From Candidatus Roizmanbacteria bacterium CG_4_9_14_0_2_um_filter_38_17 (GTDB taxonomy: Bacteria > Patescibacteriota > Microgenomatia > GCA-00278855): a stretch of 64,000 nucleotides of DNA. Position numbers and translations under genes: made by a program. How positions within the stretch are numbered: position 1 is the stretch's first letter; every line of letters starts with the position of its first letter. Of the stretch, positions 1 through 64,000 are shown piece after piece. The stretch is taken from positions 99,292 to 163,291 of the forward strand of contig PFSB01000006.1 of assembly GCA_002788855.1 (NCBI GenBank), given 5' to 3'. The notes under the pieces were generated by a model. It did not search any database, had not been told where the DNA came from, and worked only from the letters and a program-made list of their open reading frames with translations.

Positions 1-384
1 AAGAATAATACCAGCTAGTGTATAGATAGACTCCATTCCTATGAATAGTTCAAAATTTTTCTTTGATCTTATAGCAAGCTCAAGAGTAGCAAAAATGTCA
101 CGAATCTTAAAAAACACTTGGGTAGATATTGTGTTTTGTAACATTAACAGTGGATACATGAGGATACTAATAACTGACACGCGATTTACCATTTTTTTGT
201 CTGAAGAGTAAGTTTCATATTTTGTAATTACTGTTGATGATCCGGGATGGGGTCCGTCAATTAGGTCTATGTGTTTAACTTGCGGTTTAAAAAAGCTTAA
301 CATTGGTTCAATCATTCCGTTGATTGCTGTGCGCTCGTTGTTTTCCCAGAGGGCAAAAGTTCCAATTAAAAGGCTCTTTAACAT
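1..384 (-). CDS. Probable glycosyltransferase family 4, N-terminal part (truncated by window edge)
   Basis: Manually translated open frame from ATG 384: MLKSLLIGTFALWENNERTAINGMIEP...FELFIGMESIYTLAGIIL, no stop before base 1; divergent from the methyltransferase; glycosylation context. Confidence 0.55.
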   Translation of the reverse strand, partial: MLKSLLIGTFALWENNERTAINGMIEPMLSFFKPQVKHIDLIDGPHPGSSTVITKYETYSSDKKMVNRVSVISILMYPLLMLQNTISTQVFFKIRDIFATLELAIRSKKNFELFIGMESIYTLAGIIL

Positions 385-428
385 ATAAGGTAGTTTACAA
401 TACTTTGAGATAAAGTTAAAATCATCCC

Positions 429-1067
429 ATGAGTATTAAGCAGGTACTAGTGAAGTTAGGTGATAAGCCTTATTATTTGGCGATAGAGCGGGAACTGGAG
501 GGAATAGAAACTGTACTTGATCTGGGCTGTGGCGCAGACTCACCGCTGTCAGAGGTTGCTGGAAATTATACATCTGTTGGAGTAGATTTATTTACGAAAA
601 GCATAGAAATAAGTAAGCTCAAGAAAATACATGATAAATATATCCAATGTGATGTGACCAAAATTAATGAGAAGGTTAAACCAAAGTCGTTTGATGTGGT
701 TATAGCGTTGGATTTGATTGAGCATCTTGATAAAAAAGAGGGAATAAAATTACTTGAGAAAGTAGAAAAAATTGCGACAAAAAAAGTTATTATAATGACA
801 CCTAATGGCTATTATGATCAAGAACCATACGGAGGAAACCCTTACCAAGTTCACAGATCTGGCTGGAGTGTTGATGATTTTCAAAAACGAGGTTACAATG
901 TTAAGGGAATCAGAGGGTTAAGATATTTACGTGGTGAATGTGCAACTTTAAAATACAGACCTTGGTTTTTTTGGGGAGTAGTTGCAAGTATTACACAGTT
1001 ATTTTTATATAACTTTCCTAAGTTTTCATATCAGCTTTTTGCAGTAAAAAGTATTAATAATTCATGA
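429..1067 (+). CDS. Class I SAM-dependent methyltransferase
   Basis: VLDLGCG motif I; [13 protein letters not shown] motif. Confidence 0.9.
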
Positions 1068-2113
1068 CAAAAAAAGCATTAATAACTGGTTCGGCGGGTC
1101 TTATTGGTTCTGAAGCAGTGCGATTTTTCAGTAGAAAGAATTATGAAATCTTTGGTATTGATAACGATATGAGGGCTTATTTTTTTGGTAAGGAAGCGAG
1201 TACCGATTGGAATAGAAAAAAGCTTGAAGAAAGCCATCTAAACTATAAGCATCTGAGTATAGACATCAGAGATGAAAAAAAGATAGAGAAGGTATTTAGA
1301 CAGAATAAGTTTGACGTTGTTATACATACTGCCGCTCAGCCATCACATGATTGGGCAGCTAAGGAGCCTCTGACAGATTTTACGATAAATGCTAATGGGA
1401 CATTGATTTTGCTTGAAAATTTTCGCAAATATGCTCCTGACGGTGTCTTTATTTTCACGTCAACGAATAAAGTATATGGTGACCGTCCAAATTCACTTCC
1501 TTTTGTAGAATTAGAAACTCGTTATGAGTTGCCTAAAGATCATAGGTTTTATCAAGGAATAGATGAATCAATGAGTATAGACAATTCTGTACATAGTATC
1601 TTTGGTGCATCCAAGATTGCCGCGGATATTTTGGTTCAGGAATATGGTAAATATTTTGGTCTCAATACGGCTATCTTTAGAGGTGGATGTTTAACTGGTC
1701 CTGCTCATAGTGGTACTCAGTTGCATGGGTTTTTAGCTTACTTAGTTAAATGTATTGCAATCGGGTTAGAATATAAAATATTTGGGTATAAAGGGAAACA
1801 GGTGCGAGACAATATCCATTCATATGACTTGGTAAATGCTTTTTATCATGTTGTTCAAAACCCTCGAAAAGGAGAAGTGTATAATATGGGCGGATCTAGG
1901 CACTCAAATGTTTCCATGTTAGAGGCTATAGAGAAAATAGAAAAACGGCTAGGTAAAAAGGCTAAAGTTGTTTATATCGATGAAAATAGGATAGGAGATC
2001 ATATTTGGTATGTTTCAGATGTATCAAAATTTCAAAAGCATTATCCTAAGTGGGAATATAAATATGGAATTGACAGAATAATTGAAGAGCTATGTAACGT
2101 TTATAAGAAATGA
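1064..2113 (+). CDS. NAD-dependent epimerase/dehydratase, CDP-paratose 2-epimerase-like
   Basis: ITGSAGLIG Rossmann motif, [16 protein letters not shown]; catalytic YxxxK appears as FGASK. Confidence 0.85.
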
Positions 2114-3177
2114 AGTATAAGAAAGTATTGATCACTGGGGGTGCGGGATTTGTAGGCTCTAACATTTGTCTTGCTCTTAAGAAAGAGTATGCAGGTATTC
2201 ATATTCTAGCCTTGGATAATTTGAGGAGGAGAGGATCAGAATTAAATGTGGGGCGTCTAGCGGATGCTGGAGTTGATTTTATACGAGGGGATGTACGAAA
2301 CCAGGAAGACTTGTCAGGAATAGATCCAGATCTGATTATTGAGTGTTCAGCAGAACCTTCTGCACAGGCTGGAGTGACATCAAGTCCAAGCTATGTTTTG
2401 TCAACAAATTTGATTGGTGCAATTAATTGTTATGAAGTAGCAAGGAAATGCTCAAGTGATGTCATATTTATATCTACAAGTAGAGTATATCCATATAGTG
2501 TTCTTGAAAATATAAAATATGAAGAGACTGAGTCAAGATATAAAATCCCTGAGAATATAGAAATGGCAGGTGTGTCTGTAGACGGTATTAGTGAGAAATT
2601 TCCTCTTCCAGGAAAAAGGACTTTTTATGGTGCTAGTAAGTTATCTGCTGAGCTTATTCTTGAAGAATATAGGGAGGTATATGGTGTAAATGCATCCATT
2701 ATTCGCTATGGAATGATAGCTGGTCCATGGCAGTTTGGCAAGGTTGATCAGGGAATAGTTGCACATTGGTTAGCTAAGCACAGTTTTGGTGGAGAACTAT
2801 CTTATATCGGATATGGTGGACTAGGCAAACAGGTTAGAGATATTGTGCACGTTGATGATGTTGTTGTCTTATTAAGATATCAGCTGGAACATCCAGCTGT
2901 ACTTACAAGTAAAATATATAATGCTGGAGGCGGAGTTGAAAACAGTATTTCTTTGTTAGAGTTAACTGATTATTGTCAGGAAGTTACAGGTAATACAATT
3001 AAAATTGGAAAGAATGACAAAGCAAGACTTGGCGATATTCCGCTATATTACACAGATAATTCAGAAATAACTAAGACTACGGGTTGGAAGCCAAATAAAT
3101 CCATACAAAACATTATCGAGGATACATATAAGTGGCTTATTAGTTACAAACAGCAACTTGTTGGGTTGGTAGGATGA
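2110..3177 (+). CDS. NAD-dependent epimerase/dehydratase, CDP-paratose 2-epimerase-like
   Basis: [26 protein letters not shown]. Confidence 0.85.
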
Positions 3178-6100
3178 AGTGGTTAAAGGGTCGTAAGCAA
3201 GATATTTTAGGGCTCGCTATTCTCATTGCTATAAGCATGATTCCTTTAATTTGGGTTAGTGGCGGTTATTTGCTAGATGGGCACGATAATGTATTTCCTC
3301 TTGTGCCTCAAGTATTTTTACACGGTAGGTTATTTACATGGATATCAAATGAAGGTTTTGGACTTGATCAAACGCGCTTCATGGGAACAATACCTATGCA
3401 TTTGCTGGAGGCATTACCAGCGATGCTTGGATTTTCGATTACCGTTGCACAAAGATTTACATATATTTTTTGGATGTTGGCAATGTCACTATCGATGTAC
3501 TTATTTGTTCGAAGAACAGGTCTTGGAAATTGGGTTGTAGCAACAATAGCAGCAGTATTATATGTGATTAATTTTTATATATTACAAGCTTGGTTTATTG
3601 CTGAGGTAGCTAAATTTTCAGCGTACACAGCTTTACCTTTGCTTCTGCTGGTATTTTATGAGGTCTATCGTAAGCGGTTATCTATATTGACCGGATCGTT
3701 ACTAAATGGCTTAATCTTGTTTATATTTAATGCTGGTGGCTTGTTTGGCATTCCATTGTATGGAGGTTTAATTACCACTATTGTCGTATTTGTGCTTTTC
3801 TTCTCGCTGCATGATTGCCTTAAAGGTTCACTATCTACAGCTTTTCGGTTTTTGCTATTAATTTTAGGAACTTTAATTTTGGCTGTTTTGGCAAATATGT
3901 ATATGTTGTTGCCTGTGTTTTTTGAGCTTTCAAAGGCTGTAATTGACGGTGTTGCTAGTGTGGGCGGTGTGGAAGGGTTAATTGAGTGGGCGGGTGTTAT
4001 AAGCAAGAATACAAGCTATAATAACTTATTTAGATTGCAGGGTGTTTCGGAGTGGTATGACAATGCTCAGCATTCTTATGCTTCTAACTATTTAATGACT
4101 CCAGTGCTAATATTGGCAAGTTTTGTTCCGCTCGTAATTTTGATTCTACCCTTATATACATGGAAAACATGGTCTATAGCAAAAAAACACAGACCTTTTG
4201 TATTGTACCTCTATTGGTTATTCATTATTGGTTTTGTTCTGTCGGCCGGTACACATGCGCCATTGGGTTTTGTGTACAAGGCTATGATGAGATATATACC
4301 AGGTTTTTTGATATTTCGTACCCCGTATTATAAATTTGCACCTACAATATTCTTTTCGTTTTCCATTATTGCTGGAATTACAATTGGTTTTTTTATAGAC
4401 AGATTTAAACCTAAAATGCATTTAATTATGACTGTGGCCGTTGTGAGTTTGGTAGTTCTTTATCATTTTCCGTTTGTACAAACGAAACAATTTAATTGGA
4501 GAGATGACTTGCGTACTAGGCTCAAGGTGCCTGAATATGTGTTTGATTTTGCTGATTATATAAATAGAGCTGACACTGGGGATAACAGAGTGTTGGCTAT
4601 TCCTAATTTAAGCAGCTCAACCCAAGCGGATGTTTATAACTGGGGATTTTTTAGTCTATATCCTTTAACAAGGTACTTTACTAATAAGCCGGTGATAATG
4701 AACGACCAGCTACTTGATCGGCAGTCTCGCACAATAATAAATGAAATATATCGTAGTTTACTTATTGGAGACAAGCAATATTTTGAGCAATTAGCTAGGT
4801 TAGCAAGCATTAAATACCTGCTTGTGCGTAATGATTTTAATTATAAATTGGAATGGTCGAGATCGATTAGTCCGGATGAATATGAAGCCCAGATAAAAAG
4901 TTTTTATCCTAATATAACCAGTCTAACATTTGGTGAATGGACACTGTATACCATGCCCGTCAATTATTCTAATGGTGTTGTTTCAGTTTATAAGCCAATT
5001 GAAGTGATTAGTTCGGATATTACTAATCTACATAATTTACTGGGTACTCCTTATAGATATTCGCTTAACTCGATAATAGCTGATAGTGTTACGCAGGACA
5101 TGTATAAAGAAGCTAGTTATAGCTCATTTCTTAATTGTCGACTGTGTGAGGTTGAGAGAAATATCATGCATGTAGATTTTACTGCTTCACGGATTTTACC
5201 GAACTCTCCTCTTTTTAAGATAATTCAGTATAGAGAAAATAAGCAAATTAGCTCTGTTGTTGGTGTAGATAAAATAACCACACTTTTGGGAATAAGTAAT
5301 AAAAGAGTAGCCAGATTAATAAAGATGTATGAGCTTGATGTCAAAGATGAACAGGTACTTACCAAGACAATGGATGATATTATTAGTCAGACCGATATTT
5401 TGATTGCTGAGATAGAAAAGATAGAAAATACTGAGGAAAAACTAACGTTAGCTATAAAAGCATCAATGTATATAGATAAAGAACTTCAATATTTAAGAAA
5501 TCAGTTTAAGAATGAAGCTATACAAAGGGCAAGTAGTAGCATGAAGAGTAGATACTTGATGTTACTTCAAGAGTTTCAACAAGATCTATTAAATATTGAA
5601 AGTTATAAATTTGGAGGAAACATTGAAAAGGACAAGTTATTTATATTTCAAGTACCGCGTTCAGGACTTTATGGTTTTAGCTTAAAATATGATTCTAATT
5701 TAGGTAAAGTAGGTACCACTGTCGAATTGGTTATAGATAAAAGTGAATCTTTATTGGTAGAGATAAATAATGATTCTTGGATAGATATGGGTGATCTACC
5801 CTTAGACAAGGGCGAACATAGGTTAGAGATTAGGATAAATAATGAAGATATTGATATTTTAAAATGGGCAGAGACAGATTCAAGCCTTTATCCAGACAAA
5901 AGTTGCTATGGGGCAAAATTAGTCAATGATGATCCAATTGGTTTTGGTTCATTTAAAATGAGGTTTAAGAATCCTATCGCACAAGGTGAGGAATATATTT
6001 TCTATGAAATAAACGATGCAATAGAAGGTGGCGTGACTAATCTTAGTACTTTTGAGTATCAAGAAGATGTATCTGACACAACTGAAGATCTTCGATTTTA

Positions 6101-6584
6101 TGACGTTGAAGCAATGGGAAAAAGAGAATTTGTTTTTTGTGGCAACACACAAGAAGATAGCCTATCTATTCTTCCTCACACAACGCAAATATATTTTCCA
6201 GTTGTATATATGCGAGAGTTGGACCAACAGGTTATAGTGCATAAACTAGTTGTTGATTACACAAAAATTAATCCAACTCATTACAATGTGAATGTTATAG
6301 GTGATAATGGAGATGTAACAGTAGTTACATTAAATGAAAGATTTGACCCAGATTGGGAGCTCTTAATAACGGATGGTAGTGGTGAGACTAGCAAGGTGCA
6401 GAACCACTTTGAATCTGATTATTATGCTAATAGTTGGTTGATTCAGAAAGATGGAGATTATAAACTAGAGGTAAGGCACGCTAGTCAGCGAAGATTTACT
6501 GTAAGTGCAGTTATCAGTTTATTTTTTGCGGTTAGCTCTGGTGCATATATTTGTTACAAAAAATTTGTTAAAAAGAATGATTAA
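3174..6584 (+). CDS. Large GT-C fold membrane glycosyltransferase (AftD/YfhO-like) with extracellular domain
   Basis: About 12 N-terminal TM segments, IPGFLIFRTPYYKF motif, long soluble region, C-terminal LNERFDPDW...YANSW plus TM typical of YfhO-like proteins. Confidence 0.7.
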   Translation: MKWLKGRKQDILGLAILIAISMIPLIWVSGGYLLDGHDNVFPLVPQVFLHGRLFTWISNEGFGLDQTRFMGTIPMHLLEALPAMLGFSITVAQRFTYIFWMLAMSLSMYLFVRRTGLGNWVVATIAAVLYVINFYILQAWFIAEVAKFSAYTALPLLLLVFYEVYRKRLSILTGSLLNGLILFIFNAGGLFGIPLYGGLITTIVVFVLFFSLHDCLKGSLSTAFRFLLLILGTLILAVLANMYMLLPVFFELSKAVIDGVASVGGVEGLIEWAGVISKNTSYNNLFRLQGVSEWYDNAQHSYASNYLMTPVLILASFVPLVILILPLYTWKTWSIAKKHRPFVLYLYWLFIIGFVLSAGTHAPLGFVYKAMMRYIPGFLIFRTPYYKFAPTIFFSFSIIAGITIGFFIDRFKPKMHLIMTVAVVSLVVLYHFPFVQTKQFNWRDDLRTRLKVPEYVFDFADYINRADTGDNRVLAIPNLSSSTQADVYNWGFFSLYPLTRYFTNKPVIMNDQLLDRQSRTIINEIYRSLLIGDKQYFEQLARLASIKYLLVRNDFNYKLEWSRSISPDEYEAQIKSFYPNITSLTFGEWTLYTMPVNYSNGVVSVYKPIEVISSDITNLHNLLGTPYRYSLNSIIADSVTQDMYKEASYSSFLNCRLCEVERNIMHVDFTASRILPNSPLFKIIQYRENKQISSVVGVDKITTLLGISNKRVARLIKMYELDVKDEQVLTKTMDDIISQTDILIAEIEKIENTEEKLTLAIKASMYIDKELQYLRNQFKNEAIQRASSSMKSRYLMLLQEFQQDLLNIESYKFGGNIEKDKLFIFQVPRSGLYGFSLKYDSNLGKVGTTVELVIDKSESLLVEINNDSWIDMGDLPLDKGEHRLEIRINNEDIDILKWAETDSSLYPDKSCYGAKLVNDDPIGFGSFKMRFKNPIAQGEEYIFYEINDAIEGGVTNLSTFEYQEDVSDTTEDLRFYDVEAMGKREFVFCGNTQEDSLSILPHTTQIYFPVVYMRELDQQVIVHKLVVDYTKINPTHYNVNVIGDNGDVTVVTLNERFDPDWELLITDGSGETSKVQNHFESDYYANSWLIQKDGDYKLEVRHASQRRFTVSAVISLFFAVSSGAYICYKKFVKKND

Positions 6585-7065
6585 AAACCTTATAAATCGG
6601 GTATCTGAAGCTAGTACAAAGATGGATCTTAAATTTGGTTATACATTGATGATTGTGCTAGTAGTCATAGCAGTTTTGAGCAAAGTTCCTTATGCAAATT
6701 TATTCATAAAAATAGATATTATGACTATGATTCCATTGGTTATATTGGGTGTGTTTTTTCGTTTATTAGTTGGAGCGAGTCTGTGGTTAATAATACCAGT
6801 GCTTTTTCTACTTATACTAATTAGCAGTATTTCTGAGGCAGTGATTACATATACTTCATTTATATATGGACTATATTTAATTATTATTTCTCTTCTAAGC
6901 GTTACATATATGCTGTATTTATTAATCTTTTTTTCTGCTCTATTGCTAATAGATACAGTATTTGGAGTTGGTTTTTCAGAAATATTAGGTGTTTTTTTAT
7001 ATATATCTTTGGTAGGAGTTATTGTGAAATATAGCTATCAAGAGATGATTCAATCTAATAAATAG
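6577..7065 (+). CDS. Hypothetical multi-pass membrane protein
   Basis: Highly hydrophobic ORF; ATG 6577 overlapping the upstream stop preferred over track start 6505. Confidence 0.7.
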   Translation: MIKNLINRVSEASTKMDLKFGYTLMIVLVVIAVLSKVPYANLFIKIDIMTMIPLVILGVFFRLLVGASLWLIIPVLFLLILISSISEAVITYTSFIYGLYLIIISLLSVTYMLYLLIFFSALLLIDTVFGVGFSEILGVFLYISLVGVIVKYSYQEMIQSNK

Positions 7066-8513
7066 TGTTGCTTAATAAGTTGAAATTAGGTTTAGTTTTG
7101 GTTGTTGTTTTTGCTGTGTATAGAGTTTGGTTTCGATTGGGAACTTTATCTGCTGGGGATTGGCCTTATCTGTATTTAGAAAATATTGGAGAATTTTCAT
7201 GGTTTCCAGAAATTAGATTTTTGTGGCTTGGATTATATTATCAGATTCCAGCTAAACTTTTTGTGCAAGTACTGGGATTATCATGGGAAGTGGTTGAGAG
7301 GGTTATATGGTTTGTACCTTTTGTACTGCTTTGTGTCTATTCAAGTTATCGTTTAACTAAATCATGGTTGGGGGTATTGGTTTATACAACCAGCACATAT
7401 ATATTAATGGTGGTTGGAGGGGGACAGATGGGGGTAGCTTTTGGATATGCACTGGCGCCTTTGGTGTTGGATTGGTTTGTAAGAGGTAGGAAAGGGTTAT
7501 TAGGAGGGTTATTTGTTTCTTTACAGTTAATGTTTGATCCTCGAATGGCATATATAACTTTGTTTGGGGTGGTTTTGTATTATCTAGTAACAGACTGGAA
7601 AAAAGTGAGGCTCATTATTATTCCTTTGATTATTGCATTTATTTTGAATCTATTTTGGATAGTTCCTATAATTATGTCTGGTACGGGGGAATATGGAGAT
7701 ATATACACAGGTGGAGAAATGGTAGAGTTTTTTAGTTTTGCAAAGTTTGAAAATGCAATTTCACTTTTTCATCCAAATTGGCCTGACAATATATTTGGAA
7801 AAGTGGGATTCCAAAGGCCTGAGTTTATGTTGCTGCCAATTTTGGCATTTTCCAGTCTTTTGTTCTCAAAAAAGCCTAAAATATTATTTTTTGCTTTACT
7901 AGGGTTAGTTGGTTCATTTTTGGCTAAAGGTGCAAATGAACCCTTTGGTATGGTCTATTTGTGGCTATTTGAACATGTTCCTGGATTTGTGATGTTTAGA
8001 GATCCTACTAAATGGTATCTATTAATTGCTTTAAGCTACTCTGTCCTTATTCCATATGTGCTTAATAGTTTCAAGGTTAAATGGGTTGTGTGGTTATTTA
8101 TTGTTTATTGGGTAATTTTAATAAGACCAGTTTGGCTAGGTCAGCTTACGGGTACATTTGAGCCAAAGGCGGTGCCAGGTGAGTATATTGAATTAAAGGA
8201 TTTTATTTATGAGCAAGATGGTGATTTTAAAACACTATGGATTCCTGGTAGGCAGAGATTTGGATTTGTATCCAAGAATCATCCGGCAATTGAAGCTTCA
8301 TCGTCAGCTGAGCTTTCTAGAAGTGAACTTCTAAATAAAAAGGTTAAGTATATTATTGTTCCTTACGATAATCGCGAGGAACTGTTTATTGAGGATCATA
8401 AGTATGTTCCAGCTCTTAGAGCTGAACTCATAGAGGAGCTTGGGCAGTTATCGTGGCTTGAGCATAGCCAAATAGAGAATATAGATATATTTGAAATTAA
8501 AGCAGATAAATAA
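7065..8513 (+). CDS. GT-C fold membrane glycosyltransferase-like protein
   Basis: Multi-TM; VPGFVMFRDPTKW motif shared with the 3174 ORF. Confidence 0.7.
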   Translation: MLLNKLKLGLVLVVVFAVYRVWFRLGTLSAGDWPYLYLENIGEFSWFPEIRFLWLGLYYQIPAKLFVQVLGLSWEVVERVIWFVPFVLLCVYSSYRLTKSWLGVLVYTTSTYILMVVGGGQMGVAFGYALAPLVLDWFVRGRKGLLGGLFVSLQLMFDPRMAYITLFGVVLYYLVTDWKKVRLIIIPLIIAFILNLFWIVPIIMSGTGEYGDIYTGGEMVEFFSFAKFENAISLFHPNWPDNIFGKVGFQRPEFMLLPILAFSSLLFSKKPKILFFALLGLVGSFLAKGANEPFGMVYLWLFEHVPGFVMFRDPTKWYLLIALSYSVLIPYVLNSFKVKWVVWLFIVYWVILIRPVWLGQLTGTFEPKAVPGEYIELKDFIYEQDGDFKTLWIPGRQRFGFVSKNHPAIEASSSAELSRSELLNKKVKYIIVPYDNREELFIEDHKYVPALRAELIEELGQLSWLEHSQIENIDIFEIKADK

Positions 8514-9826
8514 TGTTTAAGATAAGGGCTAAAATATTAGTGGTAGCAGTTATCCTATCTTTAGGGTTAGGCTTTATCTTACATAACTATGCAAAGTATC
8601 CACAAAGAGGTGCTAGTGCTGATGAGTACACCTATTCATTTCTAGGTTTGAGTCTGATTAAAGACGGTGTTCCAACGTCATGGTCTCATTTTTCGGCATA
8701 CAAGAACAAGTACTCATTAACGATTAATAATGCCTACTTTCCAGTAGTATATCCATATTTTGATCATCCACCGCTTAATGGACTCTTAGTGGCATCAGTG
8801 GCACTTTTAAATGGTGAGCGGGAGTTTTATCAGATTAATCTTTCTACAATTCGTTTAGCACCCATATTTTTATTTATGGTTACTTCAACGCTAGTATTTT
8901 TAATAGGCAAAAAACTATATGGCTATAAGACTGGGTTATGGGCTCTCTTAATAAATATAACTACTACTATTATTGTAATGAATGCGCGTGTGGCATTTGC
9001 TGAGAATCTTTTAACTCCATTATTTCTACTAGCTTTGTACTTATATATACTATTTAAGGACAAACTTCGTGTACCAATCGTATTATTATTGGGTACTCTC
9101 TCGGGTCTTGCTATCTGGACTAAAGAGCTAGGGGTAATAGTCTTTATATCCTTGCTGTATCTTTTTATTGAAAGAAAGCAAAGCTTAAGATTGACGCTTC
9201 TACTAGTATCAACGACCCTCCTATTTGGATTTGGTTATGTATTATATGGTGCTTACTTTGACTGGGGATTGTTTAAGGAGATAATATTCATTCAATCTAC
9301 TAGAAATATAGGTCCTGATAATCTCCTGATACTTCTGTTTAAACCAATTATTGTCAATAAGGAGTATTATGATGGGTGGTACTTCTTGGGCTTACTAAGT
9401 ATATTTACAGCTTTAATTAAATATACAAAACATAAAATAATTATTGTTCCTGCTATGACATACTTTCTATTACTTATAGTTAGTGCTTCACAAGATATTA
9501 TATCTGGCTGGTATATGATACCCTTGTTTCCTTTAATGTCTATATTAACTGCGGCGCTATTGGTTGAGAGTCAGCGCAAGTTTAATTGGTATCCATTAGC
9601 GATGTTACTGTTTGTAGGGTTGTCACAGATGAAGTTAATATTTGAGCCTAATTTTGGATTGGCTCCTTCTCAATTTAGACTGTTCATGGTGATTATGTTT
9701 TTACCAGTTATTGGAGCGATGATGCTACAAAATAAGCGTGTTTATAGCTATTTAGTTAGTATCTGGTTTTATTTATTCATCCTGGGAAATGTTTATTTGA
9801 CATATAATTATGTACACCCAGCTTAA
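8513..9826 (+). CDS. ArnT/PMT (GT39-like) membrane glycosyltransferase
   Basis: ADE motif after TM1, YFDHPPL, LAIWTKE, multi-TM. Confidence 0.8.
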   Translation: MFKIRAKILVVAVILSLGLGFILHNYAKYPQRGASADEYTYSFLGLSLIKDGVPTSWSHFSAYKNKYSLTINNAYFPVVYPYFDHPPLNGLLVASVALLNGEREFYQINLSTIRLAPIFLFMVTSTLVFLIGKKLYGYKTGLWALLINITTTIIVMNARVAFAENLLTPLFLLALYLYILFKDKLRVPIVLLLGTLSGLAIWTKELGVIVFISLLYLFIERKQSLRLTLLLVSTTLLFGFGYVLYGAYFDWGLFKEIIFIQSTRNIGPDNLLILLFKPIIVNKEYYDGWYFLGLLSIFTALIKYTKHKIIIVPAMTYFLLLIVSASQDIISGWYMIPLFPLMSILTAALLVESQRKFNWYPLAMLLFVGLSQMKLIFEPNFGLAPSQFRLFMVIMFLPVIGAMMLQNKRVYSYLVSIWFYLFILGNVYLTYNYVHPA

Positions 9827-10048
9827 ATGAAAATACAGGATATTGGTTTTATTGCGGTTTTATTGGTAGTTTTGGTTATGAGGAAACCTCGCCTTTGTGT
9901 TGTTGTTGGATTAGCTTGTTTTGGATTATCTATTCCTTTGTTTGCTACTTGGACATTTTTTACAGCACAGAGGTTGACTTATTATGCCGGCGCATTTATT
10001 CTTCACGCTGTTTTGTTACAGCTATTTATTAGTACACCCCGCAAGTAG
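9827..10048 (+). CDS. Small membrane protein (73 aa)
   Basis: Hydrophobic ORF abutting the upstream stop; a diverged fragment recurs at 11358-11448. Confidence 0.75.
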   Translation: MKIQDIGFIAVLLVVLVMRKPRLCVVVGLACFGLSIPLFATWTFFTAQRLTYYAGAFILHAVLLQLFISTPRK

Positions 10049-10059
10049 CCCTGAATTGC
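10039..10059 (+). repeat. 21-bp direct repeat, copy 1 (CCGCAAGTAGCCCTGAATTGC)
   Basis: 20/21 identical to 11449-11469; each copy lies upstream of a TA operon. Confidence 0.85.
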
Positions 10060-10196
10060 TTTGGAGTCAGAAGGGTTACGCGTAGGCGGACAAGTTATTT
10101 GAACTTGGCAGGACTAATCTAAGCGAGGATAGCGTAAGTTAACTGGGGCATTGCAGAGCTCAATAGCATACCCCACGTGCTATAATATCTACAATA

Positions 10197-10484
10197 ATGC
10201 AGAGATCTGATTTATATAACAATACAAAAGATATTTTTTCTCATTATGGGGTTAAGAAAGCAGCAGTTTTTGGCTCGTATGCTCGTGGTGATAATAGAGA
10301 TGATAGTGATATTGACATTCTTGTTGAATTAGGTAGATCTATGGGTTTAATTGATTATTCTGGATTAAGGCTGGATTTACAGGATAGACTAGGGATGAAA
10401 GTAGATCTAGTTCAGTATAAAACAATAAAACCATCAATAAAGGAGTATATCTTAAAAGACGAAACTGTATTATTTCAAGCGTGA
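10197..10484 (+). CDS. Minimal nucleotidyltransferase (MNT) antitoxin
   Basis: FGSYARGD...SDIDILVE motif, 95 aa; TGcTATAAT promoter at 10178-10186. Confidence 0.93.
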   Translation: MQRSDLYNNTKDIFSHYGVKKAAVFGSYARGDNRDDSDIDILVELGRSMGLIDYSGLRLDLQDRLGMKVDLVQYKTIKPSIKEYILKDETVLFQA

Positions 10485-10807
10485 TGAAAATAGCTACTCC
10501 ATACATTGAGAATATTTTAGATTCAATTGTTCAGATTGAAAAATATTTAACTGAAATTAAATATGATAAAAAGTCTTTTCTAGAGAATATTGAAAAGCAA
10601 GATGCTGTTATTAGACGACTAGAAGTTATAGGTGAAGCTACAAAGAGACTAGAAGAAGATTATAAAAGCCAGTTTCCTAATGTTCCCTGGAAGAATATGG
10701 CAGGGATGAGAGATGTCCTAATTCACGACTATGACGAGGTGGATATTGACTTGGTTTGGGATACTGTAAGTAAAGATTTGGTTGTGCTCAAGGAAGCTAT
10801 TAAATAA
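10481..10807 (+). CDS. HEPN/DUF86 RNase toxin (MNT-HEPN type VII TA)
   Basis: IGEA and MRDVLIHDY (RX4H) motifs; overlaps the MNT stop. Confidence 0.93.
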   Translation: MMKIATPYIENILDSIVQIEKYLTEIKYDKKSFLENIEKQDAVIRRLEVIGEATKRLEEDYKSQFPNVPWKNMAGMRDVLIHDYDEVDIDLVWDTVSKDLVVLKEAIK

Positions 10808-10894
10808 AATAGACTAGTGTAATATTTATGTTTACACTTATTTACAGCCCCTTTTAATGTGGGTGGGTTGAAACAGAATAGCAACCCATAGTGT

Positions 10895-10922
10895 TTGACA
10901 AATAGGCTTTGTTTTGTATACT
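10895..10922 (+). promoter_or_regulatory. Sigma70 promoter TTGACA-N16-TATACT
   Basis: TTGACA 10895-10900, TATACT 10917-10922, ATG at 10931. Confidence 0.7.
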
Positions 10923-10930
10923 CTTTGTAT

Positions 10931-11191
10931 ATGTCAGAAGCTAGACCAGGTATGGTTGTTTATGATGGAGCGTTAATGCAAGCACACGATGTTGCAGAGG
11001 AAATGTTTTGGTATGTCTACGGTGACGATTTATCTGAATCCAGGGAAATAGTTGCTGCGTACCGCAATAGGGCTGTTGGCTGTGGCTGTGGTAGGTGCCA
11101 AAAGGACGAGCATCGTGCATGGAAAGGGGAAATACAAAAGTTTATTGATCCCGAAAGTTTAAGTAATCTTTTTCCACATATAGACTGGTAG
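10931..11191 (+). CDS. Small hypothetical protein with CxCxxC motif
   Basis: MSEARPG...GCGCGRC...; own near-consensus promoter supports start 10931 rather than track start 10895. Confidence 0.65.
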   Translation: MSEARPGMVVYDGALMQAHDVAEEMFWYVYGDDLSESREIVAAYRNRAVGCGCGRCQKDEHRAWKGEIQKFIDPESLSNLFPHIDW

Positions 11192-11204
11192 TTTTTTCAC
11201 CCCT

Positions 11205-11327
11205 TCAGTAGCCCCTTGAGATTAGATCAGCTATATTTTTCCCATCTCTGACTGCTTGGTTGGTTCCTCGGTCTTCTGGATAAACTTGAGCCATATTTAC
11301 TAAATAGAGATTATCTATACCGGTTTT
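11205..11327 (-). pseudogene. 3' fragment of an ortholog of the 12119-13441 FAD oxidoreductase
   Basis: Translates KTGIDNLYLVNMAQVYPEDRGTNQAVRDGKNIADLISRGY*; 11238-11327 is 85/90 nt identical to 12155-12244. Confidence 0.92.
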
Positions 11328-11356
11328 TTTGTTTTAAAACCGGGTTTTAAAACAAA
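11328..11356. repeat. REP-like palindrome TTTGTTTTAAAAC-CGG-GTTTTAAAACAAA (REP-B variant)
   Basis: Perfect 13-bp arms; core AAAAC-nGG-GTTTT shared with REP-B. Confidence 0.85.
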
Positions 11357-11357
11357 T

Positions 11358-11448
11358 ATGTTTCTGTCTTTAATCTTAGCAACTCTTTGGCGTCCACGCC
11401 TGAGTGCTATTGTGGGATTAGTATGTTTGTTATTGTCTATTTCTCTGT
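11358..11448 (+). pseudogene. Diverged fragment of the 9827-10048 small membrane protein gene
   Basis: RPRLSAIVGLVCLLLSISL aligns with KPRLCVVVGLACFGLSIPL; C-terminal half missing. Confidence 0.75.
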
Positions 11449-11469
11449 CCGCAAGTAGCCCTGATTTGC
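11449..11469 (+). repeat. 21-bp direct repeat, copy 2 (CCGCAAGTAGCCCTGATTTGC)
   Basis: 20/21 identical to 10039-10059. Confidence 0.85.
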
Positions 11470-11512
11470 GCCAGAATTAACAAGGTTTGAATCTATCCGG
11501 GGGAGCGATTGT

Positions 11513-11540
11513 TGACAATCTGTACAGAATTATGTAAAAT
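11513..11540 (+). promoter_or_regulatory. TA promoter with YefM-type operator (TGTACA...TGTAAA)
   Basis: TTGACA 11513-11518, TAAAAT 11535-11540; TGTACA 11521 and TGTAAA 11533 are 12 bp apart, like the E. coli yefM-yoeB operator cores. Confidence 0.7.
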
Positions 11541-11546
11541 GAAGAC

Positions 11547-11822
11547 ATGACAATAACAATACCCATAACACAAGCAAGGGAAGAATTGACGAGCCTTGTG
11601 GATAATGTCAAGAGGAAGCTAGATGAGTATGTAATTACAGTTAATGGAACCCCTGCGGCGGTTGTGATATCTTCGGCAGAGTACGAATCTTGGAAAGAAA
11701 CAAATGAAATTCTATCTGATTTGGAACTTACAAAAGCTATAAAGAAGGGTGAGAAAGATGTAGATAAAGGACGGATTTATTCTCTTGAACAGCTGAGAAA
11801 AGAATTGAAACTTGTTTTTTAA
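11547..11822 (+). CDS. Phd/YefM family antitoxin
   Basis: ITQAREEL...YVITVNGTPAAVVISSAEYES signature. Confidence 0.93.
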   Translation: MTITIPITQAREELTSLVDNVKRKLDEYVITVNGTPAAVVISSAEYESWKETNEILSDLELTKAIKKGEKDVDKGRIYSLEQLRKELKLVF

Positions 11823-11827
11823 GTAAG

Positions 11828-12079
11828 ATGTATAGAATACTTATTACTTCTCAAGCTAGAAAAGAACTCAAAAAGATTAAAAAGAAATACCAGCAAGCAA
11901 TAGTAGAAATACTTGTTGAGCTTCAAGAAAATCCCAGATCAGGCAAGCCCCTAACGCGAGAGTTGACTGGAAAATTTTCTTATAAGGTAGGAGTATATAG
12001 AATAATATATACAATTAATGACCTAGATAAGACAATCCATATTCTAACAGCGGGTCATCGTTCTAGTGTATATAAATAG
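11828..12079 (+). CDS. RelE/ParE family toxin
   Basis: Basic 83 aa; KVGVYRIIYTI...AGHRSSVYK. Confidence 0.93.
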   Translation: MYRILITSQARKELKKIKKKYQQAIVEILVELQENPRSGKPLTRELTGKFSYKVGVYRIIYTINDLDKTIHILTAGHRSSVYK

Positions 12080-12087
12080 CTTGTGTG

Positions 12088-12120
12088 AATTTTCTGCAAG
12101 GACAAAACTTGCAGAAAATT
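12088..12120. terminator. Hairpin AATTTTCTGCAAG-GACAAAA-CTTGCAGAAAATT between convergent genes; likely bidirectional terminator/REP
   Basis: Perfect 13-bp arms; related TACAAGGACAAATCTTGTAGAAAA at 47494-47517. Confidence 0.7.
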
Positions 12121-13441
12121 AGTATTCACCAAAGATGATTTTGTCTGCAATTGATTTTCCATCTCTGACTGCTTGGTTGGTGCCTCTGTCTTCCGGATAA
12201 ACTTGAGCCATGTTTACTAAATAGAGATTATCTATACCGGTTTTAACAGGTGGGATATAGTTATGATAATTTGTGTCTACGATGGGTTGAGCAAACTTAT
12301 CTCTAAATATCCAATGTGCATCTACAAAGGACTTGTTAAATTTGGGATTAATTTTCTTTAGTTCTTTAACAATTAGCTCAAATAAGTCTGTTTTATTCAT
12401 GGTCATTAACTCGTCCGTCTGGGCTGGGTAGGCACCAGCATAAAGCAAGTGAGCTCCACTATATTTATTTGGTGATACAAAATTAGTATGTTCAACTACA
12501 GCCAGAATATGTGAATTTGGATCGTTAACGTTTAGCCAATAGATATCTTTCATAAATTGTTTTTTTAGTTGCAAGATGGCCACCATTGCCCCACGATACT
12601 TAACCTTAGCCAGTTTTTCTGTATATTCTGCTGGTAAAGATGGGCAAAGCTTGGCAAAGACTGGATTTGGGGTTGTGACAATAATTTTGTCATATTGCAA
12701 GGTTTGACCTTTTTGAACTTGCAGGGTCAAACCCTGTTTGCTTGAAGGTTTAATTTCAACAATGTCTGAATTGGTATAGAGATTTACCTGCTTATTCCTA
12801 AGCTTCTCTAATAGCTTATCAATTAATAATTTAAATCCTCCATCAAGATAGACCAGCTCCTCATTAGCGCCGTTTCTGGATTTGCTTCGAAGATATAGCC
12901 TTGACCAGAGCCAAGCCATGGATATGCTGTCTGCGTGTTCTCCAAACTTTCCCTTTAAAAGTGGTTCCCAGATTATCTTATATGCCCTTCGGCCCGCGTA
13001 TTTGAGAATCCAGTTGCCAGCTGACAACTGTGCTAGCTTTTTCCAATTTTTATCAGTAACAAATTTTTGTAGATATATTGCCACAAACCCCAGTCTAATT
13101 CGGTCAATAAGGGGTAGAGGAGAGAAATGAAGTAAGTCTTTTGGTGTGGAGAAAGAGTAGATTTTACTGTTGTAGTGGATACCTACTGAACTTGGTAAAT
13201 AAAGTAGCTTATGATCAATATTTAGTTCGTGAATAAGGCCAATAATATCTTTGTCAGATTTAAATAGGTGATGATAGTAGCCTTCAAAACCTACTCCATT
13301 TACTGTAAGCAATCCCAGTAGTCCACCAAAATTAGCATTTTTTTCGTATAGATCTATCTGGTATTCGGGGTTTTGTGAGAGATAATAGGTTGTGCTTAAT
13401 CCTGACATGCCTCCTCCGATTATTGCAATTTTTGTTTTCAT
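12119..13441 (-). CDS. FAD-dependent oxidoreductase (amine oxidase/protoporphyrinogen oxidase-like)
   Basis: IAIIGGGMSGL...EK...GGL; YYHHLF; C-terminal YPEDRG; ATG 13441. Confidence 0.88.
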   Translation of the reverse strand: MKTKIAIIGGGMSGLSTTYYLSQNPEYQIDLYEKNANFGGLLGLLTVNGVGFEGYYHHLFKSDKDIIGLIHELNIDHKLLYLPSSVGIHYNSKIYSFSTPKDLLHFSPLPLIDRIRLGFVAIYLQKFVTDKNWKKLAQLSAGNWILKYAGRRAYKIIWEPLLKGKFGEHADSISMAWLWSRLYLRSKSRNGANEELVYLDGGFKLLIDKLLEKLRNKQVNLYTNSDIVEIKPSSKQGLTLQVQKGQTLQYDKIIVTTPNPVFAKLCPSLPAEYTEKLAKVKYRGAMVAILQLKKQFMKDIYWLNVNDPNSHILAVVEHTNFVSPNKYSGAHLLYAGAYPAQTDELMTMNKTDLFELIVKELKKINPKFNKSFVDAHWIFRDKFAQPIVDTNYHNYIPPVKTGIDNLYLVNMAQVYPEDRGTNQAVRDGKSIADKIIFGEY

Positions 13442-13470
13442 GCTCAATTTAAGGCTTAGCCTTATTTCGC

Positions 13471-15096
13471 TTAATACTTTACTTTATCTGTAACGTCTAT
13501 AAAATCATAAGGATGTTCAAGGTCAGATGTTATATAGTTGTTATCAGGTAATAATTCCAGATTAGTGTTGAAATATTGATTAAAAATTACTCTAAAAGAG
13601 TTAACTGGAGATATGCTGGGATACAGTATCTCTTGCATGTTCATATTGGGTAGATAATAGGCATTTAGGATACGCATTTTAACTCTAAGTGCGTTATCAC
13701 TGAGCGTTCTCCAATCCATATCTTCACCGCAGTGACCCCAGCCATCGTCTTCTGCTAATTCTGGAATAATGCCACAGGGGCCTTCGTCTGACTGAACAAT
13801 AATGATTGGTTCAGATTCTGAATTAAGCAGAATGTTATCTACAATATCTTGGATAACTTTGTTGGTATAGATTAATTGATCCAGATAACTGTCTGAATCA
13901 CTTTGGCTATTTACATCACTTTCAGTTATATGGTTACCTTCCCTGTCATAAATATATGGTCCATGGGGAAGTAGCATATGGACAAACACAAACTTAGGAC
14001 CAGACTTTGTTTTAGTGATCTGCTCTAACCTCTTAACTTTAGCTGGAATCCTTAACTTCTGCTCAACCCGAAGATAGTTTTCTTCACCGAATTCAACAGC
14101 CTGCATTTTGGCAAGCACTGGTAAGGCTAGTGTGGTCTGCAAGAACTCTCTGGAGAACTGATCAAGCCCTAGAAAGCTCCAACTATATACTTCGTCTGCT
14201 AGAGTATTGTCAGCTGTAGGAAACCACCACGACCCAAGGTGATAATAGGTATATCCTAGTTCCTTCAGTGCTAGTCCAACTTGATGTTTATTCAGCATAC
14301 TGTTAATGAGTGTTTGGTCCTCCGACTCTTTCCCATATTGATCGGTAAGATGGTTAAGATAGGTCATGTTTAATGAAGAAGCGAGTGACTGGAATGTTTT
14401 AGGGTAATTTGCAACACTTTTATCTGTGACATAAAAGCCTGCGTTATTTAGGTAGTTAGTAAACTCTGCGTTATCATAATCTAGTTCTGATAGTAGAGTA
14501 GAGTTGGCAGCGTAGCGGTCGAAGATGAGGTAGTATATGTCTGGTTTAACAGCGCTTCTTAAAATCCCAAAGCTAGCTTTGGGATTGGAAGCTTGATTGG
14601 CATTAGAGCTTGGTTTGTGGGAGATAATGGTGAAGGCAGATGAAAGTAGGAGAACAATGCTCATTATAAAAAATAGCTGATTAAATTTCTCGACAAAGGT
14701 CCCACCTTTCACTTTGTGAAAGGAACGACCAAGTCTCGCATTTTGTATACCTAAGCTTATGAGAAATAACTCTGATACAAAAAGAAGCTTATCTGGGCCA
14801 ACTTTTAATATTCCAAGATCTATATTAAATTCTGGTGGAAATAGCTGTACCAAATGTCCGTGGGTAAAAAAGATTAAAATAAATATACTTGCAATAAAGG
14901 CTGTTTTAGCCTTGTTTCGGATAACCATTATTAATATTAATGTAGTGGAAACGGTTGCTAAAACTGAATATGCTAGGGGTTTATATACCATATTAATTGG
15001 AGTCTCTGCTATATTGTGGGCATAGAGAAAAAGAACTGAATATATAGCGAAAATGACAGGGTTGAGTAGTACTAATTTTTTTGACATAGATATCAT
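13471..15096 (-). CDS. Membrane-anchored sulfatase/alkaline-phosphatase superfamily protein (NoeB/LTA-synthase-like)
   Basis: Five N-terminal TMs, PDIYYLIFDRY, FVHMLLPHGPY, IIVQSDEG. Confidence 0.8.
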   Translation of the reverse strand: MISMSKKLVLLNPVIFAIYSVLFLYAHNIAETPINMVYKPLAYSVLATVSTTLILIMVIRNKAKTAFIASIFILIFFTHGHLVQLFPPEFNIDLGILKVGPDKLLFVSELFLISLGIQNARLGRSFHKVKGGTFVEKFNQLFFIMSIVLLLSSAFTIISHKPSSNANQASNPKASFGILRSAVKPDIYYLIFDRYAANSTLLSELDYDNAEFTNYLNNAGFYVTDKSVANYPKTFQSLASSLNMTYLNHLTDQYGKESEDQTLINSMLNKHQVGLALKELGYTYYHLGSWWFPTADNTLADEVYSWSFLGLDQFSREFLQTTLALPVLAKMQAVEFGEENYLRVEQKLRIPAKVKRLEQITKTKSGPKFVFVHMLLPHGPYIYDREGNHITESDVNSQSDSDSYLDQLIYTNKVIQDIVDNILLNSESEPIIIVQSDEGPCGIIPELAEDDGWGHCGEDMDWRTLSDNALRVKMRILNAYYLPNMNMQEILYPSISPVNSFRVIFNQYFNTNLELLPDNNYITSDLEHPYDFIDVTDKVKY

Positions 15097-16475
15097 CTAG
15101 ATTTCAGCCAGTATAGCGTTCGTTTGGAACCAGTAATTTTGTGTTTGGATTTTGTGATGAAATATTCATCAAACTCTTGTTCAAACTGGACTTGAGTATA
15201 CTTGTCAAAAATATCTTTGCGACTTGCTAGCATTTTCTGAACTTGGGAATCTGTTTTGGGAACAAACTCAATAACCAAATTAGCTGTAATGCTATGCAGA
15301 TACTCTGCAATACTGCTCAAGGGTAAGTTGTTGGAAATAGCTAGGTGATGGATTAATGCCAATGCCAGAACCAGATCGACTGGTCCACGCTCAATAAGAG
15401 ACATACGCTCACAGTTTTGCCAACCGAGCGCAGGAGATGGATTTGTTAGGTCCTGGATCAAAGGAAGAATATTATTAATCTTTATATTATTAAGCTTAAG
15501 ATAATTGCGTTCAACTGCTAGAGGGTCAATGTCAAAGGCGATGACATTTTTTGTGTAAGGTGCAGTGGTTATGCTAAATTCTCCGGTATTTGCTCCTAAA
15601 TCCCAGATCTGTTTAGGCTTAATCTTTTTAGTAATGTCTTTAACTAGCTTTTGTTTATGTGTAAAAGCTTTACCAGAATAGTTGGTTTGGTTGTAGTAGT
15701 CTCCCCATTCTGTCTTGGCGATATTCCAATTTAAGCTTTCTATGGTTGATTTTAGATTGATTAATATATTTGTTAACTGAGTTTTTGAAATTCCTCTTGG
15801 GTTGGTTTTTACAGTTTCGTGTTTGTCAGCATAACGTTTCTGACTTTGTGCATGAAGATGGATGTGGGTTGCTATTCCAAAATTTAACCACGACTTTTTA
15901 GGTAATAGTTTAGAAGCTAAATCCAACGGAATTCCGTCTATATTTGTTCGTAGGAGCTCCCGGGTGCGAATATCTGCATATGACATGAGAGCTAGTGGAG
16001 CAAGAAAGTGTTGGCAGAACTGTTTGTAAGCCACCCAAGGCTCTTTATTCTCATATTCTTGGAAAGACAGAGTATCTATTAATATAGCTTTATTTTTAAT
16101 AAACTGTATATTAAATGCACTAGCATCTTTTAGGATCATGTTATGTTTTAAAGCTATTAGAGAGATATCTAGCGTGGCAAGCGCAGCAACTTTAAGTTGA
16201 GAAAAACTCCATTCGTATGCATATGAGATAAAAGGTATCATGTCTGGCTTAATTACCTTGTATGACAAAGCTGGCTCAGTTGATTTTTTAGTTGATTCTC
16301 TGTGTGGGATTAATAAACTCTTTTCTAAGAGGTCTTTATATAGACCACTTGATATGAGCTTGTCATAATTACTCTTATACGACTTATTTATTTGTCTGTA
16401 GATCGCGCGGCCTTCGAGAAAAATGAAGCCGGATGGATCACGAAATGAGCCTGGAAGCTTAGTTGTTTTTTTCAT
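15093..16475 (-). CDS. NoeA-like protein with C-terminal SAM methyltransferase domain
   Basis: SFRDPSG N-terminus, LKDASAFNIQF...LID kinase-like motif, WDLGANTGEFS, LALALIHHL; ATG 16475 preferred. Confidence 0.8.
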   Translation of the reverse strand: MKKTTKLPGSFRDPSGFIFLEGRAIYRQINKSYKSNYDKLISSGLYKDLLEKSLLIPHRESTKKSTEPALSYKVIKPDMIPFISYAYEWSFSQLKVAALATLDISLIALKHNMILKDASAFNIQFIKNKAILIDTLSFQEYENKEPWVAYKQFCQHFLAPLALMSYADIRTRELLRTNIDGIPLDLASKLLPKKSWLNFGIATHIHLHAQSQKRYADKHETVKTNPRGISKTQLTNILINLKSTIESLNWNIAKTEWGDYYNQTNYSGKAFTHKQKLVKDITKKIKPKQIWDLGANTGEFSITTAPYTKNVIAFDIDPLAVERNYLKLNNIKINNILPLIQDLTNPSPALGWQNCERMSLIERGPVDLVLALALIHHLAISNNLPLSSIAEYLHSITANLVIEFVPKTDSQVQKMLASRKDIFDKYTQVQFEQEFDEYFITKSKHKITGSKRTLYWLKSR

Positions 16476-16665
16476 CAGCACTGGATTTTGGTTTACGTTT
16501 AAAGAGCTCAACTATTTTGCTCCAGCCAGATTTAAAGACAACAGCCCCACCTATTATTGAAGCTATAAGGATCTGAAAGACATAGCTACCCGTACCAGGA
16601 TCGAGGTATGCGTGAGCATGCTCGGGGAACAATAATACACTTAGTGTTAAGAGCAAAAGCAACAT
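16459..16665 (-). CDS. Small AYLDPGTGS-motif membrane protein
   Basis: Signal peptide ending AHA, YLDPGTGS, TM helix, basic tail; TAAAAT 7 nt before ATG. Confidence 0.8.
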   Translation of the reverse strand: MLLLLLTLSVLLFPEHAHAYLDPGTGSYVFQILIASIIGGAVVFKSGWSKIVELFKRKPKSSADEKNN

Positions 16666-16707
16666 AAAGTGTATTTTAGCACTGTTTAAGCTAAAATTGA
16701 ATTAGAT

Positions 16708-17244
16708 ATGCGAATAGGAGTAGATATTTCACAAGTTGTGTATTCTGGTACGGGAGTAGGTGAATACACTAAAAGATTAATAGTTAATCTTGTAAAGAAC
16801 GATACGAAGAATGAGTATGTGTTGTTTTTTTCAAGCTTAAGAAGAAAACTACCAGATTCTATAGCTAAGATCCAGAATGAAAACGTAAGCATCAAGAGGT
16901 TTTATCTTCCACCTACTTTATTAGATATACTCTGGAATCGTTTGGGCATATTTCCGATTGAATGGTTTATAGGAAAAGTAGACGTCTTTATTTCCAGTGA
17001 CTGGACGCAGCCGAGCTCTCGCTTGGCTAAACTAGTAACAGTAGTACATGATCTTTCTCCATTAAAGTTCCCCCAAGAGCACCACCCTTTAATAGTAAAT
17101 GTTCATAAACGAAGACTAGATAAAGTAAAAAAACTCTGTAGCATGATAATTTGCGATAGTAAGGCAACTAAACAAGACTTAGTTGAAATGTTAGGTATTA
17201 GTGAATCAGGTGTAAAAGTTGTTTATCCTGGAGGGAAACTATGA
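16708..17244 (+). CDS. Glycosyltransferase family 4, N-terminal domain only
   Basis: MRIGVD, TGVGEYT, VTVVHDL, ends VKVVYPG; no C-terminal EGFG domain. Confidence 0.8.
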   Translation: MRIGVDISQVVYSGTGVGEYTKRLIVNLVKNDTKNEYVLFFSSLRRKLPDSIAKIQNENVSIKRFYLPPTLLDILWNRLGIFPIEWFIGKVDVFISSDWTQPSSRLAKLVTVVHDLSPLKFPQEHHPLIVNVHKRRLDKVKKLCSMIICDSKATKQDLVEMLGISESGVKVVYPGGKL

Positions 17245-18347
17245 TGTTAATAGGTGTTGATGGTAATGAGGCTAATCAAGACACAAGGGTAGGAATTGGT
17301 AGGTATGCGATGGAACTGCTATGGCAGTTCTACAATTTTCAAATACCAAATATCAAACTCCAAATTTATTTAAAAGATAAACCGAGAGGCCATATGCCTA
17401 AAGAGAAAGATGGGTGGGAATATAAAATTGTTGGTCCTCGAGCGTTTTGGACACAAATAGGTCTACCAATTGATCTATTTTTAGACAAAAATAGACCAGA
17501 TATATTCTGGACACCAACACATTATGCTCCGCGTTTTTGCCCCGTCCCAAGTATTGTATCGATCATGGACACTTCGTATCTACACTATCCAGAAATGTTT
17601 AAGAAAAGAGATCTATATCAATTGACGAGTTGGAGCAAATATTCAATAAATAACGCAGCTATGGTTTTGACTATCAGTAAAGCAGCAAGAGCTGATATAA
17701 TTAAGTTCTATAATGTTGATCCGACAAAAGTAGTGGTTACTTATCCGGGGATTGTAATGAATAAAAATATACTAACGAATAAGATTTTAGCTAAATATGG
17801 AATTAAGCCCAACTTTATTCTGTATGTTGGCACGCTTCAGCCACGCAAGAATTTAGTTCGCTTAATAGAGGCATTTGGTCTGTTGGAAAATAAGACGTTG
17901 CAGTTAGTTATAGTTGGAAAAAAAGGTTGGTTGTTTGACGAGATATTTACAAAAGTAAATGAGCTAGGACTGGAAGATAGAGTTATTTTTACAGGATTTG
18001 TGCCGGACGAAGAACTTTCAAGCTTCTATCAAGAAGCCAAGCTAATTACTTTAGTAAGTCTGTATGAGGGATTTGGGTTACCACCTCTTGAGGCGATGAG
18101 TTATGGTACGCCAGCTGTAGTTTCAAATGTCTCTAGTTTGCCGGAGATTGTTGGTGAGGCGGGTATTTTAGTTAATCCAGAGGATTCATCAGATATAGCC
18201 TCCGGAATAACGAAGGCTCTTACTATGTCTGATTCGGCTTATAATAAGCAAAGGGAGCTGGCAAAAGCACAAGCAGCTAAGTTTAATTGGAGTGACACAG
18301 CTAGAGAGACGCTTCAAGTATTGCAAAGTGTAGTTGGGAATATATAA
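17241..18347 (+). CDS. Glycosyltransferase family 4
   Basis: VGTLQPRKN, SLYEGFGLPPLEAM. Confidence 0.95.
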   Translation: MMLIGVDGNEANQDTRVGIGRYAMELLWQFYNFQIPNIKLQIYLKDKPRGHMPKEKDGWEYKIVGPRAFWTQIGLPIDLFLDKNRPDIFWTPTHYAPRFCPVPSIVSIMDTSYLHYPEMFKKRDLYQLTSWSKYSINNAAMVLTISKAARADIIKFYNVDPTKVVVTYPGIVMNKNILTNKILAKYGIKPNFILYVGTLQPRKNLVRLIEAFGLLENKTLQLVIVGKKGWLFDEIFTKVNELGLEDRVIFTGFVPDEELSSFYQEAKLITLVSLYEGFGLPPLEAMSYGTPAVVSNVSSLPEIVGEAGILVNPEDSSDIASGITKALTMSDSAYNKQRELAKAQAAKFNWSDTARETLQVLQSVVGNI

Positions 18348-18362
18348 AGATCGGATCTTTAT
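18339..18362. repeat. REP-A dispersed copy AATATATAAAGATCGGATCTTTAT
   Basis: 24/24 identical to 35343-35366; contains the GT stop codon. Confidence 0.9.
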
Positions 18363-18369
18363 TAATTAT

Positions 18370-18963
18370 ATGAAAGATAAATATGGAGATAAATTAAGTT
18401 CAGGTGAGGTTCTACAAAAAGGAATGAATAGGATAGATGGTATTCTATTGGATCTAGAACTTATGATTCTACGCTGGATTGGGCACGTACCATTTCACAG
18501 TTTCCGTAAGCTCTTCTATAGACTTTCGGGTATGAAAATAGGCAAGGGCTCGAATATTCACATGTGGGCTTGTTTTTTTGAGCCAGCTGGAATATCAATA
18601 GGAGAAGACACAATTGTCGGAAATAATGTATTTTTAGATGGTAGGGCTCCGATCACTCTGGGCAATCATGTAGACGTTGCCGCGGAAGTAATGATTTATT
18701 CGTCCCAACATGATATTGATGATCCAAAATTCAAAGCAGTATTTAAACCAGTGAATATTGGAAATTATGTATTTATTGGACCCAGAGCTATTATTTTACC
18801 AGGTGTGACGATAGGAGAAGGAGCAATAGTTGCCGCGGGAGCAGTTGTGTCAAAAGACGTAGCTCCTTTTACTGTTGTAGGAGGTGTTCCGGCTATTAAT
18901 ATACGTGATAGGAAACTTGTGGACCCTCAATACATACTTGGACGTGCGCGTAATTTTCAATAA
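18370..18963 (+). CDS. Hexapeptide-repeat O-acyltransferase
   Basis: IGPRAIILPGVTIGEGAIVAAGAVVSKDV...VGGVPA; ATG 18370 preferred. Confidence 0.92.
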   Translation: MKDKYGDKLSSGEVLQKGMNRIDGILLDLELMILRWIGHVPFHSFRKLFYRLSGMKIGKGSNIHMWACFFEPAGISIGEDTIVGNNVFLDGRAPITLGNHVDVAAEVMIYSSQHDIDDPKFKAVFKPVNIGNYVFIGPRAIILPGVTIGEGAIVAAGAVVSKDVAPFTVVGGVPAINIRDRKLVDPQYILGRARNFQ

Positions 18964-19835
18964 TGGACCTTTCGATAATAATCTTAAGCTACAATACAGT
19001 AAAGCTACTAGAAGAATGTCTCCAGTCTGTGTTTTTCGGTCTGCAAAACTCTAATCTAAGATTTGAGCTTATCGTGGTGGATAATGCGTCAACCGATGAC
19101 AGCGTAGCAATGGTAGATAAGCAGTTTAAAGCTGTAAAGCTCATAGAAAGCAAAAAAAATATGGGATATTCCAAAGCAAACAATTTAGCAGCTCGCAGGG
19201 CAAAGGGTAAATATTTACTTTTTCTTAATTCAGATATAGTTGTATTAGATAGTGCGATAGATAAACTTCATCGCTTTATTGATCAGAATGTTGATGCTAG
19301 TATTGCAGGAGGCAAACTGTTAAATACTGGTGGAAAATCAGCGCAACCTTCCTGTGGACCATTTTATTCATTACCTGTATCGTTTGGTGTATTATTCTTG
19401 CGTGGTGATCACTGGGGATTAACAAGATATTCACCAGACGTGGTTAAAAAAGTAGATTGGGTTTCTGGGGCTTGCTTAATGTTAGAAAAAGATATTTTTA
19501 ATAAGATCGGTGGATTTGATGAATCGATTTTCATGTATATGGATGAGATAGATATTCTTTATAGGGCTTCTAAAAAAGGATACCGGACATACTTTTATCC
19601 CGATGCAAAGTTTATTCATCATGGAGCTGCAAGCTCAAAAAGCAATCGTGCTCCGGTAATTAATATATTTAAGGGTCTGGTGTATTTTTATAGGAAGCAT
19701 CATAAGGGTGCAAACTTGTTGGTTCTTCAACTAATGTTATTGTTGAAAGGATTATTAGGTATAATAGTTGGTATGTTGGTGCGTAATAGGAATATGCGGA
19801 TAAGTTATAAGCAAGCAATGCGGGAAGCAATATGA
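18963..19835 (+). CDS. Glycosyltransferase family 2 (WbbL-like)
   Basis: VVDNASTD, FLNSD, VSGAC, FDESIFMY. Confidence 0.92.
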   Translation: MDLSIIILSYNTVKLLEECLQSVFFGLQNSNLRFELIVVDNASTDDSVAMVDKQFKAVKLIESKKNMGYSKANNLAARRAKGKYLLFLNSDIVVLDSAIDKLHRFIDQNVDASIAGGKLLNTGGKSAQPSCGPFYSLPVSFGVLFLRGDHWGLTRYSPDVVKKVDWVSGACLMLEKDIFNKIGGFDESIFMYMDEIDILYRASKKGYRTYFYPDAKFIHHGAASSKSNRAPVINIFKGLVYFYRKHHKGANLLVLQLMLLLKGLLGIIVGMLVRNRNMRISYKQAMREAI

Positions 19836-22800
19836 TGAAAAAATGGCTAAATTGGTTAGATGACAATATCTTAAAAGTGGTGGTGGTTTTCTTGATTGCA
19901 TTTATTCCACTGTATCCAAAATTTCCTTTATTAGATCTGAAGAATACCTGGGTATATATTCGTTGGGATGATATTGTAATTGCTCTTTCTAGTTTAATAT
20001 TTGGTATTCAGGTTTTGCGTTGGAAAGTAACGCTAAAAACTCCTCTCACAAAGCCAATCGCTCTGTACTGGATAGCTGGATTGTTAACAACCATATATGC
20101 TCTGTTTTTTATTTTGGGAAGCTTGCCTCATGTTTTCCCAAACTTGTCAGTTTTGCATTACCTGCGTCGAATTGAATATATGGTGGTATTTTTTATTGCA
20201 TTTAATAGCATAAAGTCAAAATCCGATGTTAAGTTGTATTTAATAACATTATGTTTGACGGTTTTTGCGATTATTATATATGCAGTAGGACAAAGATTCG
20301 CTGGATTTCCAGCAGTAATAACGATGAATGAAGAGTTTGCTAAAGGTAAGCTCCTTTATCTACCACCGACTGCGCGAATTACAGCAACATTTGCTGGGCA
20401 CTATGATTTGGCGGCTTATATGGTGCTTGTTATTCCTGTTATATTGGCGGCAATATTTTCTGTAAAACGAATTAGTTTAAAGATAGGACTGACGCTATTA
20501 TCTACATTTTCGTATATTGTGTTGCTGTTTACGGAGTCTAGAGTCTCAATCGCGGCATATTTTTTAGCGGTTAGTTCTACCATGATCTTTATGCGAAAGA
20601 AATTACTTCTTATACCGATATTAATTATAAGTTTTGTGCTAATGAATAATCTATCTGGCTCTTCTGAGAGATTATATAAAACATTTCGAATAAGAGATGT
20701 TGCTTTTAATATGGAAACAGGGCAACCTATAGCCGCAGTTGAGGATATAGACAAAGAAACAGGAATAGCTATTGCTGAATCACAGGAAGTTACCAAAGAA
20801 AGACTGCCGGTAGGATCAGGATTTATAGGATTACCTGGAGGAGGAGGAAGTGGAGGCGGAGGTAATAGTGCTGGTTCAGGTTTATTAAGTAGGTATGAGC
20901 CGAGCGAGAGAATTGAAGTTCGCCAATTAACATATAAAACATACGCTACTCAAGAGCTTGCGGCTACAGGTGGAGCAAAACTGGCGACGGTTTCTGGGAG
21001 GTTTTTGATACGCAAAGCTTTAGTTTATGACATTTCATTTACAACGCGATTTCAAGGTGAATGGCCACGAGCAATGGATGCTTTCCGTCGTAATCCCATC
21101 CTTGGTAGTGGTTTCTCTACCATAAGTCTAGCAACAGATAATGATTACTATCGAATGCTAGGGGAGACAGGAATCTTAGGAACCTTGACTTTTCTAGGGG
21201 TTTTCTTTGCCGCTGGAGTAGTGATTATGCGTAGCTATAAAAAAGTGGATCATAAGCTTTCTAGAAATTTTGCGTTAGGCATAGCTGGGGGGATTATTGG
21301 CTTAGCATTTAATGCACTTCTTATTGATGTATTTGAAGCTTCAAAGATTGCATACACACTCTGGATATTGATGGGGTTAGGATTGGGTGCTTTGGTGGTT
21401 AGTTATAAGGGTAAGTTTAATTATCTAAAGGAGCTAATAAGGTTAATCATCTCGAAACCTGTGTTAATTGTTGGACTTTTGACAATTGGTTTAGTTTCCT
21501 TTCTACCGTTTCTGAAAAATTATTTTACAGGTGATGATTTTACGTGGTTACGATGGGCAGCAGAAGATGGATTTGAGGATAGTTTGGCGTACTTTTTATA
21601 TGCAGATGGGTTCTTTTATCGACCATTGCAAAAATTGCTGTATCTAGTGATGTTTAATGTTTTTTGGCTGCAGCCTATGGGGTATCATTTCGTGAGTCTA
21701 GTGGTTCATCTTACTGCAACTGTAGGAGTGTATTTATTGAGCGATCAGCTTATAAAAAACAGGCGCTTAGCCCTTGTTCCAGCCTTTATTTTTCTTTTTC
21801 TAGCAAGTAATTCAGAGTCCATATTTTGGGCTTCTTCACTGGGTAATATGTTAGCTGTGATGACTATGGTGTGGTCTACCTATCTATATAGTCAGGCAAG
21901 ATTACATAATAAAATATTCCTGGGTGTTTTGGTGTTTGTCTTAAATATTATTGCAATGCTGGCCTATGAGGGAGGGATTACGGCTCCACTATTATTAGTT
22001 TTGTGGGAGTTAATATATGGAAGTCGTAAGATATGGCGTTTAATACCTAACTTGTTATTAATGCCAGCGTATGTAGTAGCGAGATATTTTGCTTCTGCGC
22101 ATGGGTTAGCTGGTGACTATAACTATAACTGGTTAAAATTACCAGTTAATGTTGTTGGTAATGCCTTGGCGTATCTAGTTATGTTTGTGACGGGACCACG
22201 CTGGGCAGGTGATTGGTTTAATAGCCTAAGATATCTTTTAAATAGCGAGGTTAAAACAATGATAGCTGTTACAGTCCTAGTTGCAATGTCTGGACTGATA
22301 TTTATTACTGTGATGATTAGACGCAGACAGTATGTTCCTAAGCTACTTTTGTTTGGAATTGGATATTCCATTATTGCTCTAATGCCATTTTTAGGATTGG
22401 GTAATGTTAGCATAAGGTATAGTTATTTGGCCGCACCTGGCTTTGCAATAGTATATATCTATGTTCTTAAGATGGCTTATGATCAGCTTAGAAAAGTTAA
22501 TTTTTTGCTTGCAATAATTGTCACAAGTTTTATATTTATTGCGACACTTAGCTTTAATTATCGACAGCTTGGAGAGTCTAATAGGGACTGGGTTCAGGCT
22601 GGTGAGATAGTCCAGAACACTCTGTTGAGTTTGAAGAATAAATATTTCCCTTTTGCTAGTAAAGGACGTTTTTACTTTGTAGATAGACCAATTCGATATG
22701 GTACAGCTTGGGTGTTTCCAGTTGGGTTAGCTGATGCTTTTTGGCATAGTTGGCAAGATCCACGTTTAGAAATCCACGAAGTTTCTTCAATTGGCGAGGG

Positions 22801-22918
22801 ATTTAGACTTGCTGATACTGCGGGTAATTCATATGTATTTATCTTTCGCGATGGAAAAATAGAATTGGTTAAGCATGAAATAGTGAAATTTGAAAAAGAG
22901 TTTGTTATTGTTGAATGA
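19832..22918 (+). CDS. Fusion: O-antigen ligase/O-oligosaccharyltransferase-like domain plus GT-C glycosyltransferase
   Basis: N-half RITATF, TESR, NPILGSG, DNDYYRMLGETGILG; C-half FTGDDF, FYRPL; 1028 aa multi-TM. Confidence 0.75.
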   Translation: MMKKWLNWLDDNILKVVVVFLIAFIPLYPKFPLLDLKNTWVYIRWDDIVIALSSLIFGIQVLRWKVTLKTPLTKPIALYWIAGLLTTIYALFFILGSLPHVFPNLSVLHYLRRIEYMVVFFIAFNSIKSKSDVKLYLITLCLTVFAIIIYAVGQRFAGFPAVITMNEEFAKGKLLYLPPTARITATFAGHYDLAAYMVLVIPVILAAIFSVKRISLKIGLTLLSTFSYIVLLFTESRVSIAAYFLAVSSTMIFMRKKLLLIPILIISFVLMNNLSGSSERLYKTFRIRDVAFNMETGQPIAAVEDIDKETGIAIAESQEVTKERLPVGSGFIGLPGGGGSGGGGNSAGSGLLSRYEPSERIEVRQLTYKTYATQELAATGGAKLATVSGRFLIRKALVYDISFTTRFQGEWPRAMDAFRRNPILGSGFSTISLATDNDYYRMLGETGILGTLTFLGVFFAAGVVIMRSYKKVDHKLSRNFALGIAGGIIGLAFNALLIDVFEASKIAYTLWILMGLGLGALVVSYKGKFNYLKELIRLIISKPVLIVGLLTIGLVSFLPFLKNYFTGDDFTWLRWAAEDGFEDSLAYFLYADGFFYRPLQKLLYLVMFNVFWLQPMGYHFVSLVVHLTATVGVYLLSDQLIKNRRLALVPAFIFLFLASNSESIFWASSLGNMLAVMTMVWSTYLYSQARLHNKIFLGVLVFVLNIIAMLAYEGGITAPLLLVLWELIYGSRKIWRLIPNLLLMPAYVVARYFASAHGLAGDYNYNWLKLPVNVVGNALAYLVMFVTGPRWAGDWFNSLRYLLNSEVKTMIAVTVLVAMSGLIFITVMIRRRQYVPKLLLFGIGYSIIALMPFLGLGNVSIRYSYLAAPGFAIVYIYVLKMAYDQLRKVNFLLAIIVTSFIFIATLSFNYRQLGESNRDWVQAGEIVQNTLLSLKNKYFPFASKGRFYFVDRPIRYGTAWVFPVGLADAFWHSWQDPRLEIHEVSSIGEGFRLADTAGNSYVFIFRDGKIELVKHEIVKFEKEFVIVE

Positions 22919-24327
22919 AATACAGGATAGCGCTGCTAATAATTCTAATTTTGGCGGTGGTATTGAGATTACGCGGAATAAATAGTCCGGTTGCAGACTG
23001 GCACTCTTGGCGTCAGGCAGATACCGCAGCTGTAGCGCGAAACTTTGAGAAGTTTGGAGTCGATGTTCTTCATCCTCGTTATGATGATTTGTCTAATATA
23101 TCCTCTGGTCTGGACAATCCGATGGGTTGGAGAATGGTGGAGTTTCCTATCTACCAGTTTGTAGCAGTTGGCTTAAAACAAGCGTTTGGTGTATGGTCAA
23201 TTGAGGTATGGCTCAGATTAATAAGTATATCTTTCTCAACTGGATCTGTACTGCTGATTTATCTTCTTGGGGTCCATGTGGTAAATAAACGAGTAGGACT
23301 GATGTCTGCATTAGGCTACGGAGTTTTTCCGTACTCTGTATATTATGGTAGAGTAATTTTACCTGAAGCAACAGCGGTCTTCTTAGCATTGCTATCTATT
23401 TACCTTTTAATTCGTGTGAAGAGTAACTTAGTAGCAGTGATTTCATCTGGGGTTGTTGGAGCACTTGTGCTACTGGTTAAGCCAACAGCTGCTTTTATCA
23501 TGTTGCCGATGATATATTTTGCTTGGGTTAGATTTAAAGGTATTAGGGGTATCTTTTCAATTTGGCCATATCTTTTGGCTATCTTAATGTTTGTTCCATT
23601 TATCTGGTGGAGAAACTGGATAGCTTCATATCCCGAAGGTATTCCCGCGAACATGTGGTTATTAAATGGTGATGGAATCCGATTAAAAGGTGCGTGGTTT
23701 TACTGGTTATTCGGAGAGCGAATAGCTAAATTAATACTTGGATACTGGGGAGTTGTTCCTCTAGCAATGGGAGTTTTGTGGATGCTAACTAATTCAAAAC
23801 TAAAGCCATTGCTCTGGTTTGTAGTGGGGGCTGGAATATATCTGGTTGTATTCGCAACAGGTAATGTTAAGCACGACTATTATCAAGTGATGATATTGCC
23901 TGCTCTTTTCTTTGCTGTGGCTGTAGGTATTGAGTATCTTATAAAAGATAAAAAAACCTATGTCGAGCGATTTGTTTCTTACGCTTTTGTAATAGTTATT
24001 ATGGGATTGTCAGTAGTTCTTTCTTGGCACGAAATTCGGACATATTACTGGATTAATAATATGAAAATGGTTGAGGTGGGTAAAGTGGTTGATAATTTAT
24101 TGCCCAGCGATGCAAAAGTCATAGCACCGTACGGTGGAGATACGGCTTTTTTGTATCAGACTAATCGCGCGGGTTGGCCAATAGGGTTTGAAATAGAAGA
24201 TAAAATAGAAAAAGGGGCAACTGCCTATGTTTCAATTGATCCATTAGATATAGAGCCTAGAACGCTTGCTGAAAAATATACAGTTGTTGAAGAAGGGGAA
24301 GGGTATATTATTATTTCGCTAAAATGA
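22915..24327 (+). CDS. ArnT/PMT-like membrane glycosyltransferase
   Basis: HSWRQADTAAVARNF, VEFPIY, LVKP, HDYYQ. Confidence 0.85.
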   Translation: MKYRIALLIILILAVVLRLRGINSPVADWHSWRQADTAAVARNFEKFGVDVLHPRYDDLSNISSGLDNPMGWRMVEFPIYQFVAVGLKQAFGVWSIEVWLRLISISFSTGSVLLIYLLGVHVVNKRVGLMSALGYGVFPYSVYYGRVILPEATAVFLALLSIYLLIRVKSNLVAVISSGVVGALVLLVKPTAAFIMLPMIYFAWVRFKGIRGIFSIWPYLLAILMFVPFIWWRNWIASYPEGIPANMWLLNGDGIRLKGAWFYWLFGERIAKLILGYWGVVPLAMGVLWMLTNSKLKPLLWFVVGAGIYLVVFATGNVKHDYYQVMILPALFFAVAVGIEYLIKDKKTYVERFVSYAFVIVIMGLSVVLSWHEIRTYYWINNMKMVEVGKVVDNLLPSDAKVIAPYGGDTAFLYQTNRAGWPIGFEIEDKIEKGATAYVSIDPLDIEPRTLAEKYTVVEEGEGYIIISLK

Positions 24328-25499
24328 AAATTCTATTTGTCACTTATGATCTACCGTATCCACTTGATGCGGGAGGAAAAGTTCGTGCATATAACTTAAT
24401 AAAGGAACTAGCTAAAGAGAATGAGGTGACATTGTTTTCTTACTACCGTGATAACTCTCAGCTAAGTTATGTGGATGAACTGCGTAAATACTGTGCTAAC
24501 GTTCATCTCTTCAAGCGAGTAGCTGTATTTTCACTAAAGCATATAGTTAATACGATTTTGCATCCAAATCTCACTGCGCATATCTCACATTACTACCACT
24601 CCGGTCTTAGCCAAGAGCTGGATAAAGAATTACAAACTGGCATCTACGACCTACTACATCTGGAATCATTCTATACAAGTCATCTCTTGGGAGATTACAA
24701 CGTTACCCAGGTTTTGGGCACAGAAAATATTGAATGGAAGATATATCAAGGGCATTTCGAGATGAAATCTTTTACTAGTAGATTTCCACTGCAACTGGAA
24801 GCTTTTCGAACAAGGATGTTTGAGCAGTCTAGTTGGAAAAAAGCCGACGCGTTACTTGCGGTTTGCCTGTCTGATAAGGCTACAATTAGCGAACATACTA
24901 CGAAATCAGTGTACGAGATTCCAAATGGAGTGGATATTGATTATTTTTGCTACGAAAGTCCAACCATAGATATAAATAAGTTAAAGTTATTGTATGTAGG
25001 AGATTATGCCTATCTTCAGAATAGTGATGCAATTAGCTGGTTGTTAAAAGATATATACCCAGCAATAAGAGCCAAGTATCCTAATTCAACATTGACTATA
25101 GTTGGCAAGAATATTCCAGAGAATCTTGAAAAAAGCTATGGTGTAACTATCCAAAGAGATGTTGAAGATATTCGTGAAGTATATTCCGATGCAGATATGC
25201 TGCTTGCACCGCTTCGTATAAGCTCGGGAACTCAGTTTAAGATACTTGAGGCAATGGCTACTGGTGTAATTGTGCTTACAACGCCTACGGGGATACAGGG
25301 ATTAAATGCTAAACCCGGAAAGGAACTTGTTGTATTTAAAGATAAGAGAGATGTAGCATTGGCAATAGAAAATATTCTAAAGTCTCAAAATACAGCTGAA
25401 GAGATGTCCAAAAGAGCAAGAGAACTTGTTGAGAAAGAGTATAGCTGGAATATGATAGGCTCAAAATTAAGATCAATTTATAAAAATTTAGTGAAATGA
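24324..25499 (+). CDS. Glycosyltransferase family 4
   Basis: PYPLDAGGKVR, IPNGVD, GTQFKILEAMA. Confidence 0.92.
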   Translation: MKILFVTYDLPYPLDAGGKVRAYNLIKELAKENEVTLFSYYRDNSQLSYVDELRKYCANVHLFKRVAVFSLKHIVNTILHPNLTAHISHYYHSGLSQELDKELQTGIYDLLHLESFYTSHLLGDYNVTQVLGTENIEWKIYQGHFEMKSFTSRFPLQLEAFRTRMFEQSSWKKADALLAVCLSDKATISEHTTKSVYEIPNGVDIDYFCYESPTIDINKLKLLYVGDYAYLQNSDAISWLLKDIYPAIRAKYPNSTLTIVGKNIPENLEKSYGVTIQRDVEDIREVYSDADMLLAPLRISSGTQFKILEAMATGVIVLTTPTGIQGLNAKPGKELVVFKDKRDVALAIENILKSQNTAEEMSKRARELVEKEYSWNMIGSKLRSIYKNLVK

Positions 25500-26386
25500 A
25501 ATTGGCAGTAATTATTGTTAGTTATAATACAAAACCGTATCTTCAGAAGTGTTTAAAGACGTTAAGCAAGAGTAATTATCCTACTAAAGACTTATCTATT
25601 GTTGTGGTAGATAATGCGTCAACAGATGGAACAGTAGCGGAGCTTAAAGTGTTATTTCAAGATGTTACATGGGTTAAGCTGGATGAAAATACCGGATTTT
25701 CCCGTGCCAATAATATAGGAATTAAGCGAGCCGGTGAGGCTGATTATTATCTGTTTCTAAATCCCGACACAGAAGTTTTACCCAGTGGGTTGTCTAAGAT
25801 GGTCAGTTATCTAGAAAGCAATCCAGATGTGGGTATTTTAACTCCGTATGTTAAATTAACAGATGGTTTAATTGACGATGCATGTCATCGGGGATTTCCA
25901 ACTCCCTGGAATGCTTTTTGTCATTTTTCTGGATTAGCTTCGATGTTCCCACGCTCGTTGCTGTTTAATGGTTATCACTTAGGCTATAGGAGTCTAGATA
26001 AGATACACGAAATTGATGCGTGCGTAGGCGCGGCGATGTTAGTAAGAAAAAAAGTAGGCGAAGATATAGGCTGGTGGGATGAAGATTTTTTTTGGTATGG
26101 TGAAGATCTGGATTTTTGTTATAAGGCCAAAGAGAGAGGAAATAAGATAGTATTTAATCCCGATGTTGTAGTACTGCATCATAAGGGAGTATCTGGAGGA
26201 ATTAAAAAGAAGTCTAGTAATTATTCAAACGTAGATAGATTGACTAAAAAAAGGGCACAGGAAGCAAGATTCGATGCAATGATTATTTTTTATAAGAAAC
26301 ACTATACTAACAAGTATCCCAAAATATTAACATTAATTGTTACTTCGTTTATTCGAATAATCAAAGTAATTAAAGTGGGTATATGA
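25496..26386 (+). CDS. Glycosyltransferase family 2
   Basis: VVDNASTDG, FLNPD, DEDFFWYGEDLD. Confidence 0.93.
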   Translation: MKLAVIIVSYNTKPYLQKCLKTLSKSNYPTKDLSIVVVDNASTDGTVAELKVLFQDVTWVKLDENTGFSRANNIGIKRAGEADYYLFLNPDTEVLPSGLSKMVSYLESNPDVGILTPYVKLTDGLIDDACHRGFPTPWNAFCHFSGLASMFPRSLLFNGYHLGYRSLDKIHEIDACVGAAMLVRKKVGEDIGWWDEDFFWYGEDLDFCYKAKERGNKIVFNPDVVVLHHKGVSGGIKKKSSNYSNVDRLTKKRAQEARFDAMIIFYKKHYTNKYPKILTLIVTSFIRIIKVIKVGI

Positions 26387-27429
26387 GAATTGGAATTGAT
26401 ACTCGCTTACAAAATGAGAGCGGTGTAGGTAGATACATACGGAATTTATTGCTTAATCTTAGGAAGCTTAATAGCGGCCATGAATATGTTTCAATTAGCC
26501 CAGATATTAAATGGCACTCAATTAAAGAGCAGCTTATAATGCCATTTTTATTAGGAAATAAATATAACTTGGTTCATTTTCCTTACTTCAATGTCCCTAT
26601 TTTTTACTCTGGAAAATATGTGATGACTGTACACGATCTTATTATTAATACTTATGCTACAGGTAGAGCAAGTACGCTGAATCCAGTATTGTATTGGTTG
26701 AAGAGAATGGCATATTTATTGGTATTAAGTCTCGCGGTGAGACGCGCATGCAGAGTAATTGTGCCAAGTTTTGCTGTTAAAGAACAGTTGCTTCAAGCAT
26801 ATAATATAGGACCAGAGAAAATATCTGTAATATATGAAGGTGTTGATAAGAAACTAAGCGAAGCTACTGGAGGAGGAGATGTTTTAAATAGATATCAACT
26901 TAAAGGTCAGCAATATTTGTTATATGTGGGCAATGCATACCCACATAAAAATCTTGAAACTCTGCTTGTGACTTTTGATAAGATTAGAGAGGGTAATCTT
27001 AAGTTGATACTAGTTGGTAAGTATGACTATTTTTACAACCAGTTCATTGCTGCTAACATGAATAGAAATATTATTTTTACAGGATATGTTGAAGATAATG
27101 AGCTGGCAATTTTGTATAGAGAAGCTTTGTTACTTATCCAGCCTTCGCTAATGGAGGGGTTTAGTTTACCCACAGTCGAAGCAATGGCCAGAGGTTGCCC
27201 TGTTCTTTGCAGTGATATTCCTGTTCATCGTGAAATTTGTCTTGATGCTGCTTTATATTTTAAATCCCAAGATTCTCAAGATCTATATAGTAAGCTTATG
27301 GAGCTGATTGCAGATAGAGACAAACGTAATAATCTCATAGAAAAAGGTAAAGCTAGAGTAACAATATTCTCATGGGAGGATACGGCTGCTTTGACCCTTC
27401 AAACATATGAAAGTTGCTTTAGTTTATGA
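26383..27429 (+). CDS. Glycosyltransferase family 4
   Basis: VGNAYPHKN, EGFSLPTVEAM. Confidence 0.93.
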   Translation: MRIGIDTRLQNESGVGRYIRNLLLNLRKLNSGHEYVSISPDIKWHSIKEQLIMPFLLGNKYNLVHFPYFNVPIFYSGKYVMTVHDLIINTYATGRASTLNPVLYWLKRMAYLLVLSLAVRRACRVIVPSFAVKEQLLQAYNIGPEKISVIYEGVDKKLSEATGGGDVLNRYQLKGQQYLLYVGNAYPHKNLETLLVTFDKIREGNLKLILVGKYDYFYNQFIAANMNRNIIFTGYVEDNELAILYREALLLIQPSLMEGFSLPTVEAMARGCPVLCSDIPVHREICLDAALYFKSQDSQDLYSKLMELIADRDKRNNLIEKGKARVTIFSWEDTAALTLQTYESCFSL

Positions 27430-28516
27430 TCGGGTAAACAAATGGGGAGGCGCTGAAAGAGTGTTGCTAGCTCTTCATGAGATTTGGCCAGATGCACCTT
27501 TGTTTACAGGTGTATACAATCCGCAGTCTGCGAAATGGGCTGATGTTTTTGAAGTTAAGCCCTCGCTGATAGATAAGTTAATATTTACTCGTACACGCCA
27601 TGAGCTGTTTGCTTGGCTGATGCCATTTGGTTTTGAAAACTTTTTATTTGATGATTATGATCTAGTTATATCAGTAACTTCAGCTGAGGCAAAAGGTATT
27701 ATAACTAAGCCCAAAACTCTCCATATTTGTTACTGTCTAACCCCAACTAGGTATTTATGGAGCAATGATAAGCAGTATCGAAATAGCATTCATCCAGCTA
27801 TTAGGTGGGTAGCCGATCCTGTGTTAACGTACCTTAGAAAATGGGATAAAGTGGCTGCCTCACGACCAGATGCTTATGTTGCTATTTCAGAGTATGTCAG
27901 TAACCGAATAAAGCGCTACTATAATCGAGACTCAGTAGTTATTTATCCCCCCGTATCACAGCTTGCAGACACCCATTCCAGGAGCGTGATACACACTCCT
28001 GAAATGGGTAAGGGTTATTATTTAGTTGTTAGTCGACTTGTTAAGTATAAAAAAGTGGATTTAGCGATAAAAGCGTGTGAGCAACTAAAACACTCGCTTG
28101 TGATTATTGGAACAGGATCAGAAAAGGACTACTTGCAGAAGTTAGCTGGTAATAATACAACTTTTATATCTGACGTGAATGATGGTGAGCTGGCTGGTTA
28201 TTATCAGAGTTGCAAAGCTCTCATAGCGCCGCAAGAGGAAGATTTTGGTTTGGTTGCCGCGGAAGCTCAGTCAATGGGTAAGCCGGTAATAACTTTTTAT
28301 AAAGGTGGAGTTAGTGAAATTGTGAAAGACGGAGTTACAGGTAAGTATTTTAATAAGCAGACGGTTGCCTCGCTTATAGAAGCCTTGGCAGACTTCGATG
28401 CATCTGTGTATAATAGCAAAGAAATAAGAAGCAAAAGTAAAAAATTTAGTAAACTTAACTTTATGCGTAAATTTGAAAAACATTCGTTGAGTATGTTAAA
28501 TACATACAATAGATAA
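27407..28516 (+). CDS. Glycosyltransferase family 4 (WbaZ-like mannosyltransferase)
   Basis: GGAERVL, YCLTPTRYLW, EEDFGLVAAEAQ. Confidence 0.93.
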   Translation: MKVALVYDRVNKWGGAERVLLALHEIWPDAPLFTGVYNPQSAKWADVFEVKPSLIDKLIFTRTRHELFAWLMPFGFENFLFDDYDLVISVTSAEAKGIITKPKTLHICYCLTPTRYLWSNDKQYRNSIHPAIRWVADPVLTYLRKWDKVAASRPDAYVAISEYVSNRIKRYYNRDSVVIYPPVSQLADTHSRSVIHTPEMGKGYYLVVSRLVKYKKVDLAIKACEQLKHSLVIIGTGSEKDYLQKLAGNNTTFISDVNDGELAGYYQSCKALIAPQEEDFGLVAAEAQSMGKPVITFYKGGVSEIVKDGVTGKYFNKQTVASLIEALADFDASVYNSKEIRSKSKKFSKLNFMRKFEKHSLSMLNTYNR

Positions 28517-28527
28517 ATACTAAACAT

Positions 28528-29610
28528 ATGAAAGCAGTAATTTTTGCAGGTGGTGTAGGAACAAGATTGTGGCCGCTGTCTAGAAAAAAATCCCCCAAAC
28601 AATTTGAGCAAATTGTAGGTAATAGCTCCACTCTTCAATTATCAGTTGAGCGTTTAACATCGAGTTTTACGCCTGAACAAATATATATATCTACAGGAAT
28701 GCCATATGTAGATATGGTCTCGGATCAGCTTCCAGATATACCTAAAGATAATATTATTGGTGAACCTGAAATGCGTGATGTGGGTCCAGCTGTTGGTTTA
28801 ATATCTGCGATCTTACGTAAAGATGCTCCTGGTGAGCCATTTGCAATATTATGGAGTGATCATTTGGTTAAAAATGTGAAGCTATTCAACCGTATCTTAG
28901 GAGTTGGTGGAAAATTAGTTGAAAAAGATAAAGACAGTATAGTCTTTATTGGTCAAACCCCACGCTTTGCTAGTGAAAACTTAGGATGGATAGAAAGAGA
29001 TAAAAAACAAAATGAGATAGAGGGGATAGATGTATATGGATTTAAAAGCTGGAAATATCGACCAGATAAAGTTACAGCAGATAAGTTTTTCAAGAGTGGT
29101 AAACATCTCTGGAATCTTGGTTATTTTGTTACGACACCAGAGTTTTTACTTAAGCAGTATAAAAAATATGTTCCAGAAATGTACGAAAAGCTCCAGAAAA
29201 TAGTCGAATTAAGAGGAAAAGCTGGGTATGAAAAAAGGCTTAAGGAGATATATCCAACTTTAGAAAAAATAAGCTTCGATAATGCAATCCTAGAAAAAAT
29301 AGAGACTGGAAATAGATATGTAATCGCGGAAGACATCGGGTGGAGCGATGTGGGTGCCTGGGAGGCTTTAAAAGAGGCATTAGAGGATGAGCCAGGGCAG
29401 AATATAACTAAGGGGAAGGTTATTATAAATAATTGCAGTGATAGCTTAATATATAGCTATACGGGTCAGACCGTTGCGGCCATAGATCTTGACCATATGA
29501 TGATTGTAAATACTGAAGATGTGCTCTTGATTTGTCCTAAAAAATCTACACCAAAAGTTAAAGAATTGGTGAATAGCTTAGTAGGCACGGATAATGATCA
29601 TCTTACATAA
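28528..29610 (+). CDS. manC: Mannose-1-phosphate guanylyltransferase
   Basis: AGGVGTRLWPLSR..PKQF, SDH, ISFDNAILEK, GWSDVGAW. Confidence 0.9.
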   Translation: MKAVIFAGGVGTRLWPLSRKKSPKQFEQIVGNSSTLQLSVERLTSSFTPEQIYISTGMPYVDMVSDQLPDIPKDNIIGEPEMRDVGPAVGLISAILRKDAPGEPFAILWSDHLVKNVKLFNRILGVGGKLVEKDKDSIVFIGQTPRFASENLGWIERDKKQNEIEGIDVYGFKSWKYRPDKVTADKFFKSGKHLWNLGYFVTTPEFLLKQYKKYVPEMYEKLQKIVELRGKAGYEKRLKEIYPTLEKISFDNAILEKIETGNRYVIAEDIGWSDVGAWEALKEALEDEPGQNITKGKVIINNCSDSLIYSYTGQTVAAIDLDHMMIVNTEDVLLICPKKSTPKVKELVNSLVGTDNDHLT

Positions 29611-29613
29611 ATA

Positions 29614-30249
29614 ATGTATCCCAAACTTAAACGCGTTTTTGATCTTGTTTGTACAACAATTTTAATGATTGTTTTTTTGCCCATTGCTTTGTTTACGGCA
29701 ATTGCTATTAAATTGGATACAAAGGGTCCAGTCTTTGCAGATACCCCAGAGCGAGTAGGAAAAAATGGTGTACCTTTTAAGATGTATAAATTTCGTTCAA
29801 TGATTATGGATGCTCATAATTTACTTAGAAAAGACCCCAAGTTGAGAGTATTATACGAGCAGTATAAAAAGAATAGTTACAAGTTGGTTGAAGATCCACG
29901 TGTAACAGTAGTGGGTAAGTTTATTCGTAAACATTCTGTTGACGAGCTTCCACAGCTAATCAATGTGATTCGTGGTGAGATGAGCTTAGTTGGTCCCAGA
30001 GCTTATTATCCTGACGAACTAAAGGATCAGCAAAAAAAATATCCACATACACAAAAATCTGTGCAGAAGGTACTTTCTATCAAACCAGGAATCACTGGTA
30101 TCTGGCAGGTATCAGGTAGGTCTGAGGTGAACTTTGATAAACGAATTGCTATGGATGCAAAGTATGCAAGTAAACGATCATTGTTGTATGATATTTCTAT
30201 TCTTCTTAAAACACCTTGGGCCATGATTGGTGGAAAAGGAGCGGTGTAA
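29614..30249 (+). CDS. Initiating polyprenyl-phosphate phosphoglycosyl transferase (bacterial sugar transferase)
   Basis: [39 protein letters not shown]. Confidence 0.95.
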
Positions 30250-30251
30250 AT

Positions 30252-32219
30252 ATGGATTTTAAAAAAATAGAAATAAATAACCAACCAGAAGCTCAAGTTG
30301 AGACTAAAGGTTCAAGCAGAAGGAGACTTAAGGTGGGCTTTCCCAAGCTTAAATTCAGTAAAAAAACTGGAATAATCTTGACAGCTCTACTAGGAATTCC
30401 GCTTATATTACTAATTGTTTTGGGTGTAGTCGTGGGTATTCCAGCTCGCCAAATTTATGCAGATGCTAAAGTAGCTAAGGATCAACTTCAGGTAACCAAT
30501 GCAGCTATAAAAAAGCAAAATCTCAAAGATGCTAAAGAAAGCTTAAAAGACTCCAAAGACAAACTTACAGTTCTTAATGCTTCTGTTAGTAAGCTTAACT
30601 GGTTTGGATCCCTACCAGTTGTTGGTGCCTACCAAAAAGATTTGAAAAGTTTGGTGACAGCGGGGATAGCAGCTGTTGAGGGAGGTCAAATTGCGGTAGA
30701 TGCGATTGAGCCATATGCAGATTTATTAGGCTTAGAGGAAGGGACCTCATTTGTAAATAAATCTACCGAAGATCGCTTGCAAACAGCTGTGACGACAATA
30801 GGTAAACTGAGCCCAGCGTTAGATGAGATTGCAGGAAAATTGACTATTGTAAGAGATGAAATTGGGAGCATTGATCCAGCTAGATATCCAGAAAAGTACA
30901 AAGACCAGGAGGTAAGAGTTAAGATTGTAGACGCTAAGGCTCAAGTTAACGATCTAGCAGATCTGTTTATTGACGCGAAGCCATTTTTAACCGCGCTACC
31001 TGATCTAATGGGGGCAGACGAAGCAAAAACATATCTTTTCCTTTTTCAGAATGACAAAGAACTACGTCCAACGGGTGGCTTTATTACAGCCTATGCATAC
31101 TTCCGGATGCACAAGGGTAAAATTGAGGTAATTCGCTCAGATGATATCTACAATCTAGATAATGCTAGACGAAAGAAAGTTGCCGCTCCTGAAGAGCTAT
31201 TAAAATATCATAAAGAGGTCTATGAGCTAACCTTAAGAGACAGTAATTTATCTCCAGATTTTAGGGAATCAATGTTGTTATTTGAGGAGTTATATAGTGA
31301 TGTTTCGGGTAATTTGGAGATAGATGGAATCTTTGCTTTAGATACGCATATGTTGGCAGAGTCGATGAAAATTCTTGGTCCGATAAATGCATATGGTACA
31401 ACTTTTACAACTGAACCCGATGATCGTTGCGGTGGCTGTCCGCAAGTGGTGTATGAACTGGAGGAATATGCGGACAAACGAGTCGGCTATATACGAGAAA
31501 ATAGAAAAGATATTATTGGAGTATTAATGTCCCAAATTATGCAAAAAGCGTTAGGAGTATCTCCTGGTCAGTACTGGGGTCGATTGTTCCAGATGACACT
31601 TGACGAAGTTGGGCAGAAGCATTTTATTGCATATTTCCATGATAAAGACGCTCAAGCAGGAGCAGAGGCACTTAACTTTGCTGGCAGGATAAAGGATTTT
31701 GATGGAGATTACTTGCATGTTAATGATACTAACTTTGCTGGAGCAAAATCTAATATGTTTACAAATCATACGGTTGAACAAGAAATAGATATTGCTAAGG
31801 ATGGGACAGTTACAAAGACTTTAACCTTAAGTTATAAAAATACAGAACCAGGTTCTCCTGGTTGTAACTTAGAGCGCGGAGGCCTTTGTTTGAATGGATT
31901 GCTTAGAAACTGGGTACGTATTTACACACCAGAAGGATCCCAGCTTCTGGACTTTAAAGGTTCAGAGACCGATCCAGTGGAGAAGAATGAATTAGGAAAG
32001 ACGGTTTTTGAAGGATTCTTTACAGTGCGACCTGAGGGACAAGCGCAGCTAAAAGTTTCGTATAAGTTGCCGTTTAAGGTGAGCTCTACTGAGGACTATA
32101 ATATGTTAATTCAAAAACAAGCTGGTACAGAAGGTCATAAATATATTATTAAACTGAATGGTAAAATGGTTGAAGAGTTTGATCTTATTACAGATAAAGA
32201 ACTTCAACTCACCCTCTAG
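30252..32219 (+). CDS. DUF4012 membrane-anchored protein
   Basis: N-terminal TM, coiled coil, FQNDKELRPTGGF, RDSNLSPDF; ATG 30252 preferred. Confidence 0.85.
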   Translation: MDFKKIEINNQPEAQVETKGSSRRRLKVGFPKLKFSKKTGIILTALLGIPLILLIVLGVVVGIPARQIYADAKVAKDQLQVTNAAIKKQNLKDAKESLKDSKDKLTVLNASVSKLNWFGSLPVVGAYQKDLKSLVTAGIAAVEGGQIAVDAIEPYADLLGLEEGTSFVNKSTEDRLQTAVTTIGKLSPALDEIAGKLTIVRDEIGSIDPARYPEKYKDQEVRVKIVDAKAQVNDLADLFIDAKPFLTALPDLMGADEAKTYLFLFQNDKELRPTGGFITAYAYFRMHKGKIEVIRSDDIYNLDNARRKKVAAPEELLKYHKEVYELTLRDSNLSPDFRESMLLFEELYSDVSGNLEIDGIFALDTHMLAESMKILGPINAYGTTFTTEPDDRCGGCPQVVYELEEYADKRVGYIRENRKDIIGVLMSQIMQKALGVSPGQYWGRLFQMTLDEVGQKHFIAYFHDKDAQAGAEALNFAGRIKDFDGDYLHVNDTNFAGAKSNMFTNHTVEQEIDIAKDGTVTKTLTLSYKNTEPGSPGCNLERGGLCLNGLLRNWVRIYTPEGSQLLDFKGSETDPVEKNELGKTVFEGFFTVRPEGQAQLKVSYKLPFKVSSTEDYNMLIQKQAGTEGHKYIIKLNGKMVEEFDLITDKELQLTL

Positions 32220-32770
32220 TGGAATCCTTTAAAGCAGTAGCAGTTATTCTAAAGCGAACGAACTTTGGCGAAGCAGATAGATATGTTTCATTATTTACCC
32301 GGTCACGAGGTAAGCTTACAGGTATTGCAAAAGGAGTTAGGAAAATGACTAGCCGCAGAGCAGCTCATCTTGAGATATTTAATCAGTCGAAACTATATTT
32401 TTCGGTAAACAATGGAACATATTATATTAATGGAGTTGAGAGTATTAATAACTATCGAAACCTTAAAGAAAATGAAGCTAAAGTCCATTTGGCGTTTGCA
32501 TTTTGTGAGTTGATTGAAAAAATATCTCCCGAAGGTGTTCCAAACAGAAAAGTATACGATGTGTTATTGCTGGCGCTTGATCACATAGATAAGCTATCTG
32601 AAGAACTTACTTTGTCTTACTGCGATAAGGTGATAGAAAGATTCTTTTTAAGAGTATTAACTGAATACGGATATATATCAGATACTATGTCAGTTGATGT
32701 GATGGAATATGCTCAACAAATCATTGGACGCAAGTTTAACTCAATTGAGGTAGCTAAACGTACATTATGA
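32219..32770 (+). CDS. recO: DNA repair protein RecO
   Basis: GEADR..LFTR..GKL..IAKGVRK..SRR. Confidence 0.92.
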   Translation: MESFKAVAVILKRTNFGEADRYVSLFTRSRGKLTGIAKGVRKMTSRRAAHLEIFNQSKLYFSVNNGTYYINGVESINNYRNLKENEAKVHLAFAFCELIEKISPEGVPNRKVYDVLLLALDHIDKLSEELTLSYCDKVIERFFLRVLTEYGYISDTMSVDVMEYAQQIIGRKFNSIEVAKRTL

Positions 32771-32783
32771 TAGAATTCTTATC

Positions 32784-34163
32784 ATGGATGATTTAATGAA
32801 AAAAATTGTTTCCCTGAGTAAGCGACGCGGATTTGTGTATCCTGGTAGTCAGATCTATGGTGGATTAGCTAATACCTGGGATTACGGACCGTTAGGAACT
32901 ATGTTAATGAAGAATATTCGTGATAGTTGGTGGACGCTGTTTATTACTCAAAGAAGAGATATGTTTCCGCTTGATTCGGGAATTCTTATGAGTCCTAGGG
33001 TGTGGGAGGCTTCGGGTCACACTTCAACTTTTAATGACATGCTTATAGATTGCCGTAACTGTAAATTGCGTACAAGAGCAGACCATCTAATAGAGGAACA
33101 CTTTGAAGAAAAAAAAGAAGAAATAAAGGTAGAAGGTTTATCTAGTCAGGACTTGGCAGATATTATTCAGAACCATGGAATTGTGTGCCCTAAATGTAAA
33201 AAAATAGATTGGACTGCTCCACGTGCTTTTAATCTATTATTTGAAACTAACATCGGTATTGTCCCAGAGAATCAGTCAAAAGCTTATTTACGAGGAGAGA
33301 CAGCGCAAGGAATATTTGTTAATTTTAAGCAGGTCGTAGAAAGTATGCGCCCTAAATTACCTTTTGGAATAGGTCAGATTGGTAAATCATTTAGAAATGA
33401 GATTACCAAAGGTAATTTCGTGTTTAGAACTTTGGAGTTTGAGCAGGCTGAGATCGAGTATTTTTTTGATCCAGAACAAGATGACTGGAGAAAATTGTTT
33501 AATAGCTGGAAAGATAAAATGCAGACATTTGTAGTTGATGAATTAGGGATAGATAAGGCGAAGCTACGTTGGAGAAAGCATACAGATGATGAACGCTCGC
33601 ACTATTCCAGACATACAGAAGATCTGGATTACAAGTTTCCGTTTGGATATAAGGAGTTATGGGGAATTGCCTATCGCACAGATTTTGATCTAAAGCAGCA
33701 CATGGAGGAAAGTGGACAGGATCTTAGATATCTTGACCCCCAGACTAATAAAAAATTAGTACCTCATGTAATTGAACCAGCTGTGGGAGTAAATAGATTG
33801 TTTTTGATGGTTCTGGTTGATGCGTATACAGAGGAAGAAAAACGGACAGTACTAAAACTTAAGCCAAGCCTAGCTCCTTATGTTGCAGCTATTTTCCCTC
33901 TCTTGGGTAATAAGCCAGAATTAAAAGAAAAAGCAAAGGCTATATATGATAAGTTGCAAAAATATTTTAGCGTCACTATAGATGAGAGGGGTAATATAGG
34001 TAAAAGATATTTTGCTCAAGACGAGATTGGAACACCACTGTGCATAACTGTAGATTTTGAAACCCTTACGGACGGCGCTGTGACAATCAGAGAACGAGAT
34101 ACAATGGCGCAGAGTAGAGTTGCAATTGATAAAATAGTAGATTATATTAATGATATACTATGA
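32784..34163 (+). CDS. glyQS: Glycyl-tRNA synthetase, homodimeric type
   Basis: KRRGF, DYGPLG, YLRGETAQGIF, GKSFRNEI, VIEPAVG, DEIGTP. Confidence 0.97.
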   Translation: MDDLMKKIVSLSKRRGFVYPGSQIYGGLANTWDYGPLGTMLMKNIRDSWWTLFITQRRDMFPLDSGILMSPRVWEASGHTSTFNDMLIDCRNCKLRTRADHLIEEHFEEKKEEIKVEGLSSQDLADIIQNHGIVCPKCKKIDWTAPRAFNLLFETNIGIVPENQSKAYLRGETAQGIFVNFKQVVESMRPKLPFGIGQIGKSFRNEITKGNFVFRTLEFEQAEIEYFFDPEQDDWRKLFNSWKDKMQTFVVDELGIDKAKLRWRKHTDDERSHYSRHTEDLDYKFPFGYKELWGIAYRTDFDLKQHMEESGQDLRYLDPQTNKKLVPHVIEPAVGVNRLFLMVLVDAYTEEEKRTVLKLKPSLAPYVAAIFPLLGNKPELKEKAKAIYDKLQKYFSVTIDERGNIGKRYFAQDEIGTPLCITVDFETLTDGAVTIRERDTMAQSRVAIDKIVDYINDIL

Positions 34164-34612
34164 AAAATTTAGTTATTGGAGTTGTGGTTTTGATTTTCTT
34201 GGTAATAGGCGGTTGGTTTCTATTTGGTAAAAATACCAATTCAGATATAGAATTGCTGTCAGAGCCAACAGTGACTCCAGCACTTGCCCCTATAGGAGAT
34301 GAGGTTAGTGTTAATTTTGAACCAAATAAAGCCCGTACGAAGGCTACCCTTGTAATCAGTGGCTTAGATAAGGCGGGAGTTGAAAGTTTAGAATATGAAG
34401 TACTCTACGAAACATCTGGCTTAGTTAAAGGAATAAATTCTGGTAGTTCACCTGTTGAGGTGGATGTTAATGGTGAAGTTGAGCGAGAGCTGGACTTTGG
34501 AACGTGCTCTAGTGGAGTATGTAGATATGATAAAGAAATAGGCACTATTACGCTAATAATCCGCTTTAATACCAGCTCTGGCACCAAACTCTTCAAACAA
34601 GAATACAACTAA
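34160..34612 (+). CDS. Membrane-anchored hypothetical protein
   Basis: N-terminal TM; FGTCSSGVCRYD motif. Confidence 0.8.
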   Translation: MKNLVIGVVVLIFLVIGGWFLFGKNTNSDIELLSEPTVTPALAPIGDEVSVNFEPNKARTKATLVISGLDKAGVESLEYEVLYETSGLVKGINSGSSPVEVDVNGEVERELDFGTCSSGVCRYDKEIGTITLIIRFNTSSGTKLFKQEYN

Positions 34613-34619
34613 CCCCAAC

Positions 34620-34642
34620 ATATAAAGATCCGATCTTTATAT
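34620..34642. repeat. REP-A left copy ATATAAAGATC-C-GATCTTTATAT
   Basis: Perfect 11-bp arms, central C. Confidence 0.92.
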
Positions 34643-34660
34643 ATGATATTATTAGTTTGT

Positions 34661-35344
34661 ATGAGACTAGTCAATTTTGTGAATGGTCAGGTTTATCACA
34701 TATATAACAGAGGTGTTCGCAAGGATTTACTTTTTTATAGAGATTCTGACTATGTGAGGTGGGAAAATCTTTTATCCTGGTGTTCTAACTATAGCTATCC
34801 ATTTAGTAGTTATGTTCAAGGGCTAAAATCGCTTAGTAAGGAGAAGGCTAGTCTTGATGCCTATCAAGAACGTATAGAAAAAGAATATCGTTACAGTCGG
34901 CCTCTTGTTAATATTCTTTGCTATATTGAGATGCCTAATCATTTTCACTTAGTTCTCGAGCAAAACGTTGAATCAGGCATTTCTTTGTTTATGCAAAAGC
35001 TGTCCATTGCGTATGCAATGTATCTTAATAGTAAATATGAGCTATCTGGGTCAGCTTTTCAAGGTAAATATAAGTTTGTACACGTAGAAACAGATGCTCA
35101 GCTAGTTCAGCTGTTAAAGTATATGTTACTTAATCCCGTAGTTGCACTCATAGTTTCAATTTTAAATCTAAAAAAATATAAATGGTCAGCACTTAAAGAG
35201 TATTTGGGAAATACTGACAAGATGATAGTCGACACAACCAAGTTGCCTAGTGTGTTTATAAACCCACAGGAGTTATTAAATTTTCTTAAAGAGGAGTCAG
35301 GCTCTGGATTTACAGCGGAACTTGGTTCACTAGTTATAGACTAA
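34661..35344 (+). CDS. REP-associated tyrosine transposase (RAYT/TnpA-REP-like Y1 HUH nuclease) 1
   Basis: YHIYNRG, MPNHFHL (HUH), YAMYLN, FQGKYK, YMLLNP, KWS; flanked by inverted palindromes; ATG 34661 preferred. Confidence 0.92.
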   Translation: MRLVNFVNGQVYHIYNRGVRKDLLFYRDSDYVRWENLLSWCSNYSYPFSSYVQGLKSLSKEKASLDAYQERIEKEYRYSRPLVNILCYIEMPNHFHLVLEQNVESGISLFMQKLSIAYAMYLNSKYELSGSAFQGKYKFVHVETDAQLVQLLKYMLLNPVVALIVSILNLKKYKWSALKEYLGNTDKMIVDTTKLPSVFINPQELLNFLKEESGSGFTAELGSLVID

Positions 35345-35371
35345 TATATAAAGATCGGATCTTTATATATT
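35343..35371. repeat. REP-A right copy AATATATAAAGATC-G-GATCTTTATATATT
   Basis: Perfect 14-bp arms, central G (inverted relative to the left copy); overlaps the RAYT stop. Confidence 0.92.
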
Positions 35372-35389
35372 GGTTGTGGTGAAGATGTC

Positions 35390-35443
35390 TTGACACGTAG
35401 CTTAAATGTGGTGTAGAGTGGATATAAGTGGTGAAAAGTGGTG
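35390..35443 (+). promoter_or_regulatory. dcw promoter with four MraZ-binding GTGG repeats
   Basis: TTGACA at 35390; GTGG at 35408, 35418, 35428, 35438 (10-bp period). Confidence 0.85.
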
Positions 35444-35445
35444 AA

Positions 35446-35883
35446 ATGTTACTAGGTAGATATACGAGCCGTGTTACAGACAAGGGCAGAGTTGCCTTGC
35501 CAGCTAAGCTCAGAGCTGAACTAGGAGAAAAAATAGTAGTGACTCAGGGATATGAAAAATCACTAATCTTAGTTGGCGAGAGTAGTTGGCGAGAGCTGAT
35601 CAAAGGAACAAGTCAAAAGCCTTTTACTATTGGCGCAGCACGCGACACCACGAGGTTTTTATTAGGTAGCGCTAGTTCGGCGATTTTAGATAAGCAAGGT
35701 AGGTTTGTGTTACCTGACTATCTTAAGCAGCACGGTGAGATAACAAAAGAGGTAATATTTCTTGGATTAGGCACGTATATTGAGCTTTGGGATAAAAAGC
35801 GCTGGGAAGAATATCAGGAATATTTAAATGTGAATATTGAAGATATATCAGAGAGATTAAGTAAATTAAACATTGAAAAATAG
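35446..35883 (+). CDS. mraZ: Division/cell wall cluster repressor MraZ
   Basis: DKGRVALP and DKQGRFVLP repeats, IELWD; ATG 35446 preferred. Confidence 0.95.
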   Translation: MLLGRYTSRVTDKGRVALPAKLRAELGEKIVVTQGYEKSLILVGESSWRELIKGTSQKPFTIGAARDTTRFLLGSASSAILDKQGRFVLPDYLKQHGEITKEVIFLGLGTYIELWDKKRWEEYQEYLNVNIEDISERLSKLNIEK

Positions 35884-36757
35884 TACACACTATGCATCTC
35901 ATATACCCGTTCTTCCACGGGAAGCTGTGGATAGCTTAAAGGTGAAGAAGGGTGAGAAATATATTGATGCAACGCTTGGTTTTGGTGGGCATACAAAAGA
36001 GATCCTTAAAAAAGGTGGAATACTTCTTGGAATAGATTGCGACGGTGAAAATCTGGCATCAGTAGGTAAGGATTTATCAGCATATGACAGCAATAGTTGG
36101 AAGTTGGTGCAAGGAAATTTTGAGAATATACAAAATATTGCAGAAGTAGAAGGGTTTAGCTCGGTCTCAGGTGTTCTTTTTGATCTAGGGATATCTAATT
36201 GGCAGTTGGATGAATCTAATCGGGGTTTAAGTATTCGTTTTGATCTTGATTCAGAAGAAAAACTAGATATGCGCTTGGATCAAACTCAAGAGATTACCGC
36301 TGAATATATAGTAAATAAATATTCTGAAAAAGAACTATATGAAGTGTTTAGTAAGTATGGTGAGCTAAGAGAAGCAAAAAGTATAGCAAGAATTATTGTA
36401 AAAAAACGGCCAATAGTTACAGGTAGTAAGCTTGTAACAATCATAAATTCAGTTGCCAGCTCAAAGAGCTTATTGGCAAGATCATTTCAAGCACTGCGTA
36501 TAGAGGTAAATCATGAACTTAGAGCACTAAAATCAGGGTTAGCTGGAGCAGAAGCCATCCTTAAGCCAGGTGGAGTATTAGCTGTTATTAGTTTTCATTC
36601 ACTAGAAGATCGACTGGTTAAACAGGCGTTTAATAATTGGTCAAATACAAAAAAGATGGAGGTAGTAACAAAACAGCCAATTACAGCTGGCACTCAAGAA
36701 GTAAAAGCAAATTCTCGAGCAAAAAGTGCAAAACTTAGAGTTGCTATAAAAAAATGA
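35873..36757 (+). CDS. rsmH: 16S rRNA m4C1402 methyltransferase
   Basis: HIPVL, DATLGFGGH, FQALRIEVN, ISFHSLEDR, SAKLR. Confidence 0.97.
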   Translation: MKNSTHYASHIPVLPREAVDSLKVKKGEKYIDATLGFGGHTKEILKKGGILLGIDCDGENLASVGKDLSAYDSNSWKLVQGNFENIQNIAEVEGFSSVSGVLFDLGISNWQLDESNRGLSIRFDLDSEEKLDMRLDQTQEITAEYIVNKYSEKELYEVFSKYGELREAKSIARIIVKKRPIVTGSKLVTIINSVASSKSLLARSFQALRIEVNHELRALKSGLAGAEAILKPGGVLAVISFHSLEDRLVKQAFNNWSNTKKMEVVTKQPITAGTQEVKANSRAKSAKLRVAIKK

Positions 36758-37026
36758 AAAAAACAATAATTCTAACCCTGATTCCGTTGTTAATATTATT
36801 TGTTGTACAGATTACTGTATCTGCAAAAGTCTCTGGCATAGGTAAAGATGTGGCGCTTATTGAAGCCAATGCGATCAAACTTGACCGCGAAAATGATTTA
36901 TTACAGCATAAAGTAGCTAGTGAAACTGCCCTTCTTATAGTGCAGCAAAAAGCTGAAAAACTGGGAATAACTACCAAGGTTCCCGTTGAGTTTCTTGACG
37001 ATTCGGTGTATGTTGTACAGAGATGA
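36754..37026 (+). CDS. ftsL: Probable cell division protein FtsL
   Basis: TM plus coiled coil, AEKLG; located between rsmH and ftsI. Confidence 0.65.
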   Translation: MKKTIILTLIPLLILFVVQITVSAKVSGIGKDVALIEANAIKLDRENDLLQHKVASETALLIVQQKAEKLGITTKVPVEFLDDSVYVVQR

Positions 37027-38693
37027 ACCGGTTACGCTTTATAGGGCTGTTGTTTATGTTAGTCTTCTTGCTAATCTGGGTTAGGCTTTTTTATTGGCAG
37101 GTAATTCAGCGGGATCGGCTCGCAACTCAAGCACAAGGACAATATGCTTCGGAGTATAGTGTATTTCCAACGCGCGGCAAAATTCTATCAGTTGATAATG
37201 CTGTTATTGTTACTAATCAACCTGCTTACATCCTATTTGCTGAGACTAAAAAATTACCTTCAGATAAGAACTATATATTTGAGATAGCCAAGGCGTTGGA
37301 AATTGAAGAAGCTTCGATTGCCGCAACTCTAGATACACAAAAAAACTGGGTGTCTGTAGTTCGTAAAGTAACCACGGAACAAAAACAACTTATTGAGGAG
37401 TTAGAGATTTCTGGTTTGGGTTTTGAACAGGAGAATGTGCGTTTTTATCCTGAAGGCTCGGCAAGTGCTGCTTTATTGGGTTTTGTAGGTGGAGATCTAA
37501 GCGGAGAGCCCAAGGGCTATTTTGGGCTTGAGGGTTATTATGATGAAATTTTGACGGGCAAGCCAGGTTTTGTACGTGCTGAAAAAGATGCACATGGGGT
37601 ACCAATACCCATAGGCTCACAAAAGCGCATAGAAGCTATTGAGGGCGCTGATTTAGTGTTAAATATCGACGTTGGAATTCAAAATGCTGTAGAGCAACAC
37701 TTAAAACGAGGAATAGAACGATATGAAGCAACGTCTGGCGCGGTTATTGTGATGCGCCCTACAACTGGTGCAATAGTCGCAATGGCGTCTTTTCCCTCTT
37801 ATGATCAGCGAGACTATGCAAATTATGATCCGAAGCTGTACAAAAATTCAATAGTGGCTGATACATTCGAACCTGGTTCAACTTTTAAGGTTATTACTAT
37901 GGCTGCTGCTATCAATGAAAAGGTAATTAAACCAACAACTACATATATGGAAACCGGACCTGTAGTTGTGCAGGGATACAAAATTAGAACATGGAATGAG
38001 CAATATGGTGGAAAGACAAATATGACCGAAGTGCTTGAAAGATCTTCTAATGTGGGAATGGTGTTTATTAGCCAGAAACTTGGCATAGAGCTTTTTTACA
38101 AGTATCTTCGTGAATTTGGCTTTGGCGCATATACTGGTATAGATCTTCAGGAGGAAGTAAGTTCTCCTTTGCGTAAAAGAGATTCCTGGAAAGAGATAGA
38201 TCTGGCAACCTCATCTTTTGGCCAGGGAATAGCTGTAACTCCAATTCAGTTAATACGCGGGGTTGCGGCAATTGCTAATCAGGGCGAGCTGGTGGTGCCT
38301 AAAATTGCAAATGCCATGCGCTTTGAGGATAATAGGGTGATTGACCTGATGACGGAACAAGGCAAGAGAGTGATATCTCCAGCTACCGCAAGTATAGTGA
38401 CGGAAATGATGGTTTCATCAGTAGATAATGGTGATGCGCGCTGGGCTAAGCCAAAGGGTTTTCGTATTGCCGGCAAAACTGGTACTGCCCAGATTCCAGT
38501 TGAGGGTCGTTATGATCCAGATCGTACTATAGCTTCTTTTATTGGTTTTGCTCCAGCTAATGATCCCGAGTTTATTATGCTTGTAATACTTAAAGAACCT
38601 CAGACTTCTCCTTGGGGGTCTGAAACAGCAGCGCCGCTTTTCTTTGATATCTCCCGCGACCTCTTTGCGTATCTGAATGTATCTCCAAGTTAA
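37023..38693 (+). CDS. ftsI: Class B penicillin-binding protein FtsI
   Basis: EPGSTFK (SxxK), SSN, KTGTAQ. Confidence 0.93.
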   Translation: MNRLRFIGLLFMLVFLLIWVRLFYWQVIQRDRLATQAQGQYASEYSVFPTRGKILSVDNAVIVTNQPAYILFAETKKLPSDKNYIFEIAKALEIEEASIAATLDTQKNWVSVVRKVTTEQKQLIEELEISGLGFEQENVRFYPEGSASAALLGFVGGDLSGEPKGYFGLEGYYDEILTGKPGFVRAEKDAHGVPIPIGSQKRIEAIEGADLVLNIDVGIQNAVEQHLKRGIERYEATSGAVIVMRPTTGAIVAMASFPSYDQRDYANYDPKLYKNSIVADTFEPGSTFKVITMAAAINEKVIKPTTTYMETGPVVVQGYKIRTWNEQYGGKTNMTEVLERSSNVGMVFISQKLGIELFYKYLREFGFGAYTGIDLQEEVSSPLRKRDSWKEIDLATSSFGQGIAVTPIQLIRGVAAIANQGELVVPKIANAMRFEDNRVIDLMTEQGKRVISPATASIVTEMMVSSVDNGDARWAKPKGFRIAGKTGTAQIPVEGRYDPDRTIASFIGFAPANDPEFIMLVILKEPQTSPWGSETAAPLFFDISRDLFAYLNVSPS

Positions 38694-38721
38694 AGTTAAT
38701 TGTTTTAGCTCTTATTAGCGG

Positions 38722-38748
38722 TCTATTAAAAACTGGGTTTTTAATAGA
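38722..38748. repeat. REP-B left copy TCTATTAAAAAC-TGG-GTTTTTAATAGA
   Basis: Perfect 12-bp arms, loop TGG. Confidence 0.93.
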
Positions 38749-38771
38749 ATATTTGGTATTCTTGTATTGTT

Positions 38772-39482
38772 ATGAGAAAAGATGCGGTGTTTGTAGTCGG
38801 TGAGTTTTATCATGTATATAATAGAGGAACTCGTAAAAGCGAAATATTTTTGAATGAAAGTGATTATAGACGATGAGATGAGTGTTTGTATTGGAGTAAT
38901 AATTTTGGCTATCCCTATAGTCTTCTAAGACAGCAAATTAATCAGGCGAAAAAGAGTGGTAGAAATATTAAAGAAGTAGTTGAACAAATTGAAATGCAGT
39001 ACCGATTATTTGAGTCTTTGGTTAATGTAATTTCTTACGCACATATGCCAAATCACTTTCACCTAGTCTTGAGGCAAAATGTAGATAATGGAATATCAAA
39101 ATTTATGCATAAAATGTCGGCTTCTTATGCAAAGTACTTTAACAAGAAGTACAATCTAACCGGATCACTGTATGAAGGAAATTTTAGAGCGATTCAGATA
39201 ATATCTGAACCTCAACTATTAGAAGTTAGTAGATATGTTCATATTAATCCAACTGTAGCAGGAATTGTTGATATAAAGGGTTTGCTTACATATCCCTGGA
39301 CATCGTTGCGTTTATATGTAGGAGAAGTGAATAATAAGCTCGTTGATATCAGTTATTTACTCGGCTTAAGTAATAATAACGCAGAAGAGCTGGTAAGGTT
39401 TACTCTTTCCAGGATTAGCGATGATAATGAAGGACTATTGGAAGGGATAATGATTGATGGTAACAAATTAGCCCGTAAATAA
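38772..39482 (+). pseudogene. RAYT-like transposase 2 with a single in-frame TGA at codon 35
   Basis: MRKDAVFVVGEFYHVYNRGTRKSEIFLNESDYRR*DECLYW... is in frame with track ORF 38886; MPNHFHL, YVHINP, YPWTS intact; TGA 38874-38876 aligns to Trp of RAYT1. Confidence 0.88.
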
Positions 39483-39484
39483 GC

Positions 39485-39511
39485 TCTATTAAAAACCCAG
39501 TTTTTAATAGA
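39485..39511. repeat. REP-B right copy TCTATTAAAAAC-CCA-GTTTTTAATAGA
   Basis: Exact reverse complement of 38722-38748. Confidence 0.93.
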
Positions 39512-39642
39512 ATTGCAGTGATTATGAAGAGGGTGTGAAGGATAAATCCGGTGATGTACCAGGAAGAGCTACTAGTACTAGCTCACATATAGGAAACTAG
39601 CAGTTTTTAGGTGGAAGATAAGACTTAAGATATAATACATCC

Positions 39643-40920
39643 ATGGCTTTAGTTACAAAGCTTCGTGGTCTGATTCCAAATAATTTAGTTAATACTTTTT
39701 GGCATTATCCTATTGCTTTGTTTGCGGCTTTGAGATATGGGTTTCCAGCTAAAAAACTTACTTTAATTGGGGTAACAGGTACAGATGGAAAGACTACTAC
39801 AACTTACATTATTAACCATTTGTTAAAAAAAGCTGGATATAAAACAGCTATGATCACGTCTGTATTGGCGGAGATAGCTGGCAAAACTAGTAATACAGGT
39901 TTTCATGTTACCAGTCCCCATCCTTGGCAAGTGCAGAAATATTTAGCTGAAGCAGTTAAATCTGGGGTAACTCATGCGATTCTAGAAGTTACTTCCCACG
40001 CATTGGATCAACACAGATTTGCCGGTTGTAGTTTTAGGTATGGAATTGTAACGAATATTAAACCTGACCACCTGGACTATCATAAAACTTATGATAACTA
40101 CTTTCATTCAAAGTCTAAGCTACTCTTAGGAGCTCAAAAAGCAGTTCTTAACAAAGACGATCAAAGCTTTAACAGGCTAAATACACTCTTAACAGGAAAA
40201 GATATTGTTACGTATAGCATTAAGGAGCAAGCAGACTTTACAGGTAAAAAAATAATACAAACAAGTATACCTGTCACTCTACCAGGAGATTACAATCTAT
40301 CCAATATTCTGGCCGCCACAGCCGTTGTAAATAATATTGGCCTCTCTATTGATGAAGTTAGTAAATATTTACCATCTTTTAAAGCAGTACCAGGCAGATT
40401 TAATGAAGTAGATATTAAAAAAGACTTTCGGGTAGTAATAGATTTTGCCCATACGCCCTATGGTTTACAGGCTTTACTTACTGCGCTGCGGAATCAAACT
40501 CAGGCAAGAATTATAGCTGTATTTGGTTGTGCGGCAGAACGTGGAGCAGATAGGCGAGAGATGGGCAGGGTAGGTGGTAAGTTGGCAGATATAACAATTA
40601 TTACAGCCGAGGATCCTCGTTTTGAAGGCGTGGAAAAGATAAGCGCTGTGATTGCAGGTTGGGCAGATAAAGCTGGAGCAGAAGAATTAAGCAGCAAACA
40701 GTTAGGAGATAGTAGCAAAAAAGATAAGCATGTATATACTAAAATAGCAGATCGGCAAGGGGCAATAAATGCTGCAATAGACATTGCAAAGCCTGGAGAT
40801 ATTATTGTTTTATGTGGAAAAGGACACGAGCAAAGTATGAATTTTAGAGGAGTTGAATATCCTTGGGATGAAAATAAGGCTGTTCAAAAAGCCCTAACTA
40901 AAAGATATGGATCTAAGTAA
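39643..40920 (+). CDS. murE: UDP-MurNAc-tripeptide synthetase MurE
   Basis: GVTGTDGKTTT, LEVTSH, DHLDYH, DFAHTP, EDPR, GKGHE. Confidence 0.92.
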   Translation: MALVTKLRGLIPNNLVNTFWHYPIALFAALRYGFPAKKLTLIGVTGTDGKTTTTYIINHLLKKAGYKTAMITSVLAEIAGKTSNTGFHVTSPHPWQVQKYLAEAVKSGVTHAILEVTSHALDQHRFAGCSFRYGIVTNIKPDHLDYHKTYDNYFHSKSKLLLGAQKAVLNKDDQSFNRLNTLLTGKDIVTYSIKEQADFTGKKIIQTSIPVTLPGDYNLSNILAATAVVNNIGLSIDEVSKYLPSFKAVPGRFNEVDIKKDFRVVIDFAHTPYGLQALLTALRNQTQARIIAVFGCAAERGADRREMGRVGGKLADITIITAEDPRFEGVEKISAVIAGWADKAGAEELSSKQLGDSSKKDKHVYTKIADRQGAINAAIDIAKPGDIIVLCGKGHEQSMNFRGVEYPWDENKAVQKALTKRYGSK

Positions 40921-42343
40921 AATTAAGCATATACATTTTGTTGGTATAAAAGGTGTAGGGATGACATCTCTAGCTGTATTAGCCCATGAGATGAAAAAAA
41001 AGGTGACTGGTTCTGATGTTTTGGAAGAATTTGTGACAGACAAAGTGCTTAAAGATCTGAAGATTGAAGTATTTGGGGAATTTAATGGAGAGAATTTTAA
41101 GAAGTTACTAACAAGATACAGCCCCCCAGAATTATTAGTAGTTACAACGGGTGCACACCAAGGATTTAATAATCTAGAGGTACAACATGCTAAAGAGCTA
41201 GGCTTTAAAGTAGTCTCCCACGCTCAAGCTTTGGGTATATTATCCATGCATAAGAATGTGATTGCTGTTGCTGGAACGCATGGTAAGTCAACAACAACTG
41301 CAATGATAGCGCATGTTTTAACTGAAGCTGGGACAGATCCATCATACTTAGTGGGAGTTGGAAGCATACCTTCATTACCAAATCCAGGTCATCACGGCAA
41401 GGGTAATTTGTTTGTAGTTGAAGCTGACGAATATGTAACTGATCCTCAAACAGATCCTACCCCACGGTTTCTGTGGCTTAAGCCTAAGATATTAGTAATA
41501 ACATCCGTCGAATATGATCACCCAGATGTTTATTCAGATGTTTACAAACTAGTTCAAGCATTTAGAGAGCTAGCGGAAAAAGTACCCATAGATGGTACCA
41601 TCATTGCCTGTATAGATAACCTAGGTGTGGAGAAAGCTCTAGAGGGCTCTAAGGCTAAGATTATTTGGTATGGATTCTCTCCTCGTGCAGATTATAGAAT
41701 CAAAAGTTATTATCCAACCTTATTATCTGGCGGGCAAGTGGTTTTAGAGTTTTGTGTTGAACACCAAAAACGTGAGTTATTTTGCACACAGCTGGCGGTA
41801 TCTGGTAGACATAATAGCTTAAATGCATTGGCATGCATTATTGCTTGTGTTGAGGTAGGAGTATCGTGGACTAAAGCACCCGAATACCTGAGAAGTTTTA
41901 CGGGTACGGGGCGCAGATTTGAGTTAAAAGGCCAACAAGGAGAGACCGTACTATACGATGATTACGCACATCATCCAACTGAGATTAAGGCTGTGCTGGC
42001 TATGGCTAAGGAGCTCTACGTGGGTTATCATATTATAGCTATATTTCAGCCCCATACATATTCACGCACTAAAGCTCTGTTTAAGGACTTTGCAAAATCT
42101 TTTACAGATGCGAATGAAACTTATTTATTAGATATTTTTTCCTCGGCCCGAGAAAAGAAAGATCCATCTATTTCATCACAAGAATTAGCCAAGGAAGCTA
42201 GTAAGCATGGGGCGCAGGTTAAATATGTACGAAGTGTTCTGGAGATGGTTAACAGGATAAAGTCGAAATTAGGGAGTAAACAGGTTATAATTACGATGGG
42301 AGCTGGAGATGTATACAAGATACACGATAAGCTAAAAGTCTAA
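40907..42343 (+). CDS. murC: UDP-MurNAc-L-alanine ligase
   Basis: HFVGIKGVGM, GTHGKSTTT, EADEY, DDYAHHPTE, FQPHTYSRT, MGAGD. Confidence 0.96.
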   Translation: MDLSKIKHIHFVGIKGVGMTSLAVLAHEMKKKVTGSDVLEEFVTDKVLKDLKIEVFGEFNGENFKKLLTRYSPPELLVVTTGAHQGFNNLEVQHAKELGFKVVSHAQALGILSMHKNVIAVAGTHGKSTTTAMIAHVLTEAGTDPSYLVGVGSIPSLPNPGHHGKGNLFVVEADEYVTDPQTDPTPRFLWLKPKILVITSVEYDHPDVYSDVYKLVQAFRELAEKVPIDGTIIACIDNLGVEKALEGSKAKIIWYGFSPRADYRIKSYYPTLLSGGQVVLEFCVEHQKRELFCTQLAVSGRHNSLNALACIIACVEVGVSWTKAPEYLRSFTGTGRRFELKGQQGETVLYDDYAHHPTEIKAVLAMAKELYVGYHIIAIFQPHTYSRTKALFKDFAKSFTDANETYLLDIFSSAREKKDPSISSQELAKEASKHGAQVKYVRSVLEMVNRIKSKLGSKQVIITMGAGDVYKIHDKLKV

Positions 42344-42344
42344 T

Positions 42345-43604
42345 ATGGCAAAATTTATAATAAATGGCAGAAATAGACTAGAAGGAAAAATTAAGGTTGC
42401 GGCTAATAAGAATGCGGTTTTGCCAGTAATGGCGGCAACGCTTCTTTGTGAAGGAACAAGCATTATTCATAACGTACCTGAAATAAAAGATGTTGAGGTA
42501 ATGGTGAATATTTTACGCAAGCTGGGAGCAAAAGTAACCTTAAGCGAGAGAACATTAACAGTAGACAGCTCAAATATAACCAATCTAGAAATACCACGTG
42601 ATCTAGCTCAACGCCTGAGAGCATCAGTATTATTGTTGGGACCATTACTTGCAAGAGCTGGAGAAGTTAAGCTTCCTCATCCTGGTGGTGATGTAATAGG
42701 TAGGCGTGGTATTTTCACACATATTTCTGCATTGACGAAGCTAGGGGTTCAAATTACTCAAGATGACCTCATGTACTATGGCAAGGTTATTCAGAAAAAT
42801 GCAGTGAAAGTATTTTTAGATGAACCCTCAGTGACAGGCACAGAAAATGTCATGATGTACGCGGCTTTAACAGATGGTGAAACAGTGATAGAGAATGCTG
42901 CAGCTGAACCTCATATTGTTGATCTATCTAGATTTTTAGCATCAGCTGGTGTAACTATCGAGGGAGCAGGAACTAGTAGAATTAGAATAATAGGAAAAAA
43001 GAGCTTAAAGGGCGGAGAGTATACAATTTCTCCTGACCCGATTGAAGCGGGCACATTTGCAATTGCTTCTGCAGTAACCAAAGGAGACCTGGAGATTGGA
43101 CCAATTGTACAAGATGACATGCAGATGATAAAGATAGTGCTGGAGAGATTTGGCGTTAATCTAAAGTTTGATAAAGATAAACTTCGTGTAAATTCCAAAG
43201 AAATAACAGCACCTCTTAGACCTGTGCAAGCAATGGTTTGGCCTGGCTTTCCAACTGACCTTATGAGTCCTTTAATCGTGCTTGCCACACAGGCAGAAAG
43301 GCAGACCCTGTGTCATGATCCTCTTTATGAGTCACGCATGTTCTTTGTTGATAAGCTAATTAGAATGGGGGCTCACATTACAATCTGTGATCCGCATCGT
43401 GTCATTGTGTATGGCAAGTCAAACTTGTATGGAAGAGAGCTGGCAAGTCCAGATATACGAGCAGGAATGGCCTTAGTTTTGGCGGCTTTAATAGCGGAGG
43501 GTAAGAGTGTTATTGATCAAGCAGAGATTGTTGAAAGGGGATACGAGAATATTGACAAAAGATTGCGTATAATAGGAGCAGATATTAAAAGATCTAATGA
43601 TTAA
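42345..43604 (+). CDS. murA: UDP-GlcNAc enolpyruvyl transferase
   Basis: KNAVLP, RAS, PGGDVIGRR, PGFPTDL, DIRAG, RGYE. Confidence 0.96.
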   Translation: MAKFIINGRNRLEGKIKVAANKNAVLPVMAATLLCEGTSIIHNVPEIKDVEVMVNILRKLGAKVTLSERTLTVDSSNITNLEIPRDLAQRLRASVLLLGPLLARAGEVKLPHPGGDVIGRRGIFTHISALTKLGVQITQDDLMYYGKVIQKNAVKVFLDEPSVTGTENVMMYAALTDGETVIENAAAEPHIVDLSRFLASAGVTIEGAGTSRIRIIGKKSLKGGEYTISPDPIEAGTFAIASAVTKGDLEIGPIVQDDMQMIKIVLERFGVNLKFDKDKLRVNSKEITAPLRPVQAMVWPGFPTDLMSPLIVLATQAERQTLCHDPLYESRMFFVDKLIRMGAHITICDPHRVIVYGKSNLYGRELASPDIRAGMALVLAALIAEGKSVIDQAEIVERGYENIDKRLRIIGADIKRSND

Positions 43605-44841
43605 ACAAGCAGTTATATTGGCAGCAGGCGAGTCATCAAGGTTTCAGCCGTTGTCTGCATATAGGCATAAAGCAGAAATCCCATTGCTTGGTAAAAGTTT
43701 GCTCCAGCGCACGGTAGATAACTTACAGAGCATTGGTGTAGAAGAGGTTATTATAGTTCATTCGCCAGATCGAAGACCTCAGTTATTTGCTCATGAGTGT
43801 GAACTAAGATTTGTAGTTCTAGATAAACCTACAGGAATGGGAGATGCCCTGCTGGCAGCTTTAGATTTTTTGGATGATAAATATTTTGTGCTTCATCCCT
43901 ACCACTTTGCGGGAGTTAATTACATGAAAAAGATGGTTAAGGTTACAGCTGAAAATAATGGCTGTTTATTAGTAACTGATCCCGTAATAGGAAAAAGCGG
44001 TGGACTTGCCACGGTTGAAAAGGATGACATTGTCCAGGTTGAGGAGATGGAGTATAAGGGGGGAGATAATAAGAAATATGTTCTTGGAATATATTTACTA
44101 ACCAAAACATACACAGATATTTTGCAACAGACTAAAAAAGATCACTATAGTTTTGAACTTGCCCTTGATCAATATGCAAGAGCTAACAAATTATCCTGGT
44201 TTCAGGTTAGAGACTACTCAGTATCGCTAAAATACCCCTGGGACTTATTCAAGATCAAGGATACGCTTCTTCGCTCTAGTAAAGCAAGTATAGCGAAAAC
44301 AGCGAAAATTGACCCAACAGCCGTGATAGATGGGGTAGTTATTATCGATGAAAATGCGAAAATAGGAGCATATGCCGTTATTAGAGGTCCCGCATATATT
44401 GGTAGAAATGTACGAGTAGGAGATCATGCTTTGGTTCGTGATTTGACTACATTGGAAGAGGGCTCGATGGTGGGTGGTTCAGCAGAAGTAAAAAATAGTA
44501 TTGTTTTGGAAGAGTCTCATGTGCAGGGATATCTTGCAGACTCTATAGTGGGGCAAGAGGTGAGAATAGCTCATGGATTTGTTTCAGCTAATCGCCGCAT
44601 TGATAGGGAAACCATCTCTGTAGAGGTTAAAGGTAAAAAAATAGATACAAGGTTTTTTGCCCTGGGTTGTATAGTAGGTGATAATGTTTATACGGGTATA
44701 AATGTGGCAACTATGCCAGGGGTTAAAGTTGGTGAGAATTCAATAGTTGGCCCTCGTACCACTGTGTTTGCGAATGTCCCTCCAAATGTTCGGTATTATC
44801 AAAAAGCCGAATCCCACACAGAAAAGATTATAAAGAAGTAA
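43597..44841 (+). CDS. Bifunctional sugar-1-phosphate nucleotidyltransferase/acetyltransferase (GlmU-like)
   Basis: ILAAGESSRF, KYPWDL, C-terminal hexapeptide repeats. Confidence 0.85.
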   Translation: MIKQAVILAAGESSRFQPLSAYRHKAEIPLLGKSLLQRTVDNLQSIGVEEVIIVHSPDRRPQLFAHECELRFVVLDKPTGMGDALLAALDFLDDKYFVLHPYHFAGVNYMKKMVKVTAENNGCLLVTDPVIGKSGGLATVEKDDIVQVEEMEYKGGDNKKYVLGIYLLTKTYTDILQQTKKDHYSFELALDQYARANKLSWFQVRDYSVSLKYPWDLFKIKDTLLRSSKASIAKTAKIDPTAVIDGVVIIDENAKIGAYAVIRGPAYIGRNVRVGDHALVRDLTTLEEGSMVGGSAEVKNSIVLEESHVQGYLADSIVGQEVRIAHGFVSANRRIDRETISVEVKGKKIDTRFFALGCIVGDNVYTGINVATMPGVKVGENSIVGPRTTVFANVPPNVRYYQKAESHTEKIIKK

Positions 44842-44847
44842 TCTGCT

Positions 44848-45555
44848 ATGAATAGTTATCATAGGCAACTATTGGTTAATATCCAGAAGAATTCAAGAAG
44901 AGAAGATTTGTCATTACACAATAGCCAGAAGTACTGTGGGACAAGTGACAAATTCTACAATCTTAAAACAGAAATCAAGCGTCAGGCTGCAAAAGAATTT
45001 TTTAGAAAGTATCTTGATTTATCTTTCGATGAGTATATTGAGCTTTTGGATTCTTTGAACACTGGAAAATCCTATGAAGAAAAAACTATTGCCTCAATGA
45101 TTTTATGTTTGTATAAAAACAACAAAGAACACATAGGTCCAGAACATTTAGATAAGTGGCTTGAAAATCTTGAAGGTTGGGCAGAAATTGATTCATTATG
45201 CCAGTCTTCTTTTGGTGCTGATGAAATATTACTAAAATGGAACAGTTGGGAAAAAGCCTTAATTACTTTCTCCAGATCAGATTTTATTAGCAAAAGAAGA
45301 GCGAGTCTTGTTTTGCTTGTAAAACCTGTAAGAGACGCTAAGAATGATAAGTTGTTTAGTCTTGCGCTGGAAAATATAGATAAATTAAAGAAAGAGAAAG
45401 ATATATTAATTACAAAAGCAATTTCGTGGTTGTTACGGGATATGATAAAAAACTATAGAAATGAAGTAAGGCATTACTTGAAGGAAAATAGAGAAACTCT
45501 CCCAAAAATTGCTATAAGGGAAGTAACAAGGAAACTAGAAACAGGAAAGAAGTAA
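44848..45555 (+). CDS. DNA alkylation repair protein (AlkD-like HEAT repeat)
   Basis: WAEIDSLC, KRRASLV, KAISWLLR, AIREV. Confidence 0.85.
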   Translation: MNSYHRQLLVNIQKNSRREDLSLHNSQKYCGTSDKFYNLKTEIKRQAAKEFFRKYLDLSFDEYIELLDSLNTGKSYEEKTIASMILCLYKNNKEHIGPEHLDKWLENLEGWAEIDSLCQSSFGADEILLKWNSWEKALITFSRSDFISKRRASLVLLVKPVRDAKNDKLFSLALENIDKLKKEKDILITKAISWLLRDMIKNYRNEVRHYLKENRETLPKIAIREVTRKLETGKK

Positions 45556-45572
45556 GCAGTTAGATTATAAAT

Positions 45573-45797
45573 ATGGAAGCTAGAGAAGCAAGTATTATAA
45601 CAGGTGTAATTGCAGAGAAATATGGTCTGGATAACATAGAAGTGAGTGGTTGGCTACATAATGCATTAGATCCTGGACTAGGTCCAGAAAGCAATCAAAA
45701 AGCGAGAGGATCGCTAAATCATGCTCTTGACGAATCGGATGTAACCTATTTACTTGGTATTTGGGCTGATTGTATAGCCGACTCCAACTCTGCTTAA
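45573..45797 (+). CDS. Small hypothetical protein
   Basis: 74-aa ORF with TAGATT -10-like element 6 nt before ATG. Confidence 0.55.
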   Translation: MEAREASIITGVIAEKYGLDNIEVSGWLHNALDPGLGPESNQKARGSLNHALDESDVTYLLGIWADCIADSNSA

Positions 45798-45824
45798 ATA
45801 TCTGGATTGGATCTAGTTCTGGCT

Positions 45825-45894
45825 CTATTAAAAACTGGGTTTTTAATAGGTTGTTAAATCAAGCTATTAAGGGGGTCAACTATTTAAATTACAG
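45825..45894 (+). repeat. 70-bp direct repeat copy 1, starting with REP-B (45825-45849)
   Basis: 62/70 identical, ungapped, to 47378-47447. Confidence 0.92.
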
Positions 45895-46028
45895 GAAGTG
45901 ATTTCCATTATTGGGACACAGAGCTCGTAATACTTTTTAAACTTCAAAAAAAGTTCCAAAATTTTTGTCATTCAAAAGTTAACCTCATTTTAAGTTCGAA
46001 TCCCACTCGGCCGTGGTATAATAATTGT

Positions 46029-46469
46029 ATGGAAACCTTTCTTAATTTTCTAACAGTATTCGGGCTTGGAAGCGTTATAACTGTATTTATCACACACAAA
46101 CTAAAACAATCCTCAGAATCAAAAATAAAAATGAGAGAATTAAAAGAAAATCAATATAAAAGTCTTCTTAATAATTTAATGGGTTTTTTTGAGGGATGGG
46201 AAGACTATGCAGTTGCAGATAAAAAAGCTCGCAAGAAACAATTCTTGTGGGAAGTTTATACAAGCGTTCCTGTATATGCATCAGATGTGGTTATAAGGCT
46301 TTGCTATGAGTTTATAGAAAGCCATAACAAAGAAGGGAAATTGAAAGGAGAGAGCAATAAAATTTATTCAAAAATCGTAATTGCTATGAGAATGGAATTA
46401 AATAAAATTTATGGTCAGCCAGATACTACACTTTCAGAGAAAGACATTAAAGTTCTTAAAGTTGATTAA
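46029..46469 (+). CDS. Hypothetical protein with N-terminal TM
   Basis: 146-aa ORF; TGGTATAAT 6 nt before ATG. Confidence 0.8.
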   Translation: METFLNFLTVFGLGSVITVFITHKLKQSSESKIKMRELKENQYKSLLNNLMGFFEGWEDYAVADKKARKKQFLWEVYTSVPVYASDVVIRLCYEFIESHNKEGKLKGESNKIYSKIVIAMRMELNKIYGQPDTTLSEKDIKVLKVD

Positions 46470-46508
46470 TGATTCAAAGCAGAGCAGACAAAATTACAAA
46501 AACTGACA

Positions 46509-47330
46509 ATGAATATTTTTCAGAGTAAGTACTTCAACGTTGTTCTTCCAGTTTTATTTGTTTTGTTTCTTTTGCTGCTACTTGTCTATGGTTGTTTAAT
46601 TGGCATATATGATGTTATAACTTTAGCTGTAAATGCCGTCCTTATGCTCCTTGCTACGCTAATTGCAATTTCACTACCTTTGTATGCAAGCGCGAAAAAT
46701 GAACAAAAACGCAGGGATAAGGAACATGAAATGATTTATGTATCTGTATCCCGATACGTTGGCGGTGAAATCTTGGATAATGTTATAGAGATTCAAGATA
46801 TTCTAAAAAATAATGAAAAATCTCTAGGCCAACTGGATAAACAAAATCTTTCTATGTCAGAAAGAGATAAAAAAATAGTTACCGCTTCTATATGGAAAAC
46901 GGCTTCAGAAATCCTTGTTGGTTCGCTTCAGGATAAACATCACAACAATATGGTTATGTCTGGTTTAGTAGCCAAAATTCCCGATGACGCTGTTGGCAAC
47001 GGAATTCGTGATACTTATCAAAAAATGGATAATCTAAAAAAGCGACTCAAAAGCATAACGATGTTTTTTGGAATGCTTATATCTCCCCAAGTTGGGGTTT
47101 CTAAAACATTCTTGGATTATCAGTTTAATACGAAACTGCAAGAAGGTATTACTGCTGTTGAATTGGATATAAAGATATTTAGCGATTCTGCAGAAAAAAC
47201 TAGAAAAGACATTAACAAGCTACTGAAACAATATGGGAAAGAGATTAAAATTATAGCTTATGAAAAAGTACATAACTCTGAAAAAGGATCTAGAAAAACT
47301 GAAAAATCTTCCATTTCTTCAAAAAAATGA
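46509..47330 (+). CDS. Hypothetical protein with two N-terminal TMs and helical domain
   Basis: 273-aa ORF, no recognised motif. Confidence 0.8.
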   Translation: MNIFQSKYFNVVLPVLFVLFLLLLLVYGCLIGIYDVITLAVNAVLMLLATLIAISLPLYASAKNEQKRRDKEHEMIYVSVSRYVGGEILDNVIEIQDILKNNEKSLGQLDKQNLSMSERDKKIVTASIWKTASEILVGSLQDKHHNNMVMSGLVAKIPDDAVGNGIRDTYQKMDNLKKRLKSITMFFGMLISPQVGVSKTFLDYQFNTKLQEGITAVELDIKIFSDSAEKTRKDINKLLKQYGKEIKIIAYEKVHNSEKGSRKTEKSSISSKK

Positions 47331-47377
47331 GCAAGAGATTGTTGATAAATAGCTATAGCTATGGTTGAAAGATGTTT

Positions 47378-47447
47378 CTATTAAAAACTGGGTTTTAAAT
47401 AGATTGTTAAATCAAGCTTTTAAGGAGGTCTACCCTTTAAATTTCAG
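47378..47447 (+). repeat. 70-bp direct repeat copy 2, starting with REP-B (one mismatch)
   Basis: CTATTAAAAACTGGGTTTTAAATAGATTGTTAAATCAAGC... Confidence 0.92.
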
Positions 47448-47579
47448 ACCCTTTAAATCCAGATAATGGGGTCAGCCACCTATTTAGAAAAAATACAAGG
47501 ACAAATCTTGTAGAAAATATATATGCAAATTTTCTACTCAATTGGGAAACGGCACCTTTTTTCATTTAACGCTCAACTT

Positions 47580-47616
47580 AAGGCAAGGTCTTCCATTTCA
47601 TGTAAGGCCTTGCCTT
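47580..47616. repeat. Inverted palindrome doublet AAGGCAAGGTCTT-N11-AAGGCCTTGCCTT
   Basis: Units are 12/13 reverse complements; just downstream of the TrmB stop. Confidence 0.75.
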
Positions 47617-47624
47617 GTTTCGCG

Positions 47625-48365
47625 TTAGGGGAGGAGGGACCAGAGGGATTGGAAGATTATTTTCTGGGTTTGGACTAGTCCGGGTTCTTCAATGATAACT
47701 GCATATGGTAGTTCATCTTCGGTGATAGAGATGATGGCATATTTATCTGTATAGATGATGATATAGCTTGAGGAGTTGGAGCTGGAGTTTTGTATCCATT
47801 TTCGCTGTGCTAACTGCACTTCTTCTCCACCTTTTCCTAAGGCAATTACATTTACCTGGATACCTTTGGTAATTCTTTGTTTAGTAAAATTAGGAAATTG
47901 TTGATAGAGGTATTTTCTGATTGGCAAAGCTGAGTAAGCATAATATGTTTTATCTTTAGTATTCTCAACAGAGTGGAGAATATCTAGGAGTACTTTTTCG
48001 ATACCTTCTTCTCCCTCATAATATTTAACCGTGGGACTTGATCCAGTAATTTTAGATGCCTCAAGTTCTGGTATGACTTTTGTACTAAGGGATGAAATTA
48101 GCTGTTTAATCCTGGTTTCTTTTTCTTTAGCAAGATTTGTTAGTTTTTTAGGAGATTCAGCTAGATAACGTTTTCGCTGTCCACTCATCTGAAAGCATAC
48201 GAGGCCTTTTTTTACGAGTTCTCTTAGTATTTCGTGAGTAGTTCCCCTATTGATTTTAGTATCTGCAGCTAGCTCCCGGATGGAGACAGGGCCAAGCTTT
48301 AGGAGTGATTTGTAAACAATATATTCCTTACTAGATATACCCAGCAGACTAAATTGTGAATCCAT
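47625..48365 (-). CDS. TrmB-family HTH transcriptional regulator
   Basis: LGISSKEYIVYKSLL...INRGTTHEIL..L..KGLV...AESP, YYEGEEGI; ATG 48365 preferred. Confidence 0.9.
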   Translation of the reverse strand: MDSQFSLLGISSKEYIVYKSLLKLGPVSIRELAADTKINRGTTHEILRELVKKGLVCFQMSGQRKRYLAESPKKLTNLAKEKETRIKQLISSLSTKVIPELEASKITGSSPTVKYYEGEEGIEKVLLDILHSVENTKDKTYYAYSALPIRKYLYQQFPNFTKQRITKGIQVNVIALGKGGEEVQLAQRKWIQNSSSNSSSYIIIYTDKYAIISITEDELPYAVIIEEPGLVQTQKIIFQSLWSLLP

Positions 48366-48383
48366 TGGGTAATTATATAACAC

Positions 48384-48416
48384 TTGTCAATAAAATGTTG
48401 ACAAAAACTGTTGACA
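48384..48416. promoter_or_regulatory. Inverted repeat TTGTCAA-N7-TTGACAA in the divergent trmB/glmS promoter region
   Basis: Palindrome 48384-48404, second TTGACA at 48411, further TTGTCAA at 48456. Confidence 0.65.
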
Positions 48417-48480
48417 TTGCATATGTGCCGAACTATGCTTGGTCTTTGTTATTAATTGTCAATATATTAACTGACTGACT

Positions 48481-50250
48481 ATGTGTGGGATATTTGGATA
48501 TACTGGAAAAAATAATAATGCAGCGGATATAGTCCTTGAGGGGCTTAAAAAACTTGAGTATCGTGGATATGATAGCTGGGGTGTGGCAGTCCCGGGTCCT
48601 AGCGATGTAATCTCTGTAAGAAAAAAAATAGGTAAGATTGGTAATGCTACGATTGGCAACTTACCAGATGCATCTACCGGAATTGGACATACACGCTGGG
48701 CGACTCATGGTGGGGTAACAGAAAAGAATGCTCATCCGCATTTATCCTGTGATAAAAAAATTGCAGTAATTCATAATGGCATCATTGAAAATTACGATAA
48801 GCTACGTAGTAAGCTACAGAGCCAAAATCATGTATTTGTATCTGATACAGACTCTGAGGTAGCAGTACATCTGATAGAAGAATACAGGATGACTAATGCA
48901 TTATTAGAAGCTGTACGGAAGGCTTTTTTGGATTTTAGTGGACTAAATGCTGTAATTGCTCTGGAGGTTGGTGAAGAAGGTTTTGTGGCTATTAAAAATG
49001 GTTCACCCGTAGTAGTTGGGTTCGGTCAGGACGGAAACTATTTAGCTAGCGATGCAGTGGCGCTTAGTGCTCATACTAGAACAGTTTATTACCTTAAGGA
49101 TAATGAACTTGTGCATGTAGGCAAAAAAGAGGTACTGCTGTTTAATGCAGAAACTGGCAAGCAAAAGGGTTTTAAGAAGATAAAATTAGATTGGAGTGTA
49201 GAAGCTGCTGATTTAGGAAAGTACAAATACTTTATGCTTAAAGAGATAAATGAGCAACCAGATATTATTTCTCGTATTCTTAAAGAAGATATTGAGCAGG
49301 CAATACAGTTAGCTAAAGTGATTAAAAAATCATATGGTACTTATTTAGTTGGGTGTGGTACTGCTGCATATGCCTGTCTAGCTGGTTCTTATCTGTTTTC
49401 AAAAATAGCTAAAAGACATGTGAACTGGGCAGTAGGGAGTGAATTTGGCTACCAATTAGATTTTCTAACAGATAAAAGCTTCGTATTGGCTTTATCCCAA
49501 TCCGGAGAGACGATGGATATCCTTGAAGCAGTAAAAAAAGCTAAAACAAGAAATGCAAAAATTGGTGCTCTGGTTAATGTAATGGGGTCTACTCTTTACA
49601 GAGAGGCTGACCATAAAATGTTAATAGGGGCTGGCCCTGAAAAAGGAGTAGCCTCAACGAAAGTATTTGTTTCCAAGCTTGCTCATCTTGTGTTGCTTTC
49701 ATATATACTGGAGGGTAAAAACTTGGAAGGAACAGCAGTTCTTAAAAAAGCAGAAGTATCTGCGAGGGATGTTTTGAATGAAAGCACTACAAGAAAAATT
49801 AAAAAGTTAGCAAACAAATTGTATAAAAAAGATCATATGTATATAGTTGGCAGGGGTTTATCATACCCAGCGAGTTTGGAAGCAGCACTAAAGATAAAGG
49901 AAATTTCATATATCCATGCGGAGGGATTTGCCGCCGGGGAGCTAAAACATGGGGTCATAGCATTAATCGAAAAAGGAACACCTTGTATGGTATATGCCCC
50001 GAATGATGAAACATATGGCGCAAATCTTGCAGGCGCAATGGAGATGAAAGCGCGTGGTGGTTATATTATTGGAGTGTCACATAAGGATCATGAAGTATTT
50101 GATTATTATATTGAGGTAAAAGACGCAGCTGAGGCAACCATTATTCCTAATGTGATGGTTGCGCAGTTGCTCTCGTATTATTTAGCAGTTAAGCTAGGAC
50201 TTGATCCAGATAAACCTCGTAACCTAGCTAAATCTGTTACGGTTAAATAA
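48481..50250 (+). CDS. glmS: Glutamine-fructose-6-phosphate aminotransferase
   Basis: MCGIFG, LEYRGYDS, GHTRWATHG, SQSGET, DKPRNLAKSVTV. Confidence 0.98.
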   Translation: MCGIFGYTGKNNNAADIVLEGLKKLEYRGYDSWGVAVPGPSDVISVRKKIGKIGNATIGNLPDASTGIGHTRWATHGGVTEKNAHPHLSCDKKIAVIHNGIIENYDKLRSKLQSQNHVFVSDTDSEVAVHLIEEYRMTNALLEAVRKAFLDFSGLNAVIALEVGEEGFVAIKNGSPVVVGFGQDGNYLASDAVALSAHTRTVYYLKDNELVHVGKKEVLLFNAETGKQKGFKKIKLDWSVEAADLGKYKYFMLKEINEQPDIISRILKEDIEQAIQLAKVIKKSYGTYLVGCGTAAYACLAGSYLFSKIAKRHVNWAVGSEFGYQLDFLTDKSFVLALSQSGETMDILEAVKKAKTRNAKIGALVNVMGSTLYREADHKMLIGAGPEKGVASTKVFVSKLAHLVLLSYILEGKNLEGTAVLKKAEVSARDVLNESTTRKIKKLANKLYKKDHMYIVGRGLSYPASLEAALKIKEISYIHAEGFAAGELKHGVIALIEKGTPCMVYAPNDETYGANLAGAMEMKARGGYIIGVSHKDHEVFDYYIEVKDAAEATIIPNVMVAQLLSYYLAVKLGLDPDKPRNLAKSVTVK

Positions 50251-50269
50251 TAAGGTATACTTAAATATT

Positions 50270-51244
50270 ATGGCGAAGAAGATCGTTGTTATTGGTGGAG
50301 GAACGGGCACTTATGTGGCCTTAACGGGGTTGCGTGAATATGATGTGTCACTAACTGCAGTGGTAACAATGATGGACTCTGGTGGGAGTACTGGGCGTCT
50401 CCGTGATCAACTTGGGGTACTACCTCCTGGGGATATTCGCCAAGCTCTCGTGGCTTTATCAGAATCCGATGAAGTTTGGCGAAAACTGTTTACTTACCGT
50501 TTTGATAATGGAGACCTAAGTGGTCATAACTTTGGCAACTTGTTTATTTCAGCTCTTGAGAAAATGACCGGTGACTTTTCTGAAGCATTAAAATTGGCTT
50601 CAGAGCTTTTGCAAATTAAAGGCCAAGTACTTCCTGTTACCTATTCAAAATCTGATCTCTGTGTGGAGTTAGAAGATGGGCAAGTGATTGAAGGAGAAAC
50701 ATATATTGATGAACTAGAGTCAAATAAAAAGAGATCTAAAATTAAAAGAGCGTATCTTAAACCAACTGCTCCAATTAATGAGGCTGTAGTGGCAGCGATT
50801 CAGGAAGCAGATCTAGTTCTAATTGGTCCGGGTGATCTTTACACAAGTTTATTAGTTAATTTATTAGTTGATGGCGTGGTTGATGCTTTATCATCAACTA
50901 AGGCAAAAGTTGTGTATGCCTTAAATCTAATGACAAAATATGGTCAGACAACAAGTTACACTGGGCAAGATCACGTGTCAGATCTTGAGCAATACCTTGG
51001 TAAAGGCGTATTGGACTATGTATTAGTTAATAATGCTAGGCCCGACGATGACACATTGAAGATATACGAAAAGGAGCAAGAAATTCTTAACGTTGATAAT
51101 CTAAAAGAGAATGGATATAGAATTGTGCATGCAGATATGTTGGCGGATGAGAAGATTCAGAAACCAGCAGCTGATAAACTAAAGAGAAGTTTAATTCGGC
51201 ACGATCCTGACAAACTTGCCAAGGTAATAATGTCTTTAGGCTAA
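50270..51244 (+). CDS. yvcK: YvcK/GlmR family UDP-GlcNAc-binding protein
   Basis: IGGGTG, DSGGSTGRLR, PPGDIR, GPGDLYTS, RHDPDKLA. Confidence 0.92.
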   Translation: MAKKIVVIGGGTGTYVALTGLREYDVSLTAVVTMMDSGGSTGRLRDQLGVLPPGDIRQALVALSESDEVWRKLFTYRFDNGDLSGHNFGNLFISALEKMTGDFSEALKLASELLQIKGQVLPVTYSKSDLCVELEDGQVIEGETYIDELESNKKRSKIKRAYLKPTAPINEAVVAAIQEADLVLIGPGDLYTSLLVNLLVDGVVDALSSTKAKVVYALNLMTKYGQTTSYTGQDHVSDLEQYLGKGVLDYVLVNNARPDDDTLKIYEKEQEILNVDNLKENGYRIVHADMLADEKIQKPAADKLKRSLIRHDPDKLAKVIMSLG

Positions 51245-51292
51245 TTAATGCTTAAATATAGCCATTTCTTGTTATAATCAGGCTATAAGATT

Positions 51293-52009
51293 ATGAACAA
51301 GGGCAAAACTATTGTAATACTACATGGCTGGAAACTTAGCTCCCAGAGATATAATCCACTAGTCAAAGAACTTAGGAAGCTTGGGTATAGAGTATATATT
51401 CCGGATATGCCAGGTAATGGGGTTGCGAAGTTACCTAAGAATCCATTTACACTTGATGACTATGTTGAGTACGTATTAGGGTATTTGTCTACGAATAAAC
51501 TACGAAGATTTACTTTAATTGGTCATTCTTTCGGAGGAAGAGTGGGGATCAAATTAGTTGCTAAAAACCCCGAGCTTATAAATAAGCTGGTCCTAACTGG
51601 TACTCCAGGTGTGATCCCTGTGTCATCAACTAAAATTAAGATGTTTTTGGTGTTAGCGAAAATTGGTAATATGATTTTTAACTTACCTGTCCTAGAGTTA
51701 TTCAAGGACAGTGCAAGAAGAGGCTTATATAGACTAGCGAAATCCAGTGATTACTACCATACAGATGGAGTTATGAGACAAACTTTTAAAAATATTATTA
51801 GAGCTGATCTAGTAAAATCTATGTCAAAATTAAAGCTTCCAGTTACTCTCGTCTGGGGTGAGCATGATGAGGCAGTTCCTGTAAATGTAGCTAAAGTGAT
51901 GCAAAAAATGATTAAGGGATCAAAACTTGTGGTGATACCCGGATCTAGTCACGATGTTATCTGGGCAAACCCGCTTAGGTTTATTGATGCGTTTAATACT
52001 GATAAATAA
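51293..52009 (+). CDS. Alpha/beta hydrolase
   Basis: LHGW, DMPGNG, GHSFGG, WGEHD, catalytic His. Confidence 0.92.
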   Translation: MNKGKTIVILHGWKLSSQRYNPLVKELRKLGYRVYIPDMPGNGVAKLPKNPFTLDDYVEYVLGYLSTNKLRRFTLIGHSFGGRVGIKLVAKNPELINKLVLTGTPGVIPVSSTKIKMFLVLAKIGNMIFNLPVLELFKDSARRGLYRLAKSSDYYHTDGVMRQTFKNIIRADLVKSMSKLKLPVTLVWGEHDEAVPVNVAKVMQKMIKGSKLVVIPGSSHDVIWANPLRFIDAFNTDK

Positions 52010-53616
52010 TGATAAATATATTGTCATATATTGTTCTAGCAGCATTTGTAATTCGTACTATACGAAATACTCTTTACCACATATTTTTGTGGCAAAACAA
52101 TGAATATCGTCTAGACATGCTTAAGGTTTATCTAAAGACGAGTGTTGGCAAAAGAATTGTTTTTGGTCCCATGGCAAAGATTAAATTTGTTTTATTAGCT
52201 CTATTTATCTTTGCTTTAATAGGGGAGTTTAATATTATAGCTAGCTTGGCTATCTGGAGTTTTGGGGTTTTATTTATTGTGGAAGCATGGCGAAATCTAG
52301 GCGAGTTTATGTCAGGTTCTTTGCCTCTTCCTAAGTTTACAGTCAAAGTTGTGCTGATCATATTAATAACATTACTTTTTCAGTTTATTCTGATATTGTC
52401 CTCATCTCCACGTTTTGCTTTAGATCTTATGCCATTTATGGATAAGCTGCTTGCTGTATCCGTTGCTGCGCAGATTGGGTTACTAAGCATCCCAACTCGA
52501 ATTAGGGATGCATTGTTGGAGTATTTTGCCATGGAGAAAATGGTTAGATTTAAAAGAATTCGCGTAGTGGGAATTACCGGAAGTTATGGAAAATCTACAA
52601 CTAAGGAGTTTTTGTACCAGTTGGTTAAAGATGAGTTCAATGTAGTTAAAACTTCTAAGAATATAAACAAGCCAGTGGGTATTGCAAAGCTTATTTTGCA
52701 AGAAGTCAGTGACAAAACTGAGCTACTTATAGTTGAAGCAGCGGCTGACAAACACCATGGTCGGAACCAGGTGGTGCGTATTACAAATATGTTAGCAGAT
52801 AAGCTGAGTGTGGCTGTGATAACAGGAGTAAATCAGCAACATCTAGCGCTGTTTAAATCTAGACAGGAAATAATTCAAACAAAATATAGTTTGGTGACAG
52901 GTCTTAATGATGAGGGCGTTGCGGTTCTTAAGGTAGATAGTCGTTCTATGCGGAGGCTTGCAAAAAAAGCCAAAAAAGACAGTTTAAAAACGGTGTTATG
53001 CGGAACGGATAAACGCCTCTATGCCTATGGGGACAAAATTGTGCTATCTAGTTCTGGGTCTAAATTTGAATTAGTTATCGGAAAGAATAGAGCTAAATTA
53101 AATACAGATCTTCTAGGGTTAGCAAACGTGGAAGGCATTGTTGTAGCGGCAACAGTGGCTATGCAGCTAGGTGTTTCGTGGAATAGGATAAAGACTAAGA
53201 TAAAAAAACTTACTCCGCCACTTAATTCTCTTAATGTAGTTAAAAAACGTGGCTTAGTATTGATTGACGATACCTACAGCGCAAATCCTGATGGTGTAAT
53301 TGCAGCTTTAGACTTTTTATCACTCTATTCTGATACCAAAATATTAGTGCTTAATCCATTAGCTGAACTTGGAGAGGATTCCGTTTTAGTACATAAGAAC
53401 ATAGTCAAGTATGCGGCAAAAATTTGTGATGCCATCATCTTAACAAATGGTAATAACTACGAAGCTGTTATGAAAGCTGTAAAAGAAGATGTTGTTGTAG
53501 TGGTAAAGAATAAGAATCAAGTGAAAGATTACATAAAGAACAACTTTAAAGGTAAAAAGGTTATATTATTTGAAGGAAGGGAGACCGCGGGTGCTTTGAG
53601 CACTTACAAAAGTTAA
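52009..53616 (+). CDS. murF: MurF-like ligase with N-terminal membrane domain
   Basis: GITGSYGKSTTKE, IDDTYSANPDG, ELG; four N-terminal TMs. Confidence 0.85.
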   Translation: MINILSYIVLAAFVIRTIRNTLYHIFLWQNNEYRLDMLKVYLKTSVGKRIVFGPMAKIKFVLLALFIFALIGEFNIIASLAIWSFGVLFIVEAWRNLGEFMSGSLPLPKFTVKVVLIILITLLFQFILILSSSPRFALDLMPFMDKLLAVSVAAQIGLLSIPTRIRDALLEYFAMEKMVRFKRIRVVGITGSYGKSTTKEFLYQLVKDEFNVVKTSKNINKPVGIAKLILQEVSDKTELLIVEAAADKHHGRNQVVRITNMLADKLSVAVITGVNQQHLALFKSRQEIIQTKYSLVTGLNDEGVAVLKVDSRSMRRLAKKAKKDSLKTVLCGTDKRLYAYGDKIVLSSSGSKFELVIGKNRAKLNTDLLGLANVEGIVVAATVAMQLGVSWNRIKTKIKKLTPPLNSLNVVKKRGLVLIDDTYSANPDGVIAALDFLSLYSDTKILVLNPLAELGEDSVLVHKNIVKYAAKICDAIILTNGNNYEAVMKAVKEDVVVVVKNKNQVKDYIKNNFKGKKVILFEGRETAGALSTYKS

Positions 53617-53618
53617 GT

Positions 53619-54815
53619 ATGTTAAAAGTAATATCTTCAGGACTTTCTCCAAATACGAAAGCGACAGATGTCATAATTGCTCTGGAGGCATTAATATTAA
53701 AACGGCACTGGAAAGATCCTTTGCAGTTGCATATTCTAAAAAAATGGTTTGCAAGTCGGTATAACTCTGATCAAGTCTATTTATTTAATTCTGGGCGGTC
53801 TGCGTTGTATTTTCTGCTTAAAGCGGCGGGTGTAACAAAACAAGACGAGGTTATAGTGCAGGCTTTTACATGTATTGGAGCTATTAACCCAATTATCTGG
53901 ATTGGAGCAAAACCTGTTTATATAGATATAGATCCACAAACATATAATCTTGACCCTGACTTACTGGAGTCATCAATTACTTCTAAAACTAAAGTTGTAA
54001 TTGTTCAACATACCTTTGGAATACCTGCTGCTATTTCTAAAATTAAGAAAATATGTCAAGAGCATAAAATTATTCTAATTGAAGACTGTGCGGTAAGTAT
54101 TGGCGCATTTGTGGGTAAAAAAGAAGTAGGTACATATGGTGATGCGGCTTTTTTTAGTTTTGGAAGAGATAAGATAGTTTCTAGTGTTAGTGGTGGTGCC
54201 GCAATAATTAATAATCTTAAACATTTTGCCAATCTAGATGAGTTATATAGAGAGATACTAGAGCCTTCCTCTAACTGGGTATATCAGCAGTTATTGCACC
54301 CTGTTGCTATGGCTGTAATTCTTCCTCTGTATTTGATTCAAGTAGGAAAGATATTATTAGTTTTATTGCAGAAAATTAAACTTATTTCTAAACCATATGA
54401 AGAATTGGAATATTCTGGAGGTAAACCAGAAAGTTATCCTCGAAGGTATTCTCCAGCTTTAGTTCCGCTAATTATGCATCAGCTTAGACAGCTAGATGCG
54501 ATGGATGCAAGACGGGTCTTTAATGCCAGTTACTATGGAGAAAATTTAATAAAAGGAGCTGTATATTTGCGCTATCCAGTATTGGTAAAAAATAGAGAAC
54601 AGATATTAAATAAAGCTCAAAGGGCAGGAATTTATCTTGGTACATGGTATGATAGTGTGATTAATCCAGCTGGTGTAACTTTGAGTAATTTTAAATACAA
54701 AAAAGGTAGTTGCCCAGTGGCAGAAGATATTGCAGGACGAATACTAAATTTACCAACATACGCGCGTTTGACTGTTAGGGAAATAAAGAAAGTTAGAGAT
54801 ATTGTGAATGACTAA
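53619..54815 (+). CDS. DegT/DnrJ/EryC1/StrS PLP aminotransferase
   Basis: NSGRSAL, IEDCA, FSFGRDK, LNLPT. Confidence 0.9.
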   Translation: MLKVISSGLSPNTKATDVIIALEALILKRHWKDPLQLHILKKWFASRYNSDQVYLFNSGRSALYFLLKAAGVTKQDEVIVQAFTCIGAINPIIWIGAKPVYIDIDPQTYNLDPDLLESSITSKTKVVIVQHTFGIPAAISKIKKICQEHKIILIEDCAVSIGAFVGKKEVGTYGDAAFFSFGRDKIVSSVSGGAAIINNLKHFANLDELYREILEPSSNWVYQQLLHPVAMAVILPLYLIQVGKILLVLLQKIKLISKPYEELEYSGGKPESYPRRYSPALVPLIMHQLRQLDAMDARRVFNASYYGENLIKGAVYLRYPVLVKNREQILNKAQRAGIYLGTWYDSVINPAGVTLSNFKYKKGSCPVAEDIAGRILNLPTYARLTVREIKKVRDIVND

Positions 54816-55881
54816 TCTCCACATAAAACCAGTTACTAGTAACAAAACCTGGAACAACTTCATAAGCTCAGTTGCTGCTCGCTCTTTTTTTCAGTCCTGG
54901 GAGTGGGGAGAAGTGAGTAAGCTCAATGGTCAGACAATAGATAGACTCGGCATCTATGAAAAAGACAGGTTGGTTGGTGTTTTTCAGATAACACTTGTTC
55001 AAGCTAAGCGTGGTAACTATATTATGTTAAGACATGGTCCAGTGCTTAGTAGTTGGAACAGTAGATATCTAGTAGTATTGATAGATTTTTTAAAAAAAAT
55101 CTACAAAGATAATTATTCTTTTATAAGAATAAGTCCATTAATAGACCGTGTATATAGTACTTTGTTGAAGAAAGTTGGATTCAGACTAGCGCCTGTGCAC
55201 GACAATATTGATGCGCAGATATGCTACGAGGTGAATCTCAAACCTGAGCTGGAAGTAATCTTGGCGGGCATGCGCAAAAATACTAGAGGATCGATTAAAA
55301 AAACAGCTTCAAACGAAAACCTTACGATAGGGTATGAAATTTCAGCTAAATCTATTAAGGAATTTAGTCAACTATACCGTCAAACGGCTCGTAAAAAAGG
55401 TTTTGTGGAATGGAGTGGGATAAAAACAGAAGTTAGTGAGTTTGATAAGAACAAAGCTGTGGATCTTATCATTGTCTACTTGAATAAAGAGCCGGTTGCG
55501 GGAGCAGTGATTAATTACTGGGGTAATCAGGGTATTTATCATTATGCTGCTGCAAATTATGATGGCTTAAAAACTCAAGCGCAATATTTAGTGATTTACG
55601 AGGCAATAAAACGTTGCAAAATGCGTGGGTTGGAATATTTTAATTTCTGGGGTGGAATTGAAGACATCAGTGATGTTGGGCACCCATGGTTTGGGTTAAC
55701 AGTTTTTAAACGTGGATTCGGGTCAAAGCAGAAAGTTTATCTACAGACATATGATTATATGCTTTCTCATGGGTACTGGAAAACATATCTATATGAGCAA
55801 GTTGTTGAGCATTTACGAGGATACAAAACAATTGGTACTTGGCGTAGTCCAACTTTCTTACGACGACTATTTGGTGTATGA
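54808..55881 (+). CDS. FemAB/FemX family peptidyl transferase
   Basis: FFQSWEWG, GPV, RISP, FNFWG, FKRGFG. Confidence 0.9.
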   Translation: MTNLHIKPVTSNKTWNNFISSVAARSFFQSWEWGEVSKLNGQTIDRLGIYEKDRLVGVFQITLVQAKRGNYIMLRHGPVLSSWNSRYLVVLIDFLKKIYKDNYSFIRISPLIDRVYSTLLKKVGFRLAPVHDNIDAQICYEVNLKPELEVILAGMRKNTRGSIKKTASNENLTIGYEISAKSIKEFSQLYRQTARKKGFVEWSGIKTEVSEFDKNKAVDLIIVYLNKEPVAGAVINYWGNQGIYHYAAANYDGLKTQAQYLVIYEAIKRCKMRGLEYFNFWGGIEDISDVGHPWFGLTVFKRGFGSKQKVYLQTYDYMLSHGYWKTYLYEQVVEHLRGYKTIGTWRSPTFLRRLFGV

Positions 55882-55894
55882 TGAAATTATAGAG

Positions 55895-56239
55895 ATGAAA
55901 TTTGTAAAATCAGTAACCCATGCAATTGAAGGCTTAGGGTACGTGCTTAGAGAGCATGCAAACTTTCGTATTCATATAGCATTAGCTTTTGTCGCGATAG
56001 TTTTAGGAATAAGCTTAAAATTGTCTAATCTCGAACTGTCCATACTTGTAATAACTATTACGCTAGTATTAATGGCAGAGATTCTGAATACTGCGGTTGA
56101 AGAGCTGTCGGACTTAATTACCCTGCGCTGGAGTAAACATGCTAAAGTTGCAAAGGATGTCTCTGCTGGCATGGTATTTTTAACTTCAATTTGCGCGGCA
56201 ATTGTGGGGTGGTTGCTTTTTATTCCTAAACTTAATTAA
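55895..56239 (+). CDS. dgkA: Diacylglycerol/undecaprenol kinase
   Basis: NFRIH, EILNTAVEELSD, AKDVSAGMV; ATG 55895 preferred. Confidence 0.92.
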   Translation: MKFVKSVTHAIEGLGYVLREHANFRIHIALAFVAIVLGISLKLSNLELSILVITITLVLMAEILNTAVEELSDLITLRWSKHAKVAKDVSAGMVFLTSICAAIVGWLLFIPKLN

Positions 56240-56242
56240 TAT

Positions 56243-57277
56243 ATGGCATTATTCTTAGGTATATTTCTAGTTTCTTTTTGCATTAATGCATTATTGTTTG
56301 TCCCATTCATTAATCTTCTATATAAAATTCAGATGCAGCGGCAAAAACAAGATACGCTGGATACTTTTGGTAAATTAACGCCAATATTTAATCGTTTACA
56401 CAAAATGAAAGTGGGTACTCCAGTTGGCGGTGGGCTTTTACTCATAATAACAACCTGCATTTTAACTCTGGTGATTTTGTCTAGCTTGAAACTATTCTGG
56501 GTACCTATAGTTTCTGACTATCCACTCATATCTGAGCTTAAAGTAATTTTTTTTACATTTGTCATGTTTGGGCTCTTAGGTCTTTATGATGACATAAAAA
56601 AGATGTTTAAGTTCTTAGCGGATACTTTTTTTGGTCTTAGGTTTAGGCACAAGATTCTATTGCAAATTATTCTTGCTGCAATTATTTCATATTGGCTTTA
56701 CCAGAATCTTTCAATATCTATTATTAATATTCCCTTAATTGGGGTAATAGACCTAGGCTGGATATATATTCCGTTTGCAACACTAGTTATTGTGGCTTTC
56801 ACCAATGCATATAATATTACCGATGGTCTAGACGGGCTTGCAGGAGGGCTGTTATTTATTGCACTTATTATTTTCTGGGTTATATCTGCTTCAGTTTTAG
56901 ATACTCCTTTGGAAATTTTTATTGCCGTCTGGGTAGGGGGATTGGTAGCTTTCTTGTATTTTAATGTATTTCCAGCTAGGATCTGGATGGGTGATGTGGG
57001 TTCAATGGCTTTTGGAGCAACATTAGCTGTAATTGGCTTATTATTAGGTAAGTTAGTAGCCCTGGTAATAATTGGTTTAATATTTGTTCTAGAAGTAAGC
57101 TCCAGCTTAGCTCAGATGTTATCTAAATATTTTCGTGGAAAGAAATTATTCGAAGTAGCTCCATTTCATTTATTGCTTCAAAATAAAGGATGGGCAGAGC
57201 CTAAAATTGTTATGCGTGCTTGGTTGGTCCAAATTATGCTGGGAGTGTTCGGCCTCTGGCTCTCCTTCTTTACTTAA
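56243..57277 (+). CDS. mraY: Phospho-MurNAc-pentapeptide transferase
   Basis: GTPVGGG, YDD, NITDGLDGL, MGDVGS, APFH. Confidence 0.96.
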   Translation: MALFLGIFLVSFCINALLFVPFINLLYKIQMQRQKQDTLDTFGKLTPIFNRLHKMKVGTPVGGGLLLIITTCILTLVILSSLKLFWVPIVSDYPLISELKVIFFTFVMFGLLGLYDDIKKMFKFLADTFFGLRFRHKILLQIILAAIISYWLYQNLSISIINIPLIGVIDLGWIYIPFATLVIVAFTNAYNITDGLDGLAGGLLFIALIIFWVISASVLDTPLEIFIAVWVGGLVAFLYFNVFPARIWMGDVGSMAFGATLAVIGLLLGKLVALVIIGLIFVLEVSSSLAQMLSKYFRGKKLFEVAPFHLLLQNKGWAEPKIVMRAWLVQIMLGVFGLWLSFFT

Positions 57278-57326
57278 GTTTTAATATTTTATTGATTCAC
57301 CCTATTTTGATATATACTCTAAGCTC

Positions 57327-58793
57327 ATGATTCGCGCAAAGGATATAACATTTTCGTATGGTAGTGAGCTCGTTTTTGATAAAACTAGTTTTATCATTAC
57401 TGAAGGTCAAAAAGTTGGCATGGTTGGTCCAAATGGGGCTGGTAAATCAACATTATTTTCCATTATTACAAATAAACTAGAGCTGGATGCTGGAAGTATC
57501 GAGACGACTGGAACTGTCGGATATGTTCCACAGGAAGTTAAGCAAGATCCTAGTTTAGAAGAGTCTTTATCAGTAAGAGACTATATTGATCCAGAAAAGC
57601 AGAAGAGCGATTTCGAGCTAAAAAAACTATTAGCAGGACTAGAATTAGATCATGTAGCGCTACTATCAAAGCCCAAGATCTTGAGTGGAGGCCAAAAAAC
57701 AAAACTAGCTCTTGCACGAGCTTTAATTCAAGAGCCTGACCTACTGCTGTTGGATGAACCTGTTAATTTTATGGATTCTGCTGGTAAGAGATTCGTGATG
57801 AACTTCTTGAGTCAATATCCTAAATCTCTGATGATCGTGTCCCATGACCTTGATTTACTGGACGAGCACATTGATAAGGTCTTGATATTAAATATACAAA
57901 GCAAAAAAATAGAGACGTATGCTGGAACATATAAAAAAGCAATGAAACTCAAAGAAGAACAGGAAGAGCATTTTAAAAGACAGGTTAGAGTAAAGGAGAA
58001 GCATATAGAACAAATGGAAAAATCATTGCTTAAGCTCTACAGGAACAAGTCAAAAAAAGGGGTACGTGCTCGCATGCAACACATAAAACGTATTGGGCAA
58101 GAAAAATCTGCGCTTCCTGCAATGCCAACTGCGATTAAAAAATTTAAGCTAGATTTACCTGAACCTAGTAGAATTGCTGAGTTACCAATAATGGTTAAGG
58201 GTATCAATAAATCATATGGTGATAATAAGGTTCTTAAAGACCTATCTTTTTATGTAAATAGAGGAGAGAAAATATTAATAACTGGAGACAACGGGGCAGG
58301 TAAGTCGACACTTATTAAAATTATTATGAATAAAATTAAAGCAGATACAGGTACAGTTTTGATCAAGGAAAACGTGCAAATTGGCTACTATTCTCAAGAG
58401 TTTGAAACTTTTGATTTTAGCAAAAGAGTGTTGGATACGGTAATGGAGGAGTGTGGTATCTATGAGCAGAAAGCTCGGAGTTTTTTGGGGAGGTTTATGT
58501 TTGATGCAGATAATGTAAAACAGCGCGTCGGGACGCTCTCAGGAGGTGAAAAAACTAGATTGTCTGTGGCTATGATAATGCTGAATAATAATAATCTCTT
58601 AGTTCTTGATGAACCTACTACCTATCTTGATCCTCTGAGCCAAAGAATCGTTCTCGAAGCTCTCAAGGAATATAAAGGAACTCTTGTATTAGTTAGCCAT
58701 GTGGATGAATTTGTAAAAGAATTAAAACCAGATAGAGCATTCCTCATGCCAGAAGGTGAACTAATCACCTGGTTCTCCACCCAGGATTATTAG
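57327..58793 (+). CDS. ABC-F family ribosome-associated ATPase
   Basis: Two NBDs (GPNGAGKS/LSGGQ/DEP and GDNGAGKS/LSGGE/DEPT), helical linker, no TMs. Confidence 0.93.
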   Translation: MIRAKDITFSYGSELVFDKTSFIITEGQKVGMVGPNGAGKSTLFSIITNKLELDAGSIETTGTVGYVPQEVKQDPSLEESLSVRDYIDPEKQKSDFELKKLLAGLELDHVALLSKPKILSGGQKTKLALARALIQEPDLLLLDEPVNFMDSAGKRFVMNFLSQYPKSLMIVSHDLDLLDEHIDKVLILNIQSKKIETYAGTYKKAMKLKEEQEEHFKRQVRVKEKHIEQMEKSLLKLYRNKSKKGVRARMQHIKRIGQEKSALPAMPTAIKKFKLDLPEPSRIAELPIMVKGINKSYGDNKVLKDLSFYVNRGEKILITGDNGAGKSTLIKIIMNKIKADTGTVLIKENVQIGYYSQEFETFDFSKRVLDTVMEECGIYEQKARSFLGRFMFDADNVKQRVGTLSGGEKTRLSVAMIMLNNNNLLVLDEPTTYLDPLSQRIVLEALKEYKGTLVLVSHVDEFVKELKPDRAFLMPEGELITWFSTQDY

Positions 58794-58799
58794 AATTAT

Positions 58800-58816
58800 A
58801 TAGAGCGTCGCTCTAT
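58800..58816. repeat. Palindrome ATAGAGCG-T-CGCTCTAT
   Basis: Perfect 8-bp arms directly after the ABC-F stop. Confidence 0.75.
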
Positions 58817-58833
58817 TAAGGCCTTGTTTACAA

Positions 58834-58860
58834 CCTATTAAAAACTGGGTTTTTAATAGG
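58834..58860. repeat. REP-B dispersed copy CCTATTAAAAAC-TGG-GTTTTTAATAGG
   Basis: 25-nt core identical to 38723-38747. Confidence 0.93.
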
Positions 58861-59056
58861 AAAGAGCGGAAGCTTCAAAGCCGAGCTTTATGCTCTAGTA
58901 TATAGTTTGGTTTTAGAATCGCTTAACTTAAAGCAATGCTATTTATTACATAAAAAGCCTCGCTTTGTTTCACTTGCTTACTGAAAAGTGTCAAACGTCC
59001 AGCGTTTGACAACTTTGCTTAGGATGGGGGTTTGGATTAAAATAGTAGTACAGAAG

Positions 59057-60406
59057 ATGCAAAACCTTAATCCAGTTGAAACCTTGCGTGAGAAATATTC
59101 AGGTAAGAATGTGTTAGTTTTAGGGATAGGGGTATTGGGTGGAGGAGTTGGCTCCGCGCGTTTTTTTGCAGATATTGGTGCAAAAGTTGTAGCAACTGAT
59201 CTTAAGTCAGCTGAACAACTCGACCCCTCTTTACTTAGGCAGCTACAAGATTTGGGAGTAGAGCTCAAGCTAGGTGGACATAGTAAAGAAATGATAGATG
59301 CTGCGGATCTGGTGATTCGTAACCCAGCGGTTCCTTTAGATTCTGAATATGTACAATACGCAAAAGAGCAAAATATTCCGGTTGTAATGGACGCAGCCTT
59401 ATTTGTAACTTTAAGCCCTGCTCCTATTATTGGTGTAACAGGTACCAGAGGTAAAACAACTACCTGTAATATGATTGCTTCTATTTTACAAGCTGTGGGT
59501 AAGCATGTGCTGCTGGGAGGAAATATTCATGGCACATCTACGCTTGATCTACTCTACGAAGTGAATGAAAAATCTATTGTGGTATTAGAATTATCTAGCT
59601 GGGCGCTACAGGGATTTTGCGATTTTGCGGTTAGCCCTCATATTGCTGTCATAACTAATATTTATCCAGACCATCTTAATAGATATACTGATATGCAGAG
59701 CTATGTGGATGATAAACAAACAATCTTTGCTTACCAGAAGCCTAACGATATATTGTTCTTAAATAGTGAAGATGGTTTTACAAGTAAATTTTCAAAAAAA
59801 GTAGTGGGCAAGGTGGGATTGTTTAACAAAAAAGATTTACTGCAAAAAATTGAATTACAGTTACCTGGTGAGCACAATATGGCAAACGCGGCTTGTGCTT
59901 TTGGAGTTGCTAGATATCTAGGTGTAAGTGAGAAGGATATTTTATCGAGCCTATCTCAGTTTTCTGGAGTCCCATATAGGCTGGAAATTATTGCTGAAAT
60001 AAATGGAGTGACATATGTAAATGACACAACCAGCACGACCCCTACATCTGTTATTGCGGCACTAAATGCCTTTATGAATAAGTCGATTGTATTAATTATT
60101 GGAGGTGCGGATAAAAATTTACCTCTTGATGAGCTCGTAAAATTATTCCAGAGTGAAAAACAGATTAAAGACGTGGTGTTTCTTAAAGGTGGAGGGACCA
60201 GTAAGTTGCTTGAAGCCTTAGGCAGGCAGGACGCTGTTGTCTATGATAACCTTGAGAAAGCAGTTTTTGCAGCATCTAACAAAGCTAACAAAGGAGATTA
60301 TGTAATATTTAGTCCAGGATTTACTTCTTTTGAGATGTTTAAAAATGAATTTGATCGAGGAGATAGATTCAACCAAATTGTGAACTCACTTAATGCAAAA
60401 AATTAA
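59057..60406 (+). CDS. murD: UDP-MurNAc-L-Ala-D-Glu ligase
   Basis: GVTGTRGKTTT, GGNI, ELSS, DHLNRY, NDTTSTT, SPGFTSF..F...RG; ATG 59057 preferred. Confidence 0.95.
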   Translation: MQNLNPVETLREKYSGKNVLVLGIGVLGGGVGSARFFADIGAKVVATDLKSAEQLDPSLLRQLQDLGVELKLGGHSKEMIDAADLVIRNPAVPLDSEYVQYAKEQNIPVVMDAALFVTLSPAPIIGVTGTRGKTTTCNMIASILQAVGKHVLLGGNIHGTSTLDLLYEVNEKSIVVLELSSWALQGFCDFAVSPHIAVITNIYPDHLNRYTDMQSYVDDKQTIFAYQKPNDILFLNSEDGFTSKFSKKVVGKVGLFNKKDLLQKIELQLPGEHNMANAACAFGVARYLGVSEKDILSSLSQFSGVPYRLEIIAEINGVTYVNDTTSTTPTSVIAALNAFMNKSIVLIIGGADKNLPLDELVKLFQSEKQIKDVVFLKGGGTSKLLEALGRQDAVVYDNLEKAVFAASNKANKGDYVIFSPGFTSFEMFKNEFDRGDRFNQIVNSLNAKN

Positions 60407-61529
60407 AAAGAGAGCCAGACACAAACTTCGCAAGGTAGGACCTCGTCTATCTGGTAAGCGTCCCAATTCCACGTCTTTTCTTATCATTATAGTTACGATA
60501 GTGTTGGCTGCATTTGGACTGCTGATGATATTTGAAGCTTCGGCCGTCTCGGCTTTGCGAACATTTGACGATAAATTTCATTTTTTGCGAAACCAAGGAA
60601 CCTGGGCGAGTATAGGTTTAGTGAGCATGTTTATAGTTTCACGTATAGATTATCGTAGATATTACAGCATGTCAGTATTTTTATTGAGCGGTGTAATATT
60701 TAGTTTAATTATGGTTTTTTTACCAGGTATCGGCCTTAAAGCGTCAGGAGCTCATCGCTGGATTAATCTGGGCTTTTTTAATTTTCAACCTACAGAGTTG
60801 GCAAAGCTCGTATTAGTTATTTATCTTGCTGCTTGGTTTACACATAAGGAAAAAAATCGATTATTGTCGTTTGGTTTGTTGCTTTTTGTTGTATTGGGTT
60901 TGATAGTGCTGGAGCCAGATTTGGGTACGGCAATTATTATTGGTGCTATTGCGATGGTTTTATACTTTTTATCTGGCGCACCACTTGCCCAGTTTGTTTT
61001 ACTAATACCAGTAGGTGTGGTTTTGGTGCTGCTTTTGGCATTGACGTCACCCTATCGTTACCAACGTATAATGACATTCTTAAAGCCAGATTCTGATCCA
61101 CTTGGGGCGTCTTATCATGTTCAACAGCTGTTGTTGGGTTTTGGTAGTGGGGGCTGGTTTGGAGTAGGGTTAGGTAGATCGTTGCAGAAATTTTCGTATC
61201 TGCCCGAAGCGACTACGGACTCTATCTTTTCAATTGTGGGAGAAGAAACCGGTTTTATCGGCGCCAGTTTAGTTTTGTTACTATATTTGATACTAATTGT
61301 AGTTGCATTTAAAGTTGCTGTGAACTCACCAACTCGCTTTGGACAGCTACTTGCTGCTGGGATAGGCAGCTGGATTGCTATACAGACTATAATCAACCTT
61401 GGAGCTACTGTTGCTCTCTTACCACTAACCGGAGTACCGTTGATGCTATTATCATATGGTGGTTCAAGTTTATTGGTTACATTTTTAGGAATTGGAATTT
61501 TGTTAAACATTAGTAAACAAAGCAAATGA
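60393..61529 (+). CDS. ftsW: SEDS peptidoglycan polymerase FtsW
   Basis: RWI, FQPTELAK, EPDLGT, LPEATTDSIF, SYGGSS. Confidence 0.96.
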   Translation: MQKIKKRARHKLRKVGPRLSGKRPNSTSFLIIIVTIVLAAFGLLMIFEASAVSALRTFDDKFHFLRNQGTWASIGLVSMFIVSRIDYRRYYSMSVFLLSGVIFSLIMVFLPGIGLKASGAHRWINLGFFNFQPTELAKLVLVIYLAAWFTHKEKNRLLSFGLLLFVVLGLIVLEPDLGTAIIIGAIAMVLYFLSGAPLAQFVLLIPVGVVLVLLLALTSPYRYQRIMTFLKPDSDPLGASYHVQQLLLGFGSGGWFGVGLGRSLQKFSYLPEATTDSIFSIVGEETGFIGASLVLLLYLILIVVAFKVAVNSPTRFGQLLAAGIGSWIAIQTIINLGATVALLPLTGVPLMLLSYGGSSLLVTFLGIGILLNISKQSK

Positions 61530-62626
61530 GAATAGTTATTACCGGAGGACATCCAGGACCAGCGCTGGCTGTAATTGATCATATTAGAACAAGCTATCCC
61601 GACTGGAAGATATATTTTGTAGGAACTAAAAACCCCTTAACAGATGATAAAGCTTTGTCATTTGAGTATAAAGAGATAGCTACAAGAGGTCTTTCTTTTA
61701 TTAATTTAGATACGGGAAAATTTGATAGAGCAAATAAATTAAAGTTAATACTAAATTCATATAAAATTGCCCGTGGGTATTTTAAAAGCTTAGCTATTCT
61801 TAAGAGAATAAAACCAGATGTTGTATTATCTTTTGGTGGATACTTGGCGGTTCCTGTAGCATTTGGTGCGAAAACTCTGGGAATTAAGATCCTCACCCAT
61901 GAGCAGACTTTTGGAGTGGGATTTGCAAATAGGTTAATTGCCAGAATTGCAGATAGAGTGCTGTTGTCGTGGGAAGAAACAAAGCTAGTGGATCCTCGCT
62001 GGAAAAGCTTGGTAACTGGTTTACCTATTCGCAAATCCGTAATTAATGCCAAAACTCAGATGGATAAGTCTAAGTTGCCATTAATACTAGTGATGGGTGG
62101 AAGCCAGGGGGCACATTTTATTAATCAGCTTATTGGAAACATGCTAGATGATTTGTTGAGCGTATTTAGAGTTGTGCACCAAGTGGGAGATTCTAGTGCT
62201 TATGATGATTACGTTACGCTTAATCACAAACGCAAAGAAATGAAACAAGAGATAGGTGATAAGTATGAGTTATATAAGCATATATCTACAGAAAAAATTG
62301 GCACATATCTTGAGCTTGCTGATATTGTAATTTCACGCGCTGGAATAAATACTATGGCTGAGCTTTTGTATTTGCAAAAAAAAGCCGTATTAATTCCATT
62401 GCTCGAGAGTATTAATCCTGAGCAGTTAGTAAATGCTAGATATTATAAAGAGACACAGCTGGGTACATATCTAAAGCAAGATGAAGTTACACCAGAGAAA
62501 TTACATAACGAAATCAACAATATAGCAAAGAATAATGCGGCTAAAAGTGATATTCCAGTATTTAAGATGCTGGAGTTTGCGGCAGATAACGTCGTTAAGG
62601 AGTTAATAGCTGTAACCAATGGGTAG
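61526..62626 (+). CDS. murG: Lipid II GlcNAc transferase
   Basis: TGGHPGPA, FGGY, HEQ, GGSQGA, SRAG, EQLVNA. Confidence 0.95.
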   Translation: MRIVITGGHPGPALAVIDHIRTSYPDWKIYFVGTKNPLTDDKALSFEYKEIATRGLSFINLDTGKFDRANKLKLILNSYKIARGYFKSLAILKRIKPDVVLSFGGYLAVPVAFGAKTLGIKILTHEQTFGVGFANRLIARIADRVLLSWEETKLVDPRWKSLVTGLPIRKSVINAKTQMDKSKLPLILVMGGSQGAHFINQLIGNMLDDLLSVFRVVHQVGDSSAYDDYVTLNHKRKEMKQEIGDKYELYKHISTEKIGTYLELADIVISRAGINTMAELLYLQKKAVLIPLLESINPEQLVNARYYKETQLGTYLKQDEVTPEKLHNEINNIAKNNAAKSDIPVFKMLEFAADNVVKELIAVTNG

Positions 62627-63302
62627 GACTAAATTACTTTCTTTTGTTATATTATTGTTTGTTATTGCTGGTGAATTATATATTGTCTCCTTGTTGTGGG
62701 GGTTCGAGAGAGTGGGTAGGGTTTTTACCAATAACTATTTGAATCCAGCATTTTTTAAGTTTGGAAAGTTTAATGTCCTAGGTGTTTCCAAGCAACAGCT
62801 AATGGATCAGATGAAAGAGTATGATCCTGAGCTGACCAATGTAAAGATCACGAAAAAACTAAATGGTGACATATATATTGATGTAGCCGGTATTGAGGAA
62901 AAATACATGCTGGCAGATAAAGATGAAACACAGTTTTTTTCCGCTGATGAGAGAGGTGTTGTAATTAAAGAGGCCACTGGGCAAGATAAATTGCTGATTG
63001 TGACTGGTAAAGCGAGCTTAAAAAAAGGCTCCAAAATGGATTCAGAGTCTGAGAGAGCAGCGCTAATTTTAGTAGATAAAGTAGCCAAATACCCAGCTTT
63101 GGAAGAGTTGAAAAAGGTGATTATTCAAGACGACAAGCTACTAATGGTCTTTGAGCGGAATTTTGTGGTAATATTGCCTATTGTAGAGGATCTTGATTCT
63201 TACTTACAATCTTTACAAATCCTGCTAGATCGGTTTACAATAGAAGGTAAGCTGCCACAAGAGATAGATATGAGATATATCAGGGCAGTGGTAAAAATGT
63301 AA
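62619..63302 (+). CDS. ftsQ: Probable FtsQ/DivIB
   Basis: N-terminal TM, C-terminal IDMRY, located between murG and ftsA. Confidence 0.7.
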   Translation: MGRTKLLSFVILLFVIAGELYIVSLLWGFERVGRVFTNNYLNPAFFKFGKFNVLGVSKQQLMDQMKEYDPELTNVKITKKLNGDIYIDVAGIEEKYMLADKDETQFFSADERGVVIKEATGQDKLLIVTGKASLKKGSKMDSESERAALILVDKVAKYPALEELKKVIIQDDKLLMVFERNFVVILPIVEDLDSYLQSLQILLDRFTIEGKLPQEIDMRYIRAVVKM

Positions 63303-63303
63303 T

Positions 63304-64000
63304 ATGGCTAAAGACAGAGTTATTGTTGGAATAGATATTGGTAGTGAAAAAATTGCGACCCTCATTGCTTCGGTTTCTGAGGATGAGCAGCCACGCATAA
63401 TTGGTGTTTCCACAGTTTTAAGCAAAGGTATCAAGAGAAGCCAGGTAGTAGACATTGAGCAGGCTACAAAAAGTGTGTTATCTAGTTTAGAGAGCGCAGA
63501 ACGCATGGCTGGGTACCAAGTGACAAATGCATTTATCTCAGTCGGTGGATCTCATATTGGATCGGTCAATTCGCAAGGAGTAGTAGCTGTTGCTAATCCA
63601 GATAAAGAGATTATCAACGATGATATTGAGCGGGCTATTGAGGCAGCAAAAGCACTATCCATACCTTCTACTCAGGCAATTTTACATGTACTGCCACGGC
63701 AGTTTACCGTCGATTCTCAGGAAGGTATAAAAGATCCAGTAGGAATGACAGGTGTACGTTTGGAGGTAGACACACATCTAGTTACTGGTGGAGCAACATC
63801 TATCAGAAACTTAACTAAATGTGTTGAAGAGGTGGGCATAGATGTTGAGGGGTTAGTCTTTAATGGGTTGGCTTCTTCCAGCAGTACATTAACAGATACT
63901 GAAAAAGAACTTGGTGTAGTAATGCTGGATATTGGTGCGGGAACAACTGATCTTTGTATCTGGATTGAAGGATCATTAGCTTATTCAGCTGTTGTACCAG
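63304..64000 (+). CDS. ftsA: Cell division protein FtsA (truncated by window edge)
   Basis: Manual translation MAKDRVIVGIDIGSEKI...AERMAG...DPVGMTGVRLEV...EKELGVVMLDIGAGTTD. Confidence 0.96.
   Translation, partial: MAKDRVIVGIDIGSEKIATLIASVSEDEQPRIIGVSTVLSKGIKRSQVVDIEQATKSVLSSLESAERMAGYQVTNAFISVGGSHIGSVNSQGVVAVANPDKEIINDDIERAIEAAKALSIPSTQAILHVLPRQFTVDSQEGIKDPVGMTGVRLEVDTHLVTGGATSIRNLTKCVEEVGIDVEGLVFNGLASSSSTLTDTEKELGVVMLDIGAGTTDLCIWIEGSLAYSAVVP

What the first reader, a model, noticed from the sequence alone, without database searches (positions are those of the whole stretch)
9827..12244. Two alleles of one insertion locus stitched together at a palindrome, each with different TA cargo
Seen order: gene A(+), 21-bp repeat, MNT-HEPN and an orphan, 3' relic of gene B(-), a perfect 29-bp palindrome, relic of gene A(+), the same 21-bp repeat, YefM-RelE, intact gene B(-). 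The B relic stops at 11327, the palindrome spans 11328-11356 and the A relic starts at 11358. All 5 differences in 90 nt between relic and gene B are synonymous, and the C-terminal tails differ. Gene B has ACCGGTTTTAA at the breakpoint, close to the palindrome core ACCGGGTTTTAA. Inference: the relic came from a functional ortholog of another lineage, and a whole A-cargo-B junction was imported and joined at a REP-like hairpin. This would be cassette accumulation without an integron integrase, possibly RAYT-mediated.
Basis: partly seen in the sequence, partly recalled or inferred. Interest (0 to 1): 0.85.

Follow-up and report, generated by a model that had tools for sequence, protein, structure and literature searches.

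The report
Stacked toxin-antitoxin cassettes joined at palindrome
A tiny-genome groundwater bacterium carries two different toxin-antitoxin gene pairs stacked in one slot between two genes and joined at a short palindromic repeat; this likely arose when DNA from a relative recombined into the end of one gene and pushed the old gene end aside, a known kind of event whose scars also occur in related bacteria without any palindrome.

Summary
The structure is real. One contig from a separate small run spans the junction with 0 differences. The B relic, its five synonymous differences and the perfect 29-bp palindrome are confirmed. The '21-bp repeat' is only gene A's 3' end. The palindrome is one of 28 copies of a REP/TIR family, two of which bracket a Y1 (RAYT-like) transposase gene. 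Relatives show the A-B gap is a swappable slot: the RelE-side module is 97-99.5% identical in lineages whose neighbouring genes are only 78-91% identical, and it occurs elsewhere with another left flank. Most likely that module entered by recombination in B's 3' end, displacing the resident end (HFIR / C-terminal-displacement type), so the relic is probably the resident copy. The break lies at a unique 10-nt REP half-site (p 6e-4; 6e-3 for any family; post hoc), so a RAYT-made joint stays possible. But truncated-gene ends show no REP enrichment (4 of 61, 3.2 expected), and the same scar occurs without REPs in two other genomes. The scan had already noted REP/RAYT modules elsewhere in this genome.

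The parts
8513..9826 (+). GT-C / PMT-like membrane glycosyltransferase upstream of the slot (surface-glycosylation region)
   Evidence: PF13231 E 3.6e-10
9827..10048 (+). Gene A: intact 73-aa Patescibacteria membrane protein of unknown function; alleles share the core and differ in the C-terminal tail
   Evidence: 87 homologues, some named Ca. Gottesmanbacteria/Patescibacteria; tails vary among P0001-P0007; found in 61 of 401 class genomes
10039..10059 (+). 3' end of gene A plus 11 nt (the '21-bp repeat'); left boundary of cargo 1
   Evidence: 20 of 21 to 11449-11469; not REP-like
10197..10484 (+). Cargo 1: MNT antitoxin (type VII MntA-like)
   Evidence: PF18765 E 1.7e-17; NF047752 57.3 bits, cut-off 60
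10481..10807 (+). Cargo 1: HEPN (HepT-like) RNase toxin
   Evidence: PF01934 E 1.9e-25; NF047751 55.8 bits, cut-off 60
10931..11191 (+). Cargo 1: 86-aa orphan ORF behind a near-consensus sigma-70-type promoter (10895-10922)
   Evidence: only self-hit among 4 candidates; no usable Atlas hit; promoter 11 of 12
11205..11327 (-). 3' relic of gene B: 90-nt core (11238-11327) plus its own tail and stop; likely the displaced resident end
   Evidence: 85 of 90 to B, 5 of 5 synonymous; 68 of 90 to the distant relative L021; tail start shared with relatives in runs X24 and X7
11328..11356 (.). REP1: perfect 29-bp palindrome, member of a 28-copy family cognate to the Y1 transposase at G000:C7:17570-18265; the novel joint is at its left edge
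   Evidence: in run X24 the same module has 14 unmatched letters left of 11329; 11320-11327 can pair with 11336-11343 as an 8-bp hybrid hairpin
11358..11469 (+). Relic of a divergent gene A allele, 5' end lost and 97 nt deleted internally; part of the mobile module
   Evidence: 74.5% over 55 nt plus 20 of 21; 45% aa, keeps the family pattern
11547..11822 (+). Cargo 2: YefM/Phd antitoxin with its own promoter-like site (11512-11540)
   Evidence: PF02604 E 1.2e-13; promoter 11 of 12
11828..12079 (+). Cargo 2: RelE/ParE-family toxin
   Evidence: PF05016 E 1.5e-13; TIGR02385 above cut-off; 11930-12152 is 217 of 223 identical to L021
12088..12120 (.). REP2: 33-nt hairpin of a second family (cognate Y1 transposase at G000:C16:6505-7191); its right arm overlaps B's stop codon
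   Evidence: 32 of 33 to G000:C16:7190-7222; L021 copy 33 of 33; z -5.05
12119..13447 (-). Gene B: intact FAD-dependent oxidoreductase (PRK07233 family); chimeric 3' end (tail 12119-12154 shared with L021, core 12155-12244)
   Evidence: NF005560 459 bits, cut-off 252; identity to L021 falls from 96-100% to about 78% inside B's last codons
12237..12246 (+). Cryptic REP1 half-site in gene B, at the position that corresponds to the relic's break (after 12244)
   Evidence: 10-nt exact match to REP1; the only such site in B; 5.8e-4 of genic positions, 6.4e-3 for any of 22 families

Best explanation
The gap between genes A and B is a swappable accessory slot, and this genome holds two alleles of it in tandem, likely because an incoming REP1-A relic-YefM-RelE-REP2-B-end fragment from a close relative recombined by homology into gene B's 3' part and was joined non-homologously at its other end, displacing the resident B end instead of replacing it. 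Shown: the tandem structure, synonymous divergence of the two B ends, near-identical sharing of the module across lineages, its boundary at REP1's left edge, competence genes in the genome. Inferred: uptake by natural transformation; RecA-type anchoring in B (or single-crossover integration of a small circle through the 90-nt core, which gives the same product); joint formation by short pairing between the REP1 arm and the 8-10-nt half-site in B without a dedicated enzyme; and retention of both cargoes because swapping out a resident toxin-antitoxin pair would be penalised by its stable toxin.
For: Module mobility: 217 of 223 nt identical to L021 over RelE-REP2-B tail, while L021's B core is 70 of 90 and the whole 6.4-kb syntenic stretch 77.5%. 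Run X24 holds a 763-nt contig matching 11329-12077 with 4 differences and 14 unmatched letters left of REP1, in a community whose A and B alleles differ by 30 of 226 and 20 of 224. The same run holds a 1680-nt contig with gene A, about 1.3 kb of other sequence, then a B end of the relic's tail type; by coordinates it abuts, with the 30-nt overlap expected of neighbouring contigs and at equal depth (7.21, 7.17), a contig of B that runs on, which suggests a single-cargo allele with that tail (letters not seen). Run X7 has a third B allele with the relic-type tail start. 5 of 5 synonymous argues against in-genome duplication (p about 0.009). The same scar (74-94-nt duplicate of a neighbouring gene's end, 68-91% identical, cargo between, no REP) occurs in G019 (L144, with a HicAB-like pair by my reading of the ORFs) and G016 (L196, L218), and G000 has further local gene-end duplicates away from REPs. 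ComEC and DprA are present. The same model was proposed for Vibrio effector-immunity arrays and Rhs loci (PMC5361080, passages).
Against: Plain homology-facilitated illegitimate recombination would be expected to run through the 90-nt homologous core and delete the resident tail, not keep both cores (inference), and microhomology between B and the REP right arm would lose the left arm, which is retained. The double coincidence (break at REP1's edge and at a unique half-site, p 6e-4 to 6e-3, post hoc) is more than a random joint needs. PMC5361080 notes that this kind of recombination is rare in experiments. Direction is not proven: no close relative is in GTDB, L021 ends inside RelE, and the X24 pieces are linked by coordinates and depth only; a third X24 piece with the other tail (depth 6.3) ends at the same place.
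Confidence: 0.5

Rival explanations
1. Same history, but the non-homologous joint was cut and sealed by the cognate Y1 (RAYT/TIRYT-like) transposase, which would cleave at REP1's edge and capture the half-site in B by base pairing, or excise a single-stranded circle that then integrated by homology.
For: Break within 1 nt of the palindrome edge; unique 10-nt half-site; in the product the half-site pairs with the REP arm as an 8-bp hairpin that is the + strand minimum-energy fold; an intact cognate transposase is in the genome; TnpA-REP cleaves and strand-transfers single-stranded REP DNA in vitro and selects sites by guide pairing (PMC8266576, passages); a second relic starts 9 nt from a REP at G000:C15.
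Against: No enrichment of truncated ends at REPs: G000 3 of 12 (focal included), G019 1 of 29, G016 0 of 20; 3.2 expected in all. No conserved guide tetranucleotide at these palindromes (3 of 56 REP1 flanks). No biochemistry exists, in what I read, for this subclass. Other REP1 copies rarely have a half-site upstream (one 8-nt and two 6-nt matches in 56 flanks, the focal copy among them).
Confidence: 0.2
2. Opposite direction: the resident carried REP1-dead A-YefM-RelE-B, and a fragment with intact A, cargo 1 and a B end came in, anchored by homology in or upstream of A and joined at REP1.
For: Needs only classical one-anchor integration; would restore an intact gene A; A alleles are mosaic; gives the same joint.
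Against: Cargo 2 is the part seen near-identical across divergent lineages; the relic-type tail occurs in relatives in two runs; no near-identical copy of cargo 1 was seen in X24, though absence from contigs proves nothing.
Confidence: 0.2
3. Tandem duplication inside one genome with a REP at the join point, followed by decay and later replacement of one cargo.
For: REP sequences occur at some duplication junctions in E. coli (4 of 31, PMC1428787, passages).
Against: 5 of 5 synonymous (p about 0.009); A relic 75% but B relic 94% identical, which does not fit one duplication date; the REP1-A relic-TA block exists elsewhere without the B relic. Later replacement of the intact B by a conspecific allele could also give synonymous differences, so the p value is not decisive alone.
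Confidence: 0.05
4. Chimeric assembly across the 33-nt REP shared with contig C4.
For: Contigs break at the REP in 4 of 4 runs; no raw reads were available.
Against: One contig of run X14 spans 11185-11613 without differences; both sides of the joint belong to the same A-B locus; depth is similar on both sides.
Confidence: 0.03
5. Integron or Xer/dif-module cassette array.
For: Toxin-antitoxin cargo with own promoters; a 28-29-bp inverted repeat resembles a recombinase site in size.
Against: Both tyrosine recombinases score far below the integron-integrase cut-off (119.8 and 67.4 against 265) and lie on other contigs; the palindrome brackets a Y1 transposase and is dispersed in 28 copies; only one copy is at this locus.
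Confidence: 0.02

Closest known systems
Sequential displacement arrays by homology-facilitated illegitimate recombination: Vibrio cholerae T6SS effector-immunity arrays and Rhs C-terminal displacement (PMC5361080, passages)
   Same: A conserved gene acts as homology anchor, an incoming module supplies a new 3' end and pushes the old 3' end and old cargo aside; ordinary allele swaps also occur at the same slot; no integrase.
   Different: The anchor genes are a housekeeping-type oxidoreductase and a small membrane protein, not a polymorphic toxin; cargoes are self-contained toxin-antitoxin pairs; host is a Patescibacteria genome; the joint sits exactly at a REP/TIR palindrome.
TIRtrons / TIRYT, TnpA-Y1 subclass 2.1, and REPtrons / RAYT (PMC3733652 passages; PMC6006769 sections 12 and 15 part 1; PMC8266576 passages)
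   Same: A roughly 230-aa HUH/Y1 transposase gene bracketed by inverted palindromes that are also dispersed in the genome; NH[YF]H and Y-x-x-x-NP motifs.
   Different: Perfect A+T-rich hairpins without a GTAG foot; 19 such genes in 1.09 Mb; the papers read describe repeat spread, not capture of gene cassettes.
Islands that integrate into a gene's 3' end and restore it; tandem accretion
   Same: Displaced 3' end left as a relic at the far side of the insert; target gene stays intact with a new tail.
   Different: No integrase in or near the module; about 0.9 kb only; no short att core shown.
TnpA-REP association with prochlorosin genes (10.1101/2020.03.09.984088, first half of text)
   Same: Proposal that a subclass 2.1 TnpA-REP diversifies neighbouring cargo.
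   Different: Its authors later found no strong evidence for or against causality; there the transposase is adjacent to the cargo, here it is on another contig.
Transformation-induced merodiploids in Streptococcus pneumoniae (PMC3784515, abstract)
   Same: Transformation that would be lethal as a swap yields cells keeping both alleles, joined at a repeat.
   Different: Those are 100-900-kb duplications between two homologous repeats; here one repeat, one half-site and under 1 kb.

Membership tests
HFIR / C-terminal displacement array | Homologous anchor on one side of the insert | tested here: met
   B core 85 of 90; identity step to L021 inside B's last codons
HFIR / C-terminal displacement array | Non-homologous joint at the other end, with at most microhomology | tested here: met
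   B sequence ends at 11327 and REP1 begins at 11328; shared letters limited to a T run
HFIR / C-terminal displacement array | Displaced 3' end comes from a different functional allele | tested here: met
   5 of 5 synonymous, different tail
HFIR / C-terminal displacement array | Simpler single-cargo alleles in relatives | tested here: inconclusive
   X24 contig A-(about 1.3 kb)-B end; link to intact B by coordinates and depth only; L021 ends inside RelE
HFIR / C-terminal displacement array | Host takes up DNA and integrates it by RecA-type recombination | tested here: inconclusive
   ComEC and DprA present; activity not testable; recA not searched
REP/RAYT (REPtron) or TIRtron | Y1 HUH transposase gene bracketed by the palindrome | tested here: met
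   G000:C7:17570-18265 between copies at 17516-17542 and 18257-18283; PF01797 above cut-off; NF047646 43 bits, below cut-off 80
REP/RAYT (REPtron) or TIRtron | Dispersed, mostly extragenic copies | tested here: met
   28 copies, nearly all between genes or at gene ends
Canonical REP (GTAG type) | Conserved GT[AG]G foot 5' of the hairpin | tested here: not met
   3 of 56 REP1 flanks; 0-4 per family in 7 other families
   4 of 61 against 3.2 expected in three genomes
   needs in vitro cleavage/strand-transfer assay
Integron | IntI integrase in the genome | tested here: not met
   2 of 2 tyrosine recombinases below TIGR02249 cut-off, best XerC/XerD
Integron | attC sites after each cassette | not tested
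   no attC model search was run; the perfect palindrome lacks the extrahelical bases recalled for attC
Integrative island with 3'-end restoration | Integrase within the element | tested here: not met
   ORF list and Pfam of 9827-12244 show none

The most novel reading that the evidence does not exclude
Domesticated Y1 (TIRYT/RAYT subclass 2.1-like) transposases of Patescibacteria act as one-ended gene-capture enzymes: they cut at a cognate palindrome on incoming DNA, pair its arm with a cryptic half-site in a chromosomal gene, and together with homologous recombination at the far end add toxin-antitoxin cassettes without an integrase. This junction would be a fossil of that reaction and a ready-made substrate pair for testing the host function of these long-unexplained enzymes.
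Probability: 0.2. Interest if true: 0.75.

Novelty: new variant of a known kind. Interest (0 to 1): 0.42.

Why it matters
It shows, at base resolution, how a 1.09-Mb Patescibacteria genome adds rather than swaps accessory genes: small modules travel with a replacement gene end and leave the old end behind, and the same scar is visible in two other genomes of the class. That is a known kind of event in a little-studied group. If the joint was made by the cognate Y1 transposase, it would point to a host-useful role for RAYT/TIRYT enzymes, an open question, and the REP1 / half-site pair gives a direct in vitro test.

Tried and rejected
Close relatives: none in GTDB (G000 is alone in its family among those searched; 14 of 60 other genomes gave only distant matches). 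Exact patterns from RelE and from REP1 found 0 stretches in genome contigs and the REP1 core 0 in viral contigs; the REP1 core with 1 mismatch was in 1 of 401 class genomes, G000 only. In 29 other gene A loci (1.5 kb each side) gene B was not found, so synteny in distant families neither supports nor refutes A-B adjacency; the tally 61 of 401 includes one unpublished genome (G067), on which nothing else rests. Of 80 metagenome loci only L021 was close. The 21-bp repeat as a decayed REP: rejected. A conserved guide or target motif beside REP1: not found. First relic test, without frameshift filter: 3 of 16 ends near a REP, 2 of 15 without the focal case, against 10.7% for intergenic positions (P 0.24 and 0.49). 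The relic lists are automatic: they include some paralogue fragments and spurious ORFs, need a cognate gene in the same genome, dropped hits under 45% identity, under 20 aa or within 150 nt of a stretch end, and G016 was covered for 706 kb of about 800 kb. Joints 11537-11682 and 11537-11630 in the runs come most likely from other organisms' YefM genes and were ignored. No contig skipping a whole cargo was seen in the 4 runs; contigs cannot show absence. Orphan ORF: no homologue, no Atlas lead. Contexts of the closest A alleles (P0001-P0004) stayed unchecked. Paper searches: 'candidate phyla radiation' + 'palindromic' + 'tyrosine transposase' gave 0 papers; searches listed no paper on REP-joined cassette stacking in Patescibacteria, which says only that none surfaced in this library.

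Full report
1. Setting. The window is G000:C26:99292-163291 of a 1.09-Mb, 28-contig genome. Homologues of gene A are named Ca. The locus lies where a + strand run of membrane glycosyltransferase-type genes meets a - strand operon head-on.

2. Observation. Confirmed. The B relic core (11238-11327) matches gene B (12155-12244) at 85 of 90 nt, all five differing codons are synonymous, and the tails differ. The palindrome 11328-11356 is perfect. The A relic matches A at 74.5% over 55 nt and then jumps 97 nt to A's last codons; the '21-bp repeat' is that 3' end plus 11 nt and is no more REP-like than ordinary gene ends.

3. Assembly. 24 runs hold the stretch or part of it. In 4 of 4 runs first laid, contigs cover relic-to-REP and REP-to-A-relic but break at the 33-nt repeat shared with contig C4. 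In run X14 one 459-nt contig covers 11185-11613 with no differences. These are contigs, not reads, and the 2017-2018 runs may be one campaign, but a chimera is unlikely.

4. The palindrome. It is one of 28 copies (25 exact cores). Two copies bracket a 231-aa ORF at C7:17570-18265 that passes the Y1_Tnp cut-off. The genome has 19 Y1_Tnp matches, most bracketed by their own palindromes; 22 core motifs give 290 copies, 66 inside my crude ORF calls. The proteins carry the NH[YF]H and Y-x-x-x-NP motifs of TnpA-Y1 subclass 2.1, which PMC6006769 (abstract, section 12, first part of section 15) equates with the TIRYT genes of PMC3733652 (passages). No GTAG foot is conserved. REP1 was found in 1 of 401 class genomes. 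A second family member, REP2 (12088-12120), overlaps B's stop codon. The genome's two tyrosine recombinases are XerC/XerD-like and below the IntI cut-off.

5. The slot is swappable and cargo 2 is mobile. L021, the only close hit among 80 metagenome loci, is syntenic for 6.4 kb at 77.5%, yet RelE-REP2-B tail is 217 of 223 identical and identity drops inside B's last codons; the 90-nt core is 85 (relic-B), 70 (L021-B) and 68 (L021-relic) of 90. Run X24 (another year and study; its A and B alleles differ by 30 of 226 and 20 of 224) holds REP1-A relic-YefM-RelE at 745 of 749, with 14 unmatched letters left of REP1; it also holds a contig with gene A, about 1.3 kb of other sequence and a B end with the relic's tail start, which by coordinates and depth continues into an intact-running B. 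A third piece with the other tail ends at the same place, so that link is likely, not shown. Run X7 has a further B allele with the relic-type tail start. A alleles are mosaic in their tails. Together these favour the relic as the resident end and REP1-A relic-YefM-RelE-REP2-B end as the newcomer, and show that REP1 travelled with the module rather than landing on the joint afterwards.

6. Two alleles, not decay. Under duplication followed by neutral decay, five synonymous differences of five have probability about 0.009. Later allele replacement of the intact B could mimic this, but the unequal divergence of the A and B relics and the independent occurrence of the module point the same way.

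7. Is the REP causal? For: the break is at the palindrome edge, and the matching position in B is the only 10-nt match to REP1 in that gene (5.8e-4 of 135,879 genic positions; 6.4e-3 for any family; post hoc). In the product that half-site pairs with the REP's left arm as an 8-bp hairpin. TnpA-REP enzymes of other subclasses cleave and strand-transfer single-stranded REP DNA and choose sites by pairing (PMC8266576, passages). Against: truncated-homologue ends within 30 nt of a REP are 3 of 12 in G000 (focal included), 1 of 29 in G019 and 0 of 20 in G016, against 3.2 expected (filters and limits under Tried and rejected). Scars of the same build, a 74-94-nt copy of a neighbouring gene's end with cargo between, occur without a REP in G019 (L144) and G016 (L196, L218), and G000 has many local gene-end duplicates far from REPs. 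The general process therefore does not need REPs; this joint may still have used one.

8. Mechanism. Best reading (0.5): DNA taken up from a close relative (ComEC, DprA present; competence in Patescibacteria per PMC12455944, passages) anchored by homology in B and was joined at its other end by short pairing between REP1 and the half-site, or integrated as a small circle through the core; either gives A-cargo 1-old B end | REP1-A relic-cargo 2-new B end. Retention of both cargoes would be favoured because losing a resident toxin-antitoxin pair is costly (inference from the families' known behaviour). Rivals: transposase-made joint (0.2), opposite direction (0.2), in-genome duplication (0.05), misassembly (0.03), integron/Xer (0.02).

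9. Known systems. It works like the displacement arrays proposed for Vibrio T6SS and Rhs loci (PMC5361080, passages) and resembles 3'-end-restoring islands (recalled). REPs at a minority of duplication junctions are reported in E. coli (PMC1428787, passages); an older Salmonella report of REP join-points is recalled only and was not seen. A diversifying role for subclass 2.1 TnpA-REP was proposed and then qualified in 10.1101/2020.03.09.984088 (first half). PMC3784515 was seen as abstract only. No supplements were read. It fails membership as an integron and as a canonical GTAG REP system, and the proposed RAYT-built array fails its enrichment test.

10. Verdict. Real, well-resolved, a new variant of a known kind; interest 0.42. 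The live novel possibility, one-ended cassette capture by a TIRYT/RAYT-like enzyme, has probability about 0.2 and is directly testable with the two sites identified here.

Noticed in passing
window 12698-12740 (inside gene B); L021 equivalent: An in-frame palindrome doublet of a third REP family lies inside gene B's coding sequence; it is perfect in L021 and decayed here, so it predates the split of lineages 78% identical.
   Followed up: partly
   Followed up: partly
G000:C15:8482-8552 and 12690-12769: Two 3' relics of one gene that has no intact copy in the assembly flank five cargo genes; the second relic begins 9 nt from a REP pair.
   Followed up: partly
L144:8950-10366 (G019), L196:13764-14382 and L218:9531-10056 (G016), L164:16125-17019 (G019): Gene-end duplicates of 74-94 nt with cargo between and no REP: the same displacement scar in other genomes of the class; may be a general route of cargo gain worth a survey.
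   Followed up: partly
G000:C1:2900/6598, C2:1549/4055, C11:45863/47164, C15:15072/19077, C25:18671/20916, C26:173899/177289, C27:28794/29778: Further local direct repeats of 46-138 nt around small accessory genes, several of them toxin-antitoxin-like, none at a REP.
   Followed up: no
REP1 family, 28 copies: The few bases outside the 21-nt core come in about three types that combine freely left and right; the commonest form joins the two outer flanks of the transposase-bracketing copies, as if the element had collapsed to one palindrome.
   Followed up: no
G000:C13:4063-5219: A long tandem array with period about 62 nt and 75-86% identity, outside called genes.
   Followed up: no
window 10173: A C-to-T variant upstream of the MNT gene is the sole allele in runs X7, X8, X9 and X14 but not in X1.
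   Followed up: no
run X14, contig over 11185-11613: The contig folds back onto 11214-11185 after 11613, like an amplification chimera; it does not affect the junction.
   Followed up: no
L110, L113, L118, L120, L125: In distant families gene A is often flanked by small variable genes (by my reading four-helix-bundle and two-gene modules), so its neighbourhood may be a common insertion spot.
   Followed up: no

Follow-up and report, generated by a model that had tools for sequence, protein, structure and literature searches.

The window, a 64,000-nucleotide stretch of the 1.09-Mb genome of a very small groundwater bacterium of the Patescibacteria (contamination 0.26%), contains two cassettes, in each of which a gene for a RAYT-like nuclease lies between two copies of a short palindrome (Table 1). 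The REP-A arms flanking RAYT1 (30 nt) are 97% complementary, and the REP-B arms flanking RAYT2 (27 nt) are 100% complementary. Folded as DNA, all four flanking palindromes form hairpins with loops of 3 nt (z of -5.1 to -6.8, equalled by 0 of 200 shuffles), and the folds together with the arm complementarity confirm the tight bracketing of each gene described in an earlier note on this DNA. The repeats are single on each side of a gene, as the note stated, but not genome-wide, where a count gave 18 sites of REP-A and 11 of REP-B. The box adjoining the left REP-A copy is predicted to act as the promoter for a near-leaderless transcript of RAYT1, and the same -10-like motif is located 4-11 nt before the start of 13 of the 19 RAYT paralogs of the genome, compared with 186 of 1112 called genes. 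Terminator-like sequences were sought around RAYT1 with 0 sites found, and no Rfam family matched within 33000-48000. Farther downstream, two REP-B copies, forming a direct repeat of about 65 bp, bound a two-gene AT-rich segment. One low-depth contig joins position 45861 to 47626, which would skip this segment; its left side of about 39 nt makes it a hint only.

Table 1. Features of the two cassettes and stand-alone palindromes (window positions).
Feature	Position	Strand	Remarks
REP-A, stand-alone	18341..18365	.	
REP-A, left copy	34615..34644	.	centre 34631
Extended -10-like box	34644..34652	+	ends 8 nt before RAYT1 ATG; abuts palindrome
RAYT1	34661..35344	+	intact, 227 aa, HUH-Y1 nuclease; H94, H96, Y154, N158-P159
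REP-A, right copy	35344..35373	.	centre 35357
Sigma-70-like promoter of mraZ	35390..35419	+	undamaged by RAYT1 cassette
REP-B, left copy	38722..38748	.	centre 38735
Extended -10-like box (predicted)	38754..38762	+	9 nt 5' of RAYT2 ATG
RAYT2	38772..39482	+	236 codons; nonsense TGA at 38874-38876 (codon 35)
REP-B, right copy	39485..39511	.	centre 39498
REP-B, stand-alone	45824..45850	.	left end of two-gene AT-rich segment
REP-B, stand-alone	47377..47403	.	right end of the segment begun at 45824
REP-B, stand-alone	58834..58860	.	

Two unverified metagenomic contigs of relatives, L158 and L159, were all that the search returned; the evidence of exchange comes from these two, which counts against the mechanism proposed below. 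The mraZ promoter is also found in L159, which is without RAYT1. RAYT2 is intact in both relatives, with tryptophan at codon 35. Because the relatives carry this tryptophan and mraW and ftsL end with TGA, an alternative genetic code for the TGA in RAYT2 was ruled out. Contigs of four runs, three of which may be the source sample, showed no alternative letter at the TGA. RAYT2 of the window's population is a recent pseudogene.

RAYT1 and RAYT2 are 39% identical, and Pfam matched Y1_Tnp weakly in both of them and no other domain. The best fold match of the structure model (pLDDT 90.6) is E. coli TnpA-REP (4er8; Z 15.4, rmsd 2.9 over 154 residues), with IS608 TnpA below it (Z 10.3). The C-terminus of the model has two short low-confidence helices, and Pfam gave no helix-turn-helix match. 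The HUH and Y---NP residues of RAYT1 listed in Table 1 are likewise present in RAYT2, and the H-x-H and the catalytic tyrosine are invariant in 19 of 19 paralogs. The motifs of RAYT1 are NHFH, FQ, YMLLNP and WSA, those of RAYT2 are NHFH, YE, YVHINP and WTS, and the family consensus fits the NH[YF]H, FQ, Y[IV]HLNP and SS motifs of TnpA-Y1 subclass 2.1. Neither protein reached the cut-off of 80 of NCBIfam NF047646 (29.6 and 37.9 bits, RAYT2 being scored as a 198-aa piece). RAYT2 is under purifying selection (dN/dS about 0.1). The RW..LL.W segment, which the earlier note had seen as shared by the two proteins, is characteristic of a clade that comprises 10 of the 19 paralogs, and RAYT2 fits the segment only in part. 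The HUH and Y---NP motifs, the TnpA-REP-like fold and the low identity within the genome are those of TnpA-Y1 class 2. The model and motifs point to RAYT-like HUH tyrosine nucleases with subclass-2.1-like motifs, which are predicted to nick DNA.

The 19 paralogs are 24-63% identical to one another, and 17 of them have a flanking repeat common to both sides. Each paralog or pair of paralogs has one palindrome family, with stand-alone copies. Palindrome and protein, whose covariation the earlier note had proposed to examine, covary across 97 loci (Mantel rho -0.47, 0 of 999 permutations). The ten closest paralogs show no covariation (rho 0.07, P 0.65), which counts against the mechanism proposed below. 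The note's suggestion of a RAYT-like system of Patescibacteria is supported, as are a different palindrome for each paralog, the covariation and the absence of a GTAG foot. Ordinary multicopy IS200 TnpA, which the note had named as a refuting outcome, does not match paralogs that are at most 63% identical and carry Y---NP rather than Y---Q. The note also considered the two palindromes unrelated and the hairpin specificity swapped. The palindromes are in fact related: the 13-nt cores agree at 8 of 13 places, and all five differences are transitions. A swap of specificity is not supported, since the cores resemble versions of a single type that have diverged, and no palindrome exchange between paralogs was seen.

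The 17 palindrome families occupy 249 sites over many contigs, and 212 of the sites are stand-alone (16 of REP-A, 9 of REP-B, and 1-31 per family). A Markov-shuffled genome contained 0 matches for each of 16 cores. The sites are mostly intergenic (146 of 202 non-edge sites versus 11% of bases) and include inverted doublets and 20 mixed-family clusters; about 56 copies lie within long reading frames. Stand-alone copies have no evident strand bias relative to the upstream gene. Within palindromes, only paired stem variants covary. Fold-back copying, a locus-specific lengthening of the palindrome, was rejected, being not significant past offset 11 (78 of 1000 permutations). The flanks of the 18 REP-A and 11 REP-B sites carry no GTAG or GTGG tetranucleotide at the foot, in agreement with the earlier description of AT-rich repeats without a GTAG foot, and the GGGGWSAS motif is absent from the REP-A and REP-B sequences. 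That no conserved foot or guide tetranucleotide was found counts against the mechanism proposed below. The flanking copies are inverted at 10 and direct at 7 paralog loci of the host genome, and inverted at 29 and direct at 60 of 89 foreign loci. Inverted copies are present at both window cassettes, but this orientation is not general, and its role as a hallmark of the system is not supported.

Relatives that are 10-25% diverged contain almost identical cassettes at identical loci. RAYT1 of the window and that of L158 differ at 1 of 86 four-fold sites, compared with 153 of 548 in five neighbours (19-32%; Fisher P 2e-10). RAYT2 of L158 and that of L159, which are 1.7% apart, differ at 4 of 84 four-fold sites, compared with 184 of 289 in three neighbours (43-68%; P 2.5e-24). 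On the right, the near-identical RAYT2 tract ends 7 nt beyond the REP-B copy; on the left, it declines gradually across about 80 nt outside the left REP-B copy. Since near-identical cassettes are present at the same spots in diverged relatives, they were likely swapped between lineages. L159 has a RAYT1-free site without a palindrome at the same locus. The loop of the right REP-B copy of the RAYT2 cassette is in the opposite orientation to the orthologous copies in L158 and L159. Neither an excision joint at the palindromes nor a population inversion was seen in the contigs of the four runs, and contigs drop rare variants; the lack of an excision joint counts against the mechanism proposed below. 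The genera of G016 and G019 comprised one genome each, and no orthologous locus was found for the flanks of L160. Among 72 candidates on viral contigs no relative was confirmed, which also counts against this mechanism. The viral contigs gave one REP-A match, and nine plasmid records gave weak matches (24-36%).

The L158 locus has the order REP-A, RAYT1, REP-A, serine-hydrolase gene, REP-A, with the hydrolase gene between copies b and c of the palindrome. The right REP-A copy of the window has the left flank of copy b and the right flank of copy c. A gene was gained or lost between two REP-A copies in L158 relative to the window. In the genome as a whole, 23 same-family neighbours are 150-3000 bp apart, compared with 11.3 +/- 3.1 after permutation (0 of 500). 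In gnd, a REP-A peptide replaces about six residues without a gap relative to 82% and 79% identical homologs, and pth shows a net loss of two residues. The copies in folD, gdh and trxB may be chance matches and were given no weight.

Based on these observations, a mechanism can be suggested, to which we assign a probability of about 0.6: in the palindrome-gene-palindrome cassettes, the nuclease nicks and rejoins the hairpin of its own palindrome, scattering the palindrome and moving the cassette. By analogy with TnpA-REP and IS608 TnpA, each nuclease would recognise its palindrome as a single-stranded hairpin. Nicking and rejoining there would scatter the palindrome and enable a whole cassette to take the place of the copy that related lineages carry at that locus, with boundaries of exchange presumably set by the enzyme rather than by host recombination alone. 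Short excised palindrome pieces may rejoin or anneal where the target matches them in part, resulting in overwriting or in-frame insertion, and harmless events of either sort may be kept by selection. Two copies of one palindrome would delimit a segment that the enzyme can excise or capture, and the upstream palindrome over the predicted promoter may enable autoregulation. New paralogs would arise rarely, after which protein and palindrome would drift together. The mechanism is proposed because of the fold, the invariant catalytic residues, the dispersal, the cassette-limited exchange, the cargo, the overwriting, the purifying selection and the covariation. The genome contains no near-identical paralogs and therefore no sign of a recent jump to a new site, which argues against it. 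We speculate, tentatively and with some doubt, that in Patescibacteria up to 19 orthogonal HUH nucleases per genome form a gene-shuffling system addressed by palindromes, in which each nuclease homes its cassette to one and the same locus in distant lineages, captures and drops passenger genes located between its palindromes in an integron-like manner, and rewrites short parts of host genes length-neutrally.

It is possible but unlikely that the RAYT/REP genes are domesticated and static and copy palindromes only, and that the cassettes were spread by host recombination after DNA uptake, with the palindromes they have in common serving as homology anchors and selection perhaps helping. At four loci in two other genera, orthologous cassettes have diverged as far as the sequences flanking them (69-74%), which argues against mobility. 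In these genera, one 6.5-kb tract of 98.9% identity includes a RAYT gene and reaches far past the cassette, which shows that such loci can be made uniform by ordinary recombination as well. The lack of near-identical paralogs and the low dN/dS agree with static genes, as does the behaviour of published RAYTs. However, both near-identical tracts at the window's loci coincide with a cassette, and 200-nt bins at least 97% identical are cassette bins only (4 of 40 and 4 of 34). Furthermore, one of the tracts spans lineages about 25% apart, in which four-fold divergence of ftsI is 68%, and orthologous sites differ in whether they carry an entire cassette or none. Judging from these comparisons, the canonical non-jumping, vertical inheritance appears not to apply to the RAYT1 and RAYT2 loci, whereas it appears to apply in the two other genera. 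The system is probably still mobile.

Integration of a gene circle into an existing stand-alone palindrome, as by an integrase, would duplicate the palindrome, and stand-alone copies would therefore be empty sites. This improbable scheme would account for the L158 cargo between direct REP-A copies, for the window copy as their exact hybrid, and for the surplus of same-family pairs on either side of small genes. However, the palindrome is kept at 0 of 5 empty orthologous sites (L159 and four in genus g3, the sites being 25-30% diverged), and the copies inside long reading frames do not fit. It is very improbable that the proteins are domesticated transcription regulators with the palindromes as operators. 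The near-perfect dyad symmetry and the position of the upstream palindrome next to the -10-like box in the 13 paralogs would suit operators, but stand-alone copies are depleted between divergent and enriched between convergent genes (84/38/24 versus 309/78/127, P 4e-4), many have overwritten coding sequence or been inserted into it, the catalytic residues are invariant, and REP-A was detected in just 1 of 301 genomes of the phylum. Chimeric contigs joined at palindromes, or bin contamination as the source of the 19 paralogs, can hardly be credited: assemblers break at such repeats and both relatives are unverified, but RAYT1 of L158 differs at four sites that are all invariant in the four runs of the window's population, RAYT2 differs between L158 and L159, contamination is low, and the paralogs sit among core genes with their palindromes on many contigs.

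The cassettes are located in the dcw cluster next to mraZ, as the earlier note pointed out, but the special tie it implied is not supported, since the 17 other paralogs lie beside unrelated genes. Several relatives from the same class have no cassette copy at the window's two sites. On these grounds a functional link to dcw was rejected, and the position is likely an incidental, tolerated landing site.

Among known systems, TnpA-Y1 subclass 2.1 (Quentin et al. 2018, PMC6006769), which corresponds to RAYT group 1 (Bertels et al. 2017, PMC5581495), shares with the paralogs a length of about 230 aa, NH[YF]H, FQ in place of W, Y..LNP, a downstream serine motif and low identity between copies of one genome. 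Subclass 2.1 has been reported without REP-like sequences, with a C-terminal helix-turn-helix (Bac_DnaA_C, HTH_23/28) and with a mean of 1.9 copies (PMC6006769, PMC5581495), whereas the system described here has dispersed palindromes, no helix-turn-helix match, 19 copies, and about 35 extra residues forming two helices before the HUH strand. REPtrons, which comprise E. coli TnpA-REP and group 2/3 RAYTs with REP/REPIN (PMC8266576, PMC3686654, bioRxiv 10.1101/2021.07.10.451892), have a similar fold, a cognate flanking palindrome that is dispersed, mostly intergenic and often downstream of genes, occasional inverted doublets, and protein-repeat covariation. The cassettes differ from REPtrons by the lack of a GTAG foot, by AT-rich near-perfect palindromes, one per side in either orientation, by 17 families with few stand-alone copies in each, and by signs of cassette exchange and cargo; RAYTs have been described as non-jumping. 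TIRtrons, or TIRYTs, are RAYT-like genes between terminal inverted repeats (Di Nocera et al. 2013, PMC3733652); the repeats are unrelated to GTAG REPs, some are self-complementary, and the repeat families are moderate. Both window cassettes likewise have a gene within terminal inverted repeats unrelated to GTAG REPs, with direct repeats at the 60 foreign loci mentioned above. The majority of the TIRs contain GGGGWSAS, and the passages of PMC3733652 consulted neither report TIRtrons for Patescibacteria nor give evidence of exchange or cargo; here the motif is missing, the orientation is not fixed, and there is evidence of exchange and cargo. IS200/IS605 elements (IS608 and ISDra2 TnpA) share the HUH-Y1 core, and in both systems the two hairpins come and go with the unit, so that none is left at the empty site. 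Unlike them, the cassettes encode a longer protein with Y...NP instead of Y...Q, have the same palindrome at both ends rather than distinct left and right hairpins, and lack near-identical copies and tnpB. Rickettsia palindromic elements are in-frame palindromes in housekeeping genes, and integron cassettes are genes bounded by hairpin-forming sites and moved by a tyrosine recombinase. Both are analogies only; the former have no cognate HUH nuclease and the latter use a different enzyme. The attC sites are mentioned in PMC8266576. The literature surveyed, mostly without subscription papers, contained nothing on RAYT/REP systems of Patescibacteria and nothing on homing by RAYTs or on their cargo, and the supplementary member lists of PMC6006769 and PMC3733652 could include such cases.

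The cassette-limited near-identity, the extra gene within REP-A copies, the flipped loop and the RAYT1-free site appear to be new; the scale of 19 paralogs and the evidence of movement lay outside the view of the earlier note. The locus provides comparative evidence that exchange was limited to the cassettes, together with a pair of loci that show the cargo before and after and a dated case of overwriting in gnd. Swapping of cassettes between lineages would be a behaviour that the RAYT family was thought not to show. One genome supplies about 17 pairs of enzyme and hairpin that lack a GTAG guide; they form a natural panel for the study of the specificity code, and may be of use as a set of orthogonal tools for single-strand DNA ligation. 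The system suggests a way in which genes may be acquired by the streamlined Patescibacteria, whose small genomes had been expected to hold few such genes.

RAYT1 and RAYT2, the two RAYT-like HUH-Y1 nuclease genes of the window, are each bracketed by a palindrome pair of their own, as the earlier note had proposed, and in hairpin folding all four palindrome arms outperformed 200 of 200 shuffled sequences. The locus order is glyS-like gene, 150-aa unknown, RAYT1, mraZ, mraW, ftsL-like gene, ftsI, RAYT2 and murE, with host names read from translations. The 150-aa protein between glyS and mraZ (34160-34612) is predicted to be membrane-anchored, has no match in a Pfam search, and is present in both relatives described below. 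To judge from its sequence, RAYT2 is a recent pseudogene, because its lone TGA, constant across contigs of four runs, occupies a codon that is Trp in two relatives, and its dN/dS is approximately 0.1.

Coordinates of the two cassettes (palindrome, RAYT gene, palindrome) in the window
Feature	Position	Remark
RAYT1	34661-35344	227 aa
REP-A arms	34615-34644 and 35344-35373	bracket RAYT1
RAYT2	38772-39482	one in-frame TGA, codon 35
REP-B arms	38722-38748 and 39485-39511	bracket RAYT2

The evidence for cassette exchange between lineages comes from two metagenomic contigs of relatives with the orthologous locus, L158 and L159, recovered with mraZ as the query. L158 is 88-91% identical to the window overall, and 1 of 86 four-fold sites differs in RAYT1, while the figure for five neighbours is 153 of 548. 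Identity between L158 and L159 is about 75%, and their RAYT2 genes differ at 4 of 84 four-fold sites, versus 184 of 289 in three neighbours; the RAYT2 of the window is diverged by 41-46% at such sites from both alike. The only bins with at least 97% identity are cassette bins (4 of 40 for the window and L158, at RAYT1; 4 of 34 for L158 and L159, at RAYT2), and none of 61 bins reaches this value between the window and L159. RAYT1 and both REP-A copies are absent from L159. The loop of the right REP-B is reversed in L158 and L159 relative to the window. No excision joint was seen in population contigs. The glyS-like gene of L158 (119-1399) has a 5' part unlike that of the window and a 3' part that aligns, which suggests intragenic allele replacement.

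L158 contains a third REP-A and, between copies b and c, a 184-aa serine-hydrolase gene that is not in G000, the window's own genome. The right REP-A of the window combines the left flank of copy b with the right flank of copy c. Throughout G000, 23 same-family neighbours are 150-3000 bp apart, versus 11.3 in label permutations (0/500), and such pairs often enclose small genes, one to three at a time; of 21 such genes, 12 lack a Pfam match. Two AT-rich genes (146 and 273 aa; 32% GC) at 45820-47445 of the window are enclosed by roughly 65-bp direct repeats, each composed of REP-B and a second, degenerate palindrome; the two genes may be missing from one low-depth contig. At L178 (G000:C24:73-1743), an RrnaAD (rRNA adenine dimethylase) gene and a GIY-YIG gene are each flanked on both sides by the C7_17570 palindrome in direct orientation.

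By analogy with TnpA-REP, which binds, nicks and rejoins hairpins (accessible text of PMC8266576), a RAYT would take its palindrome as a single-stranded hairpin, nick it through Y154 and rejoin it, a reading to which we assign a probability of about 0.6. Cutting at two hairpins would free a cassette or cargo segment. DNA coming from a relative may then take over the place of the resident copy, with the ends completed by host repair, and the loop flip may reflect cutting and recopying inside a hairpin. In g3 and g4, two other genera, four loci have orthologous cassettes that have diverged as much as the DNA on either side, and two genomes otherwise 75% identical (L169 and L171; G003:C5 and G062:C1) share a tract of 6.5 kb, 98.9% identical, that covers a RAYT and reaches far past it; passive recombination of a static RAYT is the foremost rival, though an unlikely one. 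Integration at an attachment site is more doubtful still, because four more empty sites in g3 retain no palindrome. An artefact behind the exchange signal is given the least credence of all the rivals.

If RAYTs nick and rejoin hairpins, small freed pieces could seed stand-alone copies. G000 (1.087 Mb; completeness 98.85%, contamination 0.26%) contains 19 RAYT paralogs with pairwise identities of 24-63%; a profile search of the genome found no other, and no two of the 19 are near-identical. A segment common to both flanks is present in 17 of 19 (score at least 12; best of 60 controls, 11). The 17 palindrome cores (central parts; 13 nt in REP-A and REP-B) occur at 249 sites, 212 of them apart from any RAYT gene, including 16 stand-alone copies of REP-A and nine of REP-B. 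With 10 edge sites left out, 146 of the remaining 202 stand-alone sites fall between genes according to crude ORF calls, and these are commoner between convergent and rarer between divergent genes (P = 4e-4); that the palindromes are operators is very improbable. A Markov control genome gave 0 matches for each of 16 cores tested. Multiple sites occur in 36 of 211 clusters, 20 of which mix families. No guide tetranucleotide was found beside the palindromes. The palindromes of families C15, C19 and C24 have a tail with a -35-like hexamer, which their stand-alone copies carry too, and may constitute a portable promoter part.

About 56 stand-alone sites are inside long reading frames, and among 22 host genes scanned, those with internal copies include gnd, pth, gatB, miaA and a P-type ATPase. 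The REP-A peptide of gnd, also found in one 86% homolog, takes up, without a gap, the alignment columns where homologs with 82% and 79% identity have ordinary residues. The pth copy, also present in four close homologs, replaces a stretch two residues longer than itself. Comparison with distant structures suggests that the gatB and miaA copies are net insertions. Because both replacements and net insertions are represented, palindrome copies evidently arise in both ways. The P-type ATPase gene (G000:C1:17122-19572) and a DUF2298 membrane protein gene (G000:C11:29659-31875) each contain in-frame palindromes from two different families. Three paralogs (G000:C13:13919, C14:626 and C7:5476) have their own palindrome in frame directly after the catalytic Tyr, and the NP motif is gone in all three.

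In the class, 96 of 151 genomes match, G000 included, the others with 1-13 matches. One genome of the class agrees fully with a Curtissbacteria record across 3.7 kb, which makes G000 a Microgenomates-type patescibacterium. We collected 109 foreign loci, which are best matches rather than a random sample and include a few duplicates; after three at contig edges were left out, 89 of 106 had a common flanking segment, versus 5 of 105 controls. Orientation is 10 inverted and seven direct in G000, and 29 inverted and 60 direct in the foreign loci; the inverted arrangement of the earlier note is thus not general. Core similarity decreases with tree distance across 97 loci (rho -0.47, 0/999 permutations), consistent with the anticipated protein-palindrome covariation, and two broad core types are present. 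RAYT1 and RAYT2 belong to one clade of 10 paralogs (100/97) with no outside members among 80 other loci and no core-versus-tree trend inside it. The RW..LL.W segment, called unusual in the earlier note, marks this whole clade; RAYT2 has a partial match to it. Their palindromes, previously considered unrelated, are of one core type: five of the 13 nt differ, all by transitions. Among 301 genomes of the phylum, REP-A is found in one, G000; an exact REP-A core is also present on one IMG/VR contig (L195).

The Pfam Y1_Tnp score is slightly over the cut-off, and that for NCBIfam REP_Tyr_transpos is far under its own. The AlphaFold model (pLDDT 90.6) is structurally closest to E. coli TnpA-REP (Z 15.4, rmsd 2.9, 154 residues), followed by IS608 TnpA and ISDra2 TnpA. 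An additional two-helix segment (approximately residues 48-76), upstream of the HUH strand, varies between paralogs and might, as a guess, contribute to specificity. The motifs are similar to those of subclass 2.1 (Quentin et al., PMC6006769), described without REPs in the accessible part of that paper; this subclass appears nearest by sequence and TIRtrons nearest by layout (accessible part of PMC3733652). The system resembles a REPtron in its repeats and an IS200 element in whole-unit gain and loss, but lacks the defining marks of both, the GTAG foot and near-identical copies, respectively. According to the accessible parts of Bertels 2017, Bertels and Rainey 2022 and Nunvar 2013, RAYTs have 1.3-1.8 copies per replicon and are inherited mainly vertically, with horizontal gain occasionally suggested. 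Our literature search found no paper on such a system in Patescibacteria. Its interest rests on the evidence for exchange, cargo and overwriting, not on its layout.
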